From the NCBI GenBank assembly GCA_963422375.2, contig OY729428.2, positions 1,536,001 through 1,600,000 of the forward strand: 64,000 bases of DNA. The letters are read 5' to 3'. The position numbers and the translations under genes are program-made. Shown here piece by piece: positions 1-64,000 of the stretch; within the stretch, counting starts at the first letter, position 1; every line of letters begins with the position of its first letter. The stretch comes from Bryobacterales bacterium (GTDB taxonomy: Bacteria; Acidobacteriota; Terriglobia; Bryobacterales; UBA6623). The notes below the pieces were generated by a model. The model had not been told where the DNA came from, ran no database searches, and worked only from the letters and a program-made list of their open reading frames with translations.

Positions 1-264
1 CTCCCCACTTCCGGACATCGATGGCACTGGGCCGTTGCGGACGCGTCCGCAGCTCGCGCGAGATCCTCCCTGTGACGCCTAGCCCGGTCGATTCGCGAAT
101 GCGATTCGAGGGCAGGGATGCAATTCGGGCGCGACGGGCAGGGATGGCCGGATTCAGCGCTTCCGCTGGTCGACGATGGCTGCACGGACAGTCGGGCGCT
201 GCGTGTTGCGTCCGCCAAGCGAACGACCGTTTCCATGGCTTGATGAAGTGTTCGGACCAGCGGC

Positions 265-921
265 TCAGGCGAGGTCGGCGGACCGGTCGCGCCCTGAAAC
301 CTGCCTCCGGCGGGTCGGCCGGCGCTCGGGCCGGCCGTCGCGCAGGACCCGCTCGACGGCGGGTGGCCAGAGCTCGTCGTCCTGCGGCGTCATGGCCTGC
401 CGGGGGTCCTTGCCTGCGACTTCCTCCAACCGGAAGGCGGGTTCCTCGGGAATGGTCGCTAGCCACTTGCGTCGTGCGACCCGGCCGTCCAATCCGGCAT
501 CTTCCTCGTACCGGGACAGGGCCTTGGCAGCGGCACGGCGTCCGCGTTCCCAGGCCTTGGCGAACATCTCGTCGAGGACTCCCTTGAGACCGGGGCTGTC
601 ATCGAGCGCTTCGGCCATCTGGTCCCGGAAGTTGTCGACCTCGCGGCTCCAGGGGCGGAGCGAGTCGGGCCGGCGCGGCCCCCAGTGCTGCATCTTGAGC
701 AGGTGCTCGACGGCGCGGGCGCAGAGCGAGGTCCAGCTGGATCGGTCTTTCCTGGCCAAATCCTCGATCTCCTCAGCCACGTTTTCCCAGTCGAGGCGCT
801 CGCAGTCGCGCTGGCGCAGGAGTGCCGCCTGGCGCAGGGCCCACGAGTAGGGGTCCGTCCAATACAGCGGCTTGTCTGTCCGGGAGCCCTTGGCCGGCGC
901 TGGAGACGTGGGTGTCGGCAT
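265..921 (-). CDS. DUF29 family protein
   Basis: LYWTDPYSWALRQAALLR...LDWENVAEEIEDL...HLLKMQ...DSPGLK is the typical DUF29 pattern; start placed at ATG 921 (ORF track extends to 939). Confidence 0.85.
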   Translation of the reverse strand: MPTPTSPAPAKGSRTDKPLYWTDPYSWALRQAALLRQRDCERLDWENVAEEIEDLARKDRSSWTSLCARAVEHLLKMQHWGPRRPDSLRPWSREVDNFRDQMAEALDDSPGLKGVLDEMFAKAWERGRRAAAKALSRYEEDAGLDGRVARRKWLATIPEEPAFRLEEVAGKDPRQAMTPQDDELWPPAVERVLRDGRPERRPTRRRQVSGRDRSADLA

Positions 922-983
922 GGCCGTGCCCAGTCGCATTGTACCGGCAATAGAATTCGAGTAGCGGTTTCGTCCAACGCGAG

Positions 984-1805
984 CTAGCGGCCGGACTCTC
1001 TCAGGAATTCTACGATCTTGGCGATCTCGCTTGACGAGTACACCTTATTCATGCCCCGGGGCATGGAGGACCGCTCGCGGTTGCGCCGCTCGCGAATGTC
1101 TCTCTTGCGAACGGACCGGAGGGGTGGCGGGACGGACGCCGCGTCGAACACCCGCACGTGCGTCTCGGTCTCCTCGGCCAGGACTCCGGCAACGCGGTCT
1201 CCAGAACGGAGCCGAAGCTCCAGCTGCTCGAATCCGTAGGCGACGCTGGCCCGCGGCCTGACGATGTGGCGTGCGAGCTCCCGCTCGTTCATGCTCCGGG
1301 CCGCGACCACCAGATTCGGCCCGACCGGCGTTCCTAGTCCGTCCACCTCGTGGCAGACGCCGCAGCGGCGCTCGCGCTGCAGGTCGAAGAAGAGATCCCT
1401 TCCGAGCGCGGCTCCGGGAGACAGATCCGCCCGGTCACTCGCCTCGGCTTCCGCTCCTAAGTCGATCACGGCGGAGGCGCCTGAGGGCGGTTCGGTCGAA
1501 AGGCTGAGCACGTAGGCTGTCACAGCCCACACGGACCGATCCGGAATCACGCCCTTCCAGCCCGGCATGCTGGTGCCCGGCAAGCCCTCGACCGTGATGC
1601 GATAGAGCTCGCGAGGGTCCCAGGAGCGCTCGCGCAGCGCCGGTCCGCGAGCCGCCTTCCCCTCGGAGCCGTGGCAGTACCCGACCGAGCAACTCCTAGC
1701 GAACTGCTCCGCACCGTCGGCGATCAGTTCCGGCGAGGTGAGGTCCAGCGGACTGGCCGCGAGGGGACCGGCAAGCAGCAGCAACGCCGCGACCGTGCGG
1801 GTCAT
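984..1805 (-). CDS. Periplasmic dihaem c-type cytochrome (CX4CH plus CXXCH putative haem-binding domain)
   Basis: Signal peptide MTRTVAALLLLAGPLAA; CSVGYCH...GPAL...GLPGTSMP; second motif CGVCH followed by VGPNL; ATG overlaps the upstream stop (ATGA, 1802-1805). Confidence 0.85.
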   Translation of the reverse strand: MTRTVAALLLLAGPLAASPLDLTSPELIADGAEQFARSCSVGYCHGSEGKAARGPALRERSWDPRELYRITVEGLPGTSMPGWKGVIPDRSVWAVTAYVLSLSTEPPSGASAVIDLGAEAEASDRADLSPGAALGRDLFFDLQRERRCGVCHEVDGLGTPVGPNLVVAARSMNERELARHIVRPRASVAYGFEQLELRLRSGDRVAGVLAEETETHVRVFDAASVPPPLRSVRKRDIRERRNRERSSMPRGMNKVYSSSEIAKIVEFLRESGR

Positions 1806-3541
1806 TCGCCGTCCTCCGGAAGGGCGAAGGCGAAGATGCTCGACCCGCTCGGTAGCTCTCCGATCTCTGGCCAGAGCTGCGTCGTCAGGCCGGCCAGCGC
1901 CGATCCCCAGCCGCTCGGGGTGGCGATGAACTGGCGTCCGCCGACGGAATAGGTGACCGCCGAGCCGCGGTGGCCGGAACCGGTGCGGAAGCTCCACAGC
2001 TCGCGCCCGGTCGCGGCGTCCAAGGCGAAGAAACGTCCGGTCGCATCACCGCTGAGGACCAGCCCGCCCGCAGTCGCGAGCTGCGACGCCAGCAGGGGGT
2101 ACTTGTGCTTGTACTGCCACTTGCGCTCGCCCGTGACCGGATCGTAGGCCGACAGGTGCGAGTGGGCCTTGCCTTCCTTGGGGTGCGCCAGCTGGAACTC
2201 GCCCCCGAAGAACGGCATGCCCTCCCGGGGCTCTTCGCGTCGCACCGTCAGCACTTGGCACCACTCGAGGCCGGTCGAATAGAACCAGCCCGTGTCCGGG
2301 GAATACGCCCCGTGATTCCAGCTCCGTCCTCCGCCGATCGAGGGGCAGACGAAGGCCTCCTTGCCCACCTCCGGCTCGTTTCGCCCGAGGAGCTCGCCGC
2401 CGGGGCCGATTCCCTCGATCCAGTTGGACGCTTGCACGAGGGGCCAGGCCCCCAGGAACGAGCCGTCCGCCCGGTCGAGCAGCCAGACATGGCCGGACTT
2501 CGACGGATTGAGGAGTGCTCTGCGCTTCTTGCCGCCCAGTTCGAGATCAAGCAGGACGATCTCGTACGCCGAGTCGTAGTCCCACACGTCGTGCGGGATT
2601 TGCTGATAGTGCCACTGGAGTTCGCCGGTGTCGGGATCCAGCGCCACTATCGAGTCGGTGTAGAGGTTGTCCCCCTCGCGGTCGCCGCCGTAGAAATCGG
2701 CCGCAGGGTTCCCGACCGCCCAGTACAGCAGGTCCAGCTCGGGGTCGTACGTGCCCGTCACCCAGGTCGATCCGCCGCCGTACTTCCACGAGTCGCCTGC
2801 CCACGTCTCGTGGCCGGGCTCGCCTGGCCCCGGAATCGCCCAGAAGCGCCAGCGGTGCCGGCCGGTCCTGGCGTCGTAGGCGTTCAGGTAGCCGCGATGG
2901 GCCGAGTCGCCGCCGGTGACTCCCGTGATGACCAGGTCCTTGACCACGAGTGGTGCCGAGGTGATGTTGCAGCCGCATTGCTTGGCGCTCTCCACCTCGG
3001 TCCGCCAGACCTCCTCCCCTGTAGCGCGGTCCAGCGCGACCACGTGGTTGTCCAGAGTTCCGAGGAACACAAGGCCGTACGCCACCGCCACGCCTCGGTT
3101 CCAAGTGCCGTAGGTCGCTGGGATTTGCTCCGGCTCCGGGTACTCGAAATGCCAGATCTGCTCGCCGCTGGCTGCGTCCAGGGCGAACACGTGATTCCAA
3201 GCCGTCGAGACGTACATCACGCCGTCGACGATCAAGGGGGCCGCCTGGAGGCCGCCGTCGGTGATGCCGCTCTCGAAGGCCCAGACCGGACGGAGGGCCT
3301 CCACGTTGCCGCGGTTGATCCGGTCCAGCGGGCTATAGCGCCAGCTCTTGTACGTGCCGTAGTAGGTCAGCCAGTTGGCAGGGTCCTCGTCGGCGCGGTT
3401 CAGCCGCTCCGAGTCGACTTCCGCGCCCGCTAGTAGGCACGGCACGATCAGTGCGGCTAGCGCGAGGAGGCACGGGGCGCGGCGCCCATCTCCGTCGTCG
3501 GACGCCCCCCGGAAAGGAGCCGGCTTCCCTGTCGCGGTCAT
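1802..3541 (-). CDS. PQQ-dependent dehydrogenase-like beta-propeller protein
   Basis: NWLTYYG..WRYSPLDRIN, repeated ALDAxTG..W blades, GTYDPELDLLYW, GDNLYT, HDVWDYDS; ATGA overlap with the cyclase gene at 3538-3541. Confidence 0.9.
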   Translation of the reverse strand: MTATGKPAPFRGASDDGDGRRAPCLLALAALIVPCLLAGAEVDSERLNRADEDPANWLTYYGTYKSWRYSPLDRINRGNVEALRPVWAFESGITDGGLQAAPLIVDGVMYVSTAWNHVFALDAASGEQIWHFEYPEPEQIPATYGTWNRGVAVAYGLVFLGTLDNHVVALDRATGEEVWRTEVESAKQCGCNITSAPLVVKDLVITGVTGGDSAHRGYLNAYDARTGRHRWRFWAIPGPGEPGHETWAGDSWKYGGGSTWVTGTYDPELDLLYWAVGNPAADFYGGDREGDNLYTDSIVALDPDTGELQWHYQQIPHDVWDYDSAYEIVLLDLELGGKKRRALLNPSKSGHVWLLDRADGSFLGAWPLVQASNWIEGIGPGGELLGRNEPEVGKEAFVCPSIGGGRSWNHGAYSPDTGWFYSTGLEWCQVLTVRREEPREGMPFFGGEFQLAHPKEGKAHSHLSAYDPVTGERKWQYKHKYPLLASQLATAGGLVLSGDATGRFFALDAATGRELWSFRTGSGHRGSAVTYSVGGRQFIATPSGWGSALAGLTTQLWPEIGELPSGSSIFAFALPEDGE

Positions 3542-4473
3542 TCCGATTCCCCGGGTGGGACGAAGGCCACGGCTCTGGTGGGGCTGCCGGACTGGTCGAT
3601 GATCTTCAGCGGCAGCGCCACGTAGTAGGCGCCCCGCACCGGGAGCTCGCCGAGGTTCGTCAGCAGTTCCTCCCAGCTCATCCCGTGCTGCAGGCCGGCC
3701 ACATGGGTCGGCTGGCCGTCCTGCACGGGCCCCATTGACGCGCCGTCGGTGCCGAGATGCCAGACGCCCTTGCCCCGGAGGTATTCGACAGCCTCCGGGG
3801 TCGGCGCGGGCCAGCCGGGCGCGCTCTTGAGAATCAGCGGCTCGAACGTGAACCGCGCCCCCTCCGGCAGGGGCTTGTAGTAGGCGTCCGAATAGCCGCT
3901 GTGGAATAGGACGACTTCGCCGGCTTGGATCTCGCCGTGCTCGGCTTCCCACGCTTGGATGCGCTCGACGGTGATCGGCGCGGACAGTCCGGGCGCGGCG
4001 GCGTCGCGAATGTCCGTCACGTCGAGCACCGCCGCCGGACCGGTCATGCGACCCAGCGGATACTTGTCTCCGGTCATCGCGCCCATCGGCCCCGCGTGGG
4101 GCAGCCCGCTGCCCGGGGGCGGCACGAAGTGGGCAGGGAAGTCGGTCTGGGTGCCCGTGTGCTCGTCGATGACGAAACGCTGCGAGTAGTACGGCGCGGC
4201 GCTTGGCGTGAAGGGGGTGCCGTACTCGTTGTCGAGGGCCTCGAACCAGTTAGTCGTCCAGCGGGCGAAGGGAGGGTTGGCTCCCCAATGGGCCGGCAGC
4301 GACTCGGAGACGAGGACCGTCAGATCGACGATGCGGGCCCCCGAGGCGACCGGGCCGAGATCGGGGGCGGCGGAGTCTGCCGGGGCGGCCCCGGCCGTGC
4401 CGGGCGGGTCGGTTGCGGGTGCGCAGCCGAGCACCGACAGGCCCAGAATCCAGGCGAGGGCGGGACGCGTCAT
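3538..4473 (-). CDS. Cyclase (kynurenine formamidase/isatin hydrolase-like) family lipoprotein
   Basis: IVDLT, EHTGTQTDFPAH, GTDGAS, ELLTNLGELP..ALPLKI..SGSPTRAVA; lipobox-like LSVLGC. Confidence 0.85.
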   Translation of the reverse strand: MTRPALAWILGLSVLGCAPATDPPGTAGAAPADSAAPDLGPVASGARIVDLTVLVSESLPAHWGANPPFARWTTNWFEALDNEYGTPFTPSAAPYYSQRFVIDEHTGTQTDFPAHFVPPPGSGLPHAGPMGAMTGDKYPLGRMTGPAAVLDVTDIRDAAAPGLSAPITVERIQAWEAEHGEIQAGEVVLFHSGYSDAYYKPLPEGARFTFEPLILKSAPGWPAPTPEAVEYLRGKGVWHLGTDGASMGPVQDGQPTHVAGLQHGMSWEELLTNLGELPVRGAYYVALPLKIIDQSGSPTRAVAFVPPGESE

Positions 4474-5061
4474 CAATGGGGGTTCCTTCCGGTCCGAGGT
4501 GCCGCGACGGCCCCCTTGGCGGCCCGGTCGAATCGATTCGGGGGCGCCAAGCGCTGACAGCGATTCCTCTCCAATAGAAAACGATAGCGCAACGCTGGCC
4601 TCCCGCCGGGCACCGCTCCCGCGGATTTCCCGGCGCGCACGAGCGTCCGTACCGCTGGAGCCCGCCATGATCCGCGGGCGCGTTCTGTGTCGAGGCAGCG
4701 GCGCCGGGCGGGCCGTCGACGGCATTCGCCTCGGTGCGGAGAAACCGGAGGTCGGCATCCCCGTCCGCGACCGCTCCGCCCGGCACACCAATGGATTCAG
4801 TGGATTACAGGCGATTCGACTGACACTCGTCGATTCGCATGGGATTCCCGGCTGGGAGCCGATGCGCTGGCAAGGCCCAGCTTCGGGCCGGTTCGAGCGG
4901 CAGCCGAGCGAGTGACGCTGCGACCGCCGGCCGTCCGAGATGCTCGCTCCCGATTCGCTGCCCGACGCGGAAACGGCGCGGCCAGCCACTCGATTCGGTC
5001 CCGCGAGGGAGGCCGAGGCGCCCCTCGCTCGTGCGAGTGTCTCTCGGCGTGCCGCGGCCGG

Positions 5062-7503
5062 TCAGCCTCCGCCGGCAAGCTTCTTCAGTAGGCCTCCGAC
5101 TGCTTGCTCGATGCGCGCGACGTCCAAGTTCTCGGGCATCGGGATGGCCATGACCTTCCGGTTCGTCTGCGGGTCGGTTCGGACGAGGCCATCGAGCATG
5201 CCCTTGCCGGGTCGAGCGGCCGCCCTGGGCTTGGGTGTTTGGTGGCCGGGCTGAGCGGCGGGAGCCTCCGCCGGCGGAACGAGCGCTTCGAGGAGGCGCG
5301 CGCCGGCCTCGAGCAGGCCCGTCACTGCCCGGTCGATGTCGGTCCCGCCCGAGCCTCCCCCGGCGGGCGGATCGCCGGAGGGCTCCCCCCGGACGCCGCC
5401 GGAAGCTCCCTGCGGCCCCGTTCCGTCAGCCGTGACGCGATCGCCCGCGGGGTCCTCGCCCAGAGCCACGGCGGGCACCCTCGCGGCGTCGTCCTCGGGG
5501 CCCGTGTCCATGACCTCCTCGACGACGTCGAGCATGTTGGATCGTCCGAGCTTCTCGAAGCTGACTTCGTCGGCCGCCGAGTCGAACAGCCCGGAGAAGA
5601 GGGCCTTCTTGAGCCGCATGGTTTCCCACACCCGCTCCTCGATGCTCGCTTCGGTCACCATGTGAATCACCTGCACGGGACTGGCCTGGCCCATGCGGTG
5701 AATCCGTCCGATGCGCTGCTCGAGGCGCGCTGGGTTCCACGGAGGCTCGAAGTTGATCACGGCCGATGCCGCCTGCAGGTTCAAGCCGACGCCGCCGGCG
5801 TCGGTGGATAGAAAAGCCATGCAGCGTGGGTCCTCGCGGAACCGCTGCATCAGCGCGCCGCGCTTGGCCGTGGGCACGCCGCCGTGCAGTGAGACGAAGT
5901 CGATCCCGAGCGCGCGCAGCTCCGCGCCCGCGAGATGCGTCATGCGCTGGAACTCGCTGAAGATCACGACCTTGCACCCTTCCTCAAGCGTCAGCTCGCG
6001 CACGATCTCGCGAAACTCCTCGAGCTTCGGGGAGTGGTTGGTCTCCTTGTCGAACAGGTAGGTGGAGTTGCAGATCATGCGCATGTTCTGCAGGCAGCAC
6101 ATGAGGCGCCGTCGGTCCACGTCCGACAGCCATCCTTGGCGCTTCCACTTGCGCACTAGGCGAGCAAGGATTTCGTGCTGCTCCCAGTACGGTCCGGCCT
6201 GCTCCCGGGTCATGGGCACGCGGAAGGTCTGGTCGGCCCGGGGCGGCAGCTGCTTGAGAACCTCGCCGCGTTTCCGCCGTAGCAGCACTGGCCGCAGCTG
6301 CTCGTGCAGGCGGCCCAGCCCCCGGTAGCCGAGCAGCTCGCCTTTCTCCCCGGTGTCTACGTGCTCGTGCAGGAACCGGAACGCCGGCCCTAGCACGCGG
6401 CCGTCGACGAACTCTACGACTGAGTAGAGCTCCTCGAGTTTGTTCTCCAGTGGCGTGCCCGTGAGCACGATCGCGTAGCGGCTCTTGAGCTGCTTGACCG
6501 CCCGCGCCGTGCTGGTGGCCCAGTTACGGATGCGCTGCGCTTCGTCCAAGACAATCAGGTCTGCGTGCAGCGTCGCGATTTCGTCCATGTCGCGCAAGAC
6601 GAGTTCGTAGTTGATCAGGTTGAAGAACGCGGGTTCGCCGTACCGCTTGGCCCGTCGCGCCCTGTCCCCGTCGATGACTTGGGCCGTCAGATCGGTGAAC
6701 CGCTCGATCTCGGTCTTCCACTGGTACTTGACGGATGCTGGCGAGATCACCAGCACCCGCTCGATGCCCCGGCGCCGACGCAGCAGCGCGGCCGCCGCGA
6801 TCGTTTGGATGGTCTTGCCGAGACCCATGTCGTCCGCCAGCACCACCCGGCCGCGGCTGGCGGCGAACAGGGCGCCCCGCTCCTGGTAGGGGAACAGCGG
6901 GACCTTGACGAGGCCCTTGAACACCGCTTCGCCGCGCTCGATCCTCGCGAGCAGTTCCTGCTCCCACTTCAGCCCCTCCTCGACCTCGTTGATCCGGTCC
7001 ACGTGGTCGAGGACGTCGCTGTAGATGACGGCCGCGCCGTCCGCGGCGCGAATCTCGCCGAGCGCCCTGCCGAATTCGGCGTATCTCTCTCGCGGCAGGA
7101 TCCCCGCGCTGTCGAAATACTTGGCGGCGACGGCCGCAAGGGCCGGGTCGGTGTTTGCGGGCAGCTTCAGCTGCACGCTGAGAGTGTCGCCGTAGCGCAG
7201 CGACACCGATGCGCGCTCGCGCTCGTACCTCTTTGAAGCCAGCCGGGATCGATACCTGCTGCGCAATCGCTCGAGGATGCTCTCGATGTGCTTGCACGTT
7301 CCGAGCGTGTTCCGCGCGAAGTCCGGGCAGGTGCAGTAATTGTCGAACAAACCCGGACCGCGCATCGCGATGCGGTATTCGCTGCCGCTCGCGGAGAGGA
7401 CCTGGTAGTCGCCGTACGGCTGGCCCTTCGGGTGCGCCAGGATGCGCTTGATTGCCTCGCTCGCCCGCTTCTGACGCGCTTGGATCTGTTCCTCGACCAG
7501 CAA
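5062..7503 (-). CDS. SWIM zinc finger plus SNF2-family helicase/ATPase
   Basis: CTCPDF...CKH SWIM motif; LADDMGLGKT, LDEAQ, LTGTPLEN, GGVGLNLQ, WNPARLEQRIGRIHR. Confidence 0.92.
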   Translation of the reverse strand: MLVEEQIQARQKRASEAIKRILAHPKGQPYGDYQVLSASGSEYRIAMRGPGLFDNYCTCPDFARNTLGTCKHIESILERLRSRYRSRLASKRYERERASVSLRYGDTLSVQLKLPANTDPALAAVAAKYFDSAGILPRERYAEFGRALGEIRAADGAAVIYSDVLDHVDRINEVEEGLKWEQELLARIERGEAVFKGLVKVPLFPYQERGALFAASRGRVVLADDMGLGKTIQTIAAAALLRRRRGIERVLVISPASVKYQWKTEIERFTDLTAQVIDGDRARRAKRYGEPAFFNLINYELVLRDMDEIATLHADLIVLDEAQRIRNWATSTARAVKQLKSRYAIVLTGTPLENKLEELYSVVEFVDGRVLGPAFRFLHEHVDTGEKGELLGYRGLGRLHEQLRPVLLRRKRGEVLKQLPPRADQTFRVPMTREQAGPYWEQHEILARLVRKWKRQGWLSDVDRRRLMCCLQNMRMICNSTYLFDKETNHSPKLEEFREIVRELTLEEGCKVVIFSEFQRMTHLAGAELRALGIDFVSLHGGVPTAKRGALMQRFREDPRCMAFLSTDAGGVGLNLQAASAVINFEPPWNPARLEQRIGRIHRMGQASPVQVIHMVTEASIEERVWETMRLKKALFSGLFDSAADEVSFEKLGRSNMLDVVEEVMDTGPEDDAARVPAVALGEDPAGDRVTADGTGPQGASGGVRGEPSGDPPAGGGSGGTDIDRAVTGLLEAGARLLEALVPPAEAPAAQPGHQTPKPRAAARPGKGMLDGLVRTDPQTNRKVMAIPMPENLDVARIEQAVGGLLKKLAGGG

Positions 7504-7719
7504 CGCTCTCCACTCTCCGAACTTGCGCTGTGCGCCCGGACCCCGCCTGCGTCCCTAGGCTAGAGCTCTTTGCGCGGACGCCCGGATTCCGCCGGCTCGG
7601 CGATAGCCGCGGCCTTCGCCGAGCCGCGAGCAGTCGCGGCCCCCGAGGGGCGGGCTACCATAGCGATAGGATCGTCACGAGCCGGTACCGGTCGGTGCCG
7701 CGCCACCGGTGTCGGCAGC

Positions 7720-10700
7720 ATGACCGCAAGAAGAGGAATCCGGCTCGCCGTCGGGGCGTCGACCGTCGGGCTGGGACTGGCGTCGCTGTTCGTCCCGGCT
7801 TGGGCGGCCGATGCGCCGCCTGATCCCCCGGACGCCGTGTTTGAGCGGGAGATGAAGCCGTTCTTGGAGCGCCGGTGCTACCTCTGTCACAACGATAGCA
7901 ACGCGATGTCGGGGGTGCGCCTCGACATACTCGACGGGACCTTGGACGAGCGCCACCTGCGCCTGTGGGAGGCGGTCCGCAAGCGCATCGTCGAGGAAAG
8001 CATGCCCCCGGAAGGGGCCCCGCAGCCCAGTGCAGACGAGCGTCGCGCGGCCCTCGACTGGACCAACCGGGCTCTGAAGTTCGCTCGCTCGCGCCCGACC
8101 CCGAAGAACGGCAACGTCAGGCGGCTGACGGTCGCCCAGTACCGCAACACCTTGCGCGAGCTGCTGCTGCTGGAAGACGATCTGACCGACACGCTGCCTC
8201 CCGACGCCGTTTCCAAGGATGGGTTTGTCAACAGCAGCGAGACGCTCGGTTTCTCGCCGTTGCAGCTCGAAACCTATCTGCAGATCGCCGGAGAAGCCTT
8301 GAGCGCGGCCGTCGTCGACCCCGACGCGAGGCCGGCGATTCAGAATTTCCGCGTCGAACTCGGACAGTCGATCAATCCCGACCCGCTGCCCGACGATCTT
8401 ATTCTCGGGGCCGGCAGCCTGCTGCTGCGCACACCCGATTACCTCGTGACGCAGCCGGCGCCGAGCAAGCCGTTCGCGTTCGAGCCGCTTCGGATGCGGA
8501 CGAAGTACCGCTTCCACGAGGGCTACCGGGGCAACGCCACCGTCCGGGGCTGGAGGGAGTACGACAGCATCTACCACGCCGTCTTCGCCGGCATGCGCGG
8601 CAGCCGAGGCTACCCCAAGGGCCTGCCCTACAGCGTGGCGACCGAGGGCCTGCTGCTGCGGCCGGCCATACCTAGCGACGAGATCTTTCGAAGCGACGGC
8701 ACGTACGGGCCGAAGGCGAACTTCAAGATCTCGGTGCGCGAGCTACCCGACTTCGGCCGCTTCCGGGTCACGGTCAGGGCGGCTCGCTACGACGACGGCC
8801 TGCTGCTCGATCCCGGCGACCCCGCCCAGGATCCGGCCGGGCCGGGCTCAGTCTCTCTGGACCTCGCGGGCGGATCCGGAACGGTGGAGATCGAGCAGGC
8901 CGGTGTGTATCAGATAGACGTATACGAGGCGCCGAGGCGGGCGCCGCCGGATCCGGCGCCACTGGAGCGGCTCGCCGAGGGCCTGGCGGGAGCTTGGCCG
9001 CTCGACGGCAGCGAGGCGCTTCGCCTGGAGGGCGACGCCCGCTATGTCGACTCGCCGTTCGGCGGGGCCGCGTTCCTGGACGGGGACGGCGACGCGGTCA
9101 CGGTGCCCCGCACCGGATCTCTGGCGGTCGGTGCGGGCGACTTCACCGTCGCCGCTTGGATTCGCCCGAGCGAGCTGCGCCGGGCCGGAATCGCGGCCCT
9201 AGGAGCGCAGGAATGGACGCAGGGCTGGTACTTGGAGATGGCCAGCAACCGGGGAGACCTGCGCCTCGAGACGACCGGCCCGGACAAGGAATCGAACGGA
9301 GGAGTGACTTCGCCCATTCGGATCATCCGCAAGGACAGGTGGCAGCATGTCGCGGCCGTCGTTAAGCGCCGGAAGGGGCGCACCCAGCTGTACCTCAACG
9401 GCTACCCGGTCGCGCGGGGCAAGGTGGGACAGGCGGATCTGGGCAACCCGGATCTAGATCTTCGAATCGGGCGCGCTCCGGGCGGGCAGCATTTCCGCGG
9501 CGCGATCGACGAGGTCCGTCTGTACCGGAGGGCGCTCGGCGGGAGCGAGCTGCAGGCCCTGATCGAACCGGGCCGCAGGTTTGCCAAGCCACCTCCCGAG
9601 AAGCCTCAGGAAGTGACGCTTAAGGCGGGCCAGCGGCAGTTCTCCACGGTCTTGGAGCGACCGGCCTTTCTGGCTGCGAGGCTCGACCGGGGGCCGCTGC
9701 GCGTGGATGCCTCGCACTCCGGAACCAAGGGGCTGAGCCGCGCAGTCTTCACCCGCCTGCCCGACGGGCACGAGCTGGTGCAGCGGTTCCTGGCATTCGA
9801 GAAGCGCCTGCCTCGCGTCGGCGTGCATCTGGGCCTGCGCCGCGACTGCGGCAGCACCTTCGCCCCGGTTGGGAGGCCGCAGACCGTGGCCGGCAGGGAG
9901 GTGGCCACGTTTGTTTTCGAGGGCGCGATCCGCAACTATCCCAGCCCCGACGTCCAGGAGGACAACGACAACTACCTCGCGGGCATCCGCGAGATCGCCG
10001 TGCGCAGCGAGTACACCGACGGGCGCGATATGCCGCGGCTGCTGGTCCGGTCGGTCGAGTTCGAGGGGCCGCTGTACGAGAGCTGGCCGCCTCGCTCGCA
10101 CCGGAGGATATTCGTCGATTCCGAGCGCAGGTCCGACGGGGCGCGCTACGCCCGGGAAGTGATCCGCTCGTTCGCCGCCCGGGCCTTCCGGCGACCGGTC
10201 ACGCCCGCCGAGGAGAAGTCCCTCATGGCGGTCTACCGCCGCTCGCTCGACGGCGGGCGCGGCTTTCGCGCGAGCGTGACGGACGCCCTGCAGGTCGCGC
10301 TCACGTCGCCGCAGTTCCTGTTCCTCGTCGAGAGCAGCCCCACGCCGGGCCCCGAGCCGGTGGACGACTTCGAGCTGGCCGCGAAGCTCTCGTATTTCCT
10401 TTGGAACGGCCCCCCGGACCGGGCGACGCTGGAGCTCGCCGCCGAGGGCAGGCTCCGGGACGAGCTCGAAGCCGAGGTGACCCGGATGATCGCGGACTCC
10501 CGCTTCCCGCGCTTTGTGGGCGAATTCGCCTCCCAGTGGCTAAGCCTCGACAAGTTCGACGTGCTCGAGCCGGACCGGGACCGCTTTCCGGATCTCACGC
10601 ACGCGGTCCGCGCGCACTTGCGGCGGGAGCCGGCCGAGTTCCTGCTGCACCTGATCCGGAACAACCTGCCCGCGAGCCTCTTGATCGATTCCGATATCGT

Positions 10701-11346
10701 GATGGCCAACGAGGTGGTCGCGGCCTACTACGGGCTGGAGCACGCGCCCGGGAGCGGCTTCCGTTTCGTCCCCGTGCGGCACGGTCGGCCGGGCCTCGGC
10801 GGGCTGCTGGCGCAGGCAGCGATCATGGCCGGGCTGTCGGACGGCCGCGAGTCCAATCCGGTGAAGCGCGGGGCGTGGCTGGCGCGCAAGATTATCGCCG
10901 AGCCGCCGGACGACCCTCCTCCCAACGTGCCGGACCTGGATGCGGACACCGAGGGCCTGCCGCTCCGCGAGCGCCTGGCGAAGCATCGCGACATGCCGGG
11001 CTGCGCCCAGTGCCACGCGGGAATCGATCCCTGGGGGATCGCCCTCGAGGAATTCGACGCCGACGGCAGGCTGAAGCAAGTCCCCGCGGACGCCCGGGCC
11101 GTGCTTCCCGACAGCACGGAGGTATCGGGGCTGGACGAGCTCAAGCGCTACCTGTCGCGGGACCGCATCGACCAGGTTGCGTTCAGCGTTCTCAAGCACC
11201 TCGCGACCTACGCGACCGGTCGTGCGCTTTCGTATAATGAGCTAGCCGTTCTCAGGAACGACAGCAAGAGGCTGAAGATCGGCGGCTACCGCATGCAGGA
11301 CATGGTGCGGTACGTAGTGGCCAGCGCCTTGTTCCTCGAGAAGTAG
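7720..11346 (+). CDS. DUF1592 (PSD/PSCyt-domain) protein with N-terminal cytochrome c and an inserted LamG-like domain
   Basis: [47 protein letters not shown]; central FTVAAWIRP...WQHVAAV...[11 protein letters not shown] (LamG-like). Confidence 0.88.
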
Positions 11347-11367
11347 CGGTCGGACGAGGAGAATCCC

Positions 11368-12708
11368 ATGGGTGCTTCGGTGAGTATCGACAGACGCGCT
11401 TTCCTGCAGGGAGCAGGGGGAATCGCATTGGCGCTCCCGGTGCTGGACGCCATGGGAGCCGCGGTGACCGACGAGGTTCCGCGTCGCTTCTGCGCCCTCT
11501 ACACGGCCAATGGGATGTCGTTGCCGAGGGAGGAGAACGGCATTGACGAGTGGAGCTGGTTCCCCTCCGGCGAGTGCGACGGCGAGTTCGTCTTCGGCAA
11601 GTCCACCGAGCCGCTGAGCTCGTTCCGCGAGCAGCTCAGTTTCTTGGGTGGGCTCTACCACCCGAGCGGGCCGAAGGCCGATCCGCACACCTGCTCCGAC
11701 ATGTGGCTTACCGGGGCGCCCTTGCACAACCCGACCCGGAAGACTTACAACAGCGTCGCGCTCGACCAGGTGGTGGCACTGCATACCAAGCAGCACTGCC
11801 GACAGCCGTCCCTCGTGCTGTCGATCGACGCCGGCACCGGCTTCCTTTCGCGGACCGGGACGATCTCGTACGACTTGGAGGGTCGGCCGATTCCCGCGGA
11901 GAACAATCCCCGGCGGGTTTTCAACCGGCTCTTCCGCGGCGACCGCGCGTCGCTTGAGTCGCAGCGGGACGAGCTGCAGCGGCGCATCAAGCTGGTCGAC
12001 GCCGTAACCGAGAGCGCTCGCACGCTCGACCGCCAGCTCGGAAAGTCGGACAGGGAGCGTATGGACCAGTACCTGACCTCCCTCAGCGAGGTCGAGTCGC
12101 GGCTGATCGCCTCGGAGCGCTGGATCGATATCCCGATCAAGAGGCAGGACTACTCGCACCTCAACTTGGACGCCACGTCCGAGGGCGAGCCTTCCGAGTA
12201 CTACCGGACGATGTTCGACCTGATCGCGCTGGCGTTTGACGCGGACATCACTCGCTCGGTGGCGTTCATGCTGAATCGCGAGGACGGCATGGGCATCAGC
12301 GACACGTTCCCTCTCAAGCTAGGCCTCTCGCATACGCACCACAAGCTCTCGCACGCCACGGACAAGGAAGGCCAGCTGAATTTCGCCAAGTACGACCGGT
12401 TCCTCAGCGAGCAGATCGCGCATTTCCTCGGGCGGCTGACCTACTACAGGGACCGCGACGGCAGCGTGCTCGACAACACCATCGTGCTGTTCGGCAGCGG
12501 CGCGAGCACCACGCACACGCCGCGCAACCTGCCGACCTTGGTCGCGGGCGGGGCCAACCTGGGCCTCCGCCACGGAGTCTACTGGAGGGACGGCGAGACG
12601 CGGATGTCCAACATGTACCTGAGCATCCTGCGGGCTCTCCAACTCGAGACGGAATCCTTCGCCGACAGCACCGGCACCCTGACCGAGTCGATCTTCACCC
12701 GGTCATAG
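11368..12708 (+). CDS. DUF1552 (HXXSHH) protein
   Basis: Tat-like [35 protein letters not shown]; directly follows DUF1592 as is usual. Confidence 0.88.
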
Positions 12709-12796
12709 GGCAGCGCGAGCCGGTCGGAAGGTCCCGCGATTCCGACGGACGGGCTACGAAGAGCGGGAAGGCACGGATGGGGGCGGGGCGCCCGCT

Positions 12797-13231
12797 ATGG
12801 CGCTCGGCTCGATCAGTAACGGATCTATGTTCCTCACGCTGCTAATTGTCACGTTTCTTATCGCGTTGGCGGTCTCGTTCGCTGTCGTCCAGCTGTTTGA
12901 CCGCCCGGTTGCCGCAATACTGCGTCGCATCGTGGCGGACGAACTGAGCTCGGCATGGCACCGCTACATCAAGTTCGCGGCGTACGTCGTGGGCATCTCG
13001 GGAGGCGTTCGCATCCATGACCTGGAACGGTACATCTCGGCACCCTTGGAGGGGCAGGAGATCCTGGACCTGACCGCGGAGCGGTGGACGCTGGAGGCGT
13101 ATCGGACCGTGATTGAGACGCTGCAGGGCATCGCTTGGATGCTGCTCCTGGTCTTCGTGCTGGCACTGGTGGCGTACGTGCTCGCCCGCGGCTTTGAACT
13201 TCGATACGCTCGAGGTCCCAAGGGGGACTGA
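12797..13231 (+). CDS. Hypothetical membrane protein (about 3 TM segments)
   Basis: Three hydrophobic segments; alternative start at ATG 12827. Confidence 0.7.
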   Translation: MALGSISNGSMFLTLLIVTFLIALAVSFAVVQLFDRPVAAILRRIVADELSSAWHRYIKFAAYVVGISGGVRIHDLERYISAPLEGQEILDLTAERWTLEAYRTVIETLQGIAWMLLLVFVLALVAYVLARGFELRYARGPKGD

Positions 13232-13282
13232 CGCTCCGTTCAGACCGTCCCGGCCGACGGCAGCGGCGGCCTCTGGCGCGCC

Positions 13283-14692
13283 CTATCCGAGCACCGCCTC
13301 GGTCGCCTCGGCGAGAATTCGAACGATGCGATCGATCTGCTCGCGAGTCACGACGTACGGCGGCGCGAGGCAAAATACGTCCCCGCGCATCCGACTGAAC
13401 AGGCCCCGCTTCCGGGCCTGAGCGCTGAGCCTTTCGCCGACTCGCGCCCTGGGCTCGAACTCGGCCTTGGTGGACCGGTCCTCCACGAACTCGACCGCGC
13501 ACATCAGCCCCTTGCCGCGGATGTCTCCCACGTGGGGGTGATCCCCGAATGCGGCTTCCATCTCGGCTAGGAGGTAGCGTCCCATAGCGCCCGCCCGCGC
13601 AACGAGTCCCTCGCGCTCCAGAATTCGGATGTTCGCGAGCGCCACCGCGCAGCCGACAGGGTGCGCGCTGTAGGTGTACGCATGCATCCAAGGCGTGTCG
13701 CCTCGGTCGAGCGTCTCCGCGACCCCTTGCGAGACCCCGACTCCGCCGAGCGGGAAATAGCCCGAGGTGACCGCCTTGGCGAACTGCACGAGGTCCGGCT
13801 CCACTCCCCAGTGCTCCAGGGCGAACCACTTTCCGGTCCGGCCGAATCCGGTGATGACTTCGTCAGCGACGAGCAGGACGTCGTACCGGTCGCAGATCGC
13901 CCGGATCTGCCGAAAGTAGTCGTCTTGAGGCACGATGACGCCGCCGGCCCCTTGGACGGGCTCCGCCAGAAACATCGCGACCGTCTCGGGGCCTTCCCGC
14001 GAGATCGCGTTCTCGAGCTCGTCGGCCGCGGCCATCCCGGGGCTCGTGCCCGCTGGTGCTTCGTATCGATAGGGATAAGGGGAAGGGATCTGCACGAAAC
14101 CCGGAACGCGAGGCTCGAACAGCGGCCAGTAGCTCGGAATGCCGGTCGCGCTCATTGCCGCCAGCGTCACCCCGTGATACCCCCACTGGCGGGAGATGAC
14201 CTTGGTCTTCCTTGGACGGCCCCGAATCTTCCAATAGGACCGAGCGAGCTTGAAACTCGTCTCGCTGGCCTCGCCGCCTCCCGACGTGAAGAAGAAGCGG
14301 TTGATCGAAGGGTAGATCAAGCGGGAGAGCTTCTCGGCCAGTTCGATCGCGCGGAGGTTCGAACTCCCGGCGTACCCCGAGCAGTAGGCGAGATCCTGCA
14401 TCTGCTGCCCGGCAGCTTCGGCCATTTCCTCGCGTCCGTGGCCGACAACCACGTTCCAGAGCCCGGACAGCCCGTCAATGTACTCGCGTCCGTCAGCGTC
14501 CACCAAGACCGCTCCGTGTCCGCTCACCCAGACATGACCCCCTCGGTGCGTGTTGGAGCTATGCAGCGGGTGGATCAGGTGATCGAGGTCACGGGAAAGG
14601 AGCTTGGCATTTGCAGAGCCGTCGGCATGTGCCACTCCCGTGGCGCGGGGGGAGACGCTTTGCGACGGGCGCGGATTCCGCATCGCCTGCAT
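13283..14692 (-). CDS. Class III PLP aminotransferase (omega-amino acid/amine transaminase)
   Basis: YIDGLSGLWNV, GYHG, AEPVQGAGG, LVADEVITGFGRTG, FAKAVTSGY. Confidence 0.92.
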   Translation of the reverse strand: MQAMRNPRPSQSVSPRATGVAHADGSANAKLLSRDLDHLIHPLHSSNTHRGGHVWVSGHGAVLVDADGREYIDGLSGLWNVVVGHGREEMAEAAGQQMQDLAYCSGYAGSSNLRAIELAEKLSRLIYPSINRFFFTSGGGEASETSFKLARSYWKIRGRPRKTKVISRQWGYHGVTLAAMSATGIPSYWPLFEPRVPGFVQIPSPYPYRYEAPAGTSPGMAAADELENAISREGPETVAMFLAEPVQGAGGVIVPQDDYFRQIRAICDRYDVLLVADEVITGFGRTGKWFALEHWGVEPDLVQFAKAVTSGYFPLGGVGVSQGVAETLDRGDTPWMHAYTYSAHPVGCAVALANIRILEREGLVARAGAMGRYLLAEMEAAFGDHPHVGDIRGKGLMCAVEFVEDRSTKAEFEPRARVGERLSAQARKRGLFSRMRGDVFCLAPPYVVTREQIDRIVRILAEATEAVLG

Positions 14693-15679
14693 CGTACCTC
14701 AACCTTCTTCGTCGGCACGACATCCCCCGCGTGGCGTTGCCCCGTCAACTAGGGCCCGAAGGTCGCCGACCCTAATGCGCAAACGGATGGGATTGTCGCC
14801 GTCCGGCACGCACAGGCACGGCTTGCGACTCTAAGGATACCGCCCGTTGACAGACCTTATTGGTGCAGACTTATTGATTGAAATTCTGGACAATACACCG
14901 TCCGGTTCTCAGGAAAATTTACAATTTAATGAGCGGATTTATCTTCGGTATAATTCCGAAGATCTTGTTCAGATATTACTACTTAATTGAAAGATATTCT
15001 CGCTAGAATGACTTGTATAAACGGAAACTTTGTCTGTGAAAACTTGATAGAAACCCGAGTTGGCGTAAAGCTCTTCAATACCGATATTTCGAAGAGATTC
15101 TGGTCCGCGTCCAATCCTCCGGGAAGGTGCCCGACTTCCAAGGCGACCTCAGCATGCAACATCAAAGACCAATTACCATTGGCTATGTTCCGAATAATGT
15201 GATCGCCCATGCCGATTCCGGCTGGCAAAGCGGGAATACGCCGCCTCGAGGGCCGATCTGAAGTCTTCCCGAAGCTGGTCCCAGACGCGGGCCTGGCAGT
15301 CGGTCTGTCCGCAACGGGCCCATCGACCGCGACCTGAGCTGGCGAGAGCGGTTCCCGCTCTACGCCCTCTCCCGGCTTGAACGACATCCCGTCCGGCTTG
15401 GTCCCGAAGGCCAGCGACTCCCTCCAGGCCAAAGCGCCGCTACTGCCCGGGCCTGCAGGCACAGCTCTGCGTCGGCCCGCCCGCTGGCCGCATAGCCCGG
15501 GGCGGGATGATCTGCTCGCGCATCCAGTCCGCGCTGGACCGTGAAGGGTCCGACGTGCTCTGGGCCGATTCCCGTCTCGCTTCCCGATGCCTGTCGAGGA
15601 ATTGGCCGGCTCGCCATCGAGCGCCATCCGTTCGGGCATGGTGACGCCGCTGCACGACCTTCCATCTGGGCCCGATCTC

Positions 15680-15943
15680 CTACCACTCGGGGTGCTCGCG
15701 GCGCTTCCCGAACAGCGCGTGAGGGTTGTCTCGCAGGAGCATGGTCGCCAGCTCGAGCCTCTCGTCCTCGCTGCAGAACCCGTCCTCGACCTTCTCCGCC
15801 AGAACGCGGGCGACGTTGCGACGGGCGAGCTTGGCGTGCGCGTAAGTAAGTTCCGGATAGCGGTAATCCCCGCCGAAGCCGGCCGCCGGGGAAGAGAGCA
15901 GCGCGGGGACGGATCCGAAGAATGTGCGTCGGCCGACTGGCAT
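15680..15943 (-). pseudogene. Internally deleted Tat-exported amidohydrolase remnant
   Basis: Tat-like MPVGRRTFFG joined directly to an amidohydrolase-type C-terminus FGGDY...ARRNVARVLAEKVEDG...MLLRDNPHALF; only 87 aa. Confidence 0.6.
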
Positions 15944-15981
15944 GGTCCGGCAGGATCCCCACGCGTTCGCAGCAGAGATTC

Positions 15982-16287
15982 TCAGCCTCCCACGACCAGA
16001 AGATTGACCACGCGCTTGACGCCCTTGACGGCGGCGACTTTGGTCGCCCTCGACTTCACCTTGGCCGACCGGGCGATCCCCCGGATGGTGACCACCCCGT
16101 CGGTCACTTCGACCGTCAGTGCGCGGATGCGCAGGAACGTGTTCCTGTTGAGCTTGGCCTGCACGCGGTCGTGCAGGGAGCCGTCGGGCTGCTGCCCGGG
16201 CAGCGCCGCCCGACCTCCGGCGACGGCGATTATCAGTCTGCGTCGGGTCAACCGCATCACTCGATCGAAGGTACCAGCGGCGTTCAT
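15982..16287 (-). CDS. BON domain protein
   Basis: DGSLHDRVQAKL...LTVEVTDGVVTIRG...VKGVKRVVNLLVV. Confidence 0.85.
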   Translation of the reverse strand: MNAAGTFDRVMRLTRRRLIIAVAGGRAALPGQQPDGSLHDRVQAKLNRNTFLRIRALTVEVTDGVVTIRGIARSAKVKSRATKVAAVKGVKRVVNLLVVGG

Positions 16288-17234
16288 TCCGATTCAAGAA
16301 TCCGACGGAAGTCGAGTTCGCGCACGAACGCCTTCTGGTTGCGCCAGTTGCGACGCACCTTGACGAAGACTTCGAGATGCACCCTGCGATCGAACCGGGC
16401 TTCCAGCGCTTGGCGCGCCCTGCTGGCGAGCTGCTTCATCTTCTCTCCCTTCCGGCCGATCAGGATCGCCTTCTGGCCGTCGCGCTCCACGACGACGGTC
16501 GCCGCGATGCGGAGATTCCTCCGGGTTTCCTCCCATCGTTCGATGTCAACCGCCACCGCGTGCGGGATTTCGTCGTGCGTCTCGCGCAGGATGCGCTCCC
16601 GGATCAGCTCCGCCGCGAGGAATCTCTCGGGCTGGTCGGTTAGATGACCTTCCGGATAGTACTGCGGCGCTTCCGGCAGCTTCTCGAACAGCTCCGCGAG
16701 CACACGCTCGAGATTGACCCGCTTCGTGGCGGAAATCGGCACGAAGCCGTCGAAGTCGTGCATTTTCCGGCAGCGGTCGAGGAAGGGCAGCAGCAGGTCC
16801 TTGCGGGCGACTCGGTCCACCTTGTTCGCCAGTAGCAGCGTCGGCGCCCCTAGGTTCTTCGCGACTGAGACCGCCCGCTCGTCCGCGTCGTCGAGCGGGG
16901 CGCTGACGTCCACCATGACCAGCGTTGCCTGGCATCCCTGCGTGGCACGAGCGACCTCCCGCATCATGCGCTGGCCAAGTTCCTTCGACGGCTCATGCAC
17001 GCCGGGGCAGTCCACGAAGACGATCTGCCCGCGGGGCTCGCTCAGCACGCCTTGGATGGCGTCGCGGGTGGTCTGCGGCCGACGGCTCACGATGGCGACC
17101 TTGCTGCCGACCAGCGCGTTCAGAAGCGTCGACTTGCCCACGTTGGGCTTGCCGAGGATCGTGACGAAACCGGCCTTCGCGCCGCTCCGTCGCTCTGGGC
17201 CGCCGGTTGGCGGCACGGGCGCATCCTGCGTCAC
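16284..17234 (-). CDS. era: GTPase Era
   Basis: GFVTILGKPNVGKSTL, PQTTR, DCPG, NKVD, C-terminal KH domain with ILIGRKG. Confidence 0.96.
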   Translation of the reverse strand: MTQDAPVPPTGGPERRSGAKAGFVTILGKPNVGKSTLLNALVGSKVAIVSRRPQTTRDAIQGVLSEPRGQIVFVDCPGVHEPSKELGQRMMREVARATQGCQATLVMVDVSAPLDDADERAVSVAKNLGAPTLLLANKVDRVARKDLLLPFLDRCRKMHDFDGFVPISATKRVNLERVLAELFEKLPEAPQYYPEGHLTDQPERFLAAELIRERILRETHDEIPHAVAVDIERWEETRRNLRIAATVVVERDGQKAILIGRKGEKMKQLASRARQALEARFDRRVHLEVFVKVRRNWRNQKAFVRELDFRRILESE

Positions 17235-17686
17235 TCCGCGCTCCTCGCGATCAGGCCCGACGGAAGGCTGTAGCGCGCCCGCAGGCGCTCTTCGGCCGCT
17301 TGCATTTCCCCGTCGTCGGCCTCGTGGTCGTAGCCGCTCAGGTGCAGCAGGCCGTGCAGGGCGAGAACTTGGATCTCCTCCTCCATGCTGTGGCCGTGCT
17401 CCGCTGCCTGCCGGGAGGCCCGAGCGGCGGAGATCAGCAGGTCTCCTAGGTACCCGTCTTCGCCGTCCGGGAACGACAGCACGTCAGTGGCCTTTGGCGC
17501 GCTGCGGAAGCGGGCGTTCGCGCTCCGCAGCGCCCGGTCCGTGCTGACGACCACGGAAAACTCCATGCCTCGAGCGAGGTCGCGGGCGATGACCGCCAGG
17601 AACCCCCGCACCCTGCTCTCGTCGAATCGGATCTTGCGCTGGCGGTTGACGAAATGCCAGCCCCCTTCGGATGGTCGGGCGCTCAT
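17231..17686 (-). CDS. ybeY: rRNA maturation RNase YbeY
   Basis: TDVLSFP, LGDLLIS, HGLLHLSGYDH; ATGA overlap with the phoH stop. Confidence 0.95.
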   Translation of the reverse strand: MSARPSEGGWHFVNRQRKIRFDESRVRGFLAVIARDLARGMEFSVVVSTDRALRSANARFRSAPKATDVLSFPDGEDGYLGDLLISAARASRQAAEHGHSMEEEIQVLALHGLLHLSGYDHEADDGEMQAAEERLRARYSLPSGLIARSAE

Positions 17687-18696
17687 TCCGGACGCTCGGG
17701 CCGCGCGCCAGGGGCGCGCCGCTCGTATGCGGGAGCCAGCGCGTTCAGCTGCCTGGCGTTGTAGCGTTCGTAAGCCCGGATGATGCGCTGGACGAGGCTG
17801 TGCCGCACGACGTCGCTCTCGCCGAAATGCACGAACCGGACGCCCTTGACGTCCGCCAGGACGTCCAGCGCTTCGATCAGGCCGCTGCGCTTGCCGGAGG
17901 GCAGGTCGATCTGCGTGATGTCGCCGGTAATTGCCGCCTTGGACCCGAATCCGAGACGGGTGATGAACATCTTCATTTGCTCGGCAGTGGCGTTCTGGGC
18001 CTCGTCTAGAATGATGAAGCTCTCGTTTAGCGAGCGGCCTCGCATGAACGCCAGTGGCGCGACCTCGATCGAGCCGTTCGCGAGACAGCGTTCGACGCGC
18101 TCGGCGTCGAGCAGGTCGTGCAGCGCGTCGTAGAGCGGGCGCAGGTAGGGATCCACCTTCTGCTGGAGCGTGCCCGGTAGGAACCCGAGCCGCTCCCCCG
18201 CCTCGACCGCGGGCCGCGCGAGCACAATGCGGCGCACCTGCTTGGCCAGCAGCGCCCAGATAGCGTACGCCACCGCCAGGTAGGTCTTGCCCGTGCCCGC
18301 GGGGCCGATGCCAAATACCATGTCGGAACGCTCCATGGCCTCGAAGTAGCGCAGCTGGTTCAGGCTGCGGGGCGTGACGGACTTGCGCCCGCACAGACGC
18401 TGCCGGCTGCTTTCCACGAGCCCCTTGAAGCTTATGTCCGGGTCGGCCGTGGCGACGCGCAGGAAGTTCCGCACGTCGCCGTTGCTGAACCGATGGCCCT
18501 CGTTGAGGAGGGTCATGTAGTCGGCGATGATGTCGTCCGCCCTGCGGACCTGCTGCTCGTCGCCCTCGATCTCGAGGCTGTCCGCGGACAGGTGGGCGGT
18601 CACCCCGAGCGACTTCTCCAAGATGCGGAGATTCTCGTCCCGCGTGCCCACCAGCGACTGGATGCCTTGGCTGACGGAGATGAATGCTTTGCTCAA
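17683..18696 (-). CDS. phoH: PhoH family protein
   Basis: [43 protein letters not shown]. Confidence 0.95.
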
Positions 18697-19109
18697 TTGG
18701 TTCGGTGCCTTCCTCGTCTCGTTGGTCCGGCGGCCCGCTACTGGCGGCAGGCCCCGTTGCGGCGCCCGCTAGACTTCCTTCCGCGGCGGATATCGCTCGC
18801 GGGGTGCCAGGGCGAGAATCTCGCTCGCCTCGGCGCGCCAGGCGCCCGTTGACCGGATCGAATCCGACCAGGCAATCCAGCCGGCCCGGGGATCTGCCGG
18901 GAGGCGCCGTAGGGGGGCCTCGGGGCTGTCTGCGGCGGAGGCTGCGACGATCCGGCTGCTCGCGCTCGCCCGGCTAGCCGCCCGTGCCGCCGCGCAGGCA
19001 GGGCCGCTTCTCGCAAGGTCTCTGGCGGGGACTGCGATCTGAGCCACCTATCGAAAGAATAGCCAAGCGGCTTGCGCCGTCCCTGCGAGAACGGCGCGTC
19101 CGGCCGGGA

Positions 19110-20558
19110 TCAGGCCAGCACCTCGCGGATGACGTGCCCATGCACGTCGGTCAGGCGGAAGTCGCGCCCGCCGAACCGGAACGAAAGCTTGGTGTGGTCG
19201 ATTCCGAGCAGGTGGAGCACGGTTGCATGCAGGTCATGGACAGTCCGGATGCCCTCGATCGCGTGATAGCCGTACTCGTCCGTCGCCCCGTAGACCGTGC
19301 CCGGCTTGATGCCGCCCCCGGCCAGCCACAGGCTGAATCCGAAGGGGTTGTGGTCGCGCCCGTTGGAACCTTGCACGAAGGGGGTCCGCCCGAACTCGCC
19401 CGAGAAGATGACCAAGGTCTCGTCGAACAGGCCGCGCGCCTTGAGATCCCGGAGCAGGCCTGCCACCGGCTGGTCCACCGCGAATGCGTTGCGGCCGTGG
19501 CCCACGATCAGATCCTGGTGCTGGTCCCACGGGTTGGACGAGTTGCCTCGGCCGCGATTGCGGCCGTCGACCATCGTCAGCTCGACGAAGCGGACTCCGC
19601 GTTCGACCAGCCGTCGGGCGATCAGGCACTGCAGGGCGTAGTCGCGCTTGGGCGGGAACGTCGAGTCGAGGCCGTACAGCTTGCGGGTCGCGGTGGACTC
19701 GTCGCGGAGGTCGACGAGTTCGGGCACGGCCGTCTGCATGCGGTAGGCCGTCTCGTAGTTCTCGATGGCCGCCTCGACTTGGGGATGGCCGCGCGTGCGC
19801 TCGAGATAAATCGAGTCGAGCGAACGGATGAAGTCCAGTCGGCGGCGCTGCTTGGAGTCCTCCTCTCGCGGACGGACGTTCGCTAAGGGCTCCTCCGCTC
19901 CGGGATACAGGAACGAGCCTTGGTGCTGGGCTGGCAGGAACCCGCTGCTGAACATGTTGATGCCGCCCAGCGGGATCCCGCCAGTGCCGATCACCACGAA
20001 TCCGGGCAGGTCCTTGGAGGCGCTGCCCAGTCCGTAGTTCACCCAGGCTCCCATCGACGGGAAGCCGGTGAACGGCTGCCCGCAGTGGAAGTAGAAGTTG
20101 CCCTGGGCATGCTCCATGAACCTCGCCGTCATGGAGCGGACGACGGCGATCTCGTCCGCGCAGGTGGCGATGTGCGGGAACAGGTCGCTCACGGCGATGC
20201 CCGACGCCCCGTAGCGGTGGAAGTCCCACGGGGACGGCATGATGTTGCCGTCCTGGTTGAACATCGTGCGGGCCGTCTCGAACGGCATCGGCTGCCCGGC
20301 CTCCGAGGCAAGGCGCGGCTTCGGGTCGAACGAGTCGATGTGCGACAGGCCGCCGGACATGTAGCAGAAGATGACGCTCCTGACCTTGGGCTCGAAGTGC
20401 GGGCCGGCAGGGGCGCGGTCGGCGGCGACCGCGCCGTAGGCGGGATCGGCCATCAGGCCCGACAAGGCGAGCATGCCAAAGCCCGTAGAGGTCGTGCGCA
20501 GCATCTCCCTGCGGGAGAAGGCTGGACGCGGACGCGGATGGAAGCGCGGATCGAGCAT
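19110..20558 (-). CDS. DUF1501 family protein (Tat signal)
   Basis: SRREML, GGLSHIDSFDPKP, ARRLVERGVRFVE, WDQH, EFGRTP, GRDHNP; start at ATG 20558 inside the long ORF. Confidence 0.9.
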   Translation of the reverse strand: MLDPRFHPRPRPAFSRREMLRTTSTGFGMLALSGLMADPAYGAVAADRAPAGPHFEPKVRSVIFCYMSGGLSHIDSFDPKPRLASEAGQPMPFETARTMFNQDGNIMPSPWDFHRYGASGIAVSDLFPHIATCADEIAVVRSMTARFMEHAQGNFYFHCGQPFTGFPSMGAWVNYGLGSASKDLPGFVVIGTGGIPLGGINMFSSGFLPAQHQGSFLYPGAEEPLANVRPREEDSKQRRRLDFIRSLDSIYLERTRGHPQVEAAIENYETAYRMQTAVPELVDLRDESTATRKLYGLDSTFPPKRDYALQCLIARRLVERGVRFVELTMVDGRNRGRGNSSNPWDQHQDLIVGHGRNAFAVDQPVAGLLRDLKARGLFDETLVIFSGEFGRTPFVQGSNGRDHNPFGFSLWLAGGGIKPGTVYGATDEYGYHAIEGIRTVHDLHATVLHLLGIDHTKLSFRFGGRDFRLTDVHGHVIREVLA

Positions 20559-20678
20559 GCCTGCAGATCCACGGATACTATAGCTCACGGGTCGTGCCCT
20601 ACGCGCCGATTGCCCTCCGTCCGTTGGCGAGCGGCCGGGCGTGACGTTCGCGGTTGGACTTGCGTGTACAATTCCCAC

Positions 20679-22325
20679 GTGTCGGTTGGCGCGATCGCGT
20701 GGCGCAGCTGCATTCTCGCTGCGCTGCTGTTGGCTGCTTGGCCTAGCGACGCGCAGGGCACGCGAGAGGACTGGCCCAGCTACGGGGGCCTGTGGAACGC
20801 TTGGCGCCACAGCGAGCTCGACCAGGTCAACGTCGACAACGTCCGGCGCCTGACCGCGGTCTGGGCGTTCCAGGCCGAGGACGGAGCCGAAGGCCTCCAA
20901 GCAACGCCGATTGTCCGCGCCGGCGTCCTGTACCTGTCGACGTCCTCGAACCTGATCTACGCACTCGACGCCGCCTCCGGCGACGTGCTCTGGAAATACG
21001 ACGCCCGGCCCGGCCCTCCCGGCGTGTACCGGAAGCAGAATCGCGGCGTCGCGGTCGGTCACGGCTTGGTGTTCATGGGAACCATCGACAACCGCTTGGT
21101 CGCGGTCGATCGCGAGACCGGCCGGGATGTCTGGCAGGTTCAGGTCCAGGATCCGAAGCAGTGCGGCTGCAGCATCACCGGTGCGCCGCTGCTTGTCAAG
21201 GACAAGATTGTCGTCGGCGGGACGGGCGGCGACTTGGCCTATCGCGGCAGCATCAGCGCCTTCGACGCGAAGACCGGAGCGTTCGCGTGGCGCTTCTACA
21301 TCACGCCAGCCCCGGGCGAGCCGGGCAACGAGACATGGGAGGGGGATTCCTGGAGGTACGGCGGCGGAGCTCCGTGGATGACCGGATCGTACGACGCCGA
21401 GCTGGACCTGATTTACTGGGGCACGGGCAACGCGGCGCCCGACATGGACGGGGAGGCCCGGCGCGGCGACAACCTCTACACCGCCAGCGTGGTGGCGCTC
21501 TCGCCGGGCACCGGCGAGCTCGCTTGGCACTACCAGGAGGTGCCGCACGATGTCTGGGACTACGACTCGGCGTACGAGGTGATCCTCGTCGACCTGCCGG
21601 TCGCCGGGCGGCCGCGCAAGCTGCTGCTGCATCCCACGAAGGCGGGCTACACCTGGGTGCTGGACCGCACCAACGGGGAGTTTGTCGCCGCGTGGCCGAT
21701 GGTCGAGACCACGTGGGTGGCCGGGATCACCGAGGACGGCACTCTCGTCGGACGCGTCGAGCCGGCGCCGGGCAAGCCCGTCAAGGTGTGCCCGAGCGTC
21801 GGAGGCGGCAAGAGCTGGAACCAGGCGGCCTTCTCGCCGCTGACTGGGCTGATCTACATCCCGACGGCGAACGGATGCAGCTTCCTCCACGTGCGCAGCC
21901 AGAAGCCCGTGCCGGGCAAGGGGTACATCGGTGGCTTTTGGAAGGGCGCGCCGGCCTCGGCCGACAACTACTCTGCCCTTGTCGCGTTCGATCCGCTCAC
22001 GGGCGAGAAGCGCTGGGAGCTGCCATACAAGTACATGCTGCTCTCCTCGATCCTGAGCACGGCGGGCGGGCTGCTCTTCTACGGCGACGCCGAGGGGCGG
22101 TTTCTCGCCCGCGACGCCCGGACCGGCGAGAGCCTGTGGAGCTTCCAGACCGGTGCGGGGCACCGCGGCTCGTCGGTGACCTACGCCGTGGACGGTCGGC
22201 AGTACATCGCGACTCCGAGCGGGTGGGGCTCGATGGCCGCCGGAGGCAGGGCCCGATACCCCGAATTGCGGATGCTGTCCTCGAAGACCGCAACGGTGTT
22301 CGCGTTCGCCCTGCCGGAGGACTAG
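20679..22325 (+). CDS. PQQ-dependent dehydrogenase-like protein, paralog of 1802-3541
   Basis: Signal peptide; DWPSYGG, LQATP, KQCGCSITGAP, GDNLYT, HDVWDYDSAYE, CPSVGGGKSWN; GTG start estimated. Confidence 0.9.
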   Translation: MSVGAIAWRSCILAALLLAAWPSDAQGTREDWPSYGGLWNAWRHSELDQVNVDNVRRLTAVWAFQAEDGAEGLQATPIVRAGVLYLSTSSNLIYALDAASGDVLWKYDARPGPPGVYRKQNRGVAVGHGLVFMGTIDNRLVAVDRETGRDVWQVQVQDPKQCGCSITGAPLLVKDKIVVGGTGGDLAYRGSISAFDAKTGAFAWRFYITPAPGEPGNETWEGDSWRYGGGAPWMTGSYDAELDLIYWGTGNAAPDMDGEARRGDNLYTASVVALSPGTGELAWHYQEVPHDVWDYDSAYEVILVDLPVAGRPRKLLLHPTKAGYTWVLDRTNGEFVAAWPMVETTWVAGITEDGTLVGRVEPAPGKPVKVCPSVGGGKSWNQAAFSPLTGLIYIPTANGCSFLHVRSQKPVPGKGYIGGFWKGAPASADNYSALVAFDPLTGEKRWELPYKYMLLSSILSTAGGLLFYGDAEGRFLARDARTGESLWSFQTGAGHRGSSVTYAVDGRQYIATPSGWGSMAAGGRARYPELRMLSSKTATVFAFALPED

Positions 22326-22326
22326 C

Positions 22327-23064
22327 TTGGCGCGGACTTTCGTGATCTGGGCTGTGCTGGCCCCGGCCGCGGCGCTCGCGCAGCTGGACCTGCGCTTGGG
22401 CGCGGAAGTGTACGCTCGGACCTGCGCCAACCAGTACTGCCACGGGGCCGCCGGCGAGCAAGGTGCGGCGGCGGCCCTCGCCGGACGGAAGCTCCGCTAC
22501 TCCTTCGTGGCTCGGTCCGTCATTTACGGCATCGCCAATACGAACATGCCGCCTTGGAAGGAGGCGCTGCCGCCGGCCGAGCTCGATGCCGTCATCGAGT
22601 ACGTCATGAGCCTGCAAAGCGCGCCGTCGTCGGCAGGTCCAGCTCCCGCGGCGGCTCCGGAGGCGCGCCGGTTGCGCCATCCCGGCCGCGCGCTGTTCTT
22701 CGATCCCGGTAGGGTGGGCTCCTGCGGGTCATGCCACGAGTTCCAAGGCCTCGGAACGGCGGTCGCCCCGCTGATCGAGGCCGTCCCCGGGGGCGTCGCC
22801 GGTCTTCGCGCCGCGAGGCCGGCTCGGGTCGACACCGTCGCCCTCGAGTCGGGTGCCACCTTCCCGGGCGTGAAGGTCGACGGCAAGGGCGGGCAGGCCC
22901 GGTACTACGACCTCCGTCCGCGGCTCCCCGTGCTCAGAACGCTCCGCAGAGACCGCGTGCCGGCGCTCGAGGGCAGTTCCTGGACGCACGCGGCCGCCCT
23001 GGACCGATACAGCCTGGCCGAGCAAGAGACGATCATCGAGTATTTGCGGCTGGCTCTGCGGTGA
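22327..23064 (+). CDS. Dihaem c-type cytochrome, paralog of 984-1805
   Basis: CANQYCH...NTNMPPW; GRALFF..CGSCH; starts 1 nt after the dehydrogenase stop. Confidence 0.82.
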   Translation: MARTFVIWAVLAPAAALAQLDLRLGAEVYARTCANQYCHGAAGEQGAAAALAGRKLRYSFVARSVIYGIANTNMPPWKEALPPAELDAVIEYVMSLQSAPSSAGPAPAAAPEARRLRHPGRALFFDPGRVGSCGSCHEFQGLGTAVAPLIEAVPGGVAGLRAARPARVDTVALESGATFPGVKVDGKGGQARYYDLRPRLPVLRTLRRDRVPALEGSSWTHAAALDRYSLAEQETIIEYLRLALR

Positions 23065-23339
23065 CGAGCCAGCTTTCGTTCTTGCGGAGACGGGCCGCTT
23101 GCGTGCGTCTCGATAGCGGGGCTGGTAATCGCGCGAATCTGCCGCTTCGGTAACCAACGGAAACCTGTCGAGATCTACAGCCTATGGCGGATCGCAGGGT
23201 CGCTCCGATCTGTCGGCGAATCCTGTCGGAGCCGGCGGTAATTCACCGCGTCCCGCCTTGTCTGGAGGGCTGATTCCGACCGCGCGTTCCCTCGCCTGCG
23301 AGTCGATACATTGGGTTACAGCGGAAGGGAACAGCGCGG

Positions 23340-26300
23340 ATGAACTCGATCCAGCCCAATCCAATCGCGATGGCGTTTGTTGCAGCTGCCGTGGGGGTCG
23401 CTTGCCTCGCGGCCTGCGGCGGAGGCGGCGCTGCACCCGCGACGGCACAGGCCCCCGCCCCGCCGCCGTTCCGGCCGGAGGTCGCGGAAGTCGACTTGGG
23501 GAGCAACGGCGGGAGGGTCCGGCTGGCGACGGTCGAGGGCGGCACTTGGGCCCGCGACGGCAGGCCGTTCCCGAGCGGCTCGACCGTGAGGGGCGACAAC
23601 GGCTTGGACTACAGGCTCACGCTAGCGGACGGAAGATGGACGGCCGCGTTCGTAGCACCTGACCCGGTGACAGTCCGGCTGGGGGCCAGCAGCGATGCGG
23701 TGTCGATTGAGACGCGGGAGGACGGGACCTTTCGCATGGACGGTCGGGCCGTGGCGAGCGGCGATGTGTGGAGGGCCCCCAACGGCAACGAATACCGATT
23801 CGTGCGCGCGTCTGACGGCGATTGGTCCGCGGAATTCGTGTCTGCCGAGCCCTTGGTTGTGACGCTTGGGTCGAGCGGGGAACGGGCGACGCTGACAACG
23901 CTTGAAGGAGGGCGGTTCGAATACGGCGGCAGGCGCATTGGAAGCGGGGATACGTTCGCGATCCCGAGCGGACGCCGCTACAGGCTCCAGCGTTCGTCGG
24001 CGGGGCAATGGAGTGCCGTCTTCGTACCGCCCGCCCCTGTGTCCGTCCGGCTGGGCGACAGCAACGTCACGGTGTCGATCGAGACGCGGGAGAACGGCAC
24101 CTTCGGCATAGGCGACCAAGCCGTGGCGAGCGGCGCTTTGTGGAAGGCTCCCAACGGCAGCCAGTACCGCCTCGTGCACGCGCCCGGTCGTGGTTGGTCC
24201 GCGGAATTCGTGTCCGCCGGGACCTTGGTCGTGGTACTCGGAGCAAGCGAACGAAAAGCGACGCTGACACGCCTTGAAGCCGGTGTGTTCGAGTACAACG
24301 GCGAGCGGTTCCGCAGCGGCGAGACGTTCGAGGGCGAGAACGGACACCGCTACAGGCTCCTGCTCTCGCCGACCGGTGTATGGACGGCCGTCTACGCAGC
24401 CCCCGACCCGATCACGGTTAGCTTGGGATCCACGAGCGAAACGGTTTCCATCCAAGAGACTGAGAGCGGCTTTACACTGGGCGACGTTCCGATCGCGAGC
24501 GGGGACATCCGCAAGGTCCCGAACGGAGACCAATACCGGTTCCTGCAAGATCTGGAGGGGCGCTGGAGCGCGGAATTCGTCGCTCCGCCCCAGCAGCGGG
24601 TTCGGCTCGGCTCGAGCTCGCTCGCAGTCCTCGTCGAGAGCTTGGAGGGCGGGCGATTCCGCGTGGAAGGCGGTGCTTTCGAGAGCGGCCAAGTATGGGA
24701 GGCGTCGAATGGCGACTCCTACCGATTGGACCGGCGCACGGACGGCGTTTGGATCGCCACCTTCGTCCCCGGGCCGCCGGTGACGGTCACGTTGGGGTCA
24801 CGCGGCGGCACGCTGACGCTCACGCGGGCCGAGGGCGGGACCTACGAGCGCAATTCCCGGGCATTCGCGGGCGGCACCGTGACGGGAAACGGCTTCGACT
24901 ACCGTCTCACGCTGCGGAACGGCGAGTGGCACGTCGAGCCACTGGGGCGGTCTGCCACCGTCGCTCTGCCAGGCGGTGGTTCGATCACCGTCATGGAGCA
25001 GGAGGACGGCAGCTACCAGCTGGACGGGAATCCGATCACGAGCGGCCACATCGCCAAGACGGAGGGGCAGTCCTACCAACTCACTCTGTCCGGGGGGCGG
25101 TGGAATGCCGCGGTGTGGAATCCGGCACCGCTGACACCGGCGGATGGCGCCGACGACATCCAAGCGACGCTTGTGGGCGCGAGAGCCAATCTGATCGATT
25201 CGGAAGGCAGGTCCGCCAGGGCTGGAGCGAGGCTGCGCGTGAATGGTCGCGAGTTCTCGCTGCAAAGGCTGTTCGAAGACGGGGAGGACGAGCGGGCCGG
25301 ATCCTTCGTGACGCGCGTCCGGGATGGGGTCGAGCTTGCCCGGACCCGCATTGGCACGCTGCTTGGCCTGAACGACGACGGCTCCTTGGACAGCGCTATC
25401 GAGACCAAGTGGGACGAAATCGCCAGCCAGCTGGATGAGATTTTTGTCGGCGAGGGACACGCCATCCTAGGAGGCCGGGACACGCCGAAGCGGCGCGCGC
25501 AGATCGACAACGGCGAAGTCACCAGCGTTCTCGCGAAAGTCGTAGCCGCGCTAGAAAGCGAAAGCAGCTTTGACGACGCCCTCAGCGGTGGCATCTTCGG
25601 CGATACCACCTTGGCGAGCTCCAGCTCCACCGACGTTGCCGAGCTGTTCGGAACGCAGTCCGTGCTCGAGAGAATCGCCTTCGGTCACGGGGAGAACACC
25701 CGGTACGGTGCCTACTCCAAGCGCGCCCGAGCCACTCCAGGCGCGGTCTTGGAGTATGCCTCTGGCGTCGACGGCCTCGGGGCCTTCGCCTACAGCCCGC
25801 TAGAGAGATCCAGGTCCCTCGACCTCCCTCGTCGTGGACGGGCCGCATACGTAGGCGAGACCTACGCCGCAGCGCGCAACGGCGACCAAGAGTTGTTCGT
25901 AGGAGACATCGAGTTGGAAGCGAACTTCAGTAGCGGCCGGGTGGCCGGCATCGTCACGAATCTCGACGAGATATCGCACGGCAATCCGTGGAAGTACGCC
26001 AGCGGCGACGTGGCGACGATTCGCTTGCCCGGCGCGAGCATCGCGCGCGATGACGGATCGTTCGCAGCCGCGGACGACGCGACCGCCTCGGTCGAGTACG
26101 CGACGGCAGTCGGTGCGCCGCGCCCCCGCTCCGTTGCCTCGGGCTTGTCGGGGCAGTTTCTCAGCACGGAGGCCGAGCACGGGAGCAACGTTATCGGCAC
26201 TTGGTCCCTGAAGGGCGACGGCGAGGCGATACTGACCGGCGGCTTCGGCGCGGATCTCGACCCGGCGCAACAGCCGGTGGCTCCGCAGCCTCCGGCGACG

Positions 26301-27434
26301 TCGGACGGCGGCGAGAGCTCGAGGACATTCCTCACCGCCCGGCCGGACGACGACGGCGAGATCGAGATAGAGGCCCTTGACGAGGACGGAGAAACGATCA
26401 AGCTGCCGGCAGCAAGCCTGTTTCAAGACAACGAATTCAGCCGTTCGGGACCGCGGATATTCGCGAGCGCTCGAAGCGCGCTCGAAGCGCATCTCTCTCG
26501 CCTGAGGCTCTACAGGGAGCTGGCCCTCGACACCGAGTCACTCCGGACAAGTCTTTGGACCGCGGCGAACGCGGAATTGGAATCGATTTTCGGCGCCGGA
26601 ACGACGGCCTTGGGTTCCGAATACCCATCTGGCCGTGAAATGCCTGCTCGCGATGTCGCGGCGGTCAGGAAGTTGGAGGACGCTGTGGATGCGTTGGGCA
26701 GTGCAAGCGACTTCGAATTCGCGGTGAGCCGCCCGGACCTGTTCGCCACCGAGCCGCCGAGTTCTGCTGACTTTGACGCGATATACGCCGCTCGCGAGTT
26801 CGAGCTGGAAGTGGTTTACTGGTCCACGGACTTCGCTAGGTACGGCGCGTGGGCCCAGACAGCCCCCTCCAAGGCAATCAGCCCGGCGGAGAAATCCCTT
26901 CAGGCTACGGGTGTGTTCGCCTACAGCCCGCTCGCACAGTCCGTGCATCGCTCGGGGGACTCTGCTTTCGCGACGGGGTTCGCTGCGCGCTACGAGGGGT
27001 CGACATGGGCAGTCGAGACGGTAAAGGAGAATGGCACGCCGGCTAGCCCCTATTTCCGATTCTACGATGCCACCTTCATCATGACCGTTCGATGGTCCGG
27101 AGGTAGTGCGGACGCTGCCGTCTCCGCCGTTGTGGAGGGATTGAGCGAATCGAAGGAGTACGATCCGTACAGTTACCAAGGGCAGGGCGTAGACCAGATC
27201 ATCTTCAGCGGCCTATCGACGAGCGTCACTTCTGGCAGAATCGAATTGGACGACTCGCGTCACAGCGTTCGGGTTCGGCACTTGGACTTTGGGATAGCGG
27301 ACCGCACCATCGACTCAGACACCTCGATGAGGGGCAAGTTCGTTGGCACTAGCTGGGACGGTCCCCGGGGCGTAATCGGTGACTGGGAAGCGGGCGACCT
27401 CAAGGGCGCCTTCGGTGCAGACTTCAAGCCTTGA
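23340..27434 (+). CDS. Large lipoprotein with nine ~62-aa N-terminal repeats and two TbpB-like lobes
   Basis: Lipobox LAAC followed by GGGG and a Pro-rich linker; repeats VxLGxS..E.G.F..G....SG.....NG..YRL....G.WSA.FV; lobes with FAYSPL ending in GGFGA and GAFGA. Confidence 0.75.
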   Translation: MNSIQPNPIAMAFVAAAVGVACLAACGGGGAAPATAQAPAPPPFRPEVAEVDLGSNGGRVRLATVEGGTWARDGRPFPSGSTVRGDNGLDYRLTLADGRWTAAFVAPDPVTVRLGASSDAVSIETREDGTFRMDGRAVASGDVWRAPNGNEYRFVRASDGDWSAEFVSAEPLVVTLGSSGERATLTTLEGGRFEYGGRRIGSGDTFAIPSGRRYRLQRSSAGQWSAVFVPPAPVSVRLGDSNVTVSIETRENGTFGIGDQAVASGALWKAPNGSQYRLVHAPGRGWSAEFVSAGTLVVVLGASERKATLTRLEAGVFEYNGERFRSGETFEGENGHRYRLLLSPTGVWTAVYAAPDPITVSLGSTSETVSIQETESGFTLGDVPIASGDIRKVPNGDQYRFLQDLEGRWSAEFVAPPQQRVRLGSSSLAVLVESLEGGRFRVEGGAFESGQVWEASNGDSYRLDRRTDGVWIATFVPGPPVTVTLGSRGGTLTLTRAEGGTYERNSRAFAGGTVTGNGFDYRLTLRNGEWHVEPLGRSATVALPGGGSITVMEQEDGSYQLDGNPITSGHIAKTEGQSYQLTLSGGRWNAAVWNPAPLTPADGADDIQATLVGARANLIDSEGRSARAGARLRVNGREFSLQRLFEDGEDERAGSFVTRVRDGVELARTRIGTLLGLNDDGSLDSAIETKWDEIASQLDEIFVGEGHAILGGRDTPKRRAQIDNGEVTSVLAKVVAALESESSFDDALSGGIFGDTTLASSSSTDVAELFGTQSVLERIAFGHGENTRYGAYSKRARATPGAVLEYASGVDGLGAFAYSPLERSRSLDLPRRGRAAYVGETYAAARNGDQELFVGDIELEANFSSGRVAGIVTNLDEISHGNPWKYASGDVATIRLPGASIARDDGSFAAADDATASVEYATAVGAPRPRSVASGLSGQFLSTEAEHGSNVIGTWSLKGDGEAILTGGFGADLDPAQQPVAPQPPATSDGGESSRTFLTARPDDDGEIEIEALDEDGETIKLPAASLFQDNEFSRSGPRIFASARSALEAHLSRLRLYRELALDTESLRTSLWTAANAELESIFGAGTTALGSEYPSGREMPARDVAAVRKLEDAVDALGSASDFEFAVSRPDLFATEPPSSADFDAIYAAREFELEVVYWSTDFARYGAWAQTAPSKAISPAEKSLQATGVFAYSPLAQSVHRSGDSAFATGFAARYEGSTWAVETVKENGTPASPYFRFYDATFIMTVRWSGGSADAAVSAVVEGLSESKEYDPYSYQGQGVDQIIFSGLSTSVTSGRIELDDSRHSVRVRHLDFGIADRTIDSDTSMRGKFVGTSWDGPRGVIGDWEAGDLKGAFGADFKP

Positions 27435-27630
27435 CGCCCGGGCCGGTTCTCATCCGACCGGGTATGCTAGCAGTCTCTTGCGTTGCGGGCGGGACGGTGC
27501 ATTCTCGAAGATGGCGATGGGTGCCAGCGCCGATGCTCGAGTCCCTTGGGAAACCTGGGTATCGGAGGTGATGCACGGGTCTACCTGGCCCCGGCGTGAC
27601 AGGTTGGCTGGCTCGTTCCTGACCTCGCGT

Positions 27631-28785
27631 TCATTCGGAGGCTAGGCGCTCGAAGCGCTTGATCCGGTCTGGGCGGAGCTCGAATCTGGAAGTGTCCAAG
27701 GCGTTCGAGCGGCTGAGGCAAAGGTCCGCCATGATCCTGCCAACCGCGCTGCAAAACTTGAATCCATGTCCGGAAAAGCCAGCGGCCACAAAAACGTCCG
27801 GCTCTTCCGGGTGGCGGTCTAGGATGAAGTCGCGATCGGGCGTGTTGGTGAATGTGCAAGCCGCCATCCTGCGAGTCGGGCCGGACGCTTGCGGAAAGTA
27901 CTCGTCCAGACCGTCCCGCAAGACCCGTTCGTCGTCCGCGTCGCAGGTGTGTACCATGGCATCGGGATCGTCCACCTGCTCCCGTAGGTGATGGTACTTC
28001 CCGATCTTGAAGCCTTCGCCGCGATGGTCTGGGTAACCGTAGAAGCGGCCGCGGGGGGACTCCATGTTGAAGACAGGGAAGCGTCTCGGAGCGTAGGCCG
28101 CCGCGACCACGGGAGAAGTCCAGAGCATCACCTGCCTCTCGGGTCGGCAATACTGTCGCAGGACCGGCGCGAGCTGCCCGACCCACGGCCCCGTTGCAAG
28201 CACGAGCCGCTTGGCTAGGAACCTGCCGGCCTCGGTATCGACGCGGAGCGATCCGGCTTGCCGCGCCCATCCGAGCGCCCGCGTGCCTTGGATCACCTCC
28301 GCGCCGAGGTCGAGCGCTGCATCCACATGCGAGGCGACGGCCACTTCGGATAGCAAGTACCCGGCGTCGGGCTGGTAGAGCGCCCGCAGCGACGGCGGCA
28401 GCCGATAGCCAGGGTAGCGGCGATTGACCTGCTCCGCCTCGAGTTCCTTGAATTCGAGTCCGTGCCGGAGGCACGACCGCTTCGATCCCAGGATCGTCCA
28501 GCTGTCCTCCGGTCCGATATCGAGCCCGCCCGTCACGTGCAGAATGGACCTCCTCGACACCCGTTCGAGTTCGCGCCAATTCCTGTAGGCCTCGCGCAGC
28601 AGGGGCACGTAGTGGCTCCCCTCGGAGTACGCTAGGCGGATAATCCGGGTCGACCCGTGCGACGAACCGAACGCGTGGGGTATGCCGAATCGTTCCACGC
28701 CTAGCGCCTTGCAGCCGCTGCGGGCGAGATGGAACAGGGTCGCGCTCCCCATTCCGCCGAGACCGATGACGATCGCGTCGTACAT
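27631..28785 (-). CDS. solA: N-methyl-L-tryptophan oxidase / monomeric sarcosine oxidase family
   Basis: GLGGMGS, GSSHGSTRIIR, CTFTNTPD, GFSGHGFKF. Confidence 0.88.
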   Translation of the reverse strand: MYDAIVIGLGGMGSATLFHLARSGCKALGVERFGIPHAFGSSHGSTRIIRLAYSEGSHYVPLLREAYRNWRELERVSRRSILHVTGGLDIGPEDSWTILGSKRSCLRHGLEFKELEAEQVNRRYPGYRLPPSLRALYQPDAGYLLSEVAVASHVDAALDLGAEVIQGTRALGWARQAGSLRVDTEAGRFLAKRLVLATGPWVGQLAPVLRQYCRPERQVMLWTSPVVAAAYAPRRFPVFNMESPRGRFYGYPDHRGEGFKIGKYHHLREQVDDPDAMVHTCDADDERVLRDGLDEYFPQASGPTRRMAACTFTNTPDRDFILDRHPEEPDVFVAAGFSGHGFKFCSAVGRIMADLCLSRSNALDTSRFELRPDRIKRFERLASE

Positions 28786-28794
28786 CCGTGCCGG

Positions 28795-30975
28795 TCAAGG
28801 TCTGTCGCGGGTGACCGCGAGAGCGTGAAGGCGCAAGATCTGATCCTCGTCAAGCACCTCGCGGAAGGACGGCATTCCGTTCCCGCCGCGCACCACTAGG
28901 CGTACGAACTGGCCCGCGGATAGACCGGTCAGGAAGATGTTGGGACCGCTGCCCCCGCCGTCTCTGTGGCACCCGATGCAATGCGACCGGTACAGAGCGT
29001 TGGCCCCGAGCAGCGCCTCCTCGTCCTCGAGGTACGGATTGGCTCTCTCGTCAGCGCCTCCTGCGCTGGCCGCGCTGCTCGAGATCGGCTGGGGCGGGCC
29101 TGCCGTGCGAACGGGGGCGCTGCCTTCCGTCGCTTTGAATCCGTAGCCGGGCAAGACACGTCCTCCGAGCGTGTGACCGGGCTCTCCCACCCGGGGAAGT
29201 CCCCCTTCGATCGTCGTCAAGCTCGTGCCCAGTGGCACCCGCGCCGGTCCTCCTCCGTCAAGAGCGAAGACCCAGATGTTCCCCGCCTTCGGCTCGGCGT
29301 AGTAGAAGGTCATGTCGCCGCCTATTCCTCCGGACGGGACTGCGACGTACTGCGTGCCGTCTAGCTCGTAGGTGATCGGGCTGCCGATGATTCCCGAGCC
29401 GGTCTGGAATTGCCACAGCAAGGTGCCGGTGCGGGCGTCGAGGGCCATGAAGTAGCCGCGCATGTCGCCGGTGAATACAAGTCCGCTTGACGTGGCCACC
29501 GAACCGGCCCAGAATGGGGCGGGGCTCGTCAATCTCCATAGAACCTCGCGATTCAATACGTCATAGGCGATGAAGTTGCCCGGGTTCTCGCTCGTCACGT
29601 ACTGCTGGTAATCGGCGCCGAGGTACCACTCGCCGTCGCTCGGAGGAGCGAACGAGTCCTCCTCCCAGAACTTGTAGCCCATCGCCCATTGGTTCGACAT
29701 GAAGTAGAGCGTCCGCAGTTGCGGGTTGTAGGCGAGCGGCTGCCAGTCGATCGCCCCTTCAAGGCTCGGGATGATCGGGCCGACCTCGGGTCCACCGGAT
29801 TCAGCCACCATCTCGGGATTCACGATCGGGCGGCCTGTTTCCGGATCGAGCCCCTTGGCCCAAGTGATGCCCGGCACGATCGGGTCGCCGTAAAGGAACT
29901 GCCCGTCGGTGCGGTCGAGCGCGTAGAAATATCCGTTCTTGTCGTGGTGGAAGAGCGCCTTGACCGGGCCGTGCTCGCCGAGATCGAGGTCTGCGAGCAC
30001 CGGGGTGCTGACCGCGTCGTAGTCCCAGCAGTCCCACGGCGTGTACTGGAAGCCCCATTCGATCCGGCCTGAATCGGCGTCGATGGCGATCGTGGCTGCA
30101 GTCCACTTGTTGTCGCCCTTGCGGACTTGGCAGTTCCAAGGAGCCGCGTTGCCTGTATTCCAATAGACGAGTTCGATGTCGGGATCGTAGACGCCGGTTG
30201 TCCATGTAGGCCCGCCTCCGTGCTTCCACGTCTCGCCCGGCCAGGTCTCGTTCCCGGGTTCACCGGGCCCGGGAATCGTGTAGGCTGTCCAGCGCAGCTC
30301 CCCGGTACCGCTGTCGAACGCCTTGACGAACCCCCGGATGCCGAACTCTCCGCCGGCGACTCCGGTGAGTACCATGTCTTTCACGACCAGCGGGGCTCCG
30401 GTGATGCTATATCCCTGACGCCAGTCGACGACTTGGGTTTCCCAGACGACTTCTCCCGAGGACTTGTCGAGCGCGACCAATCGGGCGTCCATCGTGCCAA
30501 CGTAAACGAGTTCACCCGACAGGGCCACGCCGCGGTTGATCGACCCGCAGCAATAGACCCGTTCGGTCTCGACCCGGAGCTGCGGATCGTAGCTCCACTC
30601 CTTCGCTCCCGTCCGTGCGTCGATCGCGAACACCCGGGAGCCGTCAGCCGACACGTACAAAACGCCGTCATGAATGAGCGGAGTCGCCTCGAGGCCGCGA
30701 TTCTCCCCGCCCGTGGCGAAGACCCACGCCGGATGCAGGCGGCTGATGTTGCCCGGGTTGATTTGATCTAGGTCTACGTAGCGGTGGGCGTAGTAGTCCC
30801 GGCCGTACATCAGCCAGTCAGATGTGTTGGTCGCTGCCGCCTCGAGATCTTCGTTGGTGACCGGCTGAGCAACGACATGCGGGACCAGCAATGCGAGCGA
30901 CACGAGAAGATTCCGAATGACTGCGGTGTGGGTTGGCGAAATCATTGTATGTGCTGCCGGATTCCATTCTTGCAA
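28795..30975 (-). CDS. PQQ alcohol dehydrogenase (methanol/ethanol family) with C-terminal cytochrome c
   Basis: Vicinal YCCGSINRG, GGEFG, TGNAAPWN, WDYDAV, C-terminal CIGCH...GNGMP. Confidence 0.9.
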   Translation of the reverse strand: MQEWNPAAHTMISPTHTAVIRNLLVSLALLVPHVVAQPVTNEDLEAAATNTSDWLMYGRDYYAHRYVDLDQINPGNISRLHPAWVFATGGENRGLEATPLIHDGVLYVSADGSRVFAIDARTGAKEWSYDPQLRVETERVYCCGSINRGVALSGELVYVGTMDARLVALDKSSGEVVWETQVVDWRQGYSITGAPLVVKDMVLTGVAGGEFGIRGFVKAFDSGTGELRWTAYTIPGPGEPGNETWPGETWKHGGGPTWTTGVYDPDIELVYWNTGNAAPWNCQVRKGDNKWTAATIAIDADSGRIEWGFQYTPWDCWDYDAVSTPVLADLDLGEHGPVKALFHHDKNGYFYALDRTDGQFLYGDPIVPGITWAKGLDPETGRPIVNPEMVAESGGPEVGPIIPSLEGAIDWQPLAYNPQLRTLYFMSNQWAMGYKFWEEDSFAPPSDGEWYLGADYQQYVTSENPGNFIAYDVLNREVLWRLTSPAPFWAGSVATSSGLVFTGDMRGYFMALDARTGTLLWQFQTGSGIIGSPITYELDGTQYVAVPSGGIGGDMTFYYAEPKAGNIWVFALDGGGPARVPLGTSLTTIEGGLPRVGEPGHTLGGRVLPGYGFKATEGSAPVRTAGPPQPISSSAASAGGADERANPYLEDEEALLGANALYRSHCIGCHRDGGGSGPNIFLTGLSAGQFVRLVVRGGNGMPSFREVLDEDQILRLHALAVTRDRP

Positions 30976-31477
30976 AGGAGCCTGCCCTCGAATCGATCAT
31001 GCCCGAGCCCACCGTTACATGGGTCGCTCGGATGACCATGTCCGATTCGGACCGCGATTAGAGTGGTCCGTGACCGCGTTTTCGTGACGTTTCGGGGAGT
31101 TGGAGGGGGAGAGCGTCTGCATCCGGGTAGCTGACACCCTTCCGACGCCCCTAGACCGAGTAAGTGCAGGACGGACGCTGTCTCTCGTCCTGGGGTCGGA
31201 GCCTGTGCGGAGCGGTCGAACGCTTGGCGGGGTTGGGGACAGCGCGTAGGAGAGACGAGACCAACGGCGAGGCTAGTGTCAAGGACAAGCCGATCGGGGA
31301 CGGCCAGATCCTTTCGCACGACAACCGCCGCCGAATGGATCCCTCGAGCGGTGTCCCGGACGGCGGCCACGTCGCTGTTCTGGCCGTCTAAGGAAAGAGC
31401 AGACGCCATTTCGATGCAGTCGGCAATCCAATCCGACGCTTGCGGGCGGGAAACGTGGGATTTGCCAATGATCGGAT

Positions 31478-32611
31478 TCAGGGCTGGACAGGTCGCTCGG
31501 CTTCTTCGTTCTTGAGAAGGTCTTTCTGTTCGGGATCTGTGTCCGTTCCTAGCTCGCCGGTTTGCACGGCCTCTACGGCTGGCGGGTCTACCCGCCCGGC
31601 TTCATCACGCGAACCACTGAATGCCGCAGATGCGAGCAATGCCACGATTATGGCAAAGAGTGCGAGCACAACGCCAAACATCCAGCGTGTGCTCCTGACT
31701 TCTGAACGCACGGCCCCCATCGTCGCAAGCATCTCCTTTTGGTAGAGCTTCCACTCCTTATCCTGCGCATCAAACCTTTCTCGAGTCGCCTTTTCCAAGC
31801 TCTCGAACCCGGCTCGTGTGGATTGCTCCAACTTGACCTGCGCCTCGCGGAGCCCCTGCATCTCCCGCTCCTGCGCTTCGAATCTGGCCTGCGTTACCGC
31901 TTCCAGCTTTTCGAACTTGGCCTGCGTCTTTTCTTCCAGCCTTTCGAACCCATCTTGAGTCGCCTTCTCCTGCGCCTCGAACCTGGCTTGCGTCTTCTCT
32001 TCCAGCCTATCGAACCTATCTTGAGTCGCCTTCTCCTGCGCCTCGAACCTGGCTTGCGTCTTCTCTTCCAGCGCCTCGAACCTATCTTCGGTCGCCTTCT
32101 CCTGCGTCTCGAACCTAGCCCGCGTCTTCTCTTCCAGCGCTTCGAACCCAGCTTGGGTGGATTGCTCCAACTTGACCTGCGCCTCGCGAAGCCCCCGCAT
32201 CTCCTGCCCTTGGGCCTCGAATTTAGCTTCCGTCACCCTCTCTTGGGATCTGAATCCGGCGCTCGTCTCCGACCGCCAAGCTTCGAGCAAGCTCCTGAGC
32301 TCTCTGTACTGAGAGTCTTGGCGCAGGCTCAGCGCATTGATCAATCCACGGGTCTCCGACTGCCACCCTTCCAGTAACGTGGTCAGATTCCTGTACTGGT
32401 CGGCCTGCTCTTGGAGTCTGTCTTCGACGGCAGAGATCCGGCCAATCAGCCGACCTTCAAGCTTGCTGGTCTTGTTGTCGACAATTCTCCCGAAGACCGC
32501 TTCCAAGTCCCGCTCCTCGTGAGGTTCTTGGTCCGCGGGAGAGTCGTCCACGAGATATGGCTGCTGCAGTGCGACTCTCTCGTCATCGGGAGGCTCGAGC
32601 ATCTCTTTCAC
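31478..32611 (-). CDS. Coiled-coil protein with 11-aa tandem repeats and a C-terminal TM anchor
   Basis: Alternating EEKTQARFEAQ / EKATQDRFxxL units; TM segment WMFGVVLALFAIIVALLASAAF. Confidence 0.75.
   Translation of the reverse strand: MKEMLEPPDDERVALQQPYLVDDSPADQEPHEERDLEAVFGRIVDNKTSKLEGRLIGRISAVEDRLQEQADQYRNLTTLLEGWQSETRGLINALSLRQDSQYRELRSLLEAWRSETSAGFRSQERVTEAKFEAQGQEMRGLREAQVKLEQSTQAGFEALEEKTRARFETQEKATEDRFEALEEKTQARFEAQEKATQDRFDRLEEKTQARFEAQEKATQDGFERLEEKTQAKFEKLEAVTQARFEAQEREMQGLREAQVKLEQSTRAGFESLEKATRERFDAQDKEWKLYQKEMLATMGAVRSEVRSTRWMFGVVLALFAIIVALLASAAFSGSRDEAGRVDPPAVEAVQTGELGTDTDPEQKDLLKNEEAERPVQP
31770..32230. repeat. Coding tandem repeat with 33/66-bp period
   Basis: Recurrent tcgaacctggcttgcgtcttctcttccagc and gtcgccttctcctgcg units; boundaries approximate. 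Confidence 0.85.
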
Positions 32612-32935
32612 AGTCTATCTCATCGTAACACATTAGAGTCGCGCACTTGGCGTGAGACCGGTCCTGACGCTTCTCGCCGCCGCTCAGCCGAATGGACCGG
32701 TGTACCGAGAGCGTGCCCTGCGGTGCGCCATGCAGGCGGCGCGCTGTCTTACGGGCCGTTGTCCGAAGCTAGACGTCCGCCGCGCCACGCCGGTCTTCGT
32801 CGGGCGGACTCAGCCGGCATTCTTGGATGGAGACCGACCGCTGCGGGGCGAAAAAAGGTCCGATCGTTGTGGCATCAGGAATCCGCGCCCTATTAGAGTT
32901 CCGGGCCAGGGACGAAGGGAGGGGCCATAGTGATT

Positions 32936-33979
32936 CCTGATTACCCACAAGACTCAGCCAAGGTTAGGAGGCGGAAAGGCCTGGGCGGGGTGCGCACGGA
33001 GGCGTGGAGCAGGCGGGGGACCAGCGCCTCCAGGTGGTAGCGGCGGTTGAAGCGGTAGCGGAACTCGGCGAGGTAGCGCGGCAGGTGCTTGCCGTCGAGC
33101 GCATGGCAGGTTCCCGCCAGGGACTGCTTGACGTTCGCCGGCATCGTGTTGACCCGGAAGAAGCGGGAATCCCCGCAGCTCCGCTGCCCGCCTCCGGTGA
33201 CGGTCGGCACGTGCTCGCAGCCGGCGCCGGCCACGCCCCGGAAGCAGGCCGGGCCGTCGGAATGCACCTCCGTGCCGGGCTGCAAGTGCCGCCCGGCCCA
33301 CGCTGCCAGCGTCTTCTTGCGCAAGCCCGCCACGCTGCTCATGCGCATCCTTGCCGGCTGGCCGTCGGCGCTGACCTGCACGGCGGCGACGAACGGCGTC
33401 TTGCCCGCCGCGCCGCGACCGCGCTTGCCGCCGGTCCGCTCCCCGCCCCAGCAGGCGTCGTCCACCTGCACGATGCCGCCCGGCGGCACGCGCTCGTCGC
33501 GCTCCTTCATCACTTGCAAGAGCTTGTGCTTCACCTTCCAGGCCGTGTTCCGGCTGACCCCCAGCTGCCGCGCCAGTTCCAGCGACGAAACGCCGTGCTG
33601 GCCCTGCGTCAGCAGGTGGAGCGCCAGGAACCAGACGGTCAGCGGCAGCTGGGTGGCGGCGAAGATCGTGCCGGCGACGAGGGAGGTCTGGCGGTGGCAG
33701 GCATGACACTGCCAGAGCTTGCGGGAGCGGATGCGGCAGTGCCGTCAGGAGCCGCACTCCGGGCAGCGGAAGCCGTTCGTCCGCCGTCCGGCCAGCGGGC
33801 GTTGAAGACGGCGTGCTTGCATTGCCCCTCGCTGCCGTAGCGCTGCAGGAACTTGCCCAGGCTGAGTCCCTTCTGGAATTGCACGCGATTGCGTTTCATC
33901 TGCTAGCCCCTTTCCTGTCAGAGATTTCCGACCTCCTCCAGTATAGCATATCCTCGGCTGACGTTCGTTGGTAATCAGG
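32936..33979 (-). mobile_element. IS1595-family element copy A (transposase frameshifted)
   Basis: Terminal IR CCTGATTACC/GGTAATCAGG; 8-bp TSD TAGTGATT (32928-32935, 33980-33987); transposase 33899-32941 with CPECG, VQVDDA, HSDG, RYLAEF; 11-bp insertion at 33772-33782. Confidence 0.95.
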
Positions 33980-34187
33980 TAGTGATTTGCAATCGACCTA
34001 TGAACATTCGGATTCGTTACCGCCGTGTAGAGCGACATTTCGAGGACTGTCTCTTCGCGGCCACCCTTCGAGGACGAGACTGCCAATGGCACGTGAATTA
34101 GTGGCTGCGATGCAGAGTCAGCCTGAGGCCACGCCACGGGAAATCCTTCGCGGCAGCGTGCCAATAACCTCCCTCGCTAGAGCGGGC

Positions 34188-35666
34188 TCACTCCTCGTTG
34201 TGCCACTCGATCTGGGGCAAATTCGTCGTGGGAGGGGTAGGCCAATGGTGGCCTCGCTGGCTGGAAAGGCCCTTGTTCGGTCCCGGACGGAACTCGCGAG
34301 CGGGTAGGCCCACGAGCTGTCCGTCGCGGACCCATTCCTCGTCTCCGCCGTAGAGCTGGCCAACTAGGAGCTCCGTCAGTCCTTGCAGCATTTCGTGGAA
34401 TTCTGCGCGACCTGACAGTTCTTGGATTTCGAGCGGGTCGCTCTCCACGTCGAAGAGCTGGGTCACGTTCCCTGCCGGGTAGTAAATCAGTTTGAAACGC
34501 CCTTGACGAAGCATCCGCGTTGCGTGGCGGCCCTCGCCGACCTCGCCGTACAGCCAATCGCGCTTGCGTTCCCCGACCATGGAATGGCCCTCGACGCTGG
34601 CGGGGATCTCGATCCCAGCGAGGTCCAGCAAGGTCGGCATCACGTCCTGCCACGCGACGATGCGGTTTGCGATGCGACGATGCCCTACGCGAGGGTCTCC
34701 GGAAGCGCCGACCAAGATCAGGGGAATGTTCGCGGACGGCTCGTAGAACAGCCTCTTGGCCCAGAGCCCGTGTCGTCCGAGCATGTCCCCGTGGTCCGAA
34801 GTGAAGCAGATGACGGTGTTGTCGAGCAGATTCTCTTCGCGGAGTGTCCCGATCACCACCCGTAACTGGTGATCGATGTGGGTGCAGAGCGCGTAGAACG
34901 CGCCCATCGCGTCTCGAATCTGTCTCGCCCCTAGGTGAGCGCTTCGTCCTCTCACGGTCTGCAGGAGATAGGGCAACCCCTCTCGGCACCACCCGCCCTG
35001 CACGGGCCAGCGCAGCTCCTCGTGCCGGTACATGGCCCAGTAGGGCTCGAGAGGAACGAGGGGAGGGTGGGGGTGGCGGAAGGAGAGGTACCAGAATGCC
35101 GGCCTCTGAGGGTCGCGGCGCTTGATAGTTCGCACCATCTGCTGCGCCGCCCAGTTCGTCGCGTGCAGATCCTCGGAAAGGTGCCACGGTCGAACGGCAT
35201 AGTCGTTGTTGCTCATGCCGTGGTCGAACTGTTGGCCCACCCAGCCCCGGTCGCCTAGGAACGCTTCGTAATCGTCGATCACCCCGTACTGAGTCCGACC
35301 CTCCTCGTCGAGGATTACGTCGTCGAAGCCAACCCGGTTGCGCTGAGGGTATACGTGCAGCTTGCCTACAGCGTAGGCCTGATATCCCGCATCCCGAAAG
35401 GTCTGCGCCATGGTGGGCAGGGCGGGCATCGGCTTTGTCTCGCCGAAATCGCGGTCCCCGTGAGTTCGCGGGCTCGCTCCGGTCATGAGCGTCCGCCGCG
35501 CCGGGATACAGACGGGACATTCGGCATAGGCATTCCGGAATCGCACTCCGCTGCGGGCCAGTTCGTCCAATGTTGGTGTCAGGATGTCGGGATGACCGGC
35601 CTCGCCAAGCAGGTCGGCGGGCCAGTGATCGGTGGAAACCAGCAGGACGTTAGGGCGCATGGCCAT
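34188..35666 (-). CDS. Sulfatase (formylglycine-dependent)
   Basis: RPNVLLVSTD, CIPAR..LMTG (CxPxR), GKLH, FTSDHG. Confidence 0.92.
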   Translation of the reverse strand: MAMRPNVLLVSTDHWPADLLGEAGHPDILTPTLDELARSGVRFRNAYAECPVCIPARRTLMTGASPRTHGDRDFGETKPMPALPTMAQTFRDAGYQAYAVGKLHVYPQRNRVGFDDVILDEEGRTQYGVIDDYEAFLGDRGWVGQQFDHGMSNNDYAVRPWHLSEDLHATNWAAQQMVRTIKRRDPQRPAFWYLSFRHPHPPLVPLEPYWAMYRHEELRWPVQGGWCREGLPYLLQTVRGRSAHLGARQIRDAMGAFYALCTHIDHQLRVVIGTLREENLLDNTVICFTSDHGDMLGRHGLWAKRLFYEPSANIPLILVGASGDPRVGHRRIANRIVAWQDVMPTLLDLAGIEIPASVEGHSMVGERKRDWLYGEVGEGRHATRMLRQGRFKLIYYPAGNVTQLFDVESDPLEIQELSGRAEFHEMLQGLTELLVGQLYGGDEEWVRDGQLVGLPAREFRPGPNKGLSSQRGHHWPTPPTTNLPQIEWHNEE

Positions 35667-35726
35667 GGTCGGACCGTTCGACTTCGTTCGTGGCGCCGGG
35701 TTACCTACAGGGCGTTCCCCCGGGGC

Positions 35727-35821
35727 TGGCGGAAGCTAGTGGGAGTCGAACCCACCCTTGGCGCGGAGCACCAAACAACGGTTTTGAAGACCGGGCCCGA
35801 CACCGGCCGGGATTAGCTTCC
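35727..35821 (-). tRNA. selC: tRNA-Sec (anticodon UCA)
   Basis: 8-bp acceptor stem GGAAGCUA/UAGCUUCC, G discriminator plus CCA, 6-bp D stem, CU-UCA-AA loop, long variable arm UUGGUGC/GCGCCAA, 5-bp T stem GUGGG-UUCGACU-CCCAC. Confidence 0.93.
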
Positions 35822-35852
35822 GTTGCCCGATTCTACCAGCAGATTGGCGCGG

Positions 35853-36914
35853 TCATGCGACGTGCGCGCCTTGGGCCTCGACATAGGCGGCATACAGGCT
35901 CTGGCTTGCCGTCATGAACAGACGGTTTCTCTTGGCGCCGCCGAAGCAGACGTTGGAGCAGATTTCCGGGAGCCTGATCAAGCCGATCCGAGCGCCGTCC
36001 GGGGCGAAGACATGCACGCCGTCGTAGCCGTCCCCTACCCATCCGGCCGAGGACCAGATGTTGCCGTCGGTGTCGCACCGAATGCCGTCGGCTTGGCCTG
36101 CCTGTTCGAATCCGTCCATGCGCATGGACGCGAAGCTCCGGCCCTTGCGAAGAGTGCCGCCGCCTTCCACGTCCCAGACCTTGATCTGGCGCTCGGCCTC
36201 CGGGTAGTGCGAGGCGCCGGTGTCGGCCACGTACAGCAGCTTGTAGTCGGGCGAGAAGCATAGACCATTGGGCTTGTAGATGTCGTCTGCGACGAGATCC
36301 ATCTTGCCGGTGGCTCCGTCAATGCGGTAGACGGCCTCCTTGACTTCCAGAGGCCCCTTGTTGCCCTCGTAGTGCATCAGGCTACCGTAGCCCGGGTCGG
36401 TGAACCAGATGTTCCCCTCGGGGTCGACAACGACGTCGTTCGGGGCGTTCAGGGGCTTGCCCTGCCACCGGTCTGCCAGCACGGTCACCGTTCCGTCGTG
36501 CTCGTAGCGCACCACGCGGCGATTGCCGTGCTCGCAGGAGAGCTGCCGGCCCGACCAGTCGAACGTGTTGCCGTTCGAGTTACCGGAGGGATTCCGGAAG
36601 ACGCTGACGTGTCCGTCCTCGTCCAGCCAGCGCATCTGCACGTTGTTCGGGATGTCGGAATAGACCAGATACCGTCCGACAGCGTTCCAAGCGGGGCCCT
36701 CCGCCCAGAGGGTGCCGACATGCAGCCTCTGGATGGGCGTGTTTCCGAGCTTGTACTTGTCGAAGCGCTGGTCCAGCGAAACGATGTCGGGATCGGGATA
36801 CCGCGTCGGGCTGGCGTTGGTCCAGTCGCGCTGCGCCAGCGCTTGGACGGAAGCCGCAGCCACGCCCGCGACCGAAGTCACGAAAGTGCGACGATTGATG
36901 GGATGCGATGCCAT
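35853..36914 (-). CDS. SMP-30/gluconolactonase family protein (Tat signal)
   Basis: NRRTFV signal, WAEGPAW, LNAPNDVV, PNGLCFSPD, ADGIRCD. Confidence 0.92.
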   Translation of the reverse strand: MASHPINRRTFVTSVAGVAAASVQALAQRDWTNASPTRYPDPDIVSLDQRFDKYKLGNTPIQRLHVGTLWAEGPAWNAVGRYLVYSDIPNNVQMRWLDEDGHVSVFRNPSGNSNGNTFDWSGRQLSCEHGNRRVVRYEHDGTVTVLADRWQGKPLNAPNDVVVDPEGNIWFTDPGYGSLMHYEGNKGPLEVKEAVYRIDGATGKMDLVADDIYKPNGLCFSPDYKLLYVADTGASHYPEAERQIKVWDVEGGGTLRKGRSFASMRMDGFEQAGQADGIRCDTDGNIWSSAGWVGDGYDGVHVFAPDGARIGLIRLPEICSNVCFGGAKRNRLFMTASQSLYAAYVEAQGAHVA

Positions 36915-37558
36915 TGCAATGCAACTGTACCAGATCGAACGTCTTGACGGCGAAGTACGCAAACCCGGTTGGTACAAGCGGGCGGGATCCAGCATGCCGG
37001 ACAGGCCAGGCTAGCCACGCCTTCGATGCCGGCCCCGGACAAACCAGCCGAGCACATCTCAGGGGACGGAGAAAGCCGCGATCGGAATCAGCCCGGCGTC
37101 GACTGGACCAGACCTCCGACGCCCGTGGTGTTCAACGCATTCCAAACCTCGTCACCGTACAGCATACGAATCAAATCGGCTGCGCATGTTGCACCAAGGG
37201 AGACCCTGCTGGTCCGACCGCAAGAATGACTTGCCAACTCTAGGCGAACCCTCGGCGGACGCATTTCGTCTTGGAGAAGGAAGATTCCGAATCGGGTTTA
37301 CCAAGGACCGACATTGATTGGCCGGATAACCGGTGGCACGACGGGACGACTAATTACGAAATATCGAGTTTCACACAATTCTTGAGAGCCTTAAAGAAGC
37401 CGGAATGTCACTTGAATCTGCGCTGCGACGCGAACTGCTCGACCATCCTTCATGCCTGGTGCGAACTTCCATTGCTTGATGGCTTCAATTGCCTTTTCGT
37501 CTAGACCGTGGCCCAAGGTGCGTAGTACACGGATGTTGTGAGCCTTTCCGTCTTCCCA

Positions 37559-38972
37559 CGCCCATGCAACTCCGAAGTGCGACACGCGCCGAGCCACAAG
37601 ATGGCAGGGAGGGGAGAGGGGGGGCAGCGAGCGGTGGTGTGGCGGCAGTAGGCTGGTAGGTGCTGGAAGGAGCAGGGAGGCGGATGCGGAAGAGCTACAC
37701 GCACGTGAGGCAGGAGGAGCGCTGCCGGAGCGAGACGCTGCGGGCGGCGGGCTGGGGAGCGGACAGGATCGCCGGGCAGCCGGGCCGCAAGCGGGCCACG
37801 ATCTACCGGGAAGTGGGCCGCAACGGCCGACCGGCGGAGGGCGAGCGCGCGGCGAGCTACAGCTTGGGGAGCGCGCAGGAGCGCGCGGAGCGGCGGCGGA
37901 GCGGCGGCGGCGCGCGGCGTCGTGCCGGCCGCGCCAGCTGACGTCGGCGCTGCGGACGCGGAGCGAGGACTGCCTGCGGCAGGACTGGAGCCCGGAGCAG
38001 GTCGCGGCGCGGCTGCAGCGGGAAGGGGCGCTGGAGATCAGCCCTGAACGGATCTACCAGCTGGTGCGCGCGGAGCGGCGGCAGGGGGGCCGGCTGTACC
38101 GGCACCCGAGGCAGGGCGGCCGCAAGCGCGTGCGGCGGGTCGGCCGGACGGCGGGCCGCGGCCTGATCCCGGGGCGCGCGGACATCGCGGAGCGCCCGGC
38201 GGAGGCGCGAGCGCAGGCGCGCGTCGGAGAGCGGGAGGTCGACACCGTGATCGGCGGGCAGCGCCGCGGGGCGCTGGTGACGCTGGTGGACCGGTTCTCC
38301 AAGTACCTGCTAGTGCAGCCGGTGAGCCGGCGCACGGCGCAGCTGGTCGGGGCGGCGATGACGGCCATGCTCGCAGGGAGCGGGGCCGTGACGCACACGC
38401 TCACGGCCGACAACGGCAAGGAGTTCGCGGCAAGGAGTTCGCGGCAAGGAGTTCGCGGCAAGGAGTTCGCGGGGCACCGGGAGGCACCGGGAGGTGGCGC
38501 AGCGGCTGGGGGCGGGCTTCTACTTCGCGCGGCCCTGCCACTCCTGGGAGCGCGGGCTGAACGAGCCTGCCAACGGGCTGCCGCGGCAGTACTGCCCGCA
38601 GGGGACGGACCTGCGGCGGGTGGACCCGGCCCGGGTGCGGGAGGCGCGGGACCGCCTGAACCGGCGTCCGCGGAAGGTGCCGGGCGGGCGCACGCCGGAG
38701 GAAGTCTTCCCGGCGGAGCGGGAGCGGGTGCCGCGGGGCTGAGGCAGGGCTGGCAGCCCGCCGCGGGGACAGGGGCGCGGGGGAGCTGCGCCCGGACAGG
38801 CCCGGAGGGTCCCCGTTCCGGAAACGGGGCACGCATGCCCGCCTGCCCGGGACGCGGCCCCCGCTTCGGCCCGGCAGCGGCTTGTCCGGCGCCGCTGGAT
38901 CTGCTACTGTGGTCCTAGTATCCCAGCCCACCGCCCCTTACCCGCGTGTCGCACTTCGGAGTTGAATGGGCG
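37559..38972 (+). mobile_element. IS30-family element (transposase multiply frameshifted)
   Basis: 30-bp IR CGCCCAT(G/T)CAACTCCGAAGTGCGACACGCG with 1 mismatch; 3-bp TSD CCA; HTH TIYREVGRN, EVDTVIG, DNGKEF, SWERGLNE, LNRRPRK. Confidence 0.93.
38415..38492. repeat. Tandem repeats (GGCAAGGAGTTCGC)x4 and (GGCACCGGGA)x2 inside the IS30 transposase
   Basis: Read directly from the sequence. Confidence 0.95.
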
Positions 38973-39220
38973 CCAAATTTCAACTGCCAGCATCACCGTG
39001 CCCTGAATCTTGGCTTTGCGTGCTTGTTCGGAATACTCTGGTTCCACTTTGAACAGGAGGCGGGGACTAGTGACAGATCCGCCAATGGTATGCCCATTAG
39101 GAGGGTCTGTTACAGAATTCGTCCCGCTATCCGGTGTTTCTATAGTACCGTCATCCGGCAGGATCACCAATGTCACAAGTACCTTCGGACCGCCGTCTCG
39201 ACGAGCCACGTCATTCGAAA

Positions 39221-40735
39221 GGGAATTATATATCTGAGTGCCGAGGCAACCGATTTTGCAAATTATCAGTCCATAAATTAATTTCATATTTCTTCCGGAG
39301 ATCTGTTGACAGTTGGTGGATTATTTTGGTAGAATAGTTCCAATATATGAGGTCGTCTATGAAGCAGAAAGGTCCCGGGAAGTGGTTTCGTAAAGGCATC
39401 ACTATGATTGAAGTGATCGCCATGTTCCGCGATGACGAATCCGCGGAAAAGTGGTTCGCCTCCATGCGCTGGCCGGACGGTCCGGTATGCCCCCACTGCC
39501 GCGGCTCCAGCGTGCAGTCCGGCACGGCCCACCCTTCGATGCCGTACCGTTGCCGCGGCTGCGGCAAGCGCTTTTCGGTGCGCACCGGCAGCGTGATGGC
39601 CGACACCAAGCTCGGCTACCGCACCTGGGCCGTCGCCCTGTTCCTGCCGACCACCGGCATCAAGGGTGTCTCGAGCATGAAGCTGCACCGCGACCTAGGC
39701 ATCAGCCGGAAGTCGGCCTGGCACCTGGCGCACCGCATCCGCGCGTGCTGGGAGCGGGATCAGGGCCTGTTCGCCGGCCCGGTGGAGGTGGACGAGACCT
39801 ACGTCGGCGGCAAGGAGCGCAACAAGCACGAGAGCAAGAAGGCCCGCGCCGGGCGCGGGCCCGTCGGCAAGACGCCCGTGGCGGGGGCGCGGGACCGCGC
39901 CACGAACGCAGTGGCCGCGCGGCCGCTGCCGGGCACCGCCAAGGGCGACCTGCAGGGCTTCGTGCGCGGCCGGGTCGCGCCGGGGGCGCAGGTCCGCTCC
40001 GACGAGGCGGCGGCCTGCGCCGGCATGGAGGAGTTCTCGCACGAAGCCGTCAGGCACTCCGGCGGCGAGTACGTGCGCGGGGCGGCGCATACGAACGGCA
40101 TCGAGTCGTTTTGGTCCCTGTTCAAGCGCGGCCTGTACGGCACCTATCACCGGATGAGCGTCCGTCATCTCGGCCGCTACCTGACGGAGTTCGCGGGACG
40201 GTGCAACGACCGCGACTGCGACACGGCGGAACGGATGCGGCGCATGGCGCGGGGCCTGGTCGGCCGGACGCTGACCTGCCGGCAGCTGACCGGCAAGGCC
40301 GCGGTCGCGGCCCGAGCGGCGCCCTCCGAGCTGAGCGCCGCAGCCCGCTGCCGACGCACTCTTCACGCTCGATGCGCTTCACGCTCGGTGCGCGGGTCGC
40401 GCCGGCTCTGGAATCCCCCGGCGCGACCCGCGTCCGGCCCGGCCCGTCCATGCAGGCCGTCGAGCGCCGGGGATCCGCTGTCTTCGGCCCTCGGAGGGCA
40501 CGCAATCAGCTTGCAAGGGGCGCCCTCCACCGCCAACCGGATTCCACCAGGCATGCGAGAGGGCCTCTCTAATCCGTGCCTCGTCCATTCCGCTGGCAGG
40601 CTCGATTCAGATACGATCCCACTTTTCCGTGCCTACCGCGGCCGCATTCGAATGACCCCAGCCAGACGCCGACCTCCCTGCTCAGAGCAGTTCTCGTCGG
40701 ACATGGCGTTGTCGGCACTCAGATATATAATTCCC
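39221..40735 (+). mobile_element. IS1595-family element (second type) with ~400 bp of extra 3' sequence
   Basis: 24-bp perfect IR GGGAATTATATATCTGAGTGCCGA; 8-bp TSD ATTCGAAA; transposase from 39347 with CPHC..CRGC, VEVDETYVGG, HTNGIESFW; probable stop TGA changed to CGA at 40313. Confidence 0.95.
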
Positions 40736-41039
40736 ATTCGAAAGACCTTGGGAAAACGGAATGACAGTCAATTCACCGCTGTATGTGCCGGGAACAAGCC
40801 CAATACCACTAGCGCTAACTCCTACTGTCGAAACTCCGTCTCCCGCAATGGATTGACCTTGTGGATAGGCACGAAGCCACCCTTGGTTGGAATCAAGGTA
40901 ATAATTTGTCGATCCCTGACCCTCGTGAACTAGAGTGACTTGCTGTTGAGGTGCTTCACGCCCCAACAAGGAGACGAAGGTCAACGCTCTGGATATCACT
41001 TGGGTCACTCTTGAGGGTGGGCTAGAATCCATTCGGATA

Positions 41040-42071
41040 CCTGATTACCAACGAACGTCAGCCGAGGATATGCTATACTGAAGGAGGTCGGAAATCTCTG
41101 ATAGGAAAGGGGATAGCAGATGAAAAGCAATCGCGTGCAATTCCAGCAGGGACTCAGCCTGGGCAAGTTCCTGCAGCGCTACGGCAGCGAGGGGCCATGC
41201 GAGCACGCCGTCTTCAAGGCCCGCTGGCCGGACGGCTTCCGCTGCCCGGAGTGCGGCTCCCGGCGGCACTGCCGCATCCGCTCCCGCAAGCTCTGGCAGT
41301 GCCATGCCTGCCACCGCCGGACCTCCCTCGTCGCCGGCACGATCTTGGCCGCCACCAAGCTGCCGCTGACCGTCCGGTTCCTGGCGCTTCACCTGCTGAC
41401 GCAGGGCAAGCACGGCGTTTCGTCGCTGGAACTGGCGCGGCAGCCGGGGGTCAGCCGGAACACGGCCTGGAAGATGAAGCACAAGCTCTTGCAAGTGATG
41501 AAGGAGCGCGACGAGCGCCTGCCGCTGGGCGGCATCGTGCAGGTGGACGACGCTTACTGGGGCGGGGAGCGGACCGGCGGCAAGCGCGGTCGCGGCGCGG
41601 CGGGCAAGACGCCGTTCGTGGCCGCCGTGCAGGTCACCGCCGCCGGCCAGCCGGCAAGGATGCGCCTGAGCAGCGTGGCGGGCTTGCGCAAGAAGACGCT
41701 GGCAGCGTGGGCCGGGCGGCACTTGCAGCCCGGCACGGAGGTGCATTCCGACGGCTTGGCCTGCTTCCGGGGCGTGGCCGACGCCGGCTGCGAGCACGTG
41801 CCGGCCGTCACCGGAGGCGGGCAGCGGAGCTGCGGGGATTCCCGCTTCGTCCGGGTCAGCACGATGCTGGCGAACGTCAAGCAGTCCCTGGCGGGAACCT
41901 GCCATGCGCTCGACGGCAAGCACCTGCCGCGCTACCTCGCCGAGTTCCGCTACCGCTTCAACCGCCGCTACGATCCGGAGGCGCTGGTCCCCCGCCTGCT
42001 CCACGCCTCCGTGCGCACCCCGCCCAGGCCTTACCGCCTCCTAACCTTGGCGGAGTCTTGGGGTAATCAGG
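41040..42071 (+). mobile_element. IS1595-family element copy B (transposase 41120-42088, nearly intact)
   Basis: Same IR as copy A; 8-bp TSD TTCGGATA (41032-41039, 42072-42079); 1 bp shorter near the 3' end, so the ORF reads past the IR stop. Confidence 0.95.
41071..41079 (+). promoter_or_regulatory. Extended -10 promoter of the IS1595 transposase
   Basis: TGcTATACT about 40 nt upstream of ATG 41120; also present in copy A. Confidence 0.55.
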
Positions 42072-44435
42072 TTCGGATAAGGGCTTGAATCGTGCCGTGA
42101 ATCGGTGCGTATGGTGTATGGACGACAAGGCCTATGTTATAAGATCCAGGCCTGAGCGGAGGGGTCGACCGTTCAGTGATTGAGATCGACTCACTTGCAC
42201 CGCGTGTGGTCGCCTCATGATCGGCGTAGAATATAGGAGTGTTACGGTCTTCGGCATAGTCCCACGAAACTGGAATGTCTCGTCGTAGATAAAGATCGAC
42301 CTCTGCCGAGGAGTTGTTTTCGGAACGGAATGTAACCGTCAGCTCGTTCGCACCAGGTGGTACATGGACACGATAGCTTCCCTCTTGAAAGAATGTCTCA
42401 AACGTGAAGTTCGTACTTGGGAGGAGCACGCGCTCGCGTATGCCTGGACGCAGCTCCATTGCACGCGAGAACACCGCCTCAACATGCGTCGGGCCCTCAA
42501 TTGCAACCTGCTTTCTTGATAGGATTCCACTCAAATCACCTTCCAATCGTACGAAGCTCCATCCCGAGTTGGGTCGTGTCTTTATGGAGACGACGTCGCC
42601 TGCAGCATAGAACCCGTCTCCCGACGGCGGGTCATACTTCGCCGGAATCGACCGGTCTGACGCTCGTGATGACCTTGTGCTCTGTCAATGCTGTGAGTGT
42701 GATCTCGCCACCCGAAGCTGGCACGTGAATTCTGTGCGAAATCTCACCTCCATCGCTCCAGCTCTGAAAGCGATGACGCGTTCCGTGAGTGTGTCCCGTC
42801 TGTAGTTCCGGAACACTCAATTCAAGCCCGTTTCGGTAGTGCTGAGGCTCCAAGGCAATCGGCGTGTAGTTCCACCAATCGTTAATATTAACGCGAGTAG
42901 GATCTATGTTCGATCTGATCAAGAACTGCGGACCACGGCTGAATACAGCTCTGTATTCTGCGGAATGATGCAGGATAAATGATGCTGGATTTGCTGACAG
43001 ACCTTGGCGCGAAAAACCCCAAGATCCACCACTCCATGATCGAAATGTGTAGTACTGGGGTTGGTTGGGTCTACCCGAAATCTGAACCGGCGTTCGCAAT
43101 GTGTAGAAACCGTCCGGCGACTCTGGGGCTACTCTTACAGTACCGACATCTTGGGGCTGTGAAGACGCTTCGATTCTATGCTGGACAATGAAGTTCGCCT
43201 CAATCCAAGTGTTACTTCCATCGAACGATATGACTTTCCTAGAGGAAGAGCCGCCGAAGTTCCATCGGCCGAAAAGAGAGCGACTACTGCCGTTCGTCTG
43301 TACTACAGGAGCTTCCAGTACATGCTCGCTACCAACTGACCAGCGGAATTTCTGTGGCGTGGTTACGCGGCGACCATCGACAACAATATCCAACCCAGGG
43401 GGATTTGTCGACAAGGTAGTTACTAGTGGAACTCTTCCATAGAGGCGAGCAACACCGTCGACATCACCGGCAGACAGGTATCCTTCACCGGCAGACAGGG
43501 ATACGCTTCCGACAAGCATCCCCGGAGGGATGGTCTCCAAGACTGGCTTGCCATTGCGGGAGAACAAGTAGGGACTGTAATGCATGGTTGAGGAAAAATC
43601 GTATGGTCCTGTTGCAGGGTGGACTGTAGGGAGAACCGAAAGTCTGCCTGCAGGGTCAAGGTTGTTCTCCAAGACCATAACATACGCTTCGCGGTCTTCG
43701 CGCTCATGCTCGTGCCAAAGACCTACAGCGTGGCCGATCTCATGCACTGCAGGATCGACTCCGCACCTTGCCATGAGGTTGATGACTTGCTCACCCCCGA
43801 TCCTTCCGACGTGCGAGTTACACGTTGAGTTGTGGTGTCGGAATCGAACATAATCGTCTTCGACTGTCCGTTCGATTAGCGTGATTGCTGTTCTTGTGTT
43901 CCACTCTGAAATTGCGTCTAGGATTCTTTGCGTATCGGGTACGTCTGAGTCAATAATATACGGGACAACGCCGTTTGGCCACAAGGCATCAGAGTCCGTG
44001 ACTGAAACGTTCCGAGGCGGGATCCAGTTACGTTGCTTGGGCGGAACGGCTCTGATTCCTGCCCTCTGGACTTCTTCGGCCGTCCCAAGGATCATATCGC
44101 CGTGGACCGCCATCCCGTCGACAACGCGATAGGGCAGAGTCCGTCCACGGAAGACAGTGACGCCGTATTCTTTCTCTCCGGGGTTCTGTGAGGCAATGCT
44201 GCCGTGATCGAGTTGTGATTCGAACGGTGATGCAATTCTCTGCTGACCGAATCCACTGTCAATACACAATGCAGCCGCTAGGGCGGGCACGACGCCCACG
44301 TAAAGCCAACTTCGAAACCGGCGAATGACTGGCCCGTAACTTAGCTTGCAGTGCAAGCCAATCTCTATTATATATCATCGCAACTCGTAGCCTCGATGCG
44401 CGATTCCTGTCGCCGCAGGCTCCACACTTGAGTCG

Positions 44436-45725
44436 CTAAAGCAAGCGGAAGCTCACTTGAATCTGTGCCGCGACACGGACTGGCTTGCCATCCTTCTTTC
44501 CGGGCGAGAACTTCCATTGCTTGACTGCTTCGACCGCCTTCTCGTCCAAGCCAAGTCCCAGGCTGCGCAGCACGCGGATGTTGTGCGCTACTCCGTCCTC
44601 CCACACTTCCACGGCAAGCATAACCGTCCCTTGGTACTTCGCCTTGCGCGCCTCTTCAGAGTATTCCGGCTCTACCTTGTAGAGCAGGCGCGGACTGGTC
44701 ACGCCGCCGCCGATGCGGAACACGCCGCCGCCGATGCCACCGCCGGAGCCGGGTCCGACGCCCGAACCCCTCCCGGACCCGACACCCGTGCCGCGTCCGG
44801 ACCCGATGCCGCCGCCCGTTCCCGGACCGGCCGACGGCGGTCCGTCCGCCCCGAACGGATCGCCGAATACCGAGAGATCCACATCCGGCAAGCTGATCTC
44901 CGGGGGCACGCGAACCGTGGGCTCGACGGCGAGCTTCGGGTTCTCGTTCCGGATGACTGGCGTGGGAGGGGCCAGCTGCGGCTCCAAGGAGAATCGCGGC
45001 AGCTTGCCGCGGCTCGCCGGAAGCGGGGAGTTGGCCCCGCCCCCGCCTCCGCCCCCGCTGTCCCGCGGATCCGGCCGTGCGGGCGCGCGCAGCTGGGCAA
45101 GGTAGGGCGATACGTCCACGGGGATGATCAGCGTGACCGTGCCCCGGTTCAACTCGCCGAGGTCGCGGTCCGGGAGTCCGAACATCAGCAGGACGAAGAG
45201 CAAGTGAGCCGCCAAGGTAACCGCCATGCCTTGCCTACGGTGGCTCAAGTCCCCCCAGATCTCCTTGACCCGGACCGGCTTCGAGCTCAGCTTGAGCGGC
45301 GGGGCTTTCCGGAACTCCCGATCGAGCCTGTAGCTTTCGTGGATGCCGGACCACCACGGCATCGCCAAGGTCCCGAGCCCGAGCGGAGGCAGGCTCGGCT
45401 CGCCGGGCAGAGGCGGCCGGTACGAAGGCAGGGGAGGAAGCCCCTTGGCCTCGCTTAGCGTGCGGAGCGTTTCGGTTATGCCAAGCCACCAAGGCCTGCT
45501 CAGCGAATAGACGTTGGGATCCCTGAAGTCCGTTTCGCCTGGCTCGGCCGGGCGATACGTCGGAAGCGGGCCGAACTTCGGCGGCTGAAGGATCTCTCTG
45601 GCCGAGTCGAGGCAAAGCGACCACCACGGCTCGTGGATGGAGTCGATCACAAGCGGGCCCAGACCCCGGTGTTGCGCTAGTCTCTTTTCGACGGCTGCCG
45701 GCTGGTTGGAGTCGGACATGTCCAC
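44436..45725 (-). CDS. tonB: Energy transducer TonB family protein
   Basis: TM segment with AHLL, Gly/Pro-rich linker, C-terminal KVEPEYSEEARKAKYQGTV...GLDEKAVEAVKQWKF. Confidence 0.9.
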   Translation of the reverse strand: MDMSDSNQPAAVEKRLAQHRGLGPLVIDSIHEPWWSLCLDSAREILQPPKFGPLPTYRPAEPGETDFRDPNVYSLSRPWWLGITETLRTLSEAKGLPPLPSYRPPLPGEPSLPPLGLGTLAMPWWSGIHESYRLDREFRKAPPLKLSSKPVRVKEIWGDLSHRRQGMAVTLAAHLLFVLLMFGLPDRDLGELNRGTVTLIIPVDVSPYLAQLRAPARPDPRDSGGGGGGGANSPLPASRGKLPRFSLEPQLAPPTPVIRNENPKLAVEPTVRVPPEISLPDVDLSVFGDPFGADGPPSAGPGTGGGIGSGRGTGVGSGRGSGVGPGSGGGIGGGVFRIGGGVTSPRLLYKVEPEYSEEARKAKYQGTVMLAVEVWEDGVAHNIRVLRSLGLGLDEKAVEAVKQWKFSPGKKDGKPVRVAAQIQVSFRLL

Positions 45726-45897
45726 CTGCCAAGATTTGACGCACTAGGGACCTGCGCCGTTACAGCGAATCGCCAGCTCTTGGCTTGCGCCGAGGCCGGG
45801 CTGCCCGCGGTAGCCCGCCGACATCCCCGTCAACGCTCATTGTATTCGGGTTGCGGAGGGCAGGGCAACTCCGCCCGCGAATCGCGACAAGATCCCG

Positions 45898-46302
45898 TCA
45901 GTCCCTGACGTAGGCGATGCAGTCGATCTCGACCTTCAGCCCGGCTGCCGGGAGGACGGCTTGGACTGTGGTCCGGGCGGGCTTGGCTTGTCCGAAGTAC
46001 TCCGCATAGACGCTGTTCATGGCTCCGAAGTCCCTGATGTCTGCTAGGAATACGGAGCACTTGACGACATCATCGAGGCCCGCGCCGGACGCCTCCAGGA
46101 TGGCTTGCAAGTTCTGGATCGTCCGGTGGGTCTCCTCGGCCACCGTCCCCTCGATCGGCTTGCTGGTCTCCGGGTCGAGCGCCGCTTGGCCCGACACGAA
46201 GACGAAACCGCCCGCCTTGACCGCATGGGAATAGGGTCCCTGCGGATTGGGAGCGGCCGTAGCCGTGATGCGTTCGACCGCCCCTCGATTGGCTTCGCTC
46301 AC
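45898..46302 (-). CDS. RidA/YjgF family enamine deaminase
   Basis: APNPQGPYSHAV, FVSGQ, MNSVYAEYF..KPARTTV, VEIDCIA; GGAGG before the GTG start. Confidence 0.92.
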   Translation of the reverse strand: MSEANRGAVERITATAAPNPQGPYSHAVKAGGFVFVSGQAALDPETSKPIEGTVAEETHRTIQNLQAILEASGAGLDDVVKCSVFLADIRDFGAMNSVYAEYFGQAKPARTTVQAVLPAAGLKVEIDCIAYVRD

Positions 46303-46343
46303 TGTGAATCCTCCTGTCCCTCGGATAGCATCCCCGCGATGCC

Positions 46344-47441
46344 CTATTGCAGCTTGCCGCGGCCCGCGACCGGCCAGCTCTCCTCGACCCGCCTGCCGCG
46401 GCAGCCGTGAACCGTCTCGTGCATGTTGACCGTGACGCACGCGTGGTTCGGAATGATCCGCAGACGCTGCCCGACGCGGAGACTCGGGCCGTCATGCTCG
46501 CTGAGGTCGAGCACCCCGTGCTCCTCGCTCATCCGGGCGAATCGGATTCCTGTCATGCCGACAACTCTCCCGTGGCCGCCGTTCTTCGCGAGCCGCACCG
46601 GATCCGATGTGAAGGTCTTCGACCCTCCGTCGATGACCGCGGCGCCCACTCTCGCGGTGGACACGACGGTCACCAGGACGGCCAGTGCGCAGTCGTCCCA
46701 GTCGCAGGCACCCATCGCCACCTGAGTCCGGTCGTTGAAGACGTACGTGCCGGGCCGGATTTCGGTCAGCCCCGGCAGGCGGTGCGAGTGGTACAGCGTG
46801 GGGGTCGAGCCCCCGCTGACGACATCGGCGGGGAGCCCGTCGCGCCGGAAGTCGGAGAGGATTCCCTCGAGGTCGGACGCGACCCGTGCAAGCGCGTCCC
46901 TCCCGCCGTCGCCGGCAGGATTGACGTGCCCGGGATAGAACATCAGGCCCTCGAGCCGCAGGGAAGCGAGGGTCGTGATGGCCCTCGCGAGTTCGAGCAG
47001 CCTCTCGCCGGGGGGGAGTCCGCAGCGACGCATGCCTAGGTCCGCCTCGACTAGGATCCCGACCGTGACGCCGGCCTTGGCAGCGTGCCGGTGGATGCCT
47101 TCCGCCGCGCCGGCATTGTCGAGTGCCACCGTGACGCGCACGTCCTTCGCGAGGCAGGCGAGCCGCGCCCACTTGAGGTCGCCCCACAGCGGATAGGCCA
47201 GCAGCAGGTCCGGCGTGCTGGAGCGGGCCATGACCTCGGCCTCGCTCACCTTGGCGACGGTCAGCCCGCAGGCTCCTCGCGCGAGTTGCATGTCCCCAAT
47301 CCGAGGTGACTTGTGCGTCTTGGTGTGCGGGCGCAGGTGCAAGCCGTGCCGGTCGGCATAGGTGGCGGCCCGGTCGAGATTCGATTCCATCCGGTCGAGA
47401 TCGACCAGCAGCGCCGGAGTGTCCAGATCCCTGATCGTCAT
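46344..47441 (-). CDS. D-threonine aldolase / D-serine dehydratase (DSD1)-type PLP enzyme
   Basis: DTPALLVD, LRPHTKTHKS, SGGSTPT, EIRPGTYVFND, SEEHG, PNHAC. Confidence 0.9.
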   Translation of the reverse strand: MTIRDLDTPALLVDLDRMESNLDRAATYADRHGLHLRPHTKTHKSPRIGDMQLARGACGLTVAKVSEAEVMARSSTPDLLLAYPLWGDLKWARLACLAKDVRVTVALDNAGAAEGIHRHAAKAGVTVGILVEADLGMRRCGLPPGERLLELARAITTLASLRLEGLMFYPGHVNPAGDGGRDALARVASDLEGILSDFRRDGLPADVVSGGSTPTLYHSHRLPGLTEIRPGTYVFNDRTQVAMGACDWDDCALAVLVTVVSTARVGAAVIDGGSKTFTSDPVRLAKNGGHGRVVGMTGIRFARMSEEHGVLDLSEHDGPSLRVGQRLRIIPNHACVTVNMHETVHGCRGRRVEESWPVAGRGKLQ

Positions 47442-47511
47442 GCGCCCGGCTATCGATCCGGCAGTCCTGTCTTCGGCAAACTGGTGGAGGCGGGTTCGGT
47501 CGCAGTCTATC

Positions 47512-48309
47512 ATGGGGTCGCAGCGGCCGAGTCCTCGCCTCGCTAGTCAGCTGGCCGTGGTGGCGCTGGCTGCCGGGCTCGGCGGCCAGCGGGCGCCTGC
47601 GGCCGGTGACGGCTTCGCAGCTTGGACGGCCTCCGGCTTCTCGGACGGGGAGCACCGTTGGCTGGATGCCGCCGAACTCTACCCGGCAGGAGCGAGGGAC
47701 CTGCCCTACGGCCTTGACGCCACCGTGGTGTTCGGGCGCGATACCGCTTGGACACAGGCGAGGGCGATGCGGCAGATCCGCCGGACCGCCGCGGTCTTTG
47801 CGCCCTGCGGCATACGGCTGGGCCGGGTCTTGCTGGTCCGACTGCGGCTGGGCCCGGAGGCGCGGCGCATCGACGCCGCAGCCGCCGGGCCCGAGTCAGG
47901 CGTGCCCCCGGTCGTGGCGGATCTCAGCGCGAAGCTGTCCGCGGGGACCCCTTACCCCGTGGCGTTTCTGATCGGTCGGGTCGAAGGCACCGAGTCCCTC
48001 GCGATCTCCTACCGCGCCCACGATCGGGACGGGCCCCCCGCGCCCTACTTCGATACCGCCTGGATCGGCTTCCGCGCCCACTGGCTTCCGCGCCGCGACG
48101 ATCGCTACTCGGCCTTGGCTCACGAGTTCGCGCACCTTCTCTGCCGGTGCGGACACAAGCGAGCGACGGCCAGCCATCTGCTGCACAGCGCCCGGAACTT
48201 CCTTTCGGCCGCAGTCCTTCCCGAGCACTGCGAACAGTTCGCGGCCAGTCCGCTCCTAGCGGCGCGCCCCGATCCACCGGCGGATCGGCAGGGACGTAAG
48301 GAATTCTGA
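47512..48309 (+). CDS. Secreted hypothetical protein with an HExxH zinc-metallopeptidase-like motif
   Basis: Signal-like N-terminus; ALAHEFAHLLCRCGH. Confidence 0.6.
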   Translation: MGSQRPSPRLASQLAVVALAAGLGGQRAPAAGDGFAAWTASGFSDGEHRWLDAAELYPAGARDLPYGLDATVVFGRDTAWTQARAMRQIRRTAAVFAPCGIRLGRVLLVRLRLGPEARRIDAAAAGPESGVPPVVADLSAKLSAGTPYPVAFLIGRVEGTESLAISYRAHDRDGPPAPYFDTAWIGFRAHWLPRRDDRYSALAHEFAHLLCRCGHKRATASHLLHSARNFLSAAVLPEHCEQFAASPLLAARPDPPADRQGRKEF

Positions 48310-48470
48310 ATGCAACCCATAAAAATTATCTAATTGCGACCCGCCGCCCGCTTTTCTAGAGTGAAATTTCGGGCGGAGCCAATGTCCTCGCCTGATCGAA
48401 ACAGTTGGTTCCGCACATTTGCCGATGGGGTCGACCGGCACGGGTGTGGACTCAGGAAAAGGAGACCACT

Positions 48471-49883
48471 ATGAAGAACGTTACGTTTAGGCTGTTTGCC
48501 GTCGCGCTGTGCGCGATGCCTCTGGTTGCGGCCCCCGCCGCCGAGAGGCCAGGATCGAGCGGGACGGAATTGGAGGCCGAGCTTCGCGAGGAGCTGTCCT
48601 CCCTCCGCGCAAGGCTGCTCAAGCTGGAGGCCATGCTCGACTCGCTGCAGCAGCGGCCGAACGAGCCGGAGGCGGGAGAGGCGGAAGTCGCGACTGCGGA
48701 TGCTGGCAGCCCCGCCGGGCCCGTCGCGGGTACGGTCGTCGCACAGGTGCCCGCGCTGCCCCAAGGCGCCATTGGGCGCGACGTGGCCGCGTCGGCGGTG
48801 CCCATGGCGATCAGCGACACCGAGCCGAGCCAGGAGATGCCGGTCGGCGTCGCCAGCAGCGGCGGCCAGGCCATTTCGTTCACCGGCTTGATCGACACCT
48901 ACTTCACGCACAACTTCAACAGCCCCGAGGACGGCACGAACACCCTCTACTACACCAATCCCAATGCCCGCGGATTCGGCCTGAACCAGGCGAAGCTGGA
49001 GATCGACGCCAGCGGCGACGGGCCGATCGGGTTCCGCTCCGACATCTGGTTCGGATCGGGCGCGCGCCTCTTCCGCGACGGGCTGGAGCCAGGCCCGCTG
49101 GCTGACGTGATCTACCTGCAGCAGGCCTACGGCTACTACCAATTCGAGAGCGGGGCCCAGCTCGACGTGGGCCTGTTCGGCACGATCGCGGGTCTCGAGG
49201 TGGCCGAGTCCCATCTCAACTGGAACTACACCCGCGGCATCCTGTGGGCTTGGAACGAGCCGTTCTCGCACCTCGGTGCCCGCTTCAGCCAGCCGCTCAG
49301 CGACACCGTCACCGCGACCTTCCTGCTGGTCAACGGATTCGACAACGCTTGGGACCAGAACTCCGGCAAGTCCTACGGTGCCCAGATCTCGCTCGCTCCG
49401 AGCGACCGGTTCAACACGACGGCCACGTGGATCAACGGGCCGGAGAACTGGGGCACGAACGAGGGCTGGCTGAGGGACTTCAGCTGGAACTTCTACGGAG
49501 GAATTCACGACCGCTTCGAGGTGATGGCGAATCTCGACTACATCTCGGCCTCGGACCCCGCGGGCGTGTCGGCCACCTCGTGGGGCATGGGCGGCTATGC
49601 CCGCGTCCACCTGACGGACCAGGTGCGCCTCGCGTACCGCATGGAGTTCATGGACGACTCGGAGGCGCGCTCCACCGGCGTCCAGCAGAACCTGCGCGAG
49701 AACACGTTCACGTTCGAGGTGCAGCCGGTCAAGGACGACCCGCGCTTCTTGACGCGTCTCGAGTACCGTCGCGACTGGTCCGACGTGCCCTTCTTCTCCT
49801 GCGCCGACTGCATAGACAGCCTCTCGAAGAACCAAGACACCTTTACCGTGGGCCTGATGTGGGTCTTCGGGCCGAAGGAATAA
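48471..49883 (+). CDS. Outer-membrane beta-barrel porin (BBP2/OmpL-like)
   Basis: Signal peptide, coiled coil, GLIDTYFTHNFN, LQQAY, FGTIAGLEV, NWNYTR, RLEYRRD, C-terminal aromatic strand. Confidence 0.8.
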   Translation: MKNVTFRLFAVALCAMPLVAAPAAERPGSSGTELEAELREELSSLRARLLKLEAMLDSLQQRPNEPEAGEAEVATADAGSPAGPVAGTVVAQVPALPQGAIGRDVAASAVPMAISDTEPSQEMPVGVASSGGQAISFTGLIDTYFTHNFNSPEDGTNTLYYTNPNARGFGLNQAKLEIDASGDGPIGFRSDIWFGSGARLFRDGLEPGPLADVIYLQQAYGYYQFESGAQLDVGLFGTIAGLEVAESHLNWNYTRGILWAWNEPFSHLGARFSQPLSDTVTATFLLVNGFDNAWDQNSGKSYGAQISLAPSDRFNTTATWINGPENWGTNEGWLRDFSWNFYGGIHDRFEVMANLDYISASDPAGVSATSWGMGGYARVHLTDQVRLAYRMEFMDDSEARSTGVQQNLRENTFTFEVQPVKDDPRFLTRLEYRRDWSDVPFFSCADCIDSLSKNQDTFTVGLMWVFGPKE

Positions 49884-50047
49884 CCCGCCGCGTCGGAGCC
49901 GGCAGTGCCCGCCGGCCAAGGCGACGGGCGCCTGAGCCTCGGGGGCGGGCCCGTGGGCGTCCGGACGGCACGCCGGATTCCCGCCCCCAGCGGCCGGTCC
50001 TCCGTTTCGCATACAATCGATAGCGGACGCCCGGGGAGGCTTCGGAT

Positions 50048-50590
50048 TTGCAGCGCCGAGACTGGATTAAGACCGCCATCACAGGCACCGGGGCGGCCGC
50101 GGCCGCTCCGCTTGTCACACGGATCGCCCCGGCCGTCGCCGCGCAGGTCACGTCAGCCGGGCCGCGAGAACTCCAGGTGCTTGACGCGCACCAGAACGCA
50201 ACCGTGATTGCGCTGACCGAGCTGGTGATTCCCGAGACGGACACGCCCGGCGCGAAGGCCGCCAAGGTCAACGAGTACATCGACCTGATGCTGCACGACG
50301 TGGCCCCGGACAAGGGCCACGGCTTCATCAAGGGCTTGGGCTGGCTGGACGGCCGTGCGATGAGCCTGCACGGCTCTCCGTTCGTCGCGCTGGATGAGAG
50401 CGACCAGGTGGCGATCCTGGAGTCCCTCGACGGTGCCGAGGATCCCGGCCTCGCCCCCGGCGCGGAATTCTTCGCCCGGCTCAAGCGGCTGACGGTCGAA
50501 GGCTACTACACATCGAGGATCGGCATCGCCGAACTCAACAAGCACGGCGTGCCTGCCACGTTCGCCTGCGAGCACGACACCCACGTCTGA
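50048..50590 (+). CDS. Gluconate 2-dehydrogenase subunit 3 family protein (Tat)
   Basis: RRDWIK signal; IPETDTPGA..A.V..YID; FF..LKRLTVEGYYTS. Confidence 0.85.
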   Translation: MQRRDWIKTAITGTGAAAAAPLVTRIAPAVAAQVTSAGPRELQVLDAHQNATVIALTELVIPETDTPGAKAAKVNEYIDLMLHDVAPDKGHGFIKGLGWLDGRAMSLHGSPFVALDESDQVAILESLDGAEDPGLAPGAEFFARLKRLTVEGYYTSRIGIAELNKHGVPATFACEHDTHV

Positions 50591-50620
50591 CTCCCGTGGG
50601 CGCGGGCAGAGGGGCCCTCC

Positions 50621-52339
50621 CTAGTGCTGGATGCCGTAGGCGCGATGCACGTCGTCGACCGATAGAGTGCCCACTAGGTAGCTGGAGTTGATCCGGCTCG
50701 CGACCGGGAGCAGCGGATAGACCGCCAGCTTGCGCAAGGCCTGGTCGATCGGCTCGTCTGGATGCGTGCGAACGACCGCGCGCGTCGCCACGGCCTCCCG
50801 CGCGGCCTTCGCGCGCTCGCCCGCCTCGGCGGCCCGCGCGAGATCCCGTCTTGCCAACCAGCCCCATCGGCCGTGGCGAATCTTCACCAGCACGGCGTCC
50901 GTGCCCAGCCGGTTCGCGAGGGCTAGAGCGTCGGACACGTTGGCCTGCGGCGGGACAAGCGGCTCCTGCCCCCTGCGCATGGCGTCCTCGACGCACATCA
51001 CCGGCGCCTCGCGCCGCTCCTCGGCGGACGGCAGGTCCAGCCCGTCCTGATACCCCGCCAGCTGGAGCACGGACTCGTGTTGCAGCCGGCGCGATACGAG
51101 GAACCCCACCGTGTTGGCGATCATCACGGGAAGGATGATCTGATAGCTAGCGCTCAGCTCGAACACCATGAACACGGAGGTCATGGGCGCGCGGAAGACA
51201 CCGGCGAAGAACGTCCCGATTCCGACCAGCACGTAGGCGCCCGTCGAGCTGGTCGACGCGGGCCAGAGCCGGTGCGCTATCCCGCCCATGCCGCCGCCCA
51301 GCATCCCTCCGACGAAGAGAGTCGGCGCGAACAGCCCCCCCGGAGTCCCGCAACTGAAGCACAGCGCCATGGTCAGCAGCTTCAGGACGCAGAACAGCAG
51401 CAGCGTGTTCCATTGGAACCGCTCGTGCAGCGCGCCGTCTATGACCTCGTATCCGGCTCCGAGGGTCTCCGGCACGACCGCTCCCGCGATACCGACGACT
51501 AGGCCCGCGAGCGCTGGCAGCCACAGCTTGTAGCGATCTGGCAGGGAGGTCGTGCGCCCCCGCAGCCGGATCGCGTAGCGGGCGAAGACCGCCGAAAGCG
51601 CACCGCCGGCGGCGCCGATCAGCGCGTACACGGGCAGTTCCGAGTACCCGACTAGCTCGAAGTCGGGCACGCGAAAGAGCGGCTCGTCGCCCAGGAACCA
51701 GCGGCTGGCCACGACGGCCGAAACCGAAGAGATGACGATCGAGCCCAGCACGCCGGCGTTCCAAGCGGCGACCACCTCTTCCATCACGAACAGCACCGCC
51801 GCGATGGGGGTGTTGAAGGCGGCGCCGATGCCGGCCGCGGCGCCGATCGGGGCGATCAGGCGCATGTGGTCACGGGTCAGGTGGAATATCCGGCCGAGCA
51901 CGGACGCGATTCCGGCCCCCATCTGCAGGGCCGGATCTTCCGGTCCCATGGGGTTGCCGGTCCCGATGGACAGCGTTGACGTAGCGAACTTCCCCAAGAC
52001 GCTGCGAAACGGTATGTAGCCGTCGGATGCGTAGACGGCCGTCTTGGTGTAGTTGATGCCCGTGCCGCGGGCGGTCGGCACGACGAAGTGAACCAGCGCG
52101 TAGGCGGCGAGGCCTCCGGCTGCGGGCCAGAGGACCACTAAGAACGTCGAAGCCTCCTCGAGAGAATGAATCGTGTTCCAGTTCAGGTACTCGATCGAGA
52201 TGTGGAAGCAGACCACGACGAGCCCCGAGAGGATGCCGATCACGATCGACAGCAGCAGGAATCGCTGCGGCTCGTCGAGCACGGGGCTCTTCTTGCTCAG
52301 CTGGTCGAGCCTCCCCAGGATGTCGCGCAGCGGGTTCAT
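50621..52339 (-). CDS. ClC chloride channel/antiporter with C-terminal CBS region
   Basis: GTGIN, GPEDP, GAAAGIGAAFNTP..FVMEE, GGLFAP, RAPMT. Confidence 0.9.
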   Translation of the reverse strand: MNPLRDILGRLDQLSKKSPVLDEPQRFLLLSIVIGILSGLVVVCFHISIEYLNWNTIHSLEEASTFLVVLWPAAGGLAAYALVHFVVPTARGTGINYTKTAVYASDGYIPFRSVLGKFATSTLSIGTGNPMGPEDPALQMGAGIASVLGRIFHLTRDHMRLIAPIGAAAGIGAAFNTPIAAVLFVMEEVVAAWNAGVLGSIVISSVSAVVASRWFLGDEPLFRVPDFELVGYSELPVYALIGAAGGALSAVFARYAIRLRGRTTSLPDRYKLWLPALAGLVVGIAGAVVPETLGAGYEVIDGALHERFQWNTLLLFCVLKLLTMALCFSCGTPGGLFAPTLFVGGMLGGGMGGIAHRLWPASTSSTGAYVLVGIGTFFAGVFRAPMTSVFMVFELSASYQIILPVMIANTVGFLVSRRLQHESVLQLAGYQDGLDLPSAEERREAPVMCVEDAMRRGQEPLVPPQANVSDALALANRLGTDAVLVKIRHGRWGWLARRDLARAAEAGERAKAAREAVATRAVVRTHPDEPIDQALRKLAVYPLLPVASRINSSYLVGTLSVDDVHRAYGIQH

Positions 52340-53541
52340 TGCGATAACTTGCGCAGCACAAGCCGGAGCGGCTCGTCCCGGGGCGGGCGCTCCCCGCAGA
52401 GCGGCTTGGCGACGCTCCAGACCTCCTCAGCGAGGAGGATGTTGACTTCGAAGGCCTCGTCGAGGGCCTCTAGGCTCTCCTTGCGCAGGGCTCTCGCGGC
52501 TCTCTCTACCGTCGCTGCACTGTCCGAGGGCAGCGACGCGACCGGTCCGACGAACCCGGGATCGCCGGTTCCCCTGCAGTGCGACAGCGCTGCGATGGCG
52601 CGCTCGATCAGCACCCTGCTCCGCGCGTAGCGCCCGCCGGAGCCGATGCCTCGCCGTGTCGGGTCGAGTTCGATGACGCGCCTGCACAGGTCGATCCGAG
52701 CGGCCGTCTCTTCGTCCTCGGCTAGCGCCTGAGCAGCCGCGAAGTGCGTCTTGGCCGCGCCGTAGTTGCCGAGGCGGAACTCGGCCTCGGCCCGGCCCAG
52801 CCGCGCGTTCCGGTTTCCGGGGGCCATTGCGAGCACGGACTCGAACAGGGAGGACGCCCGGTCGTACAGGCCGCGCTTAAGCAGCAAGGCCGCGACGCGG
52901 GCTCGGACAGCGACGTCGTCCGGGGCGGTGTCGGCCAACTCCGCGAGCTCGGCGGTCATCTGGAGCTCGCCGCCGGCGTTTTCCAGCACTTCGACAAGCT
53001 CCATCCGCACGCCGAGGCGGGCGTCTTCCTCGCCGGGCTCCCAGTGGCCGTGAATGGCCGTGCGGTAGTACGAGACCGCCTCGCCCACGCGGTTGTCCCG
53101 TGCGGCCAAGCGGGCGAGCAGAAGATTGAGCACGCCGGAGGCGGGATCTTCCATGCGAAGCTCGACGAGATGGGTCTCTGTTTCCGTGAAGTTGCCGTGG
53201 GCAAACAGCGCCCGCGCCAAGCCGAGTCGGTAGAGCGCGTTGTCCCGCGAATACAGAAGCGCGTCCCGGTAGTGGCTGATGGCGTCCTCGTATCGCCCTT
53301 GGGCCATCATCTGCTCGGCAGACTCGAAATGCTGCGCCCCGCGCGACCTGCCTTCGCTCCGGAAGGACCGGGCGAACAGGCCGGTCAGCACGAAGAGCGC
53401 GACCATGGCGCCGAACACCACAACCAGGATGCGCGGGGACGCGCCCTCGGCAATCACGGACCGCCCGCGGCAATGCGGGCACTCCGCTCCGGGATGCGCG
53501 ATCTCATTGCGACAGATCAGGCAGGTGAAGCGTTGGGCCAT
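52336..53541 (-). CDS. Membrane-anchored TPR protein with N-terminal zinc ribbon
   Basis: CLIC..CPHC, one TM segment, TPR-like helices; ATGA overlap with the ClC gene. Confidence 0.8.
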   Translation of the reverse strand: MAQRFTCLICRNEIAHPGAECPHCRGRSVIAEGASPRILVVVFGAMVALFVLTGLFARSFRSEGRSRGAQHFESAEQMMAQGRYEDAISHYRDALLYSRDNALYRLGLARALFAHGNFTETETHLVELRMEDPASGVLNLLLARLAARDNRVGEAVSYYRTAIHGHWEPGEEDARLGVRMELVEVLENAGGELQMTAELAELADTAPDDVAVRARVAALLLKRGLYDRASSLFESVLAMAPGNRNARLGRAEAEFRLGNYGAAKTHFAAAQALAEDEETAARIDLCRRVIELDPTRRGIGSGGRYARSRVLIERAIAALSHCRGTGDPGFVGPVASLPSDSAATVERAARALRKESLEALDEAFEVNILLAEEVWSVAKPLCGERPPRDEPLRLVLRKLSQ

Positions 53542-54399
53542 CGCGGCGGATCCCCGCTGTTCTCAGAATAGGAAACGTTCGGCGAGTCCTTCCGCAGCCC
53601 CTGTCCGCCGTCTGGCCGGAAGCCTTGGGCCGGGCCCCAACGGGCTGCGACCTCCGGCTAGGTACTGGCGGAGGTATTCCCGGTGCGGCGCGTCGGAAGG
53701 GCCCCGCTAACCTCCGTCATTCGTGAATGCCGCCCAAGCCAATGGAAGTAGCTGCTGAGGTCTCTGTGAGCCCGCCGATCTCGCTCCCGAATCGGGTCTG
53801 GGCGGGGAATGCGATGTCCTCGTTCTGGTTGCGGTCCTCCAGCGAGCGGAGCCGACCGGGTCGTTGAGGTCACGCTCGACAGCACTGGCGCCTGAGAGCT
53901 GCCGCCTGACAGGGCGCGGGCGGTCCAAGCGATCCAGCCGGGCACGGCCGCAGTACAAGGGCGAGGAACTCGGGGATGCCCTGTCTTGAGACAGGCTGGG
54001 CCTCGTCGCTGCCGCGAATCCGCTGAACGAAGTGATGGGCACGATTGTCGCGGGCGAGCCGTTCCACGAGTGCTTCGCGGGCTGCCCGGCGCGCAGAGGA
54101 TTCCGCGAACCCGCCGACTCGGGAAGCGCGGTCCTGCGCCGGCCGATGATGGATCCATCTGCGACGGGCAGCGCATGCTTCGAGCGCTTCGGTGTCGCCG
54201 GCTCGACCGTCGTGACCCAAGAGCGGATCGGCCGAGTCGTCGAGGAACTCCGAGCGATGACGACCAGTCGAACTGCACGCCCGCCCCCCTCCATGGTCGC
54301 GATCCGTCGACTTCGGCGAGGTCGGGGCACTTGCATTGCAGACTGCCGCAGGCACGGACCGTCATCGGCTGGCTGGGGTGCCGCGCGGGACCGACGCAA

Positions 54400-55207
54400 T
54401 CAAGCGCCCCATACATGGGTCGTCATGTCTCCGACGGTCTCGTCGCGACAAAGCAGCTCTTGCTCCCAAGACCTGGCTCGACGGTCGAACACAACCAGAT
54501 GGCCTGCAGATGGCCTGCATCCGCACCGTTGCGGTCCATTGTACGGCGCCGGCTGCTCTAATCCCTTGCGCACCGTGCCCTCCAATTCGCCCCGCAGGAG
54601 CTTGCGCTCCACCACGAATGTCCGCTCGAGCCCCTCCCTCCGGCGGCCAGAACGCCCGCATGTCGGTGCGCCCGCGACCCAGGCCGTACTCCCGCTCGAT
54701 GCAGCCGCCGCCGTTCACCACGCGCATCAGGTACGCCTGCAGCAGCGCGCTGGCCTCCTCGTATTGGAAGCGACCGAACCAGTGCTCTGAGTACTGCCGG
54801 AAGAACTCCTGGAAGCCCACCAGAGGCCGGTCCATGTCGGGGTCGCTGGCTGCGTCCACGTACCGCGCGGCCTGCACGTCCAAAGCCTCCTAAATCGCTC
54901 AAGTGAGCTCCGGCGGCACGACCTCGGCGTAGATCGAATTGGCGAGGCGCTACGGCGCGTCGCGCGCCACAAGACCCAGATCTCGCACCCACTCCAAGTC
55001 CGGGCATCCCAGATCGGATTCGGAGGAGTCGCCGAGCAGGGGTTTGATCACCCGCTGCACGCGCTCCTCCCGCAGCCTGTCCGCCAGCTGATCCAGATGC
55101 ACTGCCATCCGCCTGATGAGCGTCTCTTCCGCTACGACAAAGTTCGCTCGGCTGATGCGCCGCGCGCGTCTCCGCCCGGACCTGTTCCTAGAGCAGGCCT
55201 GCTTGCA
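54400..55207 (-). pseudogene. 3' remnant of an AAA-like ATPase / PD-(D/E)XK nuclease gene
   Basis: HLDQLADRLREERV, DLEWVRDLGLV, LANSIYAEVVP, LQAYLMRVVNGGG.IEREYGLGRGRTD, GHLVVFDR, with several stops and frameshifts; cut at the IS end. Confidence 0.75.
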
Positions 55208-56386
55208 GGGAACCAATACGAGTGCCGAGGCAACCAATTCTTCCAGATTATCCGGCCATAATATTATTTCATTTTCTCCCGAATATTTGTTAATAATACG
55301 CGGATTTTCTCGGTAGAATAGTTTCGTTAATGGATGCTAAATATGAAGAAGATATGTCCAGAAATTGATTTCGTAAAGGCATCAGATTGATCCAAGTGAT
55401 CACCATGTTCCCCGCTGAAGAATCCGCGGAAAAGTGGATCGCCCCCATGCACGCGCAAGACGTTCCCGTATGCACCCAGTGCCACGGCTCCAGCGTGCAG
55501 TCCGGCACGGCCCACGCTGCGATGCCGTACCGTTGCCGCGGTTGCGGCGAGCGCTTTTCGGTGCGCACCGGCAGTGTGGCGGCCGACGCCATGCTAGGCT
55601 GCCGCATCCGGGCCATCGCCATGTTCCGGCTCACCACCGGCCTGAAGGGCGTTTCCAGTATGAATCTGCACCGCGACCTAGGCATCAGCCGGAAGTCGGC
55701 GTGGCACCTGGCGCACCGCATCCACTCGTGCCGGGCGCGCAGGTCCGCTCTGGCGAGGCGGCGGCCTCTCCGTCGGCAAGGAGAGATTCCCGCACGAGGG
55801 CGTCAAGCACGTGCGCGGGGAAGCGCATACGAACGGCATCGGGTCGTTCCGGTCCCTGTTCACGCACCGCTCTTGCGGAACCCATCGCCACATGAACGTC
55901 CGTCGCTTGGGCCGCTACCTCACGGAGTTCGCGGGACGGCCCACAAGACGCTGACTCATCGGCAGCTTATCGGCGAGGCCCCGGTCGCGGCCTGAGCCCG
56001 GCATTGCCGATCAGCTGCCGGCTCTCTTCACGCTCGGAGCGGAGGGCACTCCGGATCCGAAAACCCACGGCACGGTCCGAGTCTAGCCCGGACGATTCAT
56101 GAATACGGTCTCGAGCTAGAGATCCAGTGTCTTTGGCCCCGGAGAGCATGAAATCGGCACGTAAGGGTTGCCTCTCCACGGCAATCCGGGTTCCACCGGG
56201 GCGTGCGAGGAGGCCTCTCTAGTCCCGTGTGCCGTGAAATCCGCTCGCAGGTGCGATTCAGATTCGAATCCACATTTCGGTACCTACCGCGGCTGGATAC
56301 GAACGACCCGAGCTGGGTGCCGACCTCCCCGATCGGAGCAGTCCTTGCCGGATTTCGCGTTGTCGGCACTCAGATATATTGTTCCC
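55208..56386 (+). mobile_element. Degenerate IS1595 element related to 39221-40735
   Basis: Degenerate IRs (..GAGTGCCGAGGCAAC and GTTGTCGGCACTCAGATATATTGTTCCC); Zn-ribbon and KGVSSMNLHRDLGIS retained, DDE core deleted; no TSD. Confidence 0.85.
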
Positions 56387-56901
56387 TTCCAATCCAGGGC
56401 GACGGCGAATTGGACGGCGATCCATCCCCTGGATTCCTAGGTGCTCGAGGCCGTCTACGATGCTGCTCGAGATGCGGCCCGTGGCCCACGGACCGGACAT
56501 CGCTGGCGGTTCAAGACACCCCGCCGGCAGGGCGTTCGGGGACGGGCCTGCGTGCCGGACGATTCGCGTGGCACCACATCGCTCTGTTGCGGCGGTCTCG
56601 CTATCGGGTCCGCCTCAGCACGCCGTTGTCCGCCACCGCGCGGCCCTACCGACGGGGAACTGTTCGGATGGAAGTCGAACCCGTTCCGTGTGCCGCTCAC
56701 GGCGGCCGCCTGCGAGATCTTCCAGCAACTGCGCTGGCAGTTGCGCGGGATGTCGCTGTGCCAAGCCGTGCCCCATCCCCAAGCCGTGCCCCATCCCCGA
56801 GTGAGGCACTCCAGCGACTCGCGAGGCACCTCCGAAACCTGGCTTTCCCCGCCCGAAGCCGCTTCGGAGGCGAATCGGGCGGTTTCCAAGTGGCCCAGAC
56901 T

Positions 56902-57516
56902 CTAGGTCCCTACCATTGCACGGCGCTCATGAAGCATGCGGGCCAGCGCTCGGAAAGCAAGGCGCGCGCCGCGCCCCACGTAGAACAGCGCGATAGCCGC
57001 GAGCACGATGGCGACGGCCAGAACGCATAGGAACAGGACCGGGTGCTTGAGGGCGAAGACAATGCCGCCGATCACGGCGGCGTCCTCGGCGAGCGAGAGG
57101 ATCCAATTCGTGACCGGCTCCGGGGAGGCGTTCGCGATAGCGCGCGCGCCCGCCTTCAGCGCATGAGACTGCGAAGCGAGTGTGCCGCCGACCGCCAAGG
57201 CCCCGACCTGCGCACCGAGGCCGCTCTCCGAGAATCCGCCCGCCGCCAGCAGAGCCCCGACTGGTATGCGCACGAACGTGTGCGCGAGGTCCCACGCGGA
57301 GTCGAGCCATGGAACCTTGTCGGCGAAGAACTCGGCCGCATACATCGCCAGTGCCGGCCCGATCACCCACCAGCTCTCGAGTAGATCCAAGCTGCCGGAC
57401 AGTTCCAAGCCGCCGTAGCGGCCGAGCAGCCCGAGGGCCGCGCAGGTCGCGTATGCGTTGAGGCCGCTGGTCCACGCCCCGCCCAATGACTGGGCGATCA
57501 GCGCCGCTGGGTCCAT
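56902..57516 (-). CDS. DUF4126 membrane protein
   Basis: SGLNAYA, EFFADKVPWLDSAWD..HTFVRIP, SPEPVTN..LSLAED. Confidence 0.88.
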   Translation of the reverse strand: MDPAALIAQSLGGAWTSGLNAYATCAALGLLGRYGGLELSGSLDLLESWWVIGPALAMYAAEFFADKVPWLDSAWDLAHTFVRIPVGALLAAGGFSESGLGAQVGALAVGGTLASQSHALKAGARAIANASPEPVTNWILSLAEDAAVIGGIVFALKHPVLFLCVLAVAIVLAAIALFYVGRGARLAFRALARMLHERRAMVGT

Positions 57517-57529
57517 CGCGGGAATGATA

Positions 57530-60500
57530 TCAAGGTCGCTCCCCCGCGACGGTCGGCGCGCCCTCTTGGCCATGCAAGGTCGATACGCGCACGTCCCATG
57601 GGACGGCCCGTCGCGCGATCTCAACCAGGTGGTCGTGGTGGGTGAAGACGAGGACCTGGCACCGTCGCGCCAGCCGCCCGAGCACGCGGAGTCCGGCCGC
57701 CGAACGTGCGTCGTCGAAGTTCACGAATAGGTCGTCCGCCACGAAGGGCAGCGGCTGGCCGCTCTCGATGTAGTCTTCCAGCGCGGCGATGCGCAGCGAG
57801 AGATACAGCTGGTCCGCCGAGCCCGCGCTCATGCCCTCGACCTCCACGCGCTCGCCCGACCGGCGTCGGCCTACCAGCCGGGGCTCGTCGCGCTCGTTGA
57901 AGTCCAGTTCCAATGCCTCGAATGACCCCAGCGTGAGCTCCTTGAAGAGTGTACCGGCCGTGCGGAGCATCGGTGCCTGCTTCTCGCGGCGGTGGCGGTC
58001 GATCGACCACTGCAGCAGCAGCGCGGCGGATCTTACGCGGACATACTGCGCCGCGACCTCCTCCATCTCGGCCAGGGCGTTCTGGCGCGCGCCCTCCGCG
58101 ACTGCCGCCCTGTCGCTGCCGCCGACTTCGCTCAGGCTTGTCTCGGCCTCGCGCAAGCGGTCCCAAGCTTCGCGCTGGCGCTTGCGTAGCTCCGCGATGT
58201 CCTGTTCCAAGGTGTCTTGGCGAGCAGTCGCTTGGTCGAGATCCTGCCCGCGGCATTCTTTGACCAGTTCCTCGACGGAATATCCGTCGCCCTCCTGCTC
58301 GAGCGTCCCGTACGTATCGGCTAGGTCGGATCGGAACCGCCGGTACTGCGCGGCTCTCTCGATCGCGCTCCGCAGGCCCTCCGCGCTCTCCACACCGGCC
58401 AATGCCTGCAAGGCGGAGATGTCCTCTTGGGCCCGGCGCCTCCGCTCCGCTTGGGAGCGGATCTTGGATTCTAGGCGTCCGATGTCCGTGTCTTTCGCCT
58501 TCGCTGCTTGGCGCGCCTGCCGTGCCTGCTCGACGCGCCGCTGCAGTTCGATGGCTGCCTCGTCAGGATCCCTGTCACGGAGGCTCGGCGCCAGTGCGAG
58601 GACAAGTCCCCGCACATTCGCCTCGTAGCTGCCGATATCCTGTCGCATCATCTCGATTCGCTTTTCGCGCAAGTTGTCGATCTCCGACTTGACGCTGCGC
58701 ATTTCTTCGATCACGTTGATCTGCGCTTCGACCGAGTCCGGATTCGCGTCGGTCGGCAGGCCGATGCGCTCCACTGCTTGGGACCATCGGGCTCGCCATT
58801 CCTCCATGCCTCGTTCCGCTCTCGCTTCCGCACGGCCCTTCGACTCGACGACGGCCCGCACGTCCTTCAGGTCTGTCTCTAGCGACGCTCTCGTAGCCGC
58901 GGCCTGCTCGATTCGCTGTCGCTCCAGCGTGGCGAGGTCCAGGACCGACCGCAGTCCTCGGCTGCGCGGCACGGAGGCATCCCGGCCGAGGGCCCGCAAC
59001 TCGGAGAGGACTGCGTCCACCGCGCTCGACTCCCGGCGGCGCAGCGTCACCAGCAGCCGCTCGCCGCCGGACTGCCGGTCGATCGCCTCCTCCAGGCGTG
59101 CGTGCGTTTCCAGCCACGCGAGCATGGATTCGGGATCTAGCGGTTCGATCGATGCACCCGTCCACTGGGCCTGCCAGTCGTCGGCCAGCGCCGCGGATTC
59201 CCCGGACAGCTCCATCTGTTCCGCTTCCAGAGCGCGAACCTCTCGGAGCCTCGTCTCGATCAAGCGACTGAGTTCCTTGAGCTCCGCTACCGCCTTGGCC
59301 GTCTCGACGCTCCGGTCCACGGCTCGGTCGGCAGCGGCCACGGCCTGCTCGTAGGCCGCGGCGAGGCTGGCGCGGACTGCCGTGAACTGCCGCAGGTCCT
59401 TGTCGGGAACTGCCTCGCCGTCGATGTGCTTGCGACGGACAAGGGACCAGCCGGAATCGCGCTGCTTGCGCAGCTCGGCCACTCGGGCCGGGCTGACCGG
59501 CTCCTCGTCGGCTTCGATCCTGTCGCGGGTGGCTATGTGTTCGGCAAGGTCCCTCTCTGCCGAGCGCAGCCGCTCCTTGCAGCTGGCGATGCGGCGGTCC
59601 AACGCCGCCCGAGCGTCCCGGTGCGATCGCACGACCGACGGGGAGGGCACCTCGAGCGCGGCCGCGCTCGATGCCGGGCGCGGATGCAGCCGGCCGAACA
59701 GGCTCCGCGCCTCGGATTCCGCGCCGGCTACGTCTCGCTCCGTCGAGCGGATCTGCGTGCCCAAGTCGCCGAGCTCGCGGTTGGTGGCCGACAGCACGGC
59801 GCCGAGCGAAGAGGTGTCGGGCGGAATGCCGAAGCTCTCCAAGCGCTCCCTGATTCCTGCCAAGCGCAACTCCGCTTCGCTGCGGGCGACGCGCGCCGAC
59901 CTAGCCTGCTCGAGCCTCTCGGCGTGCTGCGCGATTAGAGCCCGCACCTCCGCGACCCGCGCTCGCAGCGGGATTTTCGCAGCCAGGTCTCGGTTCGCCC
60001 AGCCGAGCTCTTGCGCGAGGGCCCGCATCCTGCCTTCTTCGGCGGCGAGTTCGGCCTGTCGCTTTGGCAGGTCGCGTCTCTCGGGTTGAATCTCTATGCG
60101 GCGCTCGAAGAGCCGGTCGAGGTCCGCGGCACGGCGCAATAAGGCGCCGTCCCAGTTGAGTGCCTCCCTCTCGCGCCTGAGTCGCTCGAGCTCGGCTCCG
60201 AGCTCCTCCATCCGGTGACTCGCCGACTGCGCGTCGCGCTCGGCGTGCTGCAGGGTCTCGGCAGCGCTTTCCGGAATGTCCGCGACGGTGCCGAGAGAAC
60301 TGATATCGCTCTCTAGCCTAGCCTTGTGGCGCACCAGCCGGGCGACCCTGCGAAGGCGCTCGAGCTTCCGTTGCTCGGCGCTCTTCGCTTGGATCTCAAG
60401 GTCGAGATCCTCGTGCTCCTGCTTGCGGGTCTTGTACGCGACCTCGAGCTCGCGCCACTTCCCGGCGCTCACGGTGCTCTCGCGGCGGGCGGCGTCCGCC

Positions 60501-61078
60501 TGTTCTAGGCGGTCCTTCGCCTGGTAGTACTTGCGGTGCCCTGCCTTTCTCTTGCTCCAGAGAAGGTCCGCGTTCTCGTCGAGCTTGCGCCGCACCGCCC
60601 GGAGGTCCTGGAAGCCCGACCCCGCCGAGAACAGCGCCTCTCCGATGTCCCCCTTCGCGGCGAGGATCTCTCGGCCGCCGGTCCGCAGCCGCTCGTGGTC
60701 CAGGCTGAAGATGCGCTCGAAGCGCTCCCTCGTGGTGCCGCCGAGGAATGGCGCCAGAAGCCGCTCCCCGGCGGGGAGCGGCACGTCTTCGCTTGACAGC
60801 AGGGTGTTCTTGGTGCCCTTGCGTCTGCGGAGGCTCAGGCTGTCGCCGTCGGATTCCAAGATCGCGCCGAGTCGCATGTCCCTGTACGCGTGGACGAAGT
60901 TCATGGCGGACCTGGCAGGCATCCCGAAGAGCAGGTCTTCGAGCGCCGTCATCACCGTTGACTTGCCGGCCTCGTTCGGACCCACCACGATGTGCAGGTC
61001 GGGGGCCTCGCGGGGTAGATCCACGCAGGCGTCGGTGAAGCGCCCGTAGCGGATGAGCTCGAGTCGTCGGACGCGCAC
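57530..61078 (-). CDS. YhaN-like SMC/Rad50-type AAA ATPase
   Basis: YGRF, GPNEAGKST, long coiled coil, MSAGSADQLYLSLR, PFVADDLFVNFD, QVLVFTHH. Confidence 0.9.
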   Translation of the reverse strand: MRVRRLELIRYGRFTDACVDLPREAPDLHIVVGPNEAGKSTVMTALEDLLFGMPARSAMNFVHAYRDMRLGAILESDGDSLSLRRRKGTKNTLLSSEDVPLPAGERLLAPFLGGTTRERFERIFSLDHERLRTGGREILAAKGDIGEALFSAGSGFQDLRAVRRKLDENADLLWSKRKAGHRKYYQAKDRLEQADAARRESTVSAGKWRELEVAYKTRKQEHEDLDLEIQAKSAEQRKLERLRRVARLVRHKARLESDISSLGTVADIPESAAETLQHAERDAQSASHRMEELGAELERLRREREALNWDGALLRRAADLDRLFERRIEIQPERRDLPKRQAELAAEEGRMRALAQELGWANRDLAAKIPLRARVAEVRALIAQHAERLEQARSARVARSEAELRLAGIRERLESFGIPPDTSSLGAVLSATNRELGDLGTQIRSTERDVAGAESEARSLFGRLHPRPASSAAALEVPSPSVVRSHRDARAALDRRIASCKERLRSAERDLAEHIATRDRIEADEEPVSPARVAELRKQRDSGWSLVRRKHIDGEAVPDKDLRQFTAVRASLAAAYEQAVAAADRAVDRSVETAKAVAELKELSRLIETRLREVRALEAEQMELSGESAALADDWQAQWTGASIEPLDPESMLAWLETHARLEEAIDRQSGGERLLVTLRRRESSAVDAVLSELRALGRDASVPRSRGLRSVLDLATLERQRIEQAAATRASLETDLKDVRAVVESKGRAEARAERGMEEWRARWSQAVERIGLPTDANPDSVEAQINVIEEMRSVKSEIDNLREKRIEMMRQDIGSYEANVRGLVLALAPSLRDRDPDEAAIELQRRVEQARQARQAAKAKDTDIGRLESKIRSQAERRRRAQEDISALQALAGVESAEGLRSAIERAAQYRRFRSDLADTYGTLEQEGDGYSVEELVKECRGQDLDQATARQDTLEQDIAELRKRQREAWDRLREAETSLSEVGGSDRAAVAEGARQNALAEMEEVAAQYVRVRSAALLLQWSIDRHRREKQAPMLRTAGTLFKELTLGSFEALELDFNERDEPRLVGRRRSGERVEVEGMSAGSADQLYLSLRIAALEDYIESGQPLPFVADDLFVNFDDARSAAGLRVLGRLARRCQVLVFTHHDHLVEIARRAVPWDVRVSTLHGQEGAPTVAGERP

Positions 61079-61081
61079 CGC

Positions 61082-62344
61082 TCAGCGCCCCCCTCGCTGC
61101 AGCTCCGCCATGGCGTACGGAGCCGTCAATTCGACAAGCCGCCCGTAGTCGCCCTTCTTCGCTGCAACCAGCAGCTCGTCGTCCGTGCCGTCGCGGATCT
61201 CGTGCGGCAGCTTGGCTACGAGGGCCCCGATGTCCGCGCGCAACCCGCTTGTGAGCGCTTCGTCCTGGCGCGCCGCCTCGATATCTCCCAGCAAGTCGGC
61301 AAGGGCCGCGTCCGGGGAGGAGTCCTTGGTGGGCCGCGTGTCGACCACGAGCCGCTCGATCCACGCCTTCTCTTCGCCGAGGCCCTCGGCAGCAGCGCGC
61401 GCCTCGGCCAGCAGCCGCTCTTCGGAGGCCAGAGCCGCGCTGTGGATCTCGGTGCGTCCCGAAATCGCGACCCTGCAGGCCAGCAGGCGCCCGTCGGCTT
61501 GCTCCTCGACGGCCCGCTCGATTCCGTCGCGGATCGCGTCGGACAGGTATTGAATCGAGTGGCAATCCGCGGCGGACACTCGGACGAACGCCCACCGCAC
61601 GGAATCGACTTGAAACGGGGCGACCTCCGCGATGACGCCGTCGTCGACGGTCACGAGCACCGCGCCCTTCGGGCCGGCCTCGCGGATGTGCCGGCCCTGC
61701 AGCACGCCCGAGTAGACGACGTACGGCTCTTCGTGGCGGACGCTGGGCTCGTGAATGTGGCCGAGAGCCCAGTAGTCGTAGCCCATCTTCACGAGCCGGT
61801 CCAGCGAGCACGGAGCGTATTTGGCGTGGCCCTCCTCTCCGGCGAGACCCGTGTGCAGGAGGCCCACGTTCAGTAGGTGCGGCCTTGGTGCCGGGTAGGA
61901 TGCGGCGAGGTTCTCGTACACGTCGCGCTGCCCGAAGCTCTGGCCGTGCAGCGCGACGCCGAGATCCCGGATCTTGCGCGTCTCCGGCCTGCGGGCGGAG
62001 AATACCGTGACATTGTCGGGAAGGGTGAGGCGGCGCGTGATCTGGCTCTCGGCGTCGTGATTCCCGTGGATGACGAAGACCGGGATGCCGGCTTCGCGCA
62101 GGCGGCCCATCTGGCGGACGAAGAAGAGGCCGGTCTGGTAGTCGCGCCAGTCGCCGTCATAGAGGTCGCCCGCGATGATCAGAAAGGACGCCTCCTCGCG
62201 GATCGTCCGGGCCACGAGGGCATCGAATGCCTCGCGCGTGGCGGACCGGATCAGCCTGACGGCGTTGCCTTCCTCTCCTGCCAGGCCCTTGAGCGGGCTG
62301 TCGAGGTGGATGTCGGCGGCGTGTACGAATCGAAAGGTTCGCAT
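61082..62344 (-). CDS. YhaO-like (SbcD/Mre11) DNA repair exonuclease
   Basis: HAADIHLDSP, AGDLYD, GNHD, YWALGHIH. Confidence 0.92.
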   Translation of the reverse strand: MRTFRFVHAADIHLDSPLKGLAGEEGNAVRLIRSATREAFDALVARTIREEASFLIIAGDLYDGDWRDYQTGLFFVRQMGRLREAGIPVFVIHGNHDAESQITRRLTLPDNVTVFSARRPETRKIRDLGVALHGQSFGQRDVYENLAASYPAPRPHLLNVGLLHTGLAGEEGHAKYAPCSLDRLVKMGYDYWALGHIHEPSVRHEEPYVVYSGVLQGRHIREAGPKGAVLVTVDDGVIAEVAPFQVDSVRWAFVRVSAADCHSIQYLSDAIRDGIERAVEEQADGRLLACRVAISGRTEIHSAALASEERLLAEARAAAEGLGEEKAWIERLVVDTRPTKDSSPDAALADLLGDIEAARQDEALTSGLRADIGALVAKLPHEIRDGTDDELLVAAKKGDYGRLVELTAPYAMAELQRGGR

Positions 62345-62535
62345 TTTCCTCGCCCGGCCATTAAGGCCCGGCGACCGGGCGGAGGGCTGGGTTGCTCAAT
62401 CCGACTCTGCTAGATCCTACTGCCGTCTCGGCGGCAATCCGGACGGCAACCGCGCCAGTTTCGCACGCTTGCCGCCCTGTCGCAACCCGGCTGTCGCGGG
62501 GAGGGCGGCGGGCATCGCATGCGGGCTTGCCGAGA

Positions 62536-62637
62536 GTCGACTTGGCTGCGAGCCGCTAAGGAGGTGGAAGCGGCTCGTTGCAATGCTGCGGAGATGCAGA
62601 AGGAAGGAGACAGCAGCGCAACCGCAGCCAAGTCCAC
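62536..62637. ncRNA. Candidate structured RNA (three-way junction)
   Basis: 12-bp perfect IR GACTTGGCTGCG/CGCAGCCAAGTC enclosing two hairpins with purine-rich loops on + (pyrimidine-rich on -). Confidence 0.45.
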
Positions 62638-63028
62638 CAGAGCGTATCACGACCCGGGACGGCGCAGCCGCGCGGTGCCTGCGGGGGAGGGAACTGCGAC
62701 CCTGCTTCGCCATGGGGCCGCTCGATTCGGCCGTCTCGTAGGATCTCCGTTACTTGTTCCACTCCAAGGAGCAGCGGTGGAATTCGCGAGTATACGGGGC
62801 TTGGCCTGAGTCTGGACCAGCCCCGGAGCCCATCTCCCGGCCGCAGGCCGCCTTGGATGGCAGCCGGGTGCGACTGCCGCGCCGCGTCCGCTCTGCTAGG
62901 GCCCGAGTCCGCCCCTCGGAGACAGGCCGGTCTTGCGCCGCTGCGTCGCCTTCCGCGACAGGCCGTGCGGCATCGGGGCAGCGGCAACAGCTCCTCTCCG
63001 GGCCCGCCGGCTGCCTAGGGGCATGGCG

Positions 63029-64000
63029 TCAGAAGATTCGCTCGGCCGGGCGCAGCGTGCCGAAGGAACCGACGTTGGCGATCGCCAGACTGATGCGGAC
63101 TTGGTTGTCGCTGCGGGCGTTGCCGATCGACAGCCTGCGGAGCTCTACGCTGAAGCCGCAGCAGTCCGTGTTGTAGGTCAGTTGGGAGACCGAGTAGAGC
63201 AGGACCCCTTGGCGGTGGTCGAAGACGTTGTGCAGCGAGGCATTCCAGCCGCGCCGGTTGTAGTCGCCGTAGCGGATTCCCGTGAGCAGCTGGTGGCTCG
63301 GCGGGGTGATTGTGCCTGGGACCCGCACGGCGCGGTGGCCCGCCATGATGTAGATCTTGGGGCTCGCCTGCACGCTGGCGTCGGCCATCGTGTTCACGAG
63401 CCTGCCCCGCAGCGGGTCGTAGTCGTTGCGCCAGTGAAGGCTCCAGCGCGGGTTCGGGTGCAGCTTGAGGGACGTCGCGACCGGGGAGTAGTTGCGGGCC
63501 TCGGCGAGGAACGCAAACGAGGAGAAGTCCAGCGTAGACTGCAGCACGTTGCGGCTGCCGGGCACGAGGGCCCCGCCGAACGCGGCCTCGAAGTAGCGTC
63601 GCTGCCAGACCTCGAGGCTGGCCACCTCCCTAGTGGGGCCACGCGGGCTCATTTTGGCGTACAGGCGGTTCGTGACGGCGATCTCTGCCTCGTTGGTGTT
63701 GTGGATCAGGTCCCTGGCGTCGAATCGAATCGCGCGGTCGAAGCCCTCCACGCCTCGCGTGTAGCGGTAGCGCAGGCGCGTCTCGATGACGTGCTTGATG
63801 CGGTCGCCCAGCCATTTCGGACCGCGGAAAACGCGCTCCACGGCCGGGCCCGCGACGTCGACCGCGACCTCTCCCGTCTTGCGGTATAGGTTCTCGCCGA
63901 CGAGGCCCTCGCGGGCGCGTCGCTGTCCGTAGGCGATCGCGCGGGCTCCCAGGGTCGGCGTGACGGTGAAGCCCTTGAGCGAGAAGCGTGTCGAGACGCG
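63029..64000 (-). CDS. lptD: LPS-assembly protein LptD, C-terminal part (runs off the window)
   Basis: IKHVIE, TNEAEIAVTNRLY, QRRYF, YNTDCCGFS, IANVGSFGTL barrel end. Confidence 0.8.
   Translation of the reverse strand, partial: RVSTRFSLKGFTVTPTLGARAIAYGQRRAREGLVGENLYRKTGEVAVDVAGPAVERVFRGPKWLGDRIKHVIETRLRYRYTRGVEGFDRAIRFDARDLIHNTNEAEIAVTNRLYAKMSPRGPTREVASLEVWQRRYFEAAFGGALVPGSRNVLQSTLDFSSFAFLAEARNYSPVATSLKLHPNPRWSLHWRNDYDPLRGRLVNTMADASVQASPKIYIMAGHRAVRVPGTITPPSHQLLTGIRYGDYNRRGWNASLHNVFDHRQGVLLYSVSQLTYNTDCCGFSVELRRLSIGNARSDNQVRISLAIANVGSFGTLRPAERIF

Follow-up and report, generated by a model that had tools for sequence, protein, structure and literature searches.

The 64,000-nt window analysed here (Bryobacterales bacterium, Acidobacteriota; UBA6623; GCA_963422375.2, contig OY729428.2, positions 1,536,001-1,600,000 of the forward strand) contains a 994-codon gene that combines an astacin protease with a beta-repeat, a PPC-like module, a BACON-like module and a TonB_C domain, split by three IS elements, each flanked by a perfect target duplication, and by one frameshift. 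The window copy is a real, fixed pseudogene, and intact astacin and TonB_C fusions are found in related genomes.

Reconstruction of the interrupted gene

The original prediction had inferred the gene by excising three IS elements, and its coordinates, target duplications and junction peptides were all reproduced. All three elements lie on the forward strand. The first (41040..42071; target duplication TTCGGATA, 10-nt identical ends) and the second (39221..40735; target duplication ATTCGAAA, 24-nt identical ends) belong to the IS1595 family and carry an IS1595 DDE domain by Pfam, and the third (37559..38972; target duplication CCA, with a 30-nt inverted repeat that is 97% complementary) encodes a frameshifted transposase and is read as IS30-like from its HTH_38 and rve pair (Pfam) and its ends, not from a library name. 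Matches over 80% of element length number 89, 87 and 18 in the genome, respectively. With the elements excised, frame 1 is open over codons 1-574 and frame 2 over codons 558-994, followed by a stop; apart from the one frameshift near 42634 (42632..42635), no extra stops separate the domains. The chance of three junctions all falling in frame is 1 in 27, with the lack of stops not yet counted, and the pieces are collinear with the intact relatives. The hidden product of ~994 aa is borne out as one gene in two overlapping open frames.

All five pieces lie on the reverse strand. Piece 1 (42632..44356) is a 574-codon ORF that runs from a TTG start, the true start being uncertain, to the frameshift, and comprises a signal-peptide-like stretch (44246..44356), a propeptide (44009..44245, with putative boundaries), the astacin catalytic domain (43433..44008) and beta repeats. 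The signal-like stretch is the sole 19-residue window with a hydrophobicity of at least 1.5 in all five pieces, and its cleavage is predicted from A-x-A/Q ends in relatives. Piece 2 (42072..42633) holds an InlB-B-like repeat (PF18998) and a PPC-like beta sandwich; piece 3 (40736..41039), a BACON-like Ig domain (Pfam and relatives); piece 4 (38973..39220), by Pfam, the end of the BACON-like domain, a linker and the first third of TonB_C; and piece 5 (37391..37558), the remaining TonB_C and the stop codon (PF03544, E 1e-13, and TIGR01352, both above cut-off), the Pfam match to TonB_C being divided between these last two pieces. Within the domain list first put forward, Pfam recovered the astacin domain (PF01400, 2e-31, 109.5 bits versus a cut-off of 22.5), the beta repeats and TonB_C, with Flg_new_2 matched at 8e-6; the BACON_2 match (0.0015) is below cut-off in the window copy and above it in G019 and G007, and the PPC-like label comes from an ESM Atlas lead alone (0.93). 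As anticipated, gene callers miss the architecture, the protein collection entry for the locus being the astacin part only (493 aa, PF01400 alone). A promoter and terminator scan of 36900-37600 gave nothing exceeding shuffles.

In contigs of a public run the six IS junctions are all unaltered, as is the frameshift, which rules out sequencing error behind the breaks and demonstrates that the pseudogene is real. Record 6 of the run X1 contigs (42028-43194) reads through the frameshift at a depth of 337, with no deviating letters and no gaps; the run may derive from the assembly's own sample or from another. The proposed search across the IS junctions, done on contigs, recovered the breaks and gave no empty-site allele among the 15 of 57 joints listed, contigs being prone to lose rare variants. 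The window gene is recently inactivated, accessory and low in GC, and this strain no longer produces the full-length protein. Upstream lies a tonB-like core gene (44436..45725, reverse strand; 429 aa, one strong hydrophobic segment, TonB_C), which is not part of the fusion and is present in 30 of 30 congeners examined. On the other side, the insertion is bounded by a downstream gluconolactonase-like gene (35853..36920, reverse strand), whose linkage with tonB is seen in 28 of 30 congeners.

Features of the protease and its TonB_C tail

The zinc motif HEXXHXXGXXH (aa 205-215, 43744-43712), the family Glu and EXXRXDRD together occupy aa 205-223, with the last Asp replaced by Glu in the window, and the pattern is present in 230 of 237 relatives; the Met-turn S-x-M-H-Y with its Tyr ligand appears as STMHY (aa 256-260; 227 of 237 relatives). 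The gene resembles the M12A astacins (crayfish astacin, BMP1, and the bacterial myroilysin and flavastacin), which have a signal, a propeptide, HEXXHXXGXXH with EXXRXDR, and a Met-turn with Tyr in the sections of the family review drawn on here (PMC9848320). Unlike them, the fusion carries C-terminal InlB-B-like, PPC-like, BACON-like and TonB_C domains and a single Cys pair (Cys179/Cys198) in the catalytic domain, as do the five intact fusions; the two or three disulfides given for this domain in the same sections are drawn mainly from animal enzymes (PMC9848320). The propeptide aspartate switch, FXGDI in animal astacins (PMC9848320, same sections), takes the variant form H-x-G-D-M in 194 of 237 relatives. 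Two lesions in the window copy had been overlooked in the original prediction: its GDM-type switch motif (aa 85-88) is one residue short, as in 0 of the 194 motif-bearing relatives (the remaining 43 of 237 have no match), and its residue 360 is Ser (Ser360), a position occupied by Tyr or Phe in 200 of 207 matching relatives.

The best NCBIfam model for the pro and catalytic part, NF045530 (LegP; E 7e-51), covers only aa 70-306 of the 994-codon gene and scores 173 bits, below the equivalog cut-off of 300; other family members scanned score 132-240 bits, and the match reads as a general bacterial astacin match. The M56 peptidase model PF05569 is absent from the window pieces and the intact fusions. 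In the AlphaFold model of the G019 protein (pLDDT 86.9), TonB_C is folded after a disordered linker, and the top Foldseek matches are BMP1/astacin (TM 0.79-0.83 over solved domains).

The tail differs from a conventional TonB in its setting. Where TonB has an uncleaved inner-membrane helix, the fusions have only a signal-like N-terminal window of 1.67-1.78 that is predicted to be cleaved, versus 2.17 in the helix of the adjacent TonB; an extended Pro-rich spacer is absent from the fusion proteins, and a hydrophobicity scan of the window, G008, G019, G043 and P0089 proteins gave no internal membrane anchor. In P0121, the BACON end includes a hydrophobic stretch and the chain extends 78 residues beyond TonB_C; the G007 protein likewise continues beyond that domain. 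The beta3 strand is conserved as in core TonB, and the window tail has the 15 invariant residues of alignment A3 in a by-eye comparison. The tail shares 84% amino acid identity with the adjacent TonB (pN 0.10; pS 0.82, with synonymous sites saturated and pS inflated by the GC3 gap of 0.51 versus 0.74), which suggests that it is under purifying selection and is not a fresh local copy. The low pN/pS of the tail could predate the fusion. A recent local copy of the neighbouring tonB, or a crossover with it, was rejected: identity across 30-nt windows ranges over 63-83%, no patch comes near full identity, and the flanks have no counterpart at any relative's locus. A complex prediction that paired the G008 tail with the N-terminal 202 aa from a G008 transporter scored 0.00; the controls did not fold, and the score weighs neither for nor against binding.

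Distribution and origin of the fusion

Uninterrupted astacin and TonB_C proteins, as sought in related genomes, number five (G008, 970-aa frame; G019, 992-aa; G043, 1014-aa; P0089; and P0121), so homologues do not all stop before TonB_C. The zinc motif, Met-turn and propeptide motif are retained in all five. The fusion reading stands in that there is one gene with intact homologues, but TonB_C is a rare, swappable tail, found in 5 of 237 proteins of the large Bryobacterales astacin family, whose variable last slot holds Soli_cterm in 38 of 237, or other beta-rich tails. Outside the genus, none of 20 astacin frames, taken from 19 loci and mostly the longer ones, is such a fusion. Of the nine copies with a TonB tail, those in the window, G007 and G023 and the tandem twin in G019 are broken, four in all, indicating that the gene is dispensable.

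A single origin followed by vertical descent was rejected, since the TonB-tailed cores are not one clade on the core tree (AU p=5e-6; a quick tree of 36 rows picked from 129 after an earlier result was seen, with 6 of 135 rows left out as short); the TonB_C tree, from which 9 sequences failing the residue pattern were omitted, is too short for resolving tail origins. Elsewhere in the genus, TonB_C also ends kinases, a caspase-like/FGE protein, and TrbI-like, thioredoxin-like and TPR proteins, and with so many unrelated partners the astacin fusion is one instance of a wider fusion habit. These partners, the polyphyletic cores, the mutually unrelated linkers, the broken copies and the rarity of the tail would all suit a by-product of domain shuffling, in which an abundant module is stuck onto many genes, its fusions to astacins do not last and the tail contributes little. 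This explanation is nevertheless considered unlikely. In the fused pairs compared, the tails, near-saturated at synonymous sites, retain their fold residues at an identity of 64-76%, the GC3 of the window tail (0.51) matches the protease part (0.54) and not tonB (0.74), and G008, G019 and P0089 form a core clade (support 100) with long branches in which all three keep the tail, indicating long retention.

Possible roles of the TonB_C tail

TonB-box docking is consistent with an exported, soluble protease whose TonB_C is intact, and the intact form is tentatively regarded, with a little less than even confidence, as a zymogen, soluble in the periplasm, that attaches to the TonB boxes of transporters but exerts no pull. 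The protein would be exported by Sec, its signal cleaved, and kept latent by the propeptide Asp until removal upon activation, as in the astacin family. Its zinc endopeptidase domain sits on a row of beta-sandwich spacers, as the motifs and model show. From domain conservation, the beta3 strand of its TonB_C would pair with the TonB box carried by TonB-dependent transporters of the same cell; TonB_C beta3 binds TonB boxes, as do soluble fragments, in the relevant part of PMC11658791. Because the protein has no membrane anchor, it could not couple to ExbBD, and the tail would tether rather than energise. For receptor binding and substrate, we infer a protease kept beneath outer-membrane pores, most plausibly cutting imported peptides or proteins like FusC, a periplasmic protease downstream of a transporter (PMC7593965, in part), yet self-docking. 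Counter to periplasmic docking, most family members end in domains of surface-exposed appearance or lack a tail, and the usual site of action of the family may be extracellular.

Known systems resemble the fusion only in part. The Fus system of Pectobacterium (FusA transporter, FusB TonB-like, FusC M16 protease) joins a TonB-like domain and a periplasmic protease at one transporter (PMC7593965, in part), but there the components are not fused and share an operon with a dedicated transporter, FusB is energised and the protease family is different. Peptidase_M56-TonB_C fusions (TonB1 and TonB10 of B. thetaiotaomicron; X. campestris) also pair a metallopeptidase family with a C-terminal TonB_C, and the passages of PMC10350073 that cover them describe TonB proteins with extra domains as not functionally characterised; M56, however, is the BlaR1-type membrane sensor family, whereas here a soluble astacin zymogen has no internal membrane segment. 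The main text of the 2023 review of astacins (PMC9848320) does not contain the term 'TonB', and paper searches found no literature pairing astacin with TonB and no description of the architecture, which the original prediction had also not recognised. No literature on TIGR03437 was found.

None of the 47 window frames scanned is a dedicated transporter, the nearest barrel match lying just beyond the window, and the genome has 72 matches to the transporter barrel family, many in frames >1000 aa. Within the stretches examined around relatives' loci (43 of 97 candidate frames scanned), transporter genes are near only two of five (G008 and G023), about the expectation from one transporter per 85 kb. 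Most transporters inspected have an N-terminal extension before a TonB-box-like strand. Soluble TonB fragments can block transport. The anatomy of the intact fusion could also belong to a regulator or decoy whose tail competes with real TonB and whose protease clips this extension or the plug, or destroys entering TonB-dependent toxins; colicins have TonB boxes (PMC11658791, in part), and a patchy distribution with many losses is in keeping with a conflict gene. Transposases apart, however, no conflict genes lie beside the loci among the frames scanned, and this role is judged improbable.

Still less probable is that the tail is an export ticket that engages an Oar-like transporter, through which the protease is secreted as PopC is through Oar. 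In Myxococcus xanthus, Oar with ExbBD/TonB secretes a protease and so ties it functionally to a TonB-dependent transporter, and long transporter frames and the other beta-rich tails in the slot would suit such a route; yet the account of Oar in the relevant part of PMC6434023 does not mention a TonB_C on the cargo and derives the energy from a separate TonB system. An anchorless cargo-borne TonB_C cannot pull, and a multidomain protein near 1000 aa would be a very large cargo. An equally doubtful alternative is a generic envelope anchor that binds peptidoglycan or another periplasmic partner instead of transporters, as TonB_C binds peptidoglycan and the slot holds likely anchoring domains in other members. 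Against it, peptidoglycan binding is assigned to ExbD (PMC11658791, in part) and beta3 is conserved.

The fusion in relatives suggests a use for TonB_C as an address tag on soluble enzymes. It is possible, although rather unlikely, that TonB_C has been co-opted in these Bryobacterales as a portable tag, added in several independent events to exported soluble enzymes, astacins among them, parking them on or routing them through some of the ~70 TonB-dependent transporters, and interchangeable with Soli_cterm in the same slot. The dead window copy and the rarity of the fusion limit its significance, and the locus illustrates that IS bursts can hide whole architectures from gene callers. If docking is true, transporters would double as scaffolds for periplasmic processing, and a soluble TonB_C-tailed protease with close relatives that have no tail or another tail offers a natural paired experiment on a non-energising TonB_C.

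A gene split by three insertion sequences

In the window sequence, five host pieces (GC 0.50-0.54) lie between 44356 and 37391 on the minus strand, interrupted by one frameshift and by three elements of GC 0.67-0.76: two of the IS1595 family (41040-42071 and 39221-40735) and one IS30-like (37559-38972). All three elements are bounded by inverted ends and flanked by exact target duplications (8, 8 and 3 bases, respectively). After excision of the elements, the first frame stops only at codon 575 and the second is open from codon 558 to its stop at codon 995; the original prediction of a single hidden gene was correct. Along the gene the pieces match, in order, Astacin, Flg_new_2, BACON_2 (weakly) and two parts of TonB_C. 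Matches over 80% of element length number 89 and 87 genome-wide for the IS1595-family elements and 18 for the IS30-like element, whose other copies are just 86-95% identical to that in the window; its transposase contains a 14-nt unit in three exact tandem copies (38414-38469). A further IS1595 copy (32941-33900), close to the 41040-42071 element, has a fragmented transposase.

The breaks are real. Contig records from public sequencing run X1 span 36800-37587, 38946-39243, 40712-41067 and 42028-43194 without a single gap or differing letter, entering the elements by 23-44 bases at 6/6 junctions and crossing the frameshift, while run X6 contains the junction at 39220 at low depth. Of the joints listed (15 of 57), none is an empty-site joint, the sign that the prediction had proposed looking for. 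The window gene is dead, and its first ORF carries two additional lesions. The decay is recent: at 129 highly conserved columns the window differs in 6, versus 4-8 in intact fusions (family median, 2). Since the 574-codon piece retains the catalytic domain, it may still give a truncated product, necessarily lacking TonB_C. Elsewhere in the genome, a 253-bp island (contig C2:1677094-1677346) located ~97 kb away inside unrelated high-GC DNA matches a portion of the first beta repeat (window 43165-43417) at 98.4% identity; it looks to have been copied before the change to the window's unusual Ser360, because it encodes Phe at that position.

Intact fusions and a probable exchange of tails

By source names, the astacin family belongs to Bryobacterales, with astacin domains in 28/30 congeners and 60/151 genomes of an order-wide sample. 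When piece 4, which includes just the first third of TonB_C, was searched against all 31 genus genomes and 20 of the match regions were read, the astacin-TonB_C fusion was found in 5/30 congeners: intact in G008, G019 and G043, disrupted in G007 by an IS30-like element, and frameshifted at the tail in two copies, one in G023 and the other a tandem twin in G019. The three intact fusions and two intact proteins from other records (P0089 and P0121) are the uninterrupted homologues that the prediction had proposed seeking. The architecture is real, rare and assembled from known parts. No published description was found, nor any paper pairing 'astacin' with 'TonB' in a search that reached few subscription journals, although supplementary domain tables, such as those of the astacin review (PMC9848320), could list it. 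The G019 protein (974 aa; 60-row alignment, mean pLDDT 86.9, pTM 0.79) is modeled as a propeptide, an astacin domain and successive all-beta domains, from which a disordered linker of 12 residues leads to a folded TonB_C; sequence and fold searches matched BMP1/astacin and solved TonB domains. The window's own genome also encodes two intact astacin-family paralogues (C2:1416387-1419536 and C2:26761-29430; 1049- and 889-aa frames), one stopping after BACON and the other bearing a ~160-aa unannotated tail.

Among 237 relatives (the best 120 of 376 plus the best 120 of 200, minus the genome's own three and one duplicate), 5 carry TonB_C, 38 have a Soli_cterm match, 105, including both frameshifted copies, end ≤70 residues past the last BACON-end profile match, and 89 have other tails or are truncated. 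On the core tree, nine TonB-tailed rows are scattered over five places, with P0121 inside the Soli_cterm proteins; a single TonB-tailed clade was rejected (p-AU 5e-6), and the linkers preceding TonB_C are unrelated among fusions. The simplest reading of these sequences is repeated gain or exchange of tails, although the tree is unrooted and repeated loss may be responsible instead. Many family members (P0211-P0302) share a recurring tail of at least ~400 aa in which beta-type motifs abound and for which there is no precomputed Pfam family. By eye, the leader of a trypsin-like protease gene in G043 (L050:4882-6855) resembles that of P0121, which suggests that the front end may also be shuffled.

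A probable arrival downstream of tonB

The flanking tonB (44436..45725) and gluconolactonase (35853..36920) genes are linked in 28/30 congeners, and only G043 has an astacin gene between them, on the opposite strand. The fusion gene is probably an accessory arrival, since its GC3 is 0.54 versus a window median of 0.81. Its tail shares 84% amino-acid identity with the neighboring TonB (pN 0.10, pS 0.82); copying from the adjacent tonB was ruled out by these values, the GC3 mismatch (0.51 versus 0.74) and the lack of a near-identical patch. The TonB_C tree places all eight of its fused tails apart from the core tonB group (support 80/82). Three of 30 congeners besides the window carry an extra TonB_C gene just downstream of tonB: an unknown domain plus TonB_C in G041 (L059:8031-9077), an inverted 3' tonB duplicate in G007 (L087:6030-6686) and an astacin fusion in G043 (L050:10870-13911). 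The site is possibly a favored landing site.

Elsewhere in the window are two PQQ dehydrogenase and cytochrome c gene pairs on opposite strands (268-4249 and 19887-23061), a third such case as a fusion (28795-30975), a 1386-aa frame adjoining PQQ dehydrogenase and cytochrome c genes (23274-27431; no Pfam match at 1e-5), and a 377-aa protein combining coiled-coil-like repeats of 11 residues with a hydrophobic C-terminal segment (31478-32611; no Pfam family above cut-off).

A protease on the transporter?

In the fusion proteins the catalytic signature is intact, TonB_C is conserved and there is no membrane anchor; no internal membrane segment was found in those scanned, save one stretch in P0121. 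The genome has 72 transporter matches, and PMC11658791 describes beta3 of TonB_C pairing with the TonB box, and binding by soluble fragments. An exported soluble zymogen would dock on transporters through TonB_C, supply them with no energy and cut material entering through them. Against docking, no cognate transporter gene was found, 4/9 TonB-tailed copies are broken, and the astacin family may work mostly outside the cell.

That the fusion is a by-product of domain shuffling is a less favored, rather unlikely explanation; conservation of the tail in the fusions counts against it, and in its favor TonB_C within the genus also terminates kinases, a caspase-like/FGE protein, and TrbI-like, thioredoxin-like and TPR-like proteins. 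A role as regulator or decoy is improbable, and the tail is still less probably an export ticket or, equally, a generic anchor. The genome has 11 TonB_C matches; two Ser/Thr-kinase-like frames have two terminal TonB_C domains each (C2:2798732-2800816 and C2:3507006-3509939), and a TPR-like protein carries TonB_C (C1:811270-812343), the partner domains being assigned by eye. A family of ~320-350-aa exported-looking proteins also ends in TonB_C (L059:8031-9077, L062:6168-7118, L063:5555-6505 and L064:5011-6051); its N-terminal domain has no Pfam or NCBIfam match, and in G044 its gene lies directly 3' of an astacin-Soli_cterm gene. Docking on transporters is tentatively preferred, at slightly under an even chance: the intact fusion would be a soluble zymogen that binds transporters without energizing them and cuts what enters.

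Follow-up and report, generated by a model that had tools for sequence, protein, structure and literature searches.

The window analyzed here, a stretch of 64,000 nucleotides from a Bryobacterales genome, contains a tonB gene (44436-45725, minus strand) and, on the same strand and 79 bp after the tonB stop codon, a gene of the astacin family that spans positions 44356 to 37391 and carries a TonB C-terminal domain (TonB_C) as its tail. The tonB gene encodes a protein of 429 amino acids with a single hydrophobic segment containing a TLAAH motif (the transmembrane motif was assigned by eye), a Pro/Gly linker, and a TonB_C domain (PF03544, aa 352-428); its last 92 residues correspond to positions 44439-44714. 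The SMP-30/gluconolactonase gene (35853-36914, minus strand; PF08450), which is the next gene after tonB in relatives, bounds the inserted stretch on the opposite side.

The astacin gene is broken into several pieces. The 5′ part (42632-44356, minus strand; 574 aa) begins with a signal-peptide-like segment (approximately aa 1-37, by eye), which is followed by the astacin domain (aa 126-278) and Ig-like repeats, and ends at a frameshift. Astacins (M12A) are recognized by the HExxHxxGxxH zinc motif and the SxMHY Met-turn. Both signature motifs are present in the window: the zinc-binding motif HEIGHAVGLWH is intact (43712-43744, minus strand), with the Met-turn STMHY downstream, and PF01400 matches the 5′ part with an E-value of 2e-31 (109.5 bits against a cut-off of 22.5). 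Proteolytic activity is a prediction, and the gene is broken here. The match to the LegP equivalog model NF045530 (173 bits, below the cut-off of 300) reflects the common astacin domain, not membership in LegP. The gene continues in a second frame (42080-42684, minus strand) that encodes a divergent InlB B-repeat (PF18998, E = 8e-6) and a beta-sandwich domain identified by homology to paralogs. Downstream, an IS1595-family element (41040-42071, plus strand; 8-bp target duplication; 85 near-full copies in the genome) is followed by a gene piece with a BACON-like Ig domain (40744-41039, minus strand), assigned by homology to BACON-bearing relatives, and by a second IS1595-family element (39221-40735, plus strand; 8-bp target duplication; 47 near-full copies). 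The next gene piece (38976-39220, minus strand) encompasses the end of the BACON-like domain, a short linker, and the 5′ part of TonB_C (38976-39086). An IS30-family element (37559-38972, plus strand; PF13936 and PF00665; 3-bp target duplication; 9 near-full copies) lies inside the tail and separates this piece from the 3′ part of TonB_C with the stop codon (37391-37558, minus strand; PF03544, E = 1e-13).

The disruption thus comprises one frameshift (near 42632-42684) and three insertion sequences, each flanked by a clean target duplication; the pieces of the gene are in register and contain no further stop. An assembly artefact was rejected as the cause of the breaks: the frameshift and the insertion junctions are both covered, without differences, by contigs of runs X1 and X5 (one of these runs is possibly the source sample), run X6 yielded small pieces consistent with the same broken allele, and none of the joints listed skips a whole insertion element. 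Run X12 contributed no reads, and no RNA data set was among those listed with this sequence. The fusion in the window is a pseudogene and is non-functional today.

As the initial annotation had claimed, the fused TonB_C and the last 92 residues of TonB match at 77 of 92 positions, and their divergence is concentrated at third codon positions, which account for 53 of the 75 base differences (13, 9, and 53 by position; nucleotide identity 72.8%). In the pairwise comparison, pS is 0.80 and pN is 0.099, and because this pS is saturated, dS cannot be corrected. The resulting pN/pS of 0.12 (bootstrap 95% interval 0.07-0.19) does not by itself demonstrate selection on the tail, the dN/dS check proposed in that annotation, because tonB orthologs with a pN of 0.01 (one residue) have a pS of 0.72. 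We therefore used a custom script to fit a codon model in which the tail branch has its own rate, with 12 sequences and two fixed trees; the tail's GC3 shift (0.52 vs 0.74) is omitted from the model. The tail-branch omega is 0.044 or 0.025 for the two placements of the tail, compared to 0.007 for the tonB background, and omega = 1 is rejected for both (p = 1.3e-5 and 1.3e-7). Of 5000 neutral simulations, 2866 acquired a stop, and in all but 3 of the remaining 2134 the substitutions were less conservative than the 15 found in the tail. Compared with tonB, the tail is relaxed, as indicated by these omega values and simulations, but it is clearly conserved. Only 3 of the 43 columns that are invariant among tonB orthologs changed in the tail, which retains the last strand AAQIQVTFRLL and the equivalents of Y163, G186, W213, and Y215 of Escherichia coli TonB, residues named as important in one study (10.1101/2021.12.08.471779). 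These results support purifying selection on the tail along its own branch, as had been proposed from the codon pattern.

The tonB gene of this genome belongs to the core gene set of the genus, with orthologs in 30 of 30 genomes that are 85-99% identical to the window's tonB; the tail, at 84%, falls below all of them. The best protein matches of the tail are the TonB proteins of its own genome and of three relatives (G023, G004, and G021), all with 77 of 92 positions, compared to 60-72 of 92 for other astacin tails. Among the 11 PF03544 matches in the whole genome, the next closest to tonB are kinase repeats (58-64%) and a TPR-TonB protein (51%), so that no unlinked TonB_C domain in this genome is equally similar. 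These comparisons support derivation of the tail from the core tonB lineage of the genus, and within it from the subclade of this genome. The tail had been described as a paralog of the adjacent tonB, and of that description the tonB lineage stands, the adjacent copy itself being a candidate source. The synonymous distances of the tail to all 53 tonBs are saturated (0.63-0.90), and the own tonB ranks 44th of 53 by this measure and second by amino-acid distance; a sister relationship of the two is not rejected (p-AU 0.80) and not preferred by the codon model, in which the two placements fit equally well. With synonymous sites saturated, a recent tandem duplication of the adjacent tonB was rejected. 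By codon sharing, the own tonB ranks 25th of 31. In the last third of the tail, 13 of 23 codons are common with the own tonB, a count matched or exceeded by 2 of 30 orthologs, and this 3′ third, one of three windows compared, gives a weak hint of a crossover inside the tail.

Comparison of the tonB neighborhoods in 17 of the 30 relatives revealed a recurring gene order, dsd-ridA-tonB-(gap)-gluconolactonase (SGL)-sulfatase, in which the gap 3′ of tonB holds different inserts in different relatives. At the flanks of the inserted stretch in the window, neither a boundary repeat nor homology to relatives was found. In 3 of the 17 relatives (G043, G041, and G007), an extra TonB_C gene lies just behind tonB, and in G041 and G007, this gene traces to the own tonB. 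We infer from these neighborhoods that the gap behind tonB could be one landing place for such genes.

Conservation of tonB-astacin synteny, which the initial annotation had put forward as a check, was rejected. An astacin gene in the tonB gap was found in only 1 of the 17 relatives (G043), where it is inverted and 6.4 kb away; this is also the only one of the five other genomes of the genus with a tailed astacin in which that gene is near tonB, the fusions of G007, G008, G019, and G023 lying on a different contig or well away from tonB. Co-transcription of tonB and the protease, suggested on the same occasion, likewise found no support, given that the coupling is not conserved and that the 79-bp gap between the two genes (44357-44435, minus strand; tonB upstream) contains a TATAAT sequence. 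This sequence (44367-44372) lies 10 nt ahead of the TTG start codon of the astacin gene (44356) and might be its own promoter, although a consensus scan did not call the site. The gap contains no terminator-like site, and read-through from tonB into the astacin gene is possible. The further suggestion that TonB and the tailed protease would be aimed at the same receptors is plausible.

Instead of being built from the adjacent gene, the fusion might have been acquired as a whole from a related lineage and have inserted behind tonB because the gap there tolerates insertions, an origin to which we give an appreciable probability, somewhat short of even. The GC3 of the astacin gene and tail (0.50-0.54, compared to 0.81 for tonB) is compatible with a foreign source, the adjacent tonB left no synonymous trace in the tail, and the gap, which is variably filled in relatives, here precedes a gene with a promoter-like motif of its own. 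In G043, the same gap is occupied by a tailed astacin that is inverted and not orthologous (orthology of the astacin parts of the window's gene and the G043 gene was rejected, p-AU 1.3e-5). Conversely, the best protein matches of the tail point to the tonB subclade of this very genome, the codons shared in the last third argue weakly in the same direction, and the extra TonB_C genes of G041 and G007 do trace to their own tonBs.

Tailed astacins are not confined to the window. Intact astacin-TonB_C genes were identified in G008 (970 aa), G019 (992 aa), G043 (1014 aa), P0089 (983 aa), and P0148 (1186 aa), and broken ones, besides that of the window's genome (G000), in G007, G023, and a second copy in G019. 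The architecture of the fusion is an astacin domain, Ig-like repeats, a BACON-like domain, and TonB_C; the tails of the intact relatives score above the cut-off of TIGR01352 and also match PF03544. The existence of intact versions in relatives implies that the fusion is no one-off accident, in agreement with the earlier view that it is not a chance by-product. The homologs are assigned to Bryobacterales by their sources. Of the 240 astacin homologs listed, 217 include the BACON-like domain; 99 of these end after it, 36 continue into Soli_cterm (TIGR03437), 6 into TonB_C, and 76 into other tails. The TonB_C tail is therefore rare (6 of 240), and given that 99 of 217 homologs stop after the BACON-like domain, the protease does not need it. 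As judged from these domain architectures, TonB_C and Soli_cterm are interchangeable in the C-terminal slot.

Phylogenetic analysis of both astacin segments (47 and 34 rows after removal of near-duplicates) rejected a single clade of tailed astacins (p-AU 1e-63 and 1e-79). TonB tips were also detected on kinases, caspase/FGE, thioredoxin, TPR, ankyrin, and M56 proteins, and on unknown domains, and monophyly of the non-tonB tails as a whole was rejected as well (p-AU 0.0017; 81 rows, with 14 long branches dropped). Monophyly of the astacin tails was not rejected in the 92-column tail tree (p-AU 0.72), and the tails of G000 and G043 group together (98/82), so that fewer origins with later shuffling are possible. 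When 31 tonBs were ranked by the codons they share with each tail, that of the tail's own genome came first in 5 of 25 cases; the corresponding figure for control paralogs (old paralogs, 5 of 20 having been dropped for gaps) was 0 of 15. If ranks 1 to 3 are counted, the difference (7 of 25 vs 2 of 15) is not significant (Fisher p = 0.44). We infer from these patterns that grafting of tonB tips onto secreted proteins, at a C-terminal slot whose content is interchangeable, probably occurred repeatedly.

The fold of these fusions was assessed on a structural model of the intact G043 relative, not of the window's own protein. The model comprises an astacin domain (E = 1e-13 and a TM-score by target of 0.76 against crayfish astacin), a string of beta-sandwiches, a short low-confidence linker, and a separately folded TonB_C (pLDDT about 90). 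The intact fusions have an N-terminal signal-like segment or none, and in none of them did inspection by eye and by hydrophobicity reveal a TonB-type inner-membrane anchor with the His motif and a Pro-rich linker. Lacking both, the fusion is not a TonB; the neighboring gene is.

M56 peptidases are membrane proteins of the BlaR1 sensor-transducer family. The M56-TonB_C proteins of Bacteroides (TonB1 and TonB10), like the fusion described here, join a protease and TonB_C in one chain, and these and other extra-domain TonB proteins are reported as not functionally characterized (PMC10350073). The fusion in the window differs in combining TonB_C with a soluble-type M12A astacin, which starts with a signal-peptide-like segment and includes several Ig-like domains, and in having a tail still 84% identical to the host tonB. 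It shares the zinc motif, Met-turn, fold, InlB-like repeats, and BACON-like domain with the multi-domain M12A astacins (PF01400) of Bryobacterales, from which it differs in the C-terminal slot, filled by TonB_C instead of nothing, Soli_cterm, or other tails. In the Fus and YddB-PqqL systems, too, proteins that enter via a TonB-dependent transporter are the proposed substrates of a periplasmic metalloprotease, but those proteases are of family M16 and are encoded by separate genes clustered with the transporter (PMC6793856). Here, the protease is an M12A astacin, the TonB tip is fused, and no neighboring transporter was seen, so that the likeness to Fus and YddB-PqqL would be one of functional analogy and not of membership. 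No astacin-TonB fusion was found in our literature search, which was limited to main texts available without subscription. The fusion is real, selected, and recurrent, and adds an astacin version to the protease-TonB_C combination already known in the M56 type.

We favor, with a probability of roughly 0.45, the possibility that the conserved tonB-lineage tip of the now broken astacin gene acted as an unenergized docking tag on TonB-dependent transporters. A cleavable signal peptide would deliver the protease to the periplasm without a membrane anchor, and the tail would bind the TonB box of a transporter; lacking an anchor, it could presumably not be pulled by ExbBD. The protease would thereby be parked under ligand-loaded transporters and would cleave peptides or proteins as they come in, an activity proposed for the tagless FusC and PqqL. 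The affinity of TonB_C for the TonB box reaches tens-of-nanomolar values (PMC9022066), and unenergized TonB still binds transporters (10.1101/2021.12.08.471779). The genome offers candidate transporters, with 72 matches to the transporter barrel (PF00593). The window itself has no PF00593 match; the nearest lies about 2.4 kb before its start, about 40 kb from the astacin gene, and no transporter gene adjoins the fusions in the loci inspected by BLAST to the window proteins and by ORF lists. Prediction of a complex between the G043 tail and the N-terminal region of one G043 transporter (score 0.01, mark 0.32) was counted neither way. A broader and rather doubtful generalization would make the core tonB of this Bryobacterales family the repeated source of a portable docking tag of 92 residues for soluble secreted enzymes (astacins, caspase-like proteins, and others). 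These would be addressed to the periplasmic face of loaded transporters independently of the Ton motor, and proteolysis would be tied to import or export at the transporter itself.

Among the other potential roles of the tail, all of them unlikely, export fares best. Astacins are usually extracellular, and the tail, which occupies the same slot as Soli_cterm (36 of 217 homologs), could be one of several interchangeable C-terminal address modules, in this case a sorting signal to an Oar-like TonB-dependent transporter; in line with this, most PF00593 matches in the genome are within frames of 1000-1300 aa. In Myxococcus xanthus, another secreted protease linked with a TonB-dependent transporter, PopC, needs Oar and a complete Ton system for its secretion (PMC6434023). 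However, PopC (50.8 kDa) is far smaller than a multidomain protein of about 1000 aa and is not described with a TonB_C in that account, untailed homologs are common, and a sorting role of Soli_cterm is a guess, no mention of TIGR03437 having been found in the literature search. Slightly less probable is an envelope anchor, whereby the tail would bind peptidoglycan or dimerize with the host TonB tip, not with transporters. The TonB C-terminal domain dimerizes in vivo and might bind peptidoglycan (PMC9022066), and a need for the tail to match the host TonB would account for the way tails follow their host's tonB sequence, but the same review regards the dimer's physiological role as insufficiently established.

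A regulatory or quality-control role appears less probable still. An unenergized tail would compete for TonB boxes, and the protease would clip the plug or the N-terminal extension of stalled transporters, in keeping with the conserved binding strand of the tail, the binding of unenergized TonB noted above, and the dominant negative effect of TonB overexpression (10.1101/2021.12.08.471779); however, the transporter as a protease substrate is purely putative, and the same tail is found on non-proteolytic partners (thioredoxin, kinase, and unknown domains). The improbability is similar for a tolerated passenger, that is, TonB tips captured by rearrangements near tonB and kept only because a misfolded tail would harm the host protein: the tail is rare and patchy, four tailed genes (in G000, G007, G023, and one G019 copy) are broken, and the insertion-sequence load of the genome is very high, but a stop ahead of the tail would delete it cost-free, as in 99 of 217 homologs, and omega was 0.025-0.044 across more than one synonymous change per codon.

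Under the docking-tag reading, a strongly selected TonB tip without an anchor on a secreted protease separates TonB binding from pulling, which suggests that the binding half alone can function as a cellular address label. Repeated grafting from a single donor gene would be a clear case of ongoing domain shuffling; the window's copy would be a fossil of the tailed-protease system, and the intact relatives provide small, directly testable constructs. The first ~98 positions of the model for the myxochelin receptor MxcH (NF038079) also match these TonB_C domains, at the N-terminus of the receptor and with a score far under the family cut-off, a sign of TonB_C-like domains outside the inner-membrane TonB.

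The TonB_C domains studied here have a match in the NCBIfam model of the myxochelin receptor MxcH, covering the model's first ~98 positions. Among the related genomes, G007 carries a partial, inverted tonB duplicate 1.7 kb behind tonB (L082:6394-7053), which has acquired a new hydrophobic N-terminus and differs at few synonymous sites (proportion of synonymous differences, pS, 0.08). We read this duplicate as a young tail capture. TonB_C tails are also joined to an unknown N-terminal domain in a family of 317-349 aa proteins (loci L066:4531-5580, L067, L068, L069:2555-3508, and L070), members of which are encoded directly 3' of tonB in G041 and directly 3' of the gene for an astacin with the alternative C-terminal domain Soli_cterm in G044.

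The TonB_C-astacin-TonB_C order of the window is echoed in two other relatives: G019 encodes a tandem pair of tailed astacins (L051:2060-7884), and in G023, a TonB_C remnant (L055:6792-7019) lies just upstream of the tailed astacin.

Near-full copies of the three elements inside the window's astacin gene (44356 to 37391, minus strand) number 85, 47, and 9 genome-wide; a further IS1595 copy (32936-33979) is flanked by an 8-bp target duplication. An orphan 253-bp copy (G000:C2:1677094-1677346, same genome), 98.4% identical to a central stretch of the astacin gene (about 43165-43417), is located ~100 kb from that gene, and read depth over the corresponding part of the gene is twofold.

Several relatives share with the window (36914-36935) a conserved motif containing TG(c/g)TAC, ~10-14 nt before the ATG of the gluconolactonase gene (L072, L073, L078, L079, and L084); we take this motif to resemble the extended -10 box of a leaderless gene. 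A 377-aa ORF (31478-32611), for which a Pfam search returned no match, contains 33-nt repeats and encodes a C-terminal hydrophobic segment.
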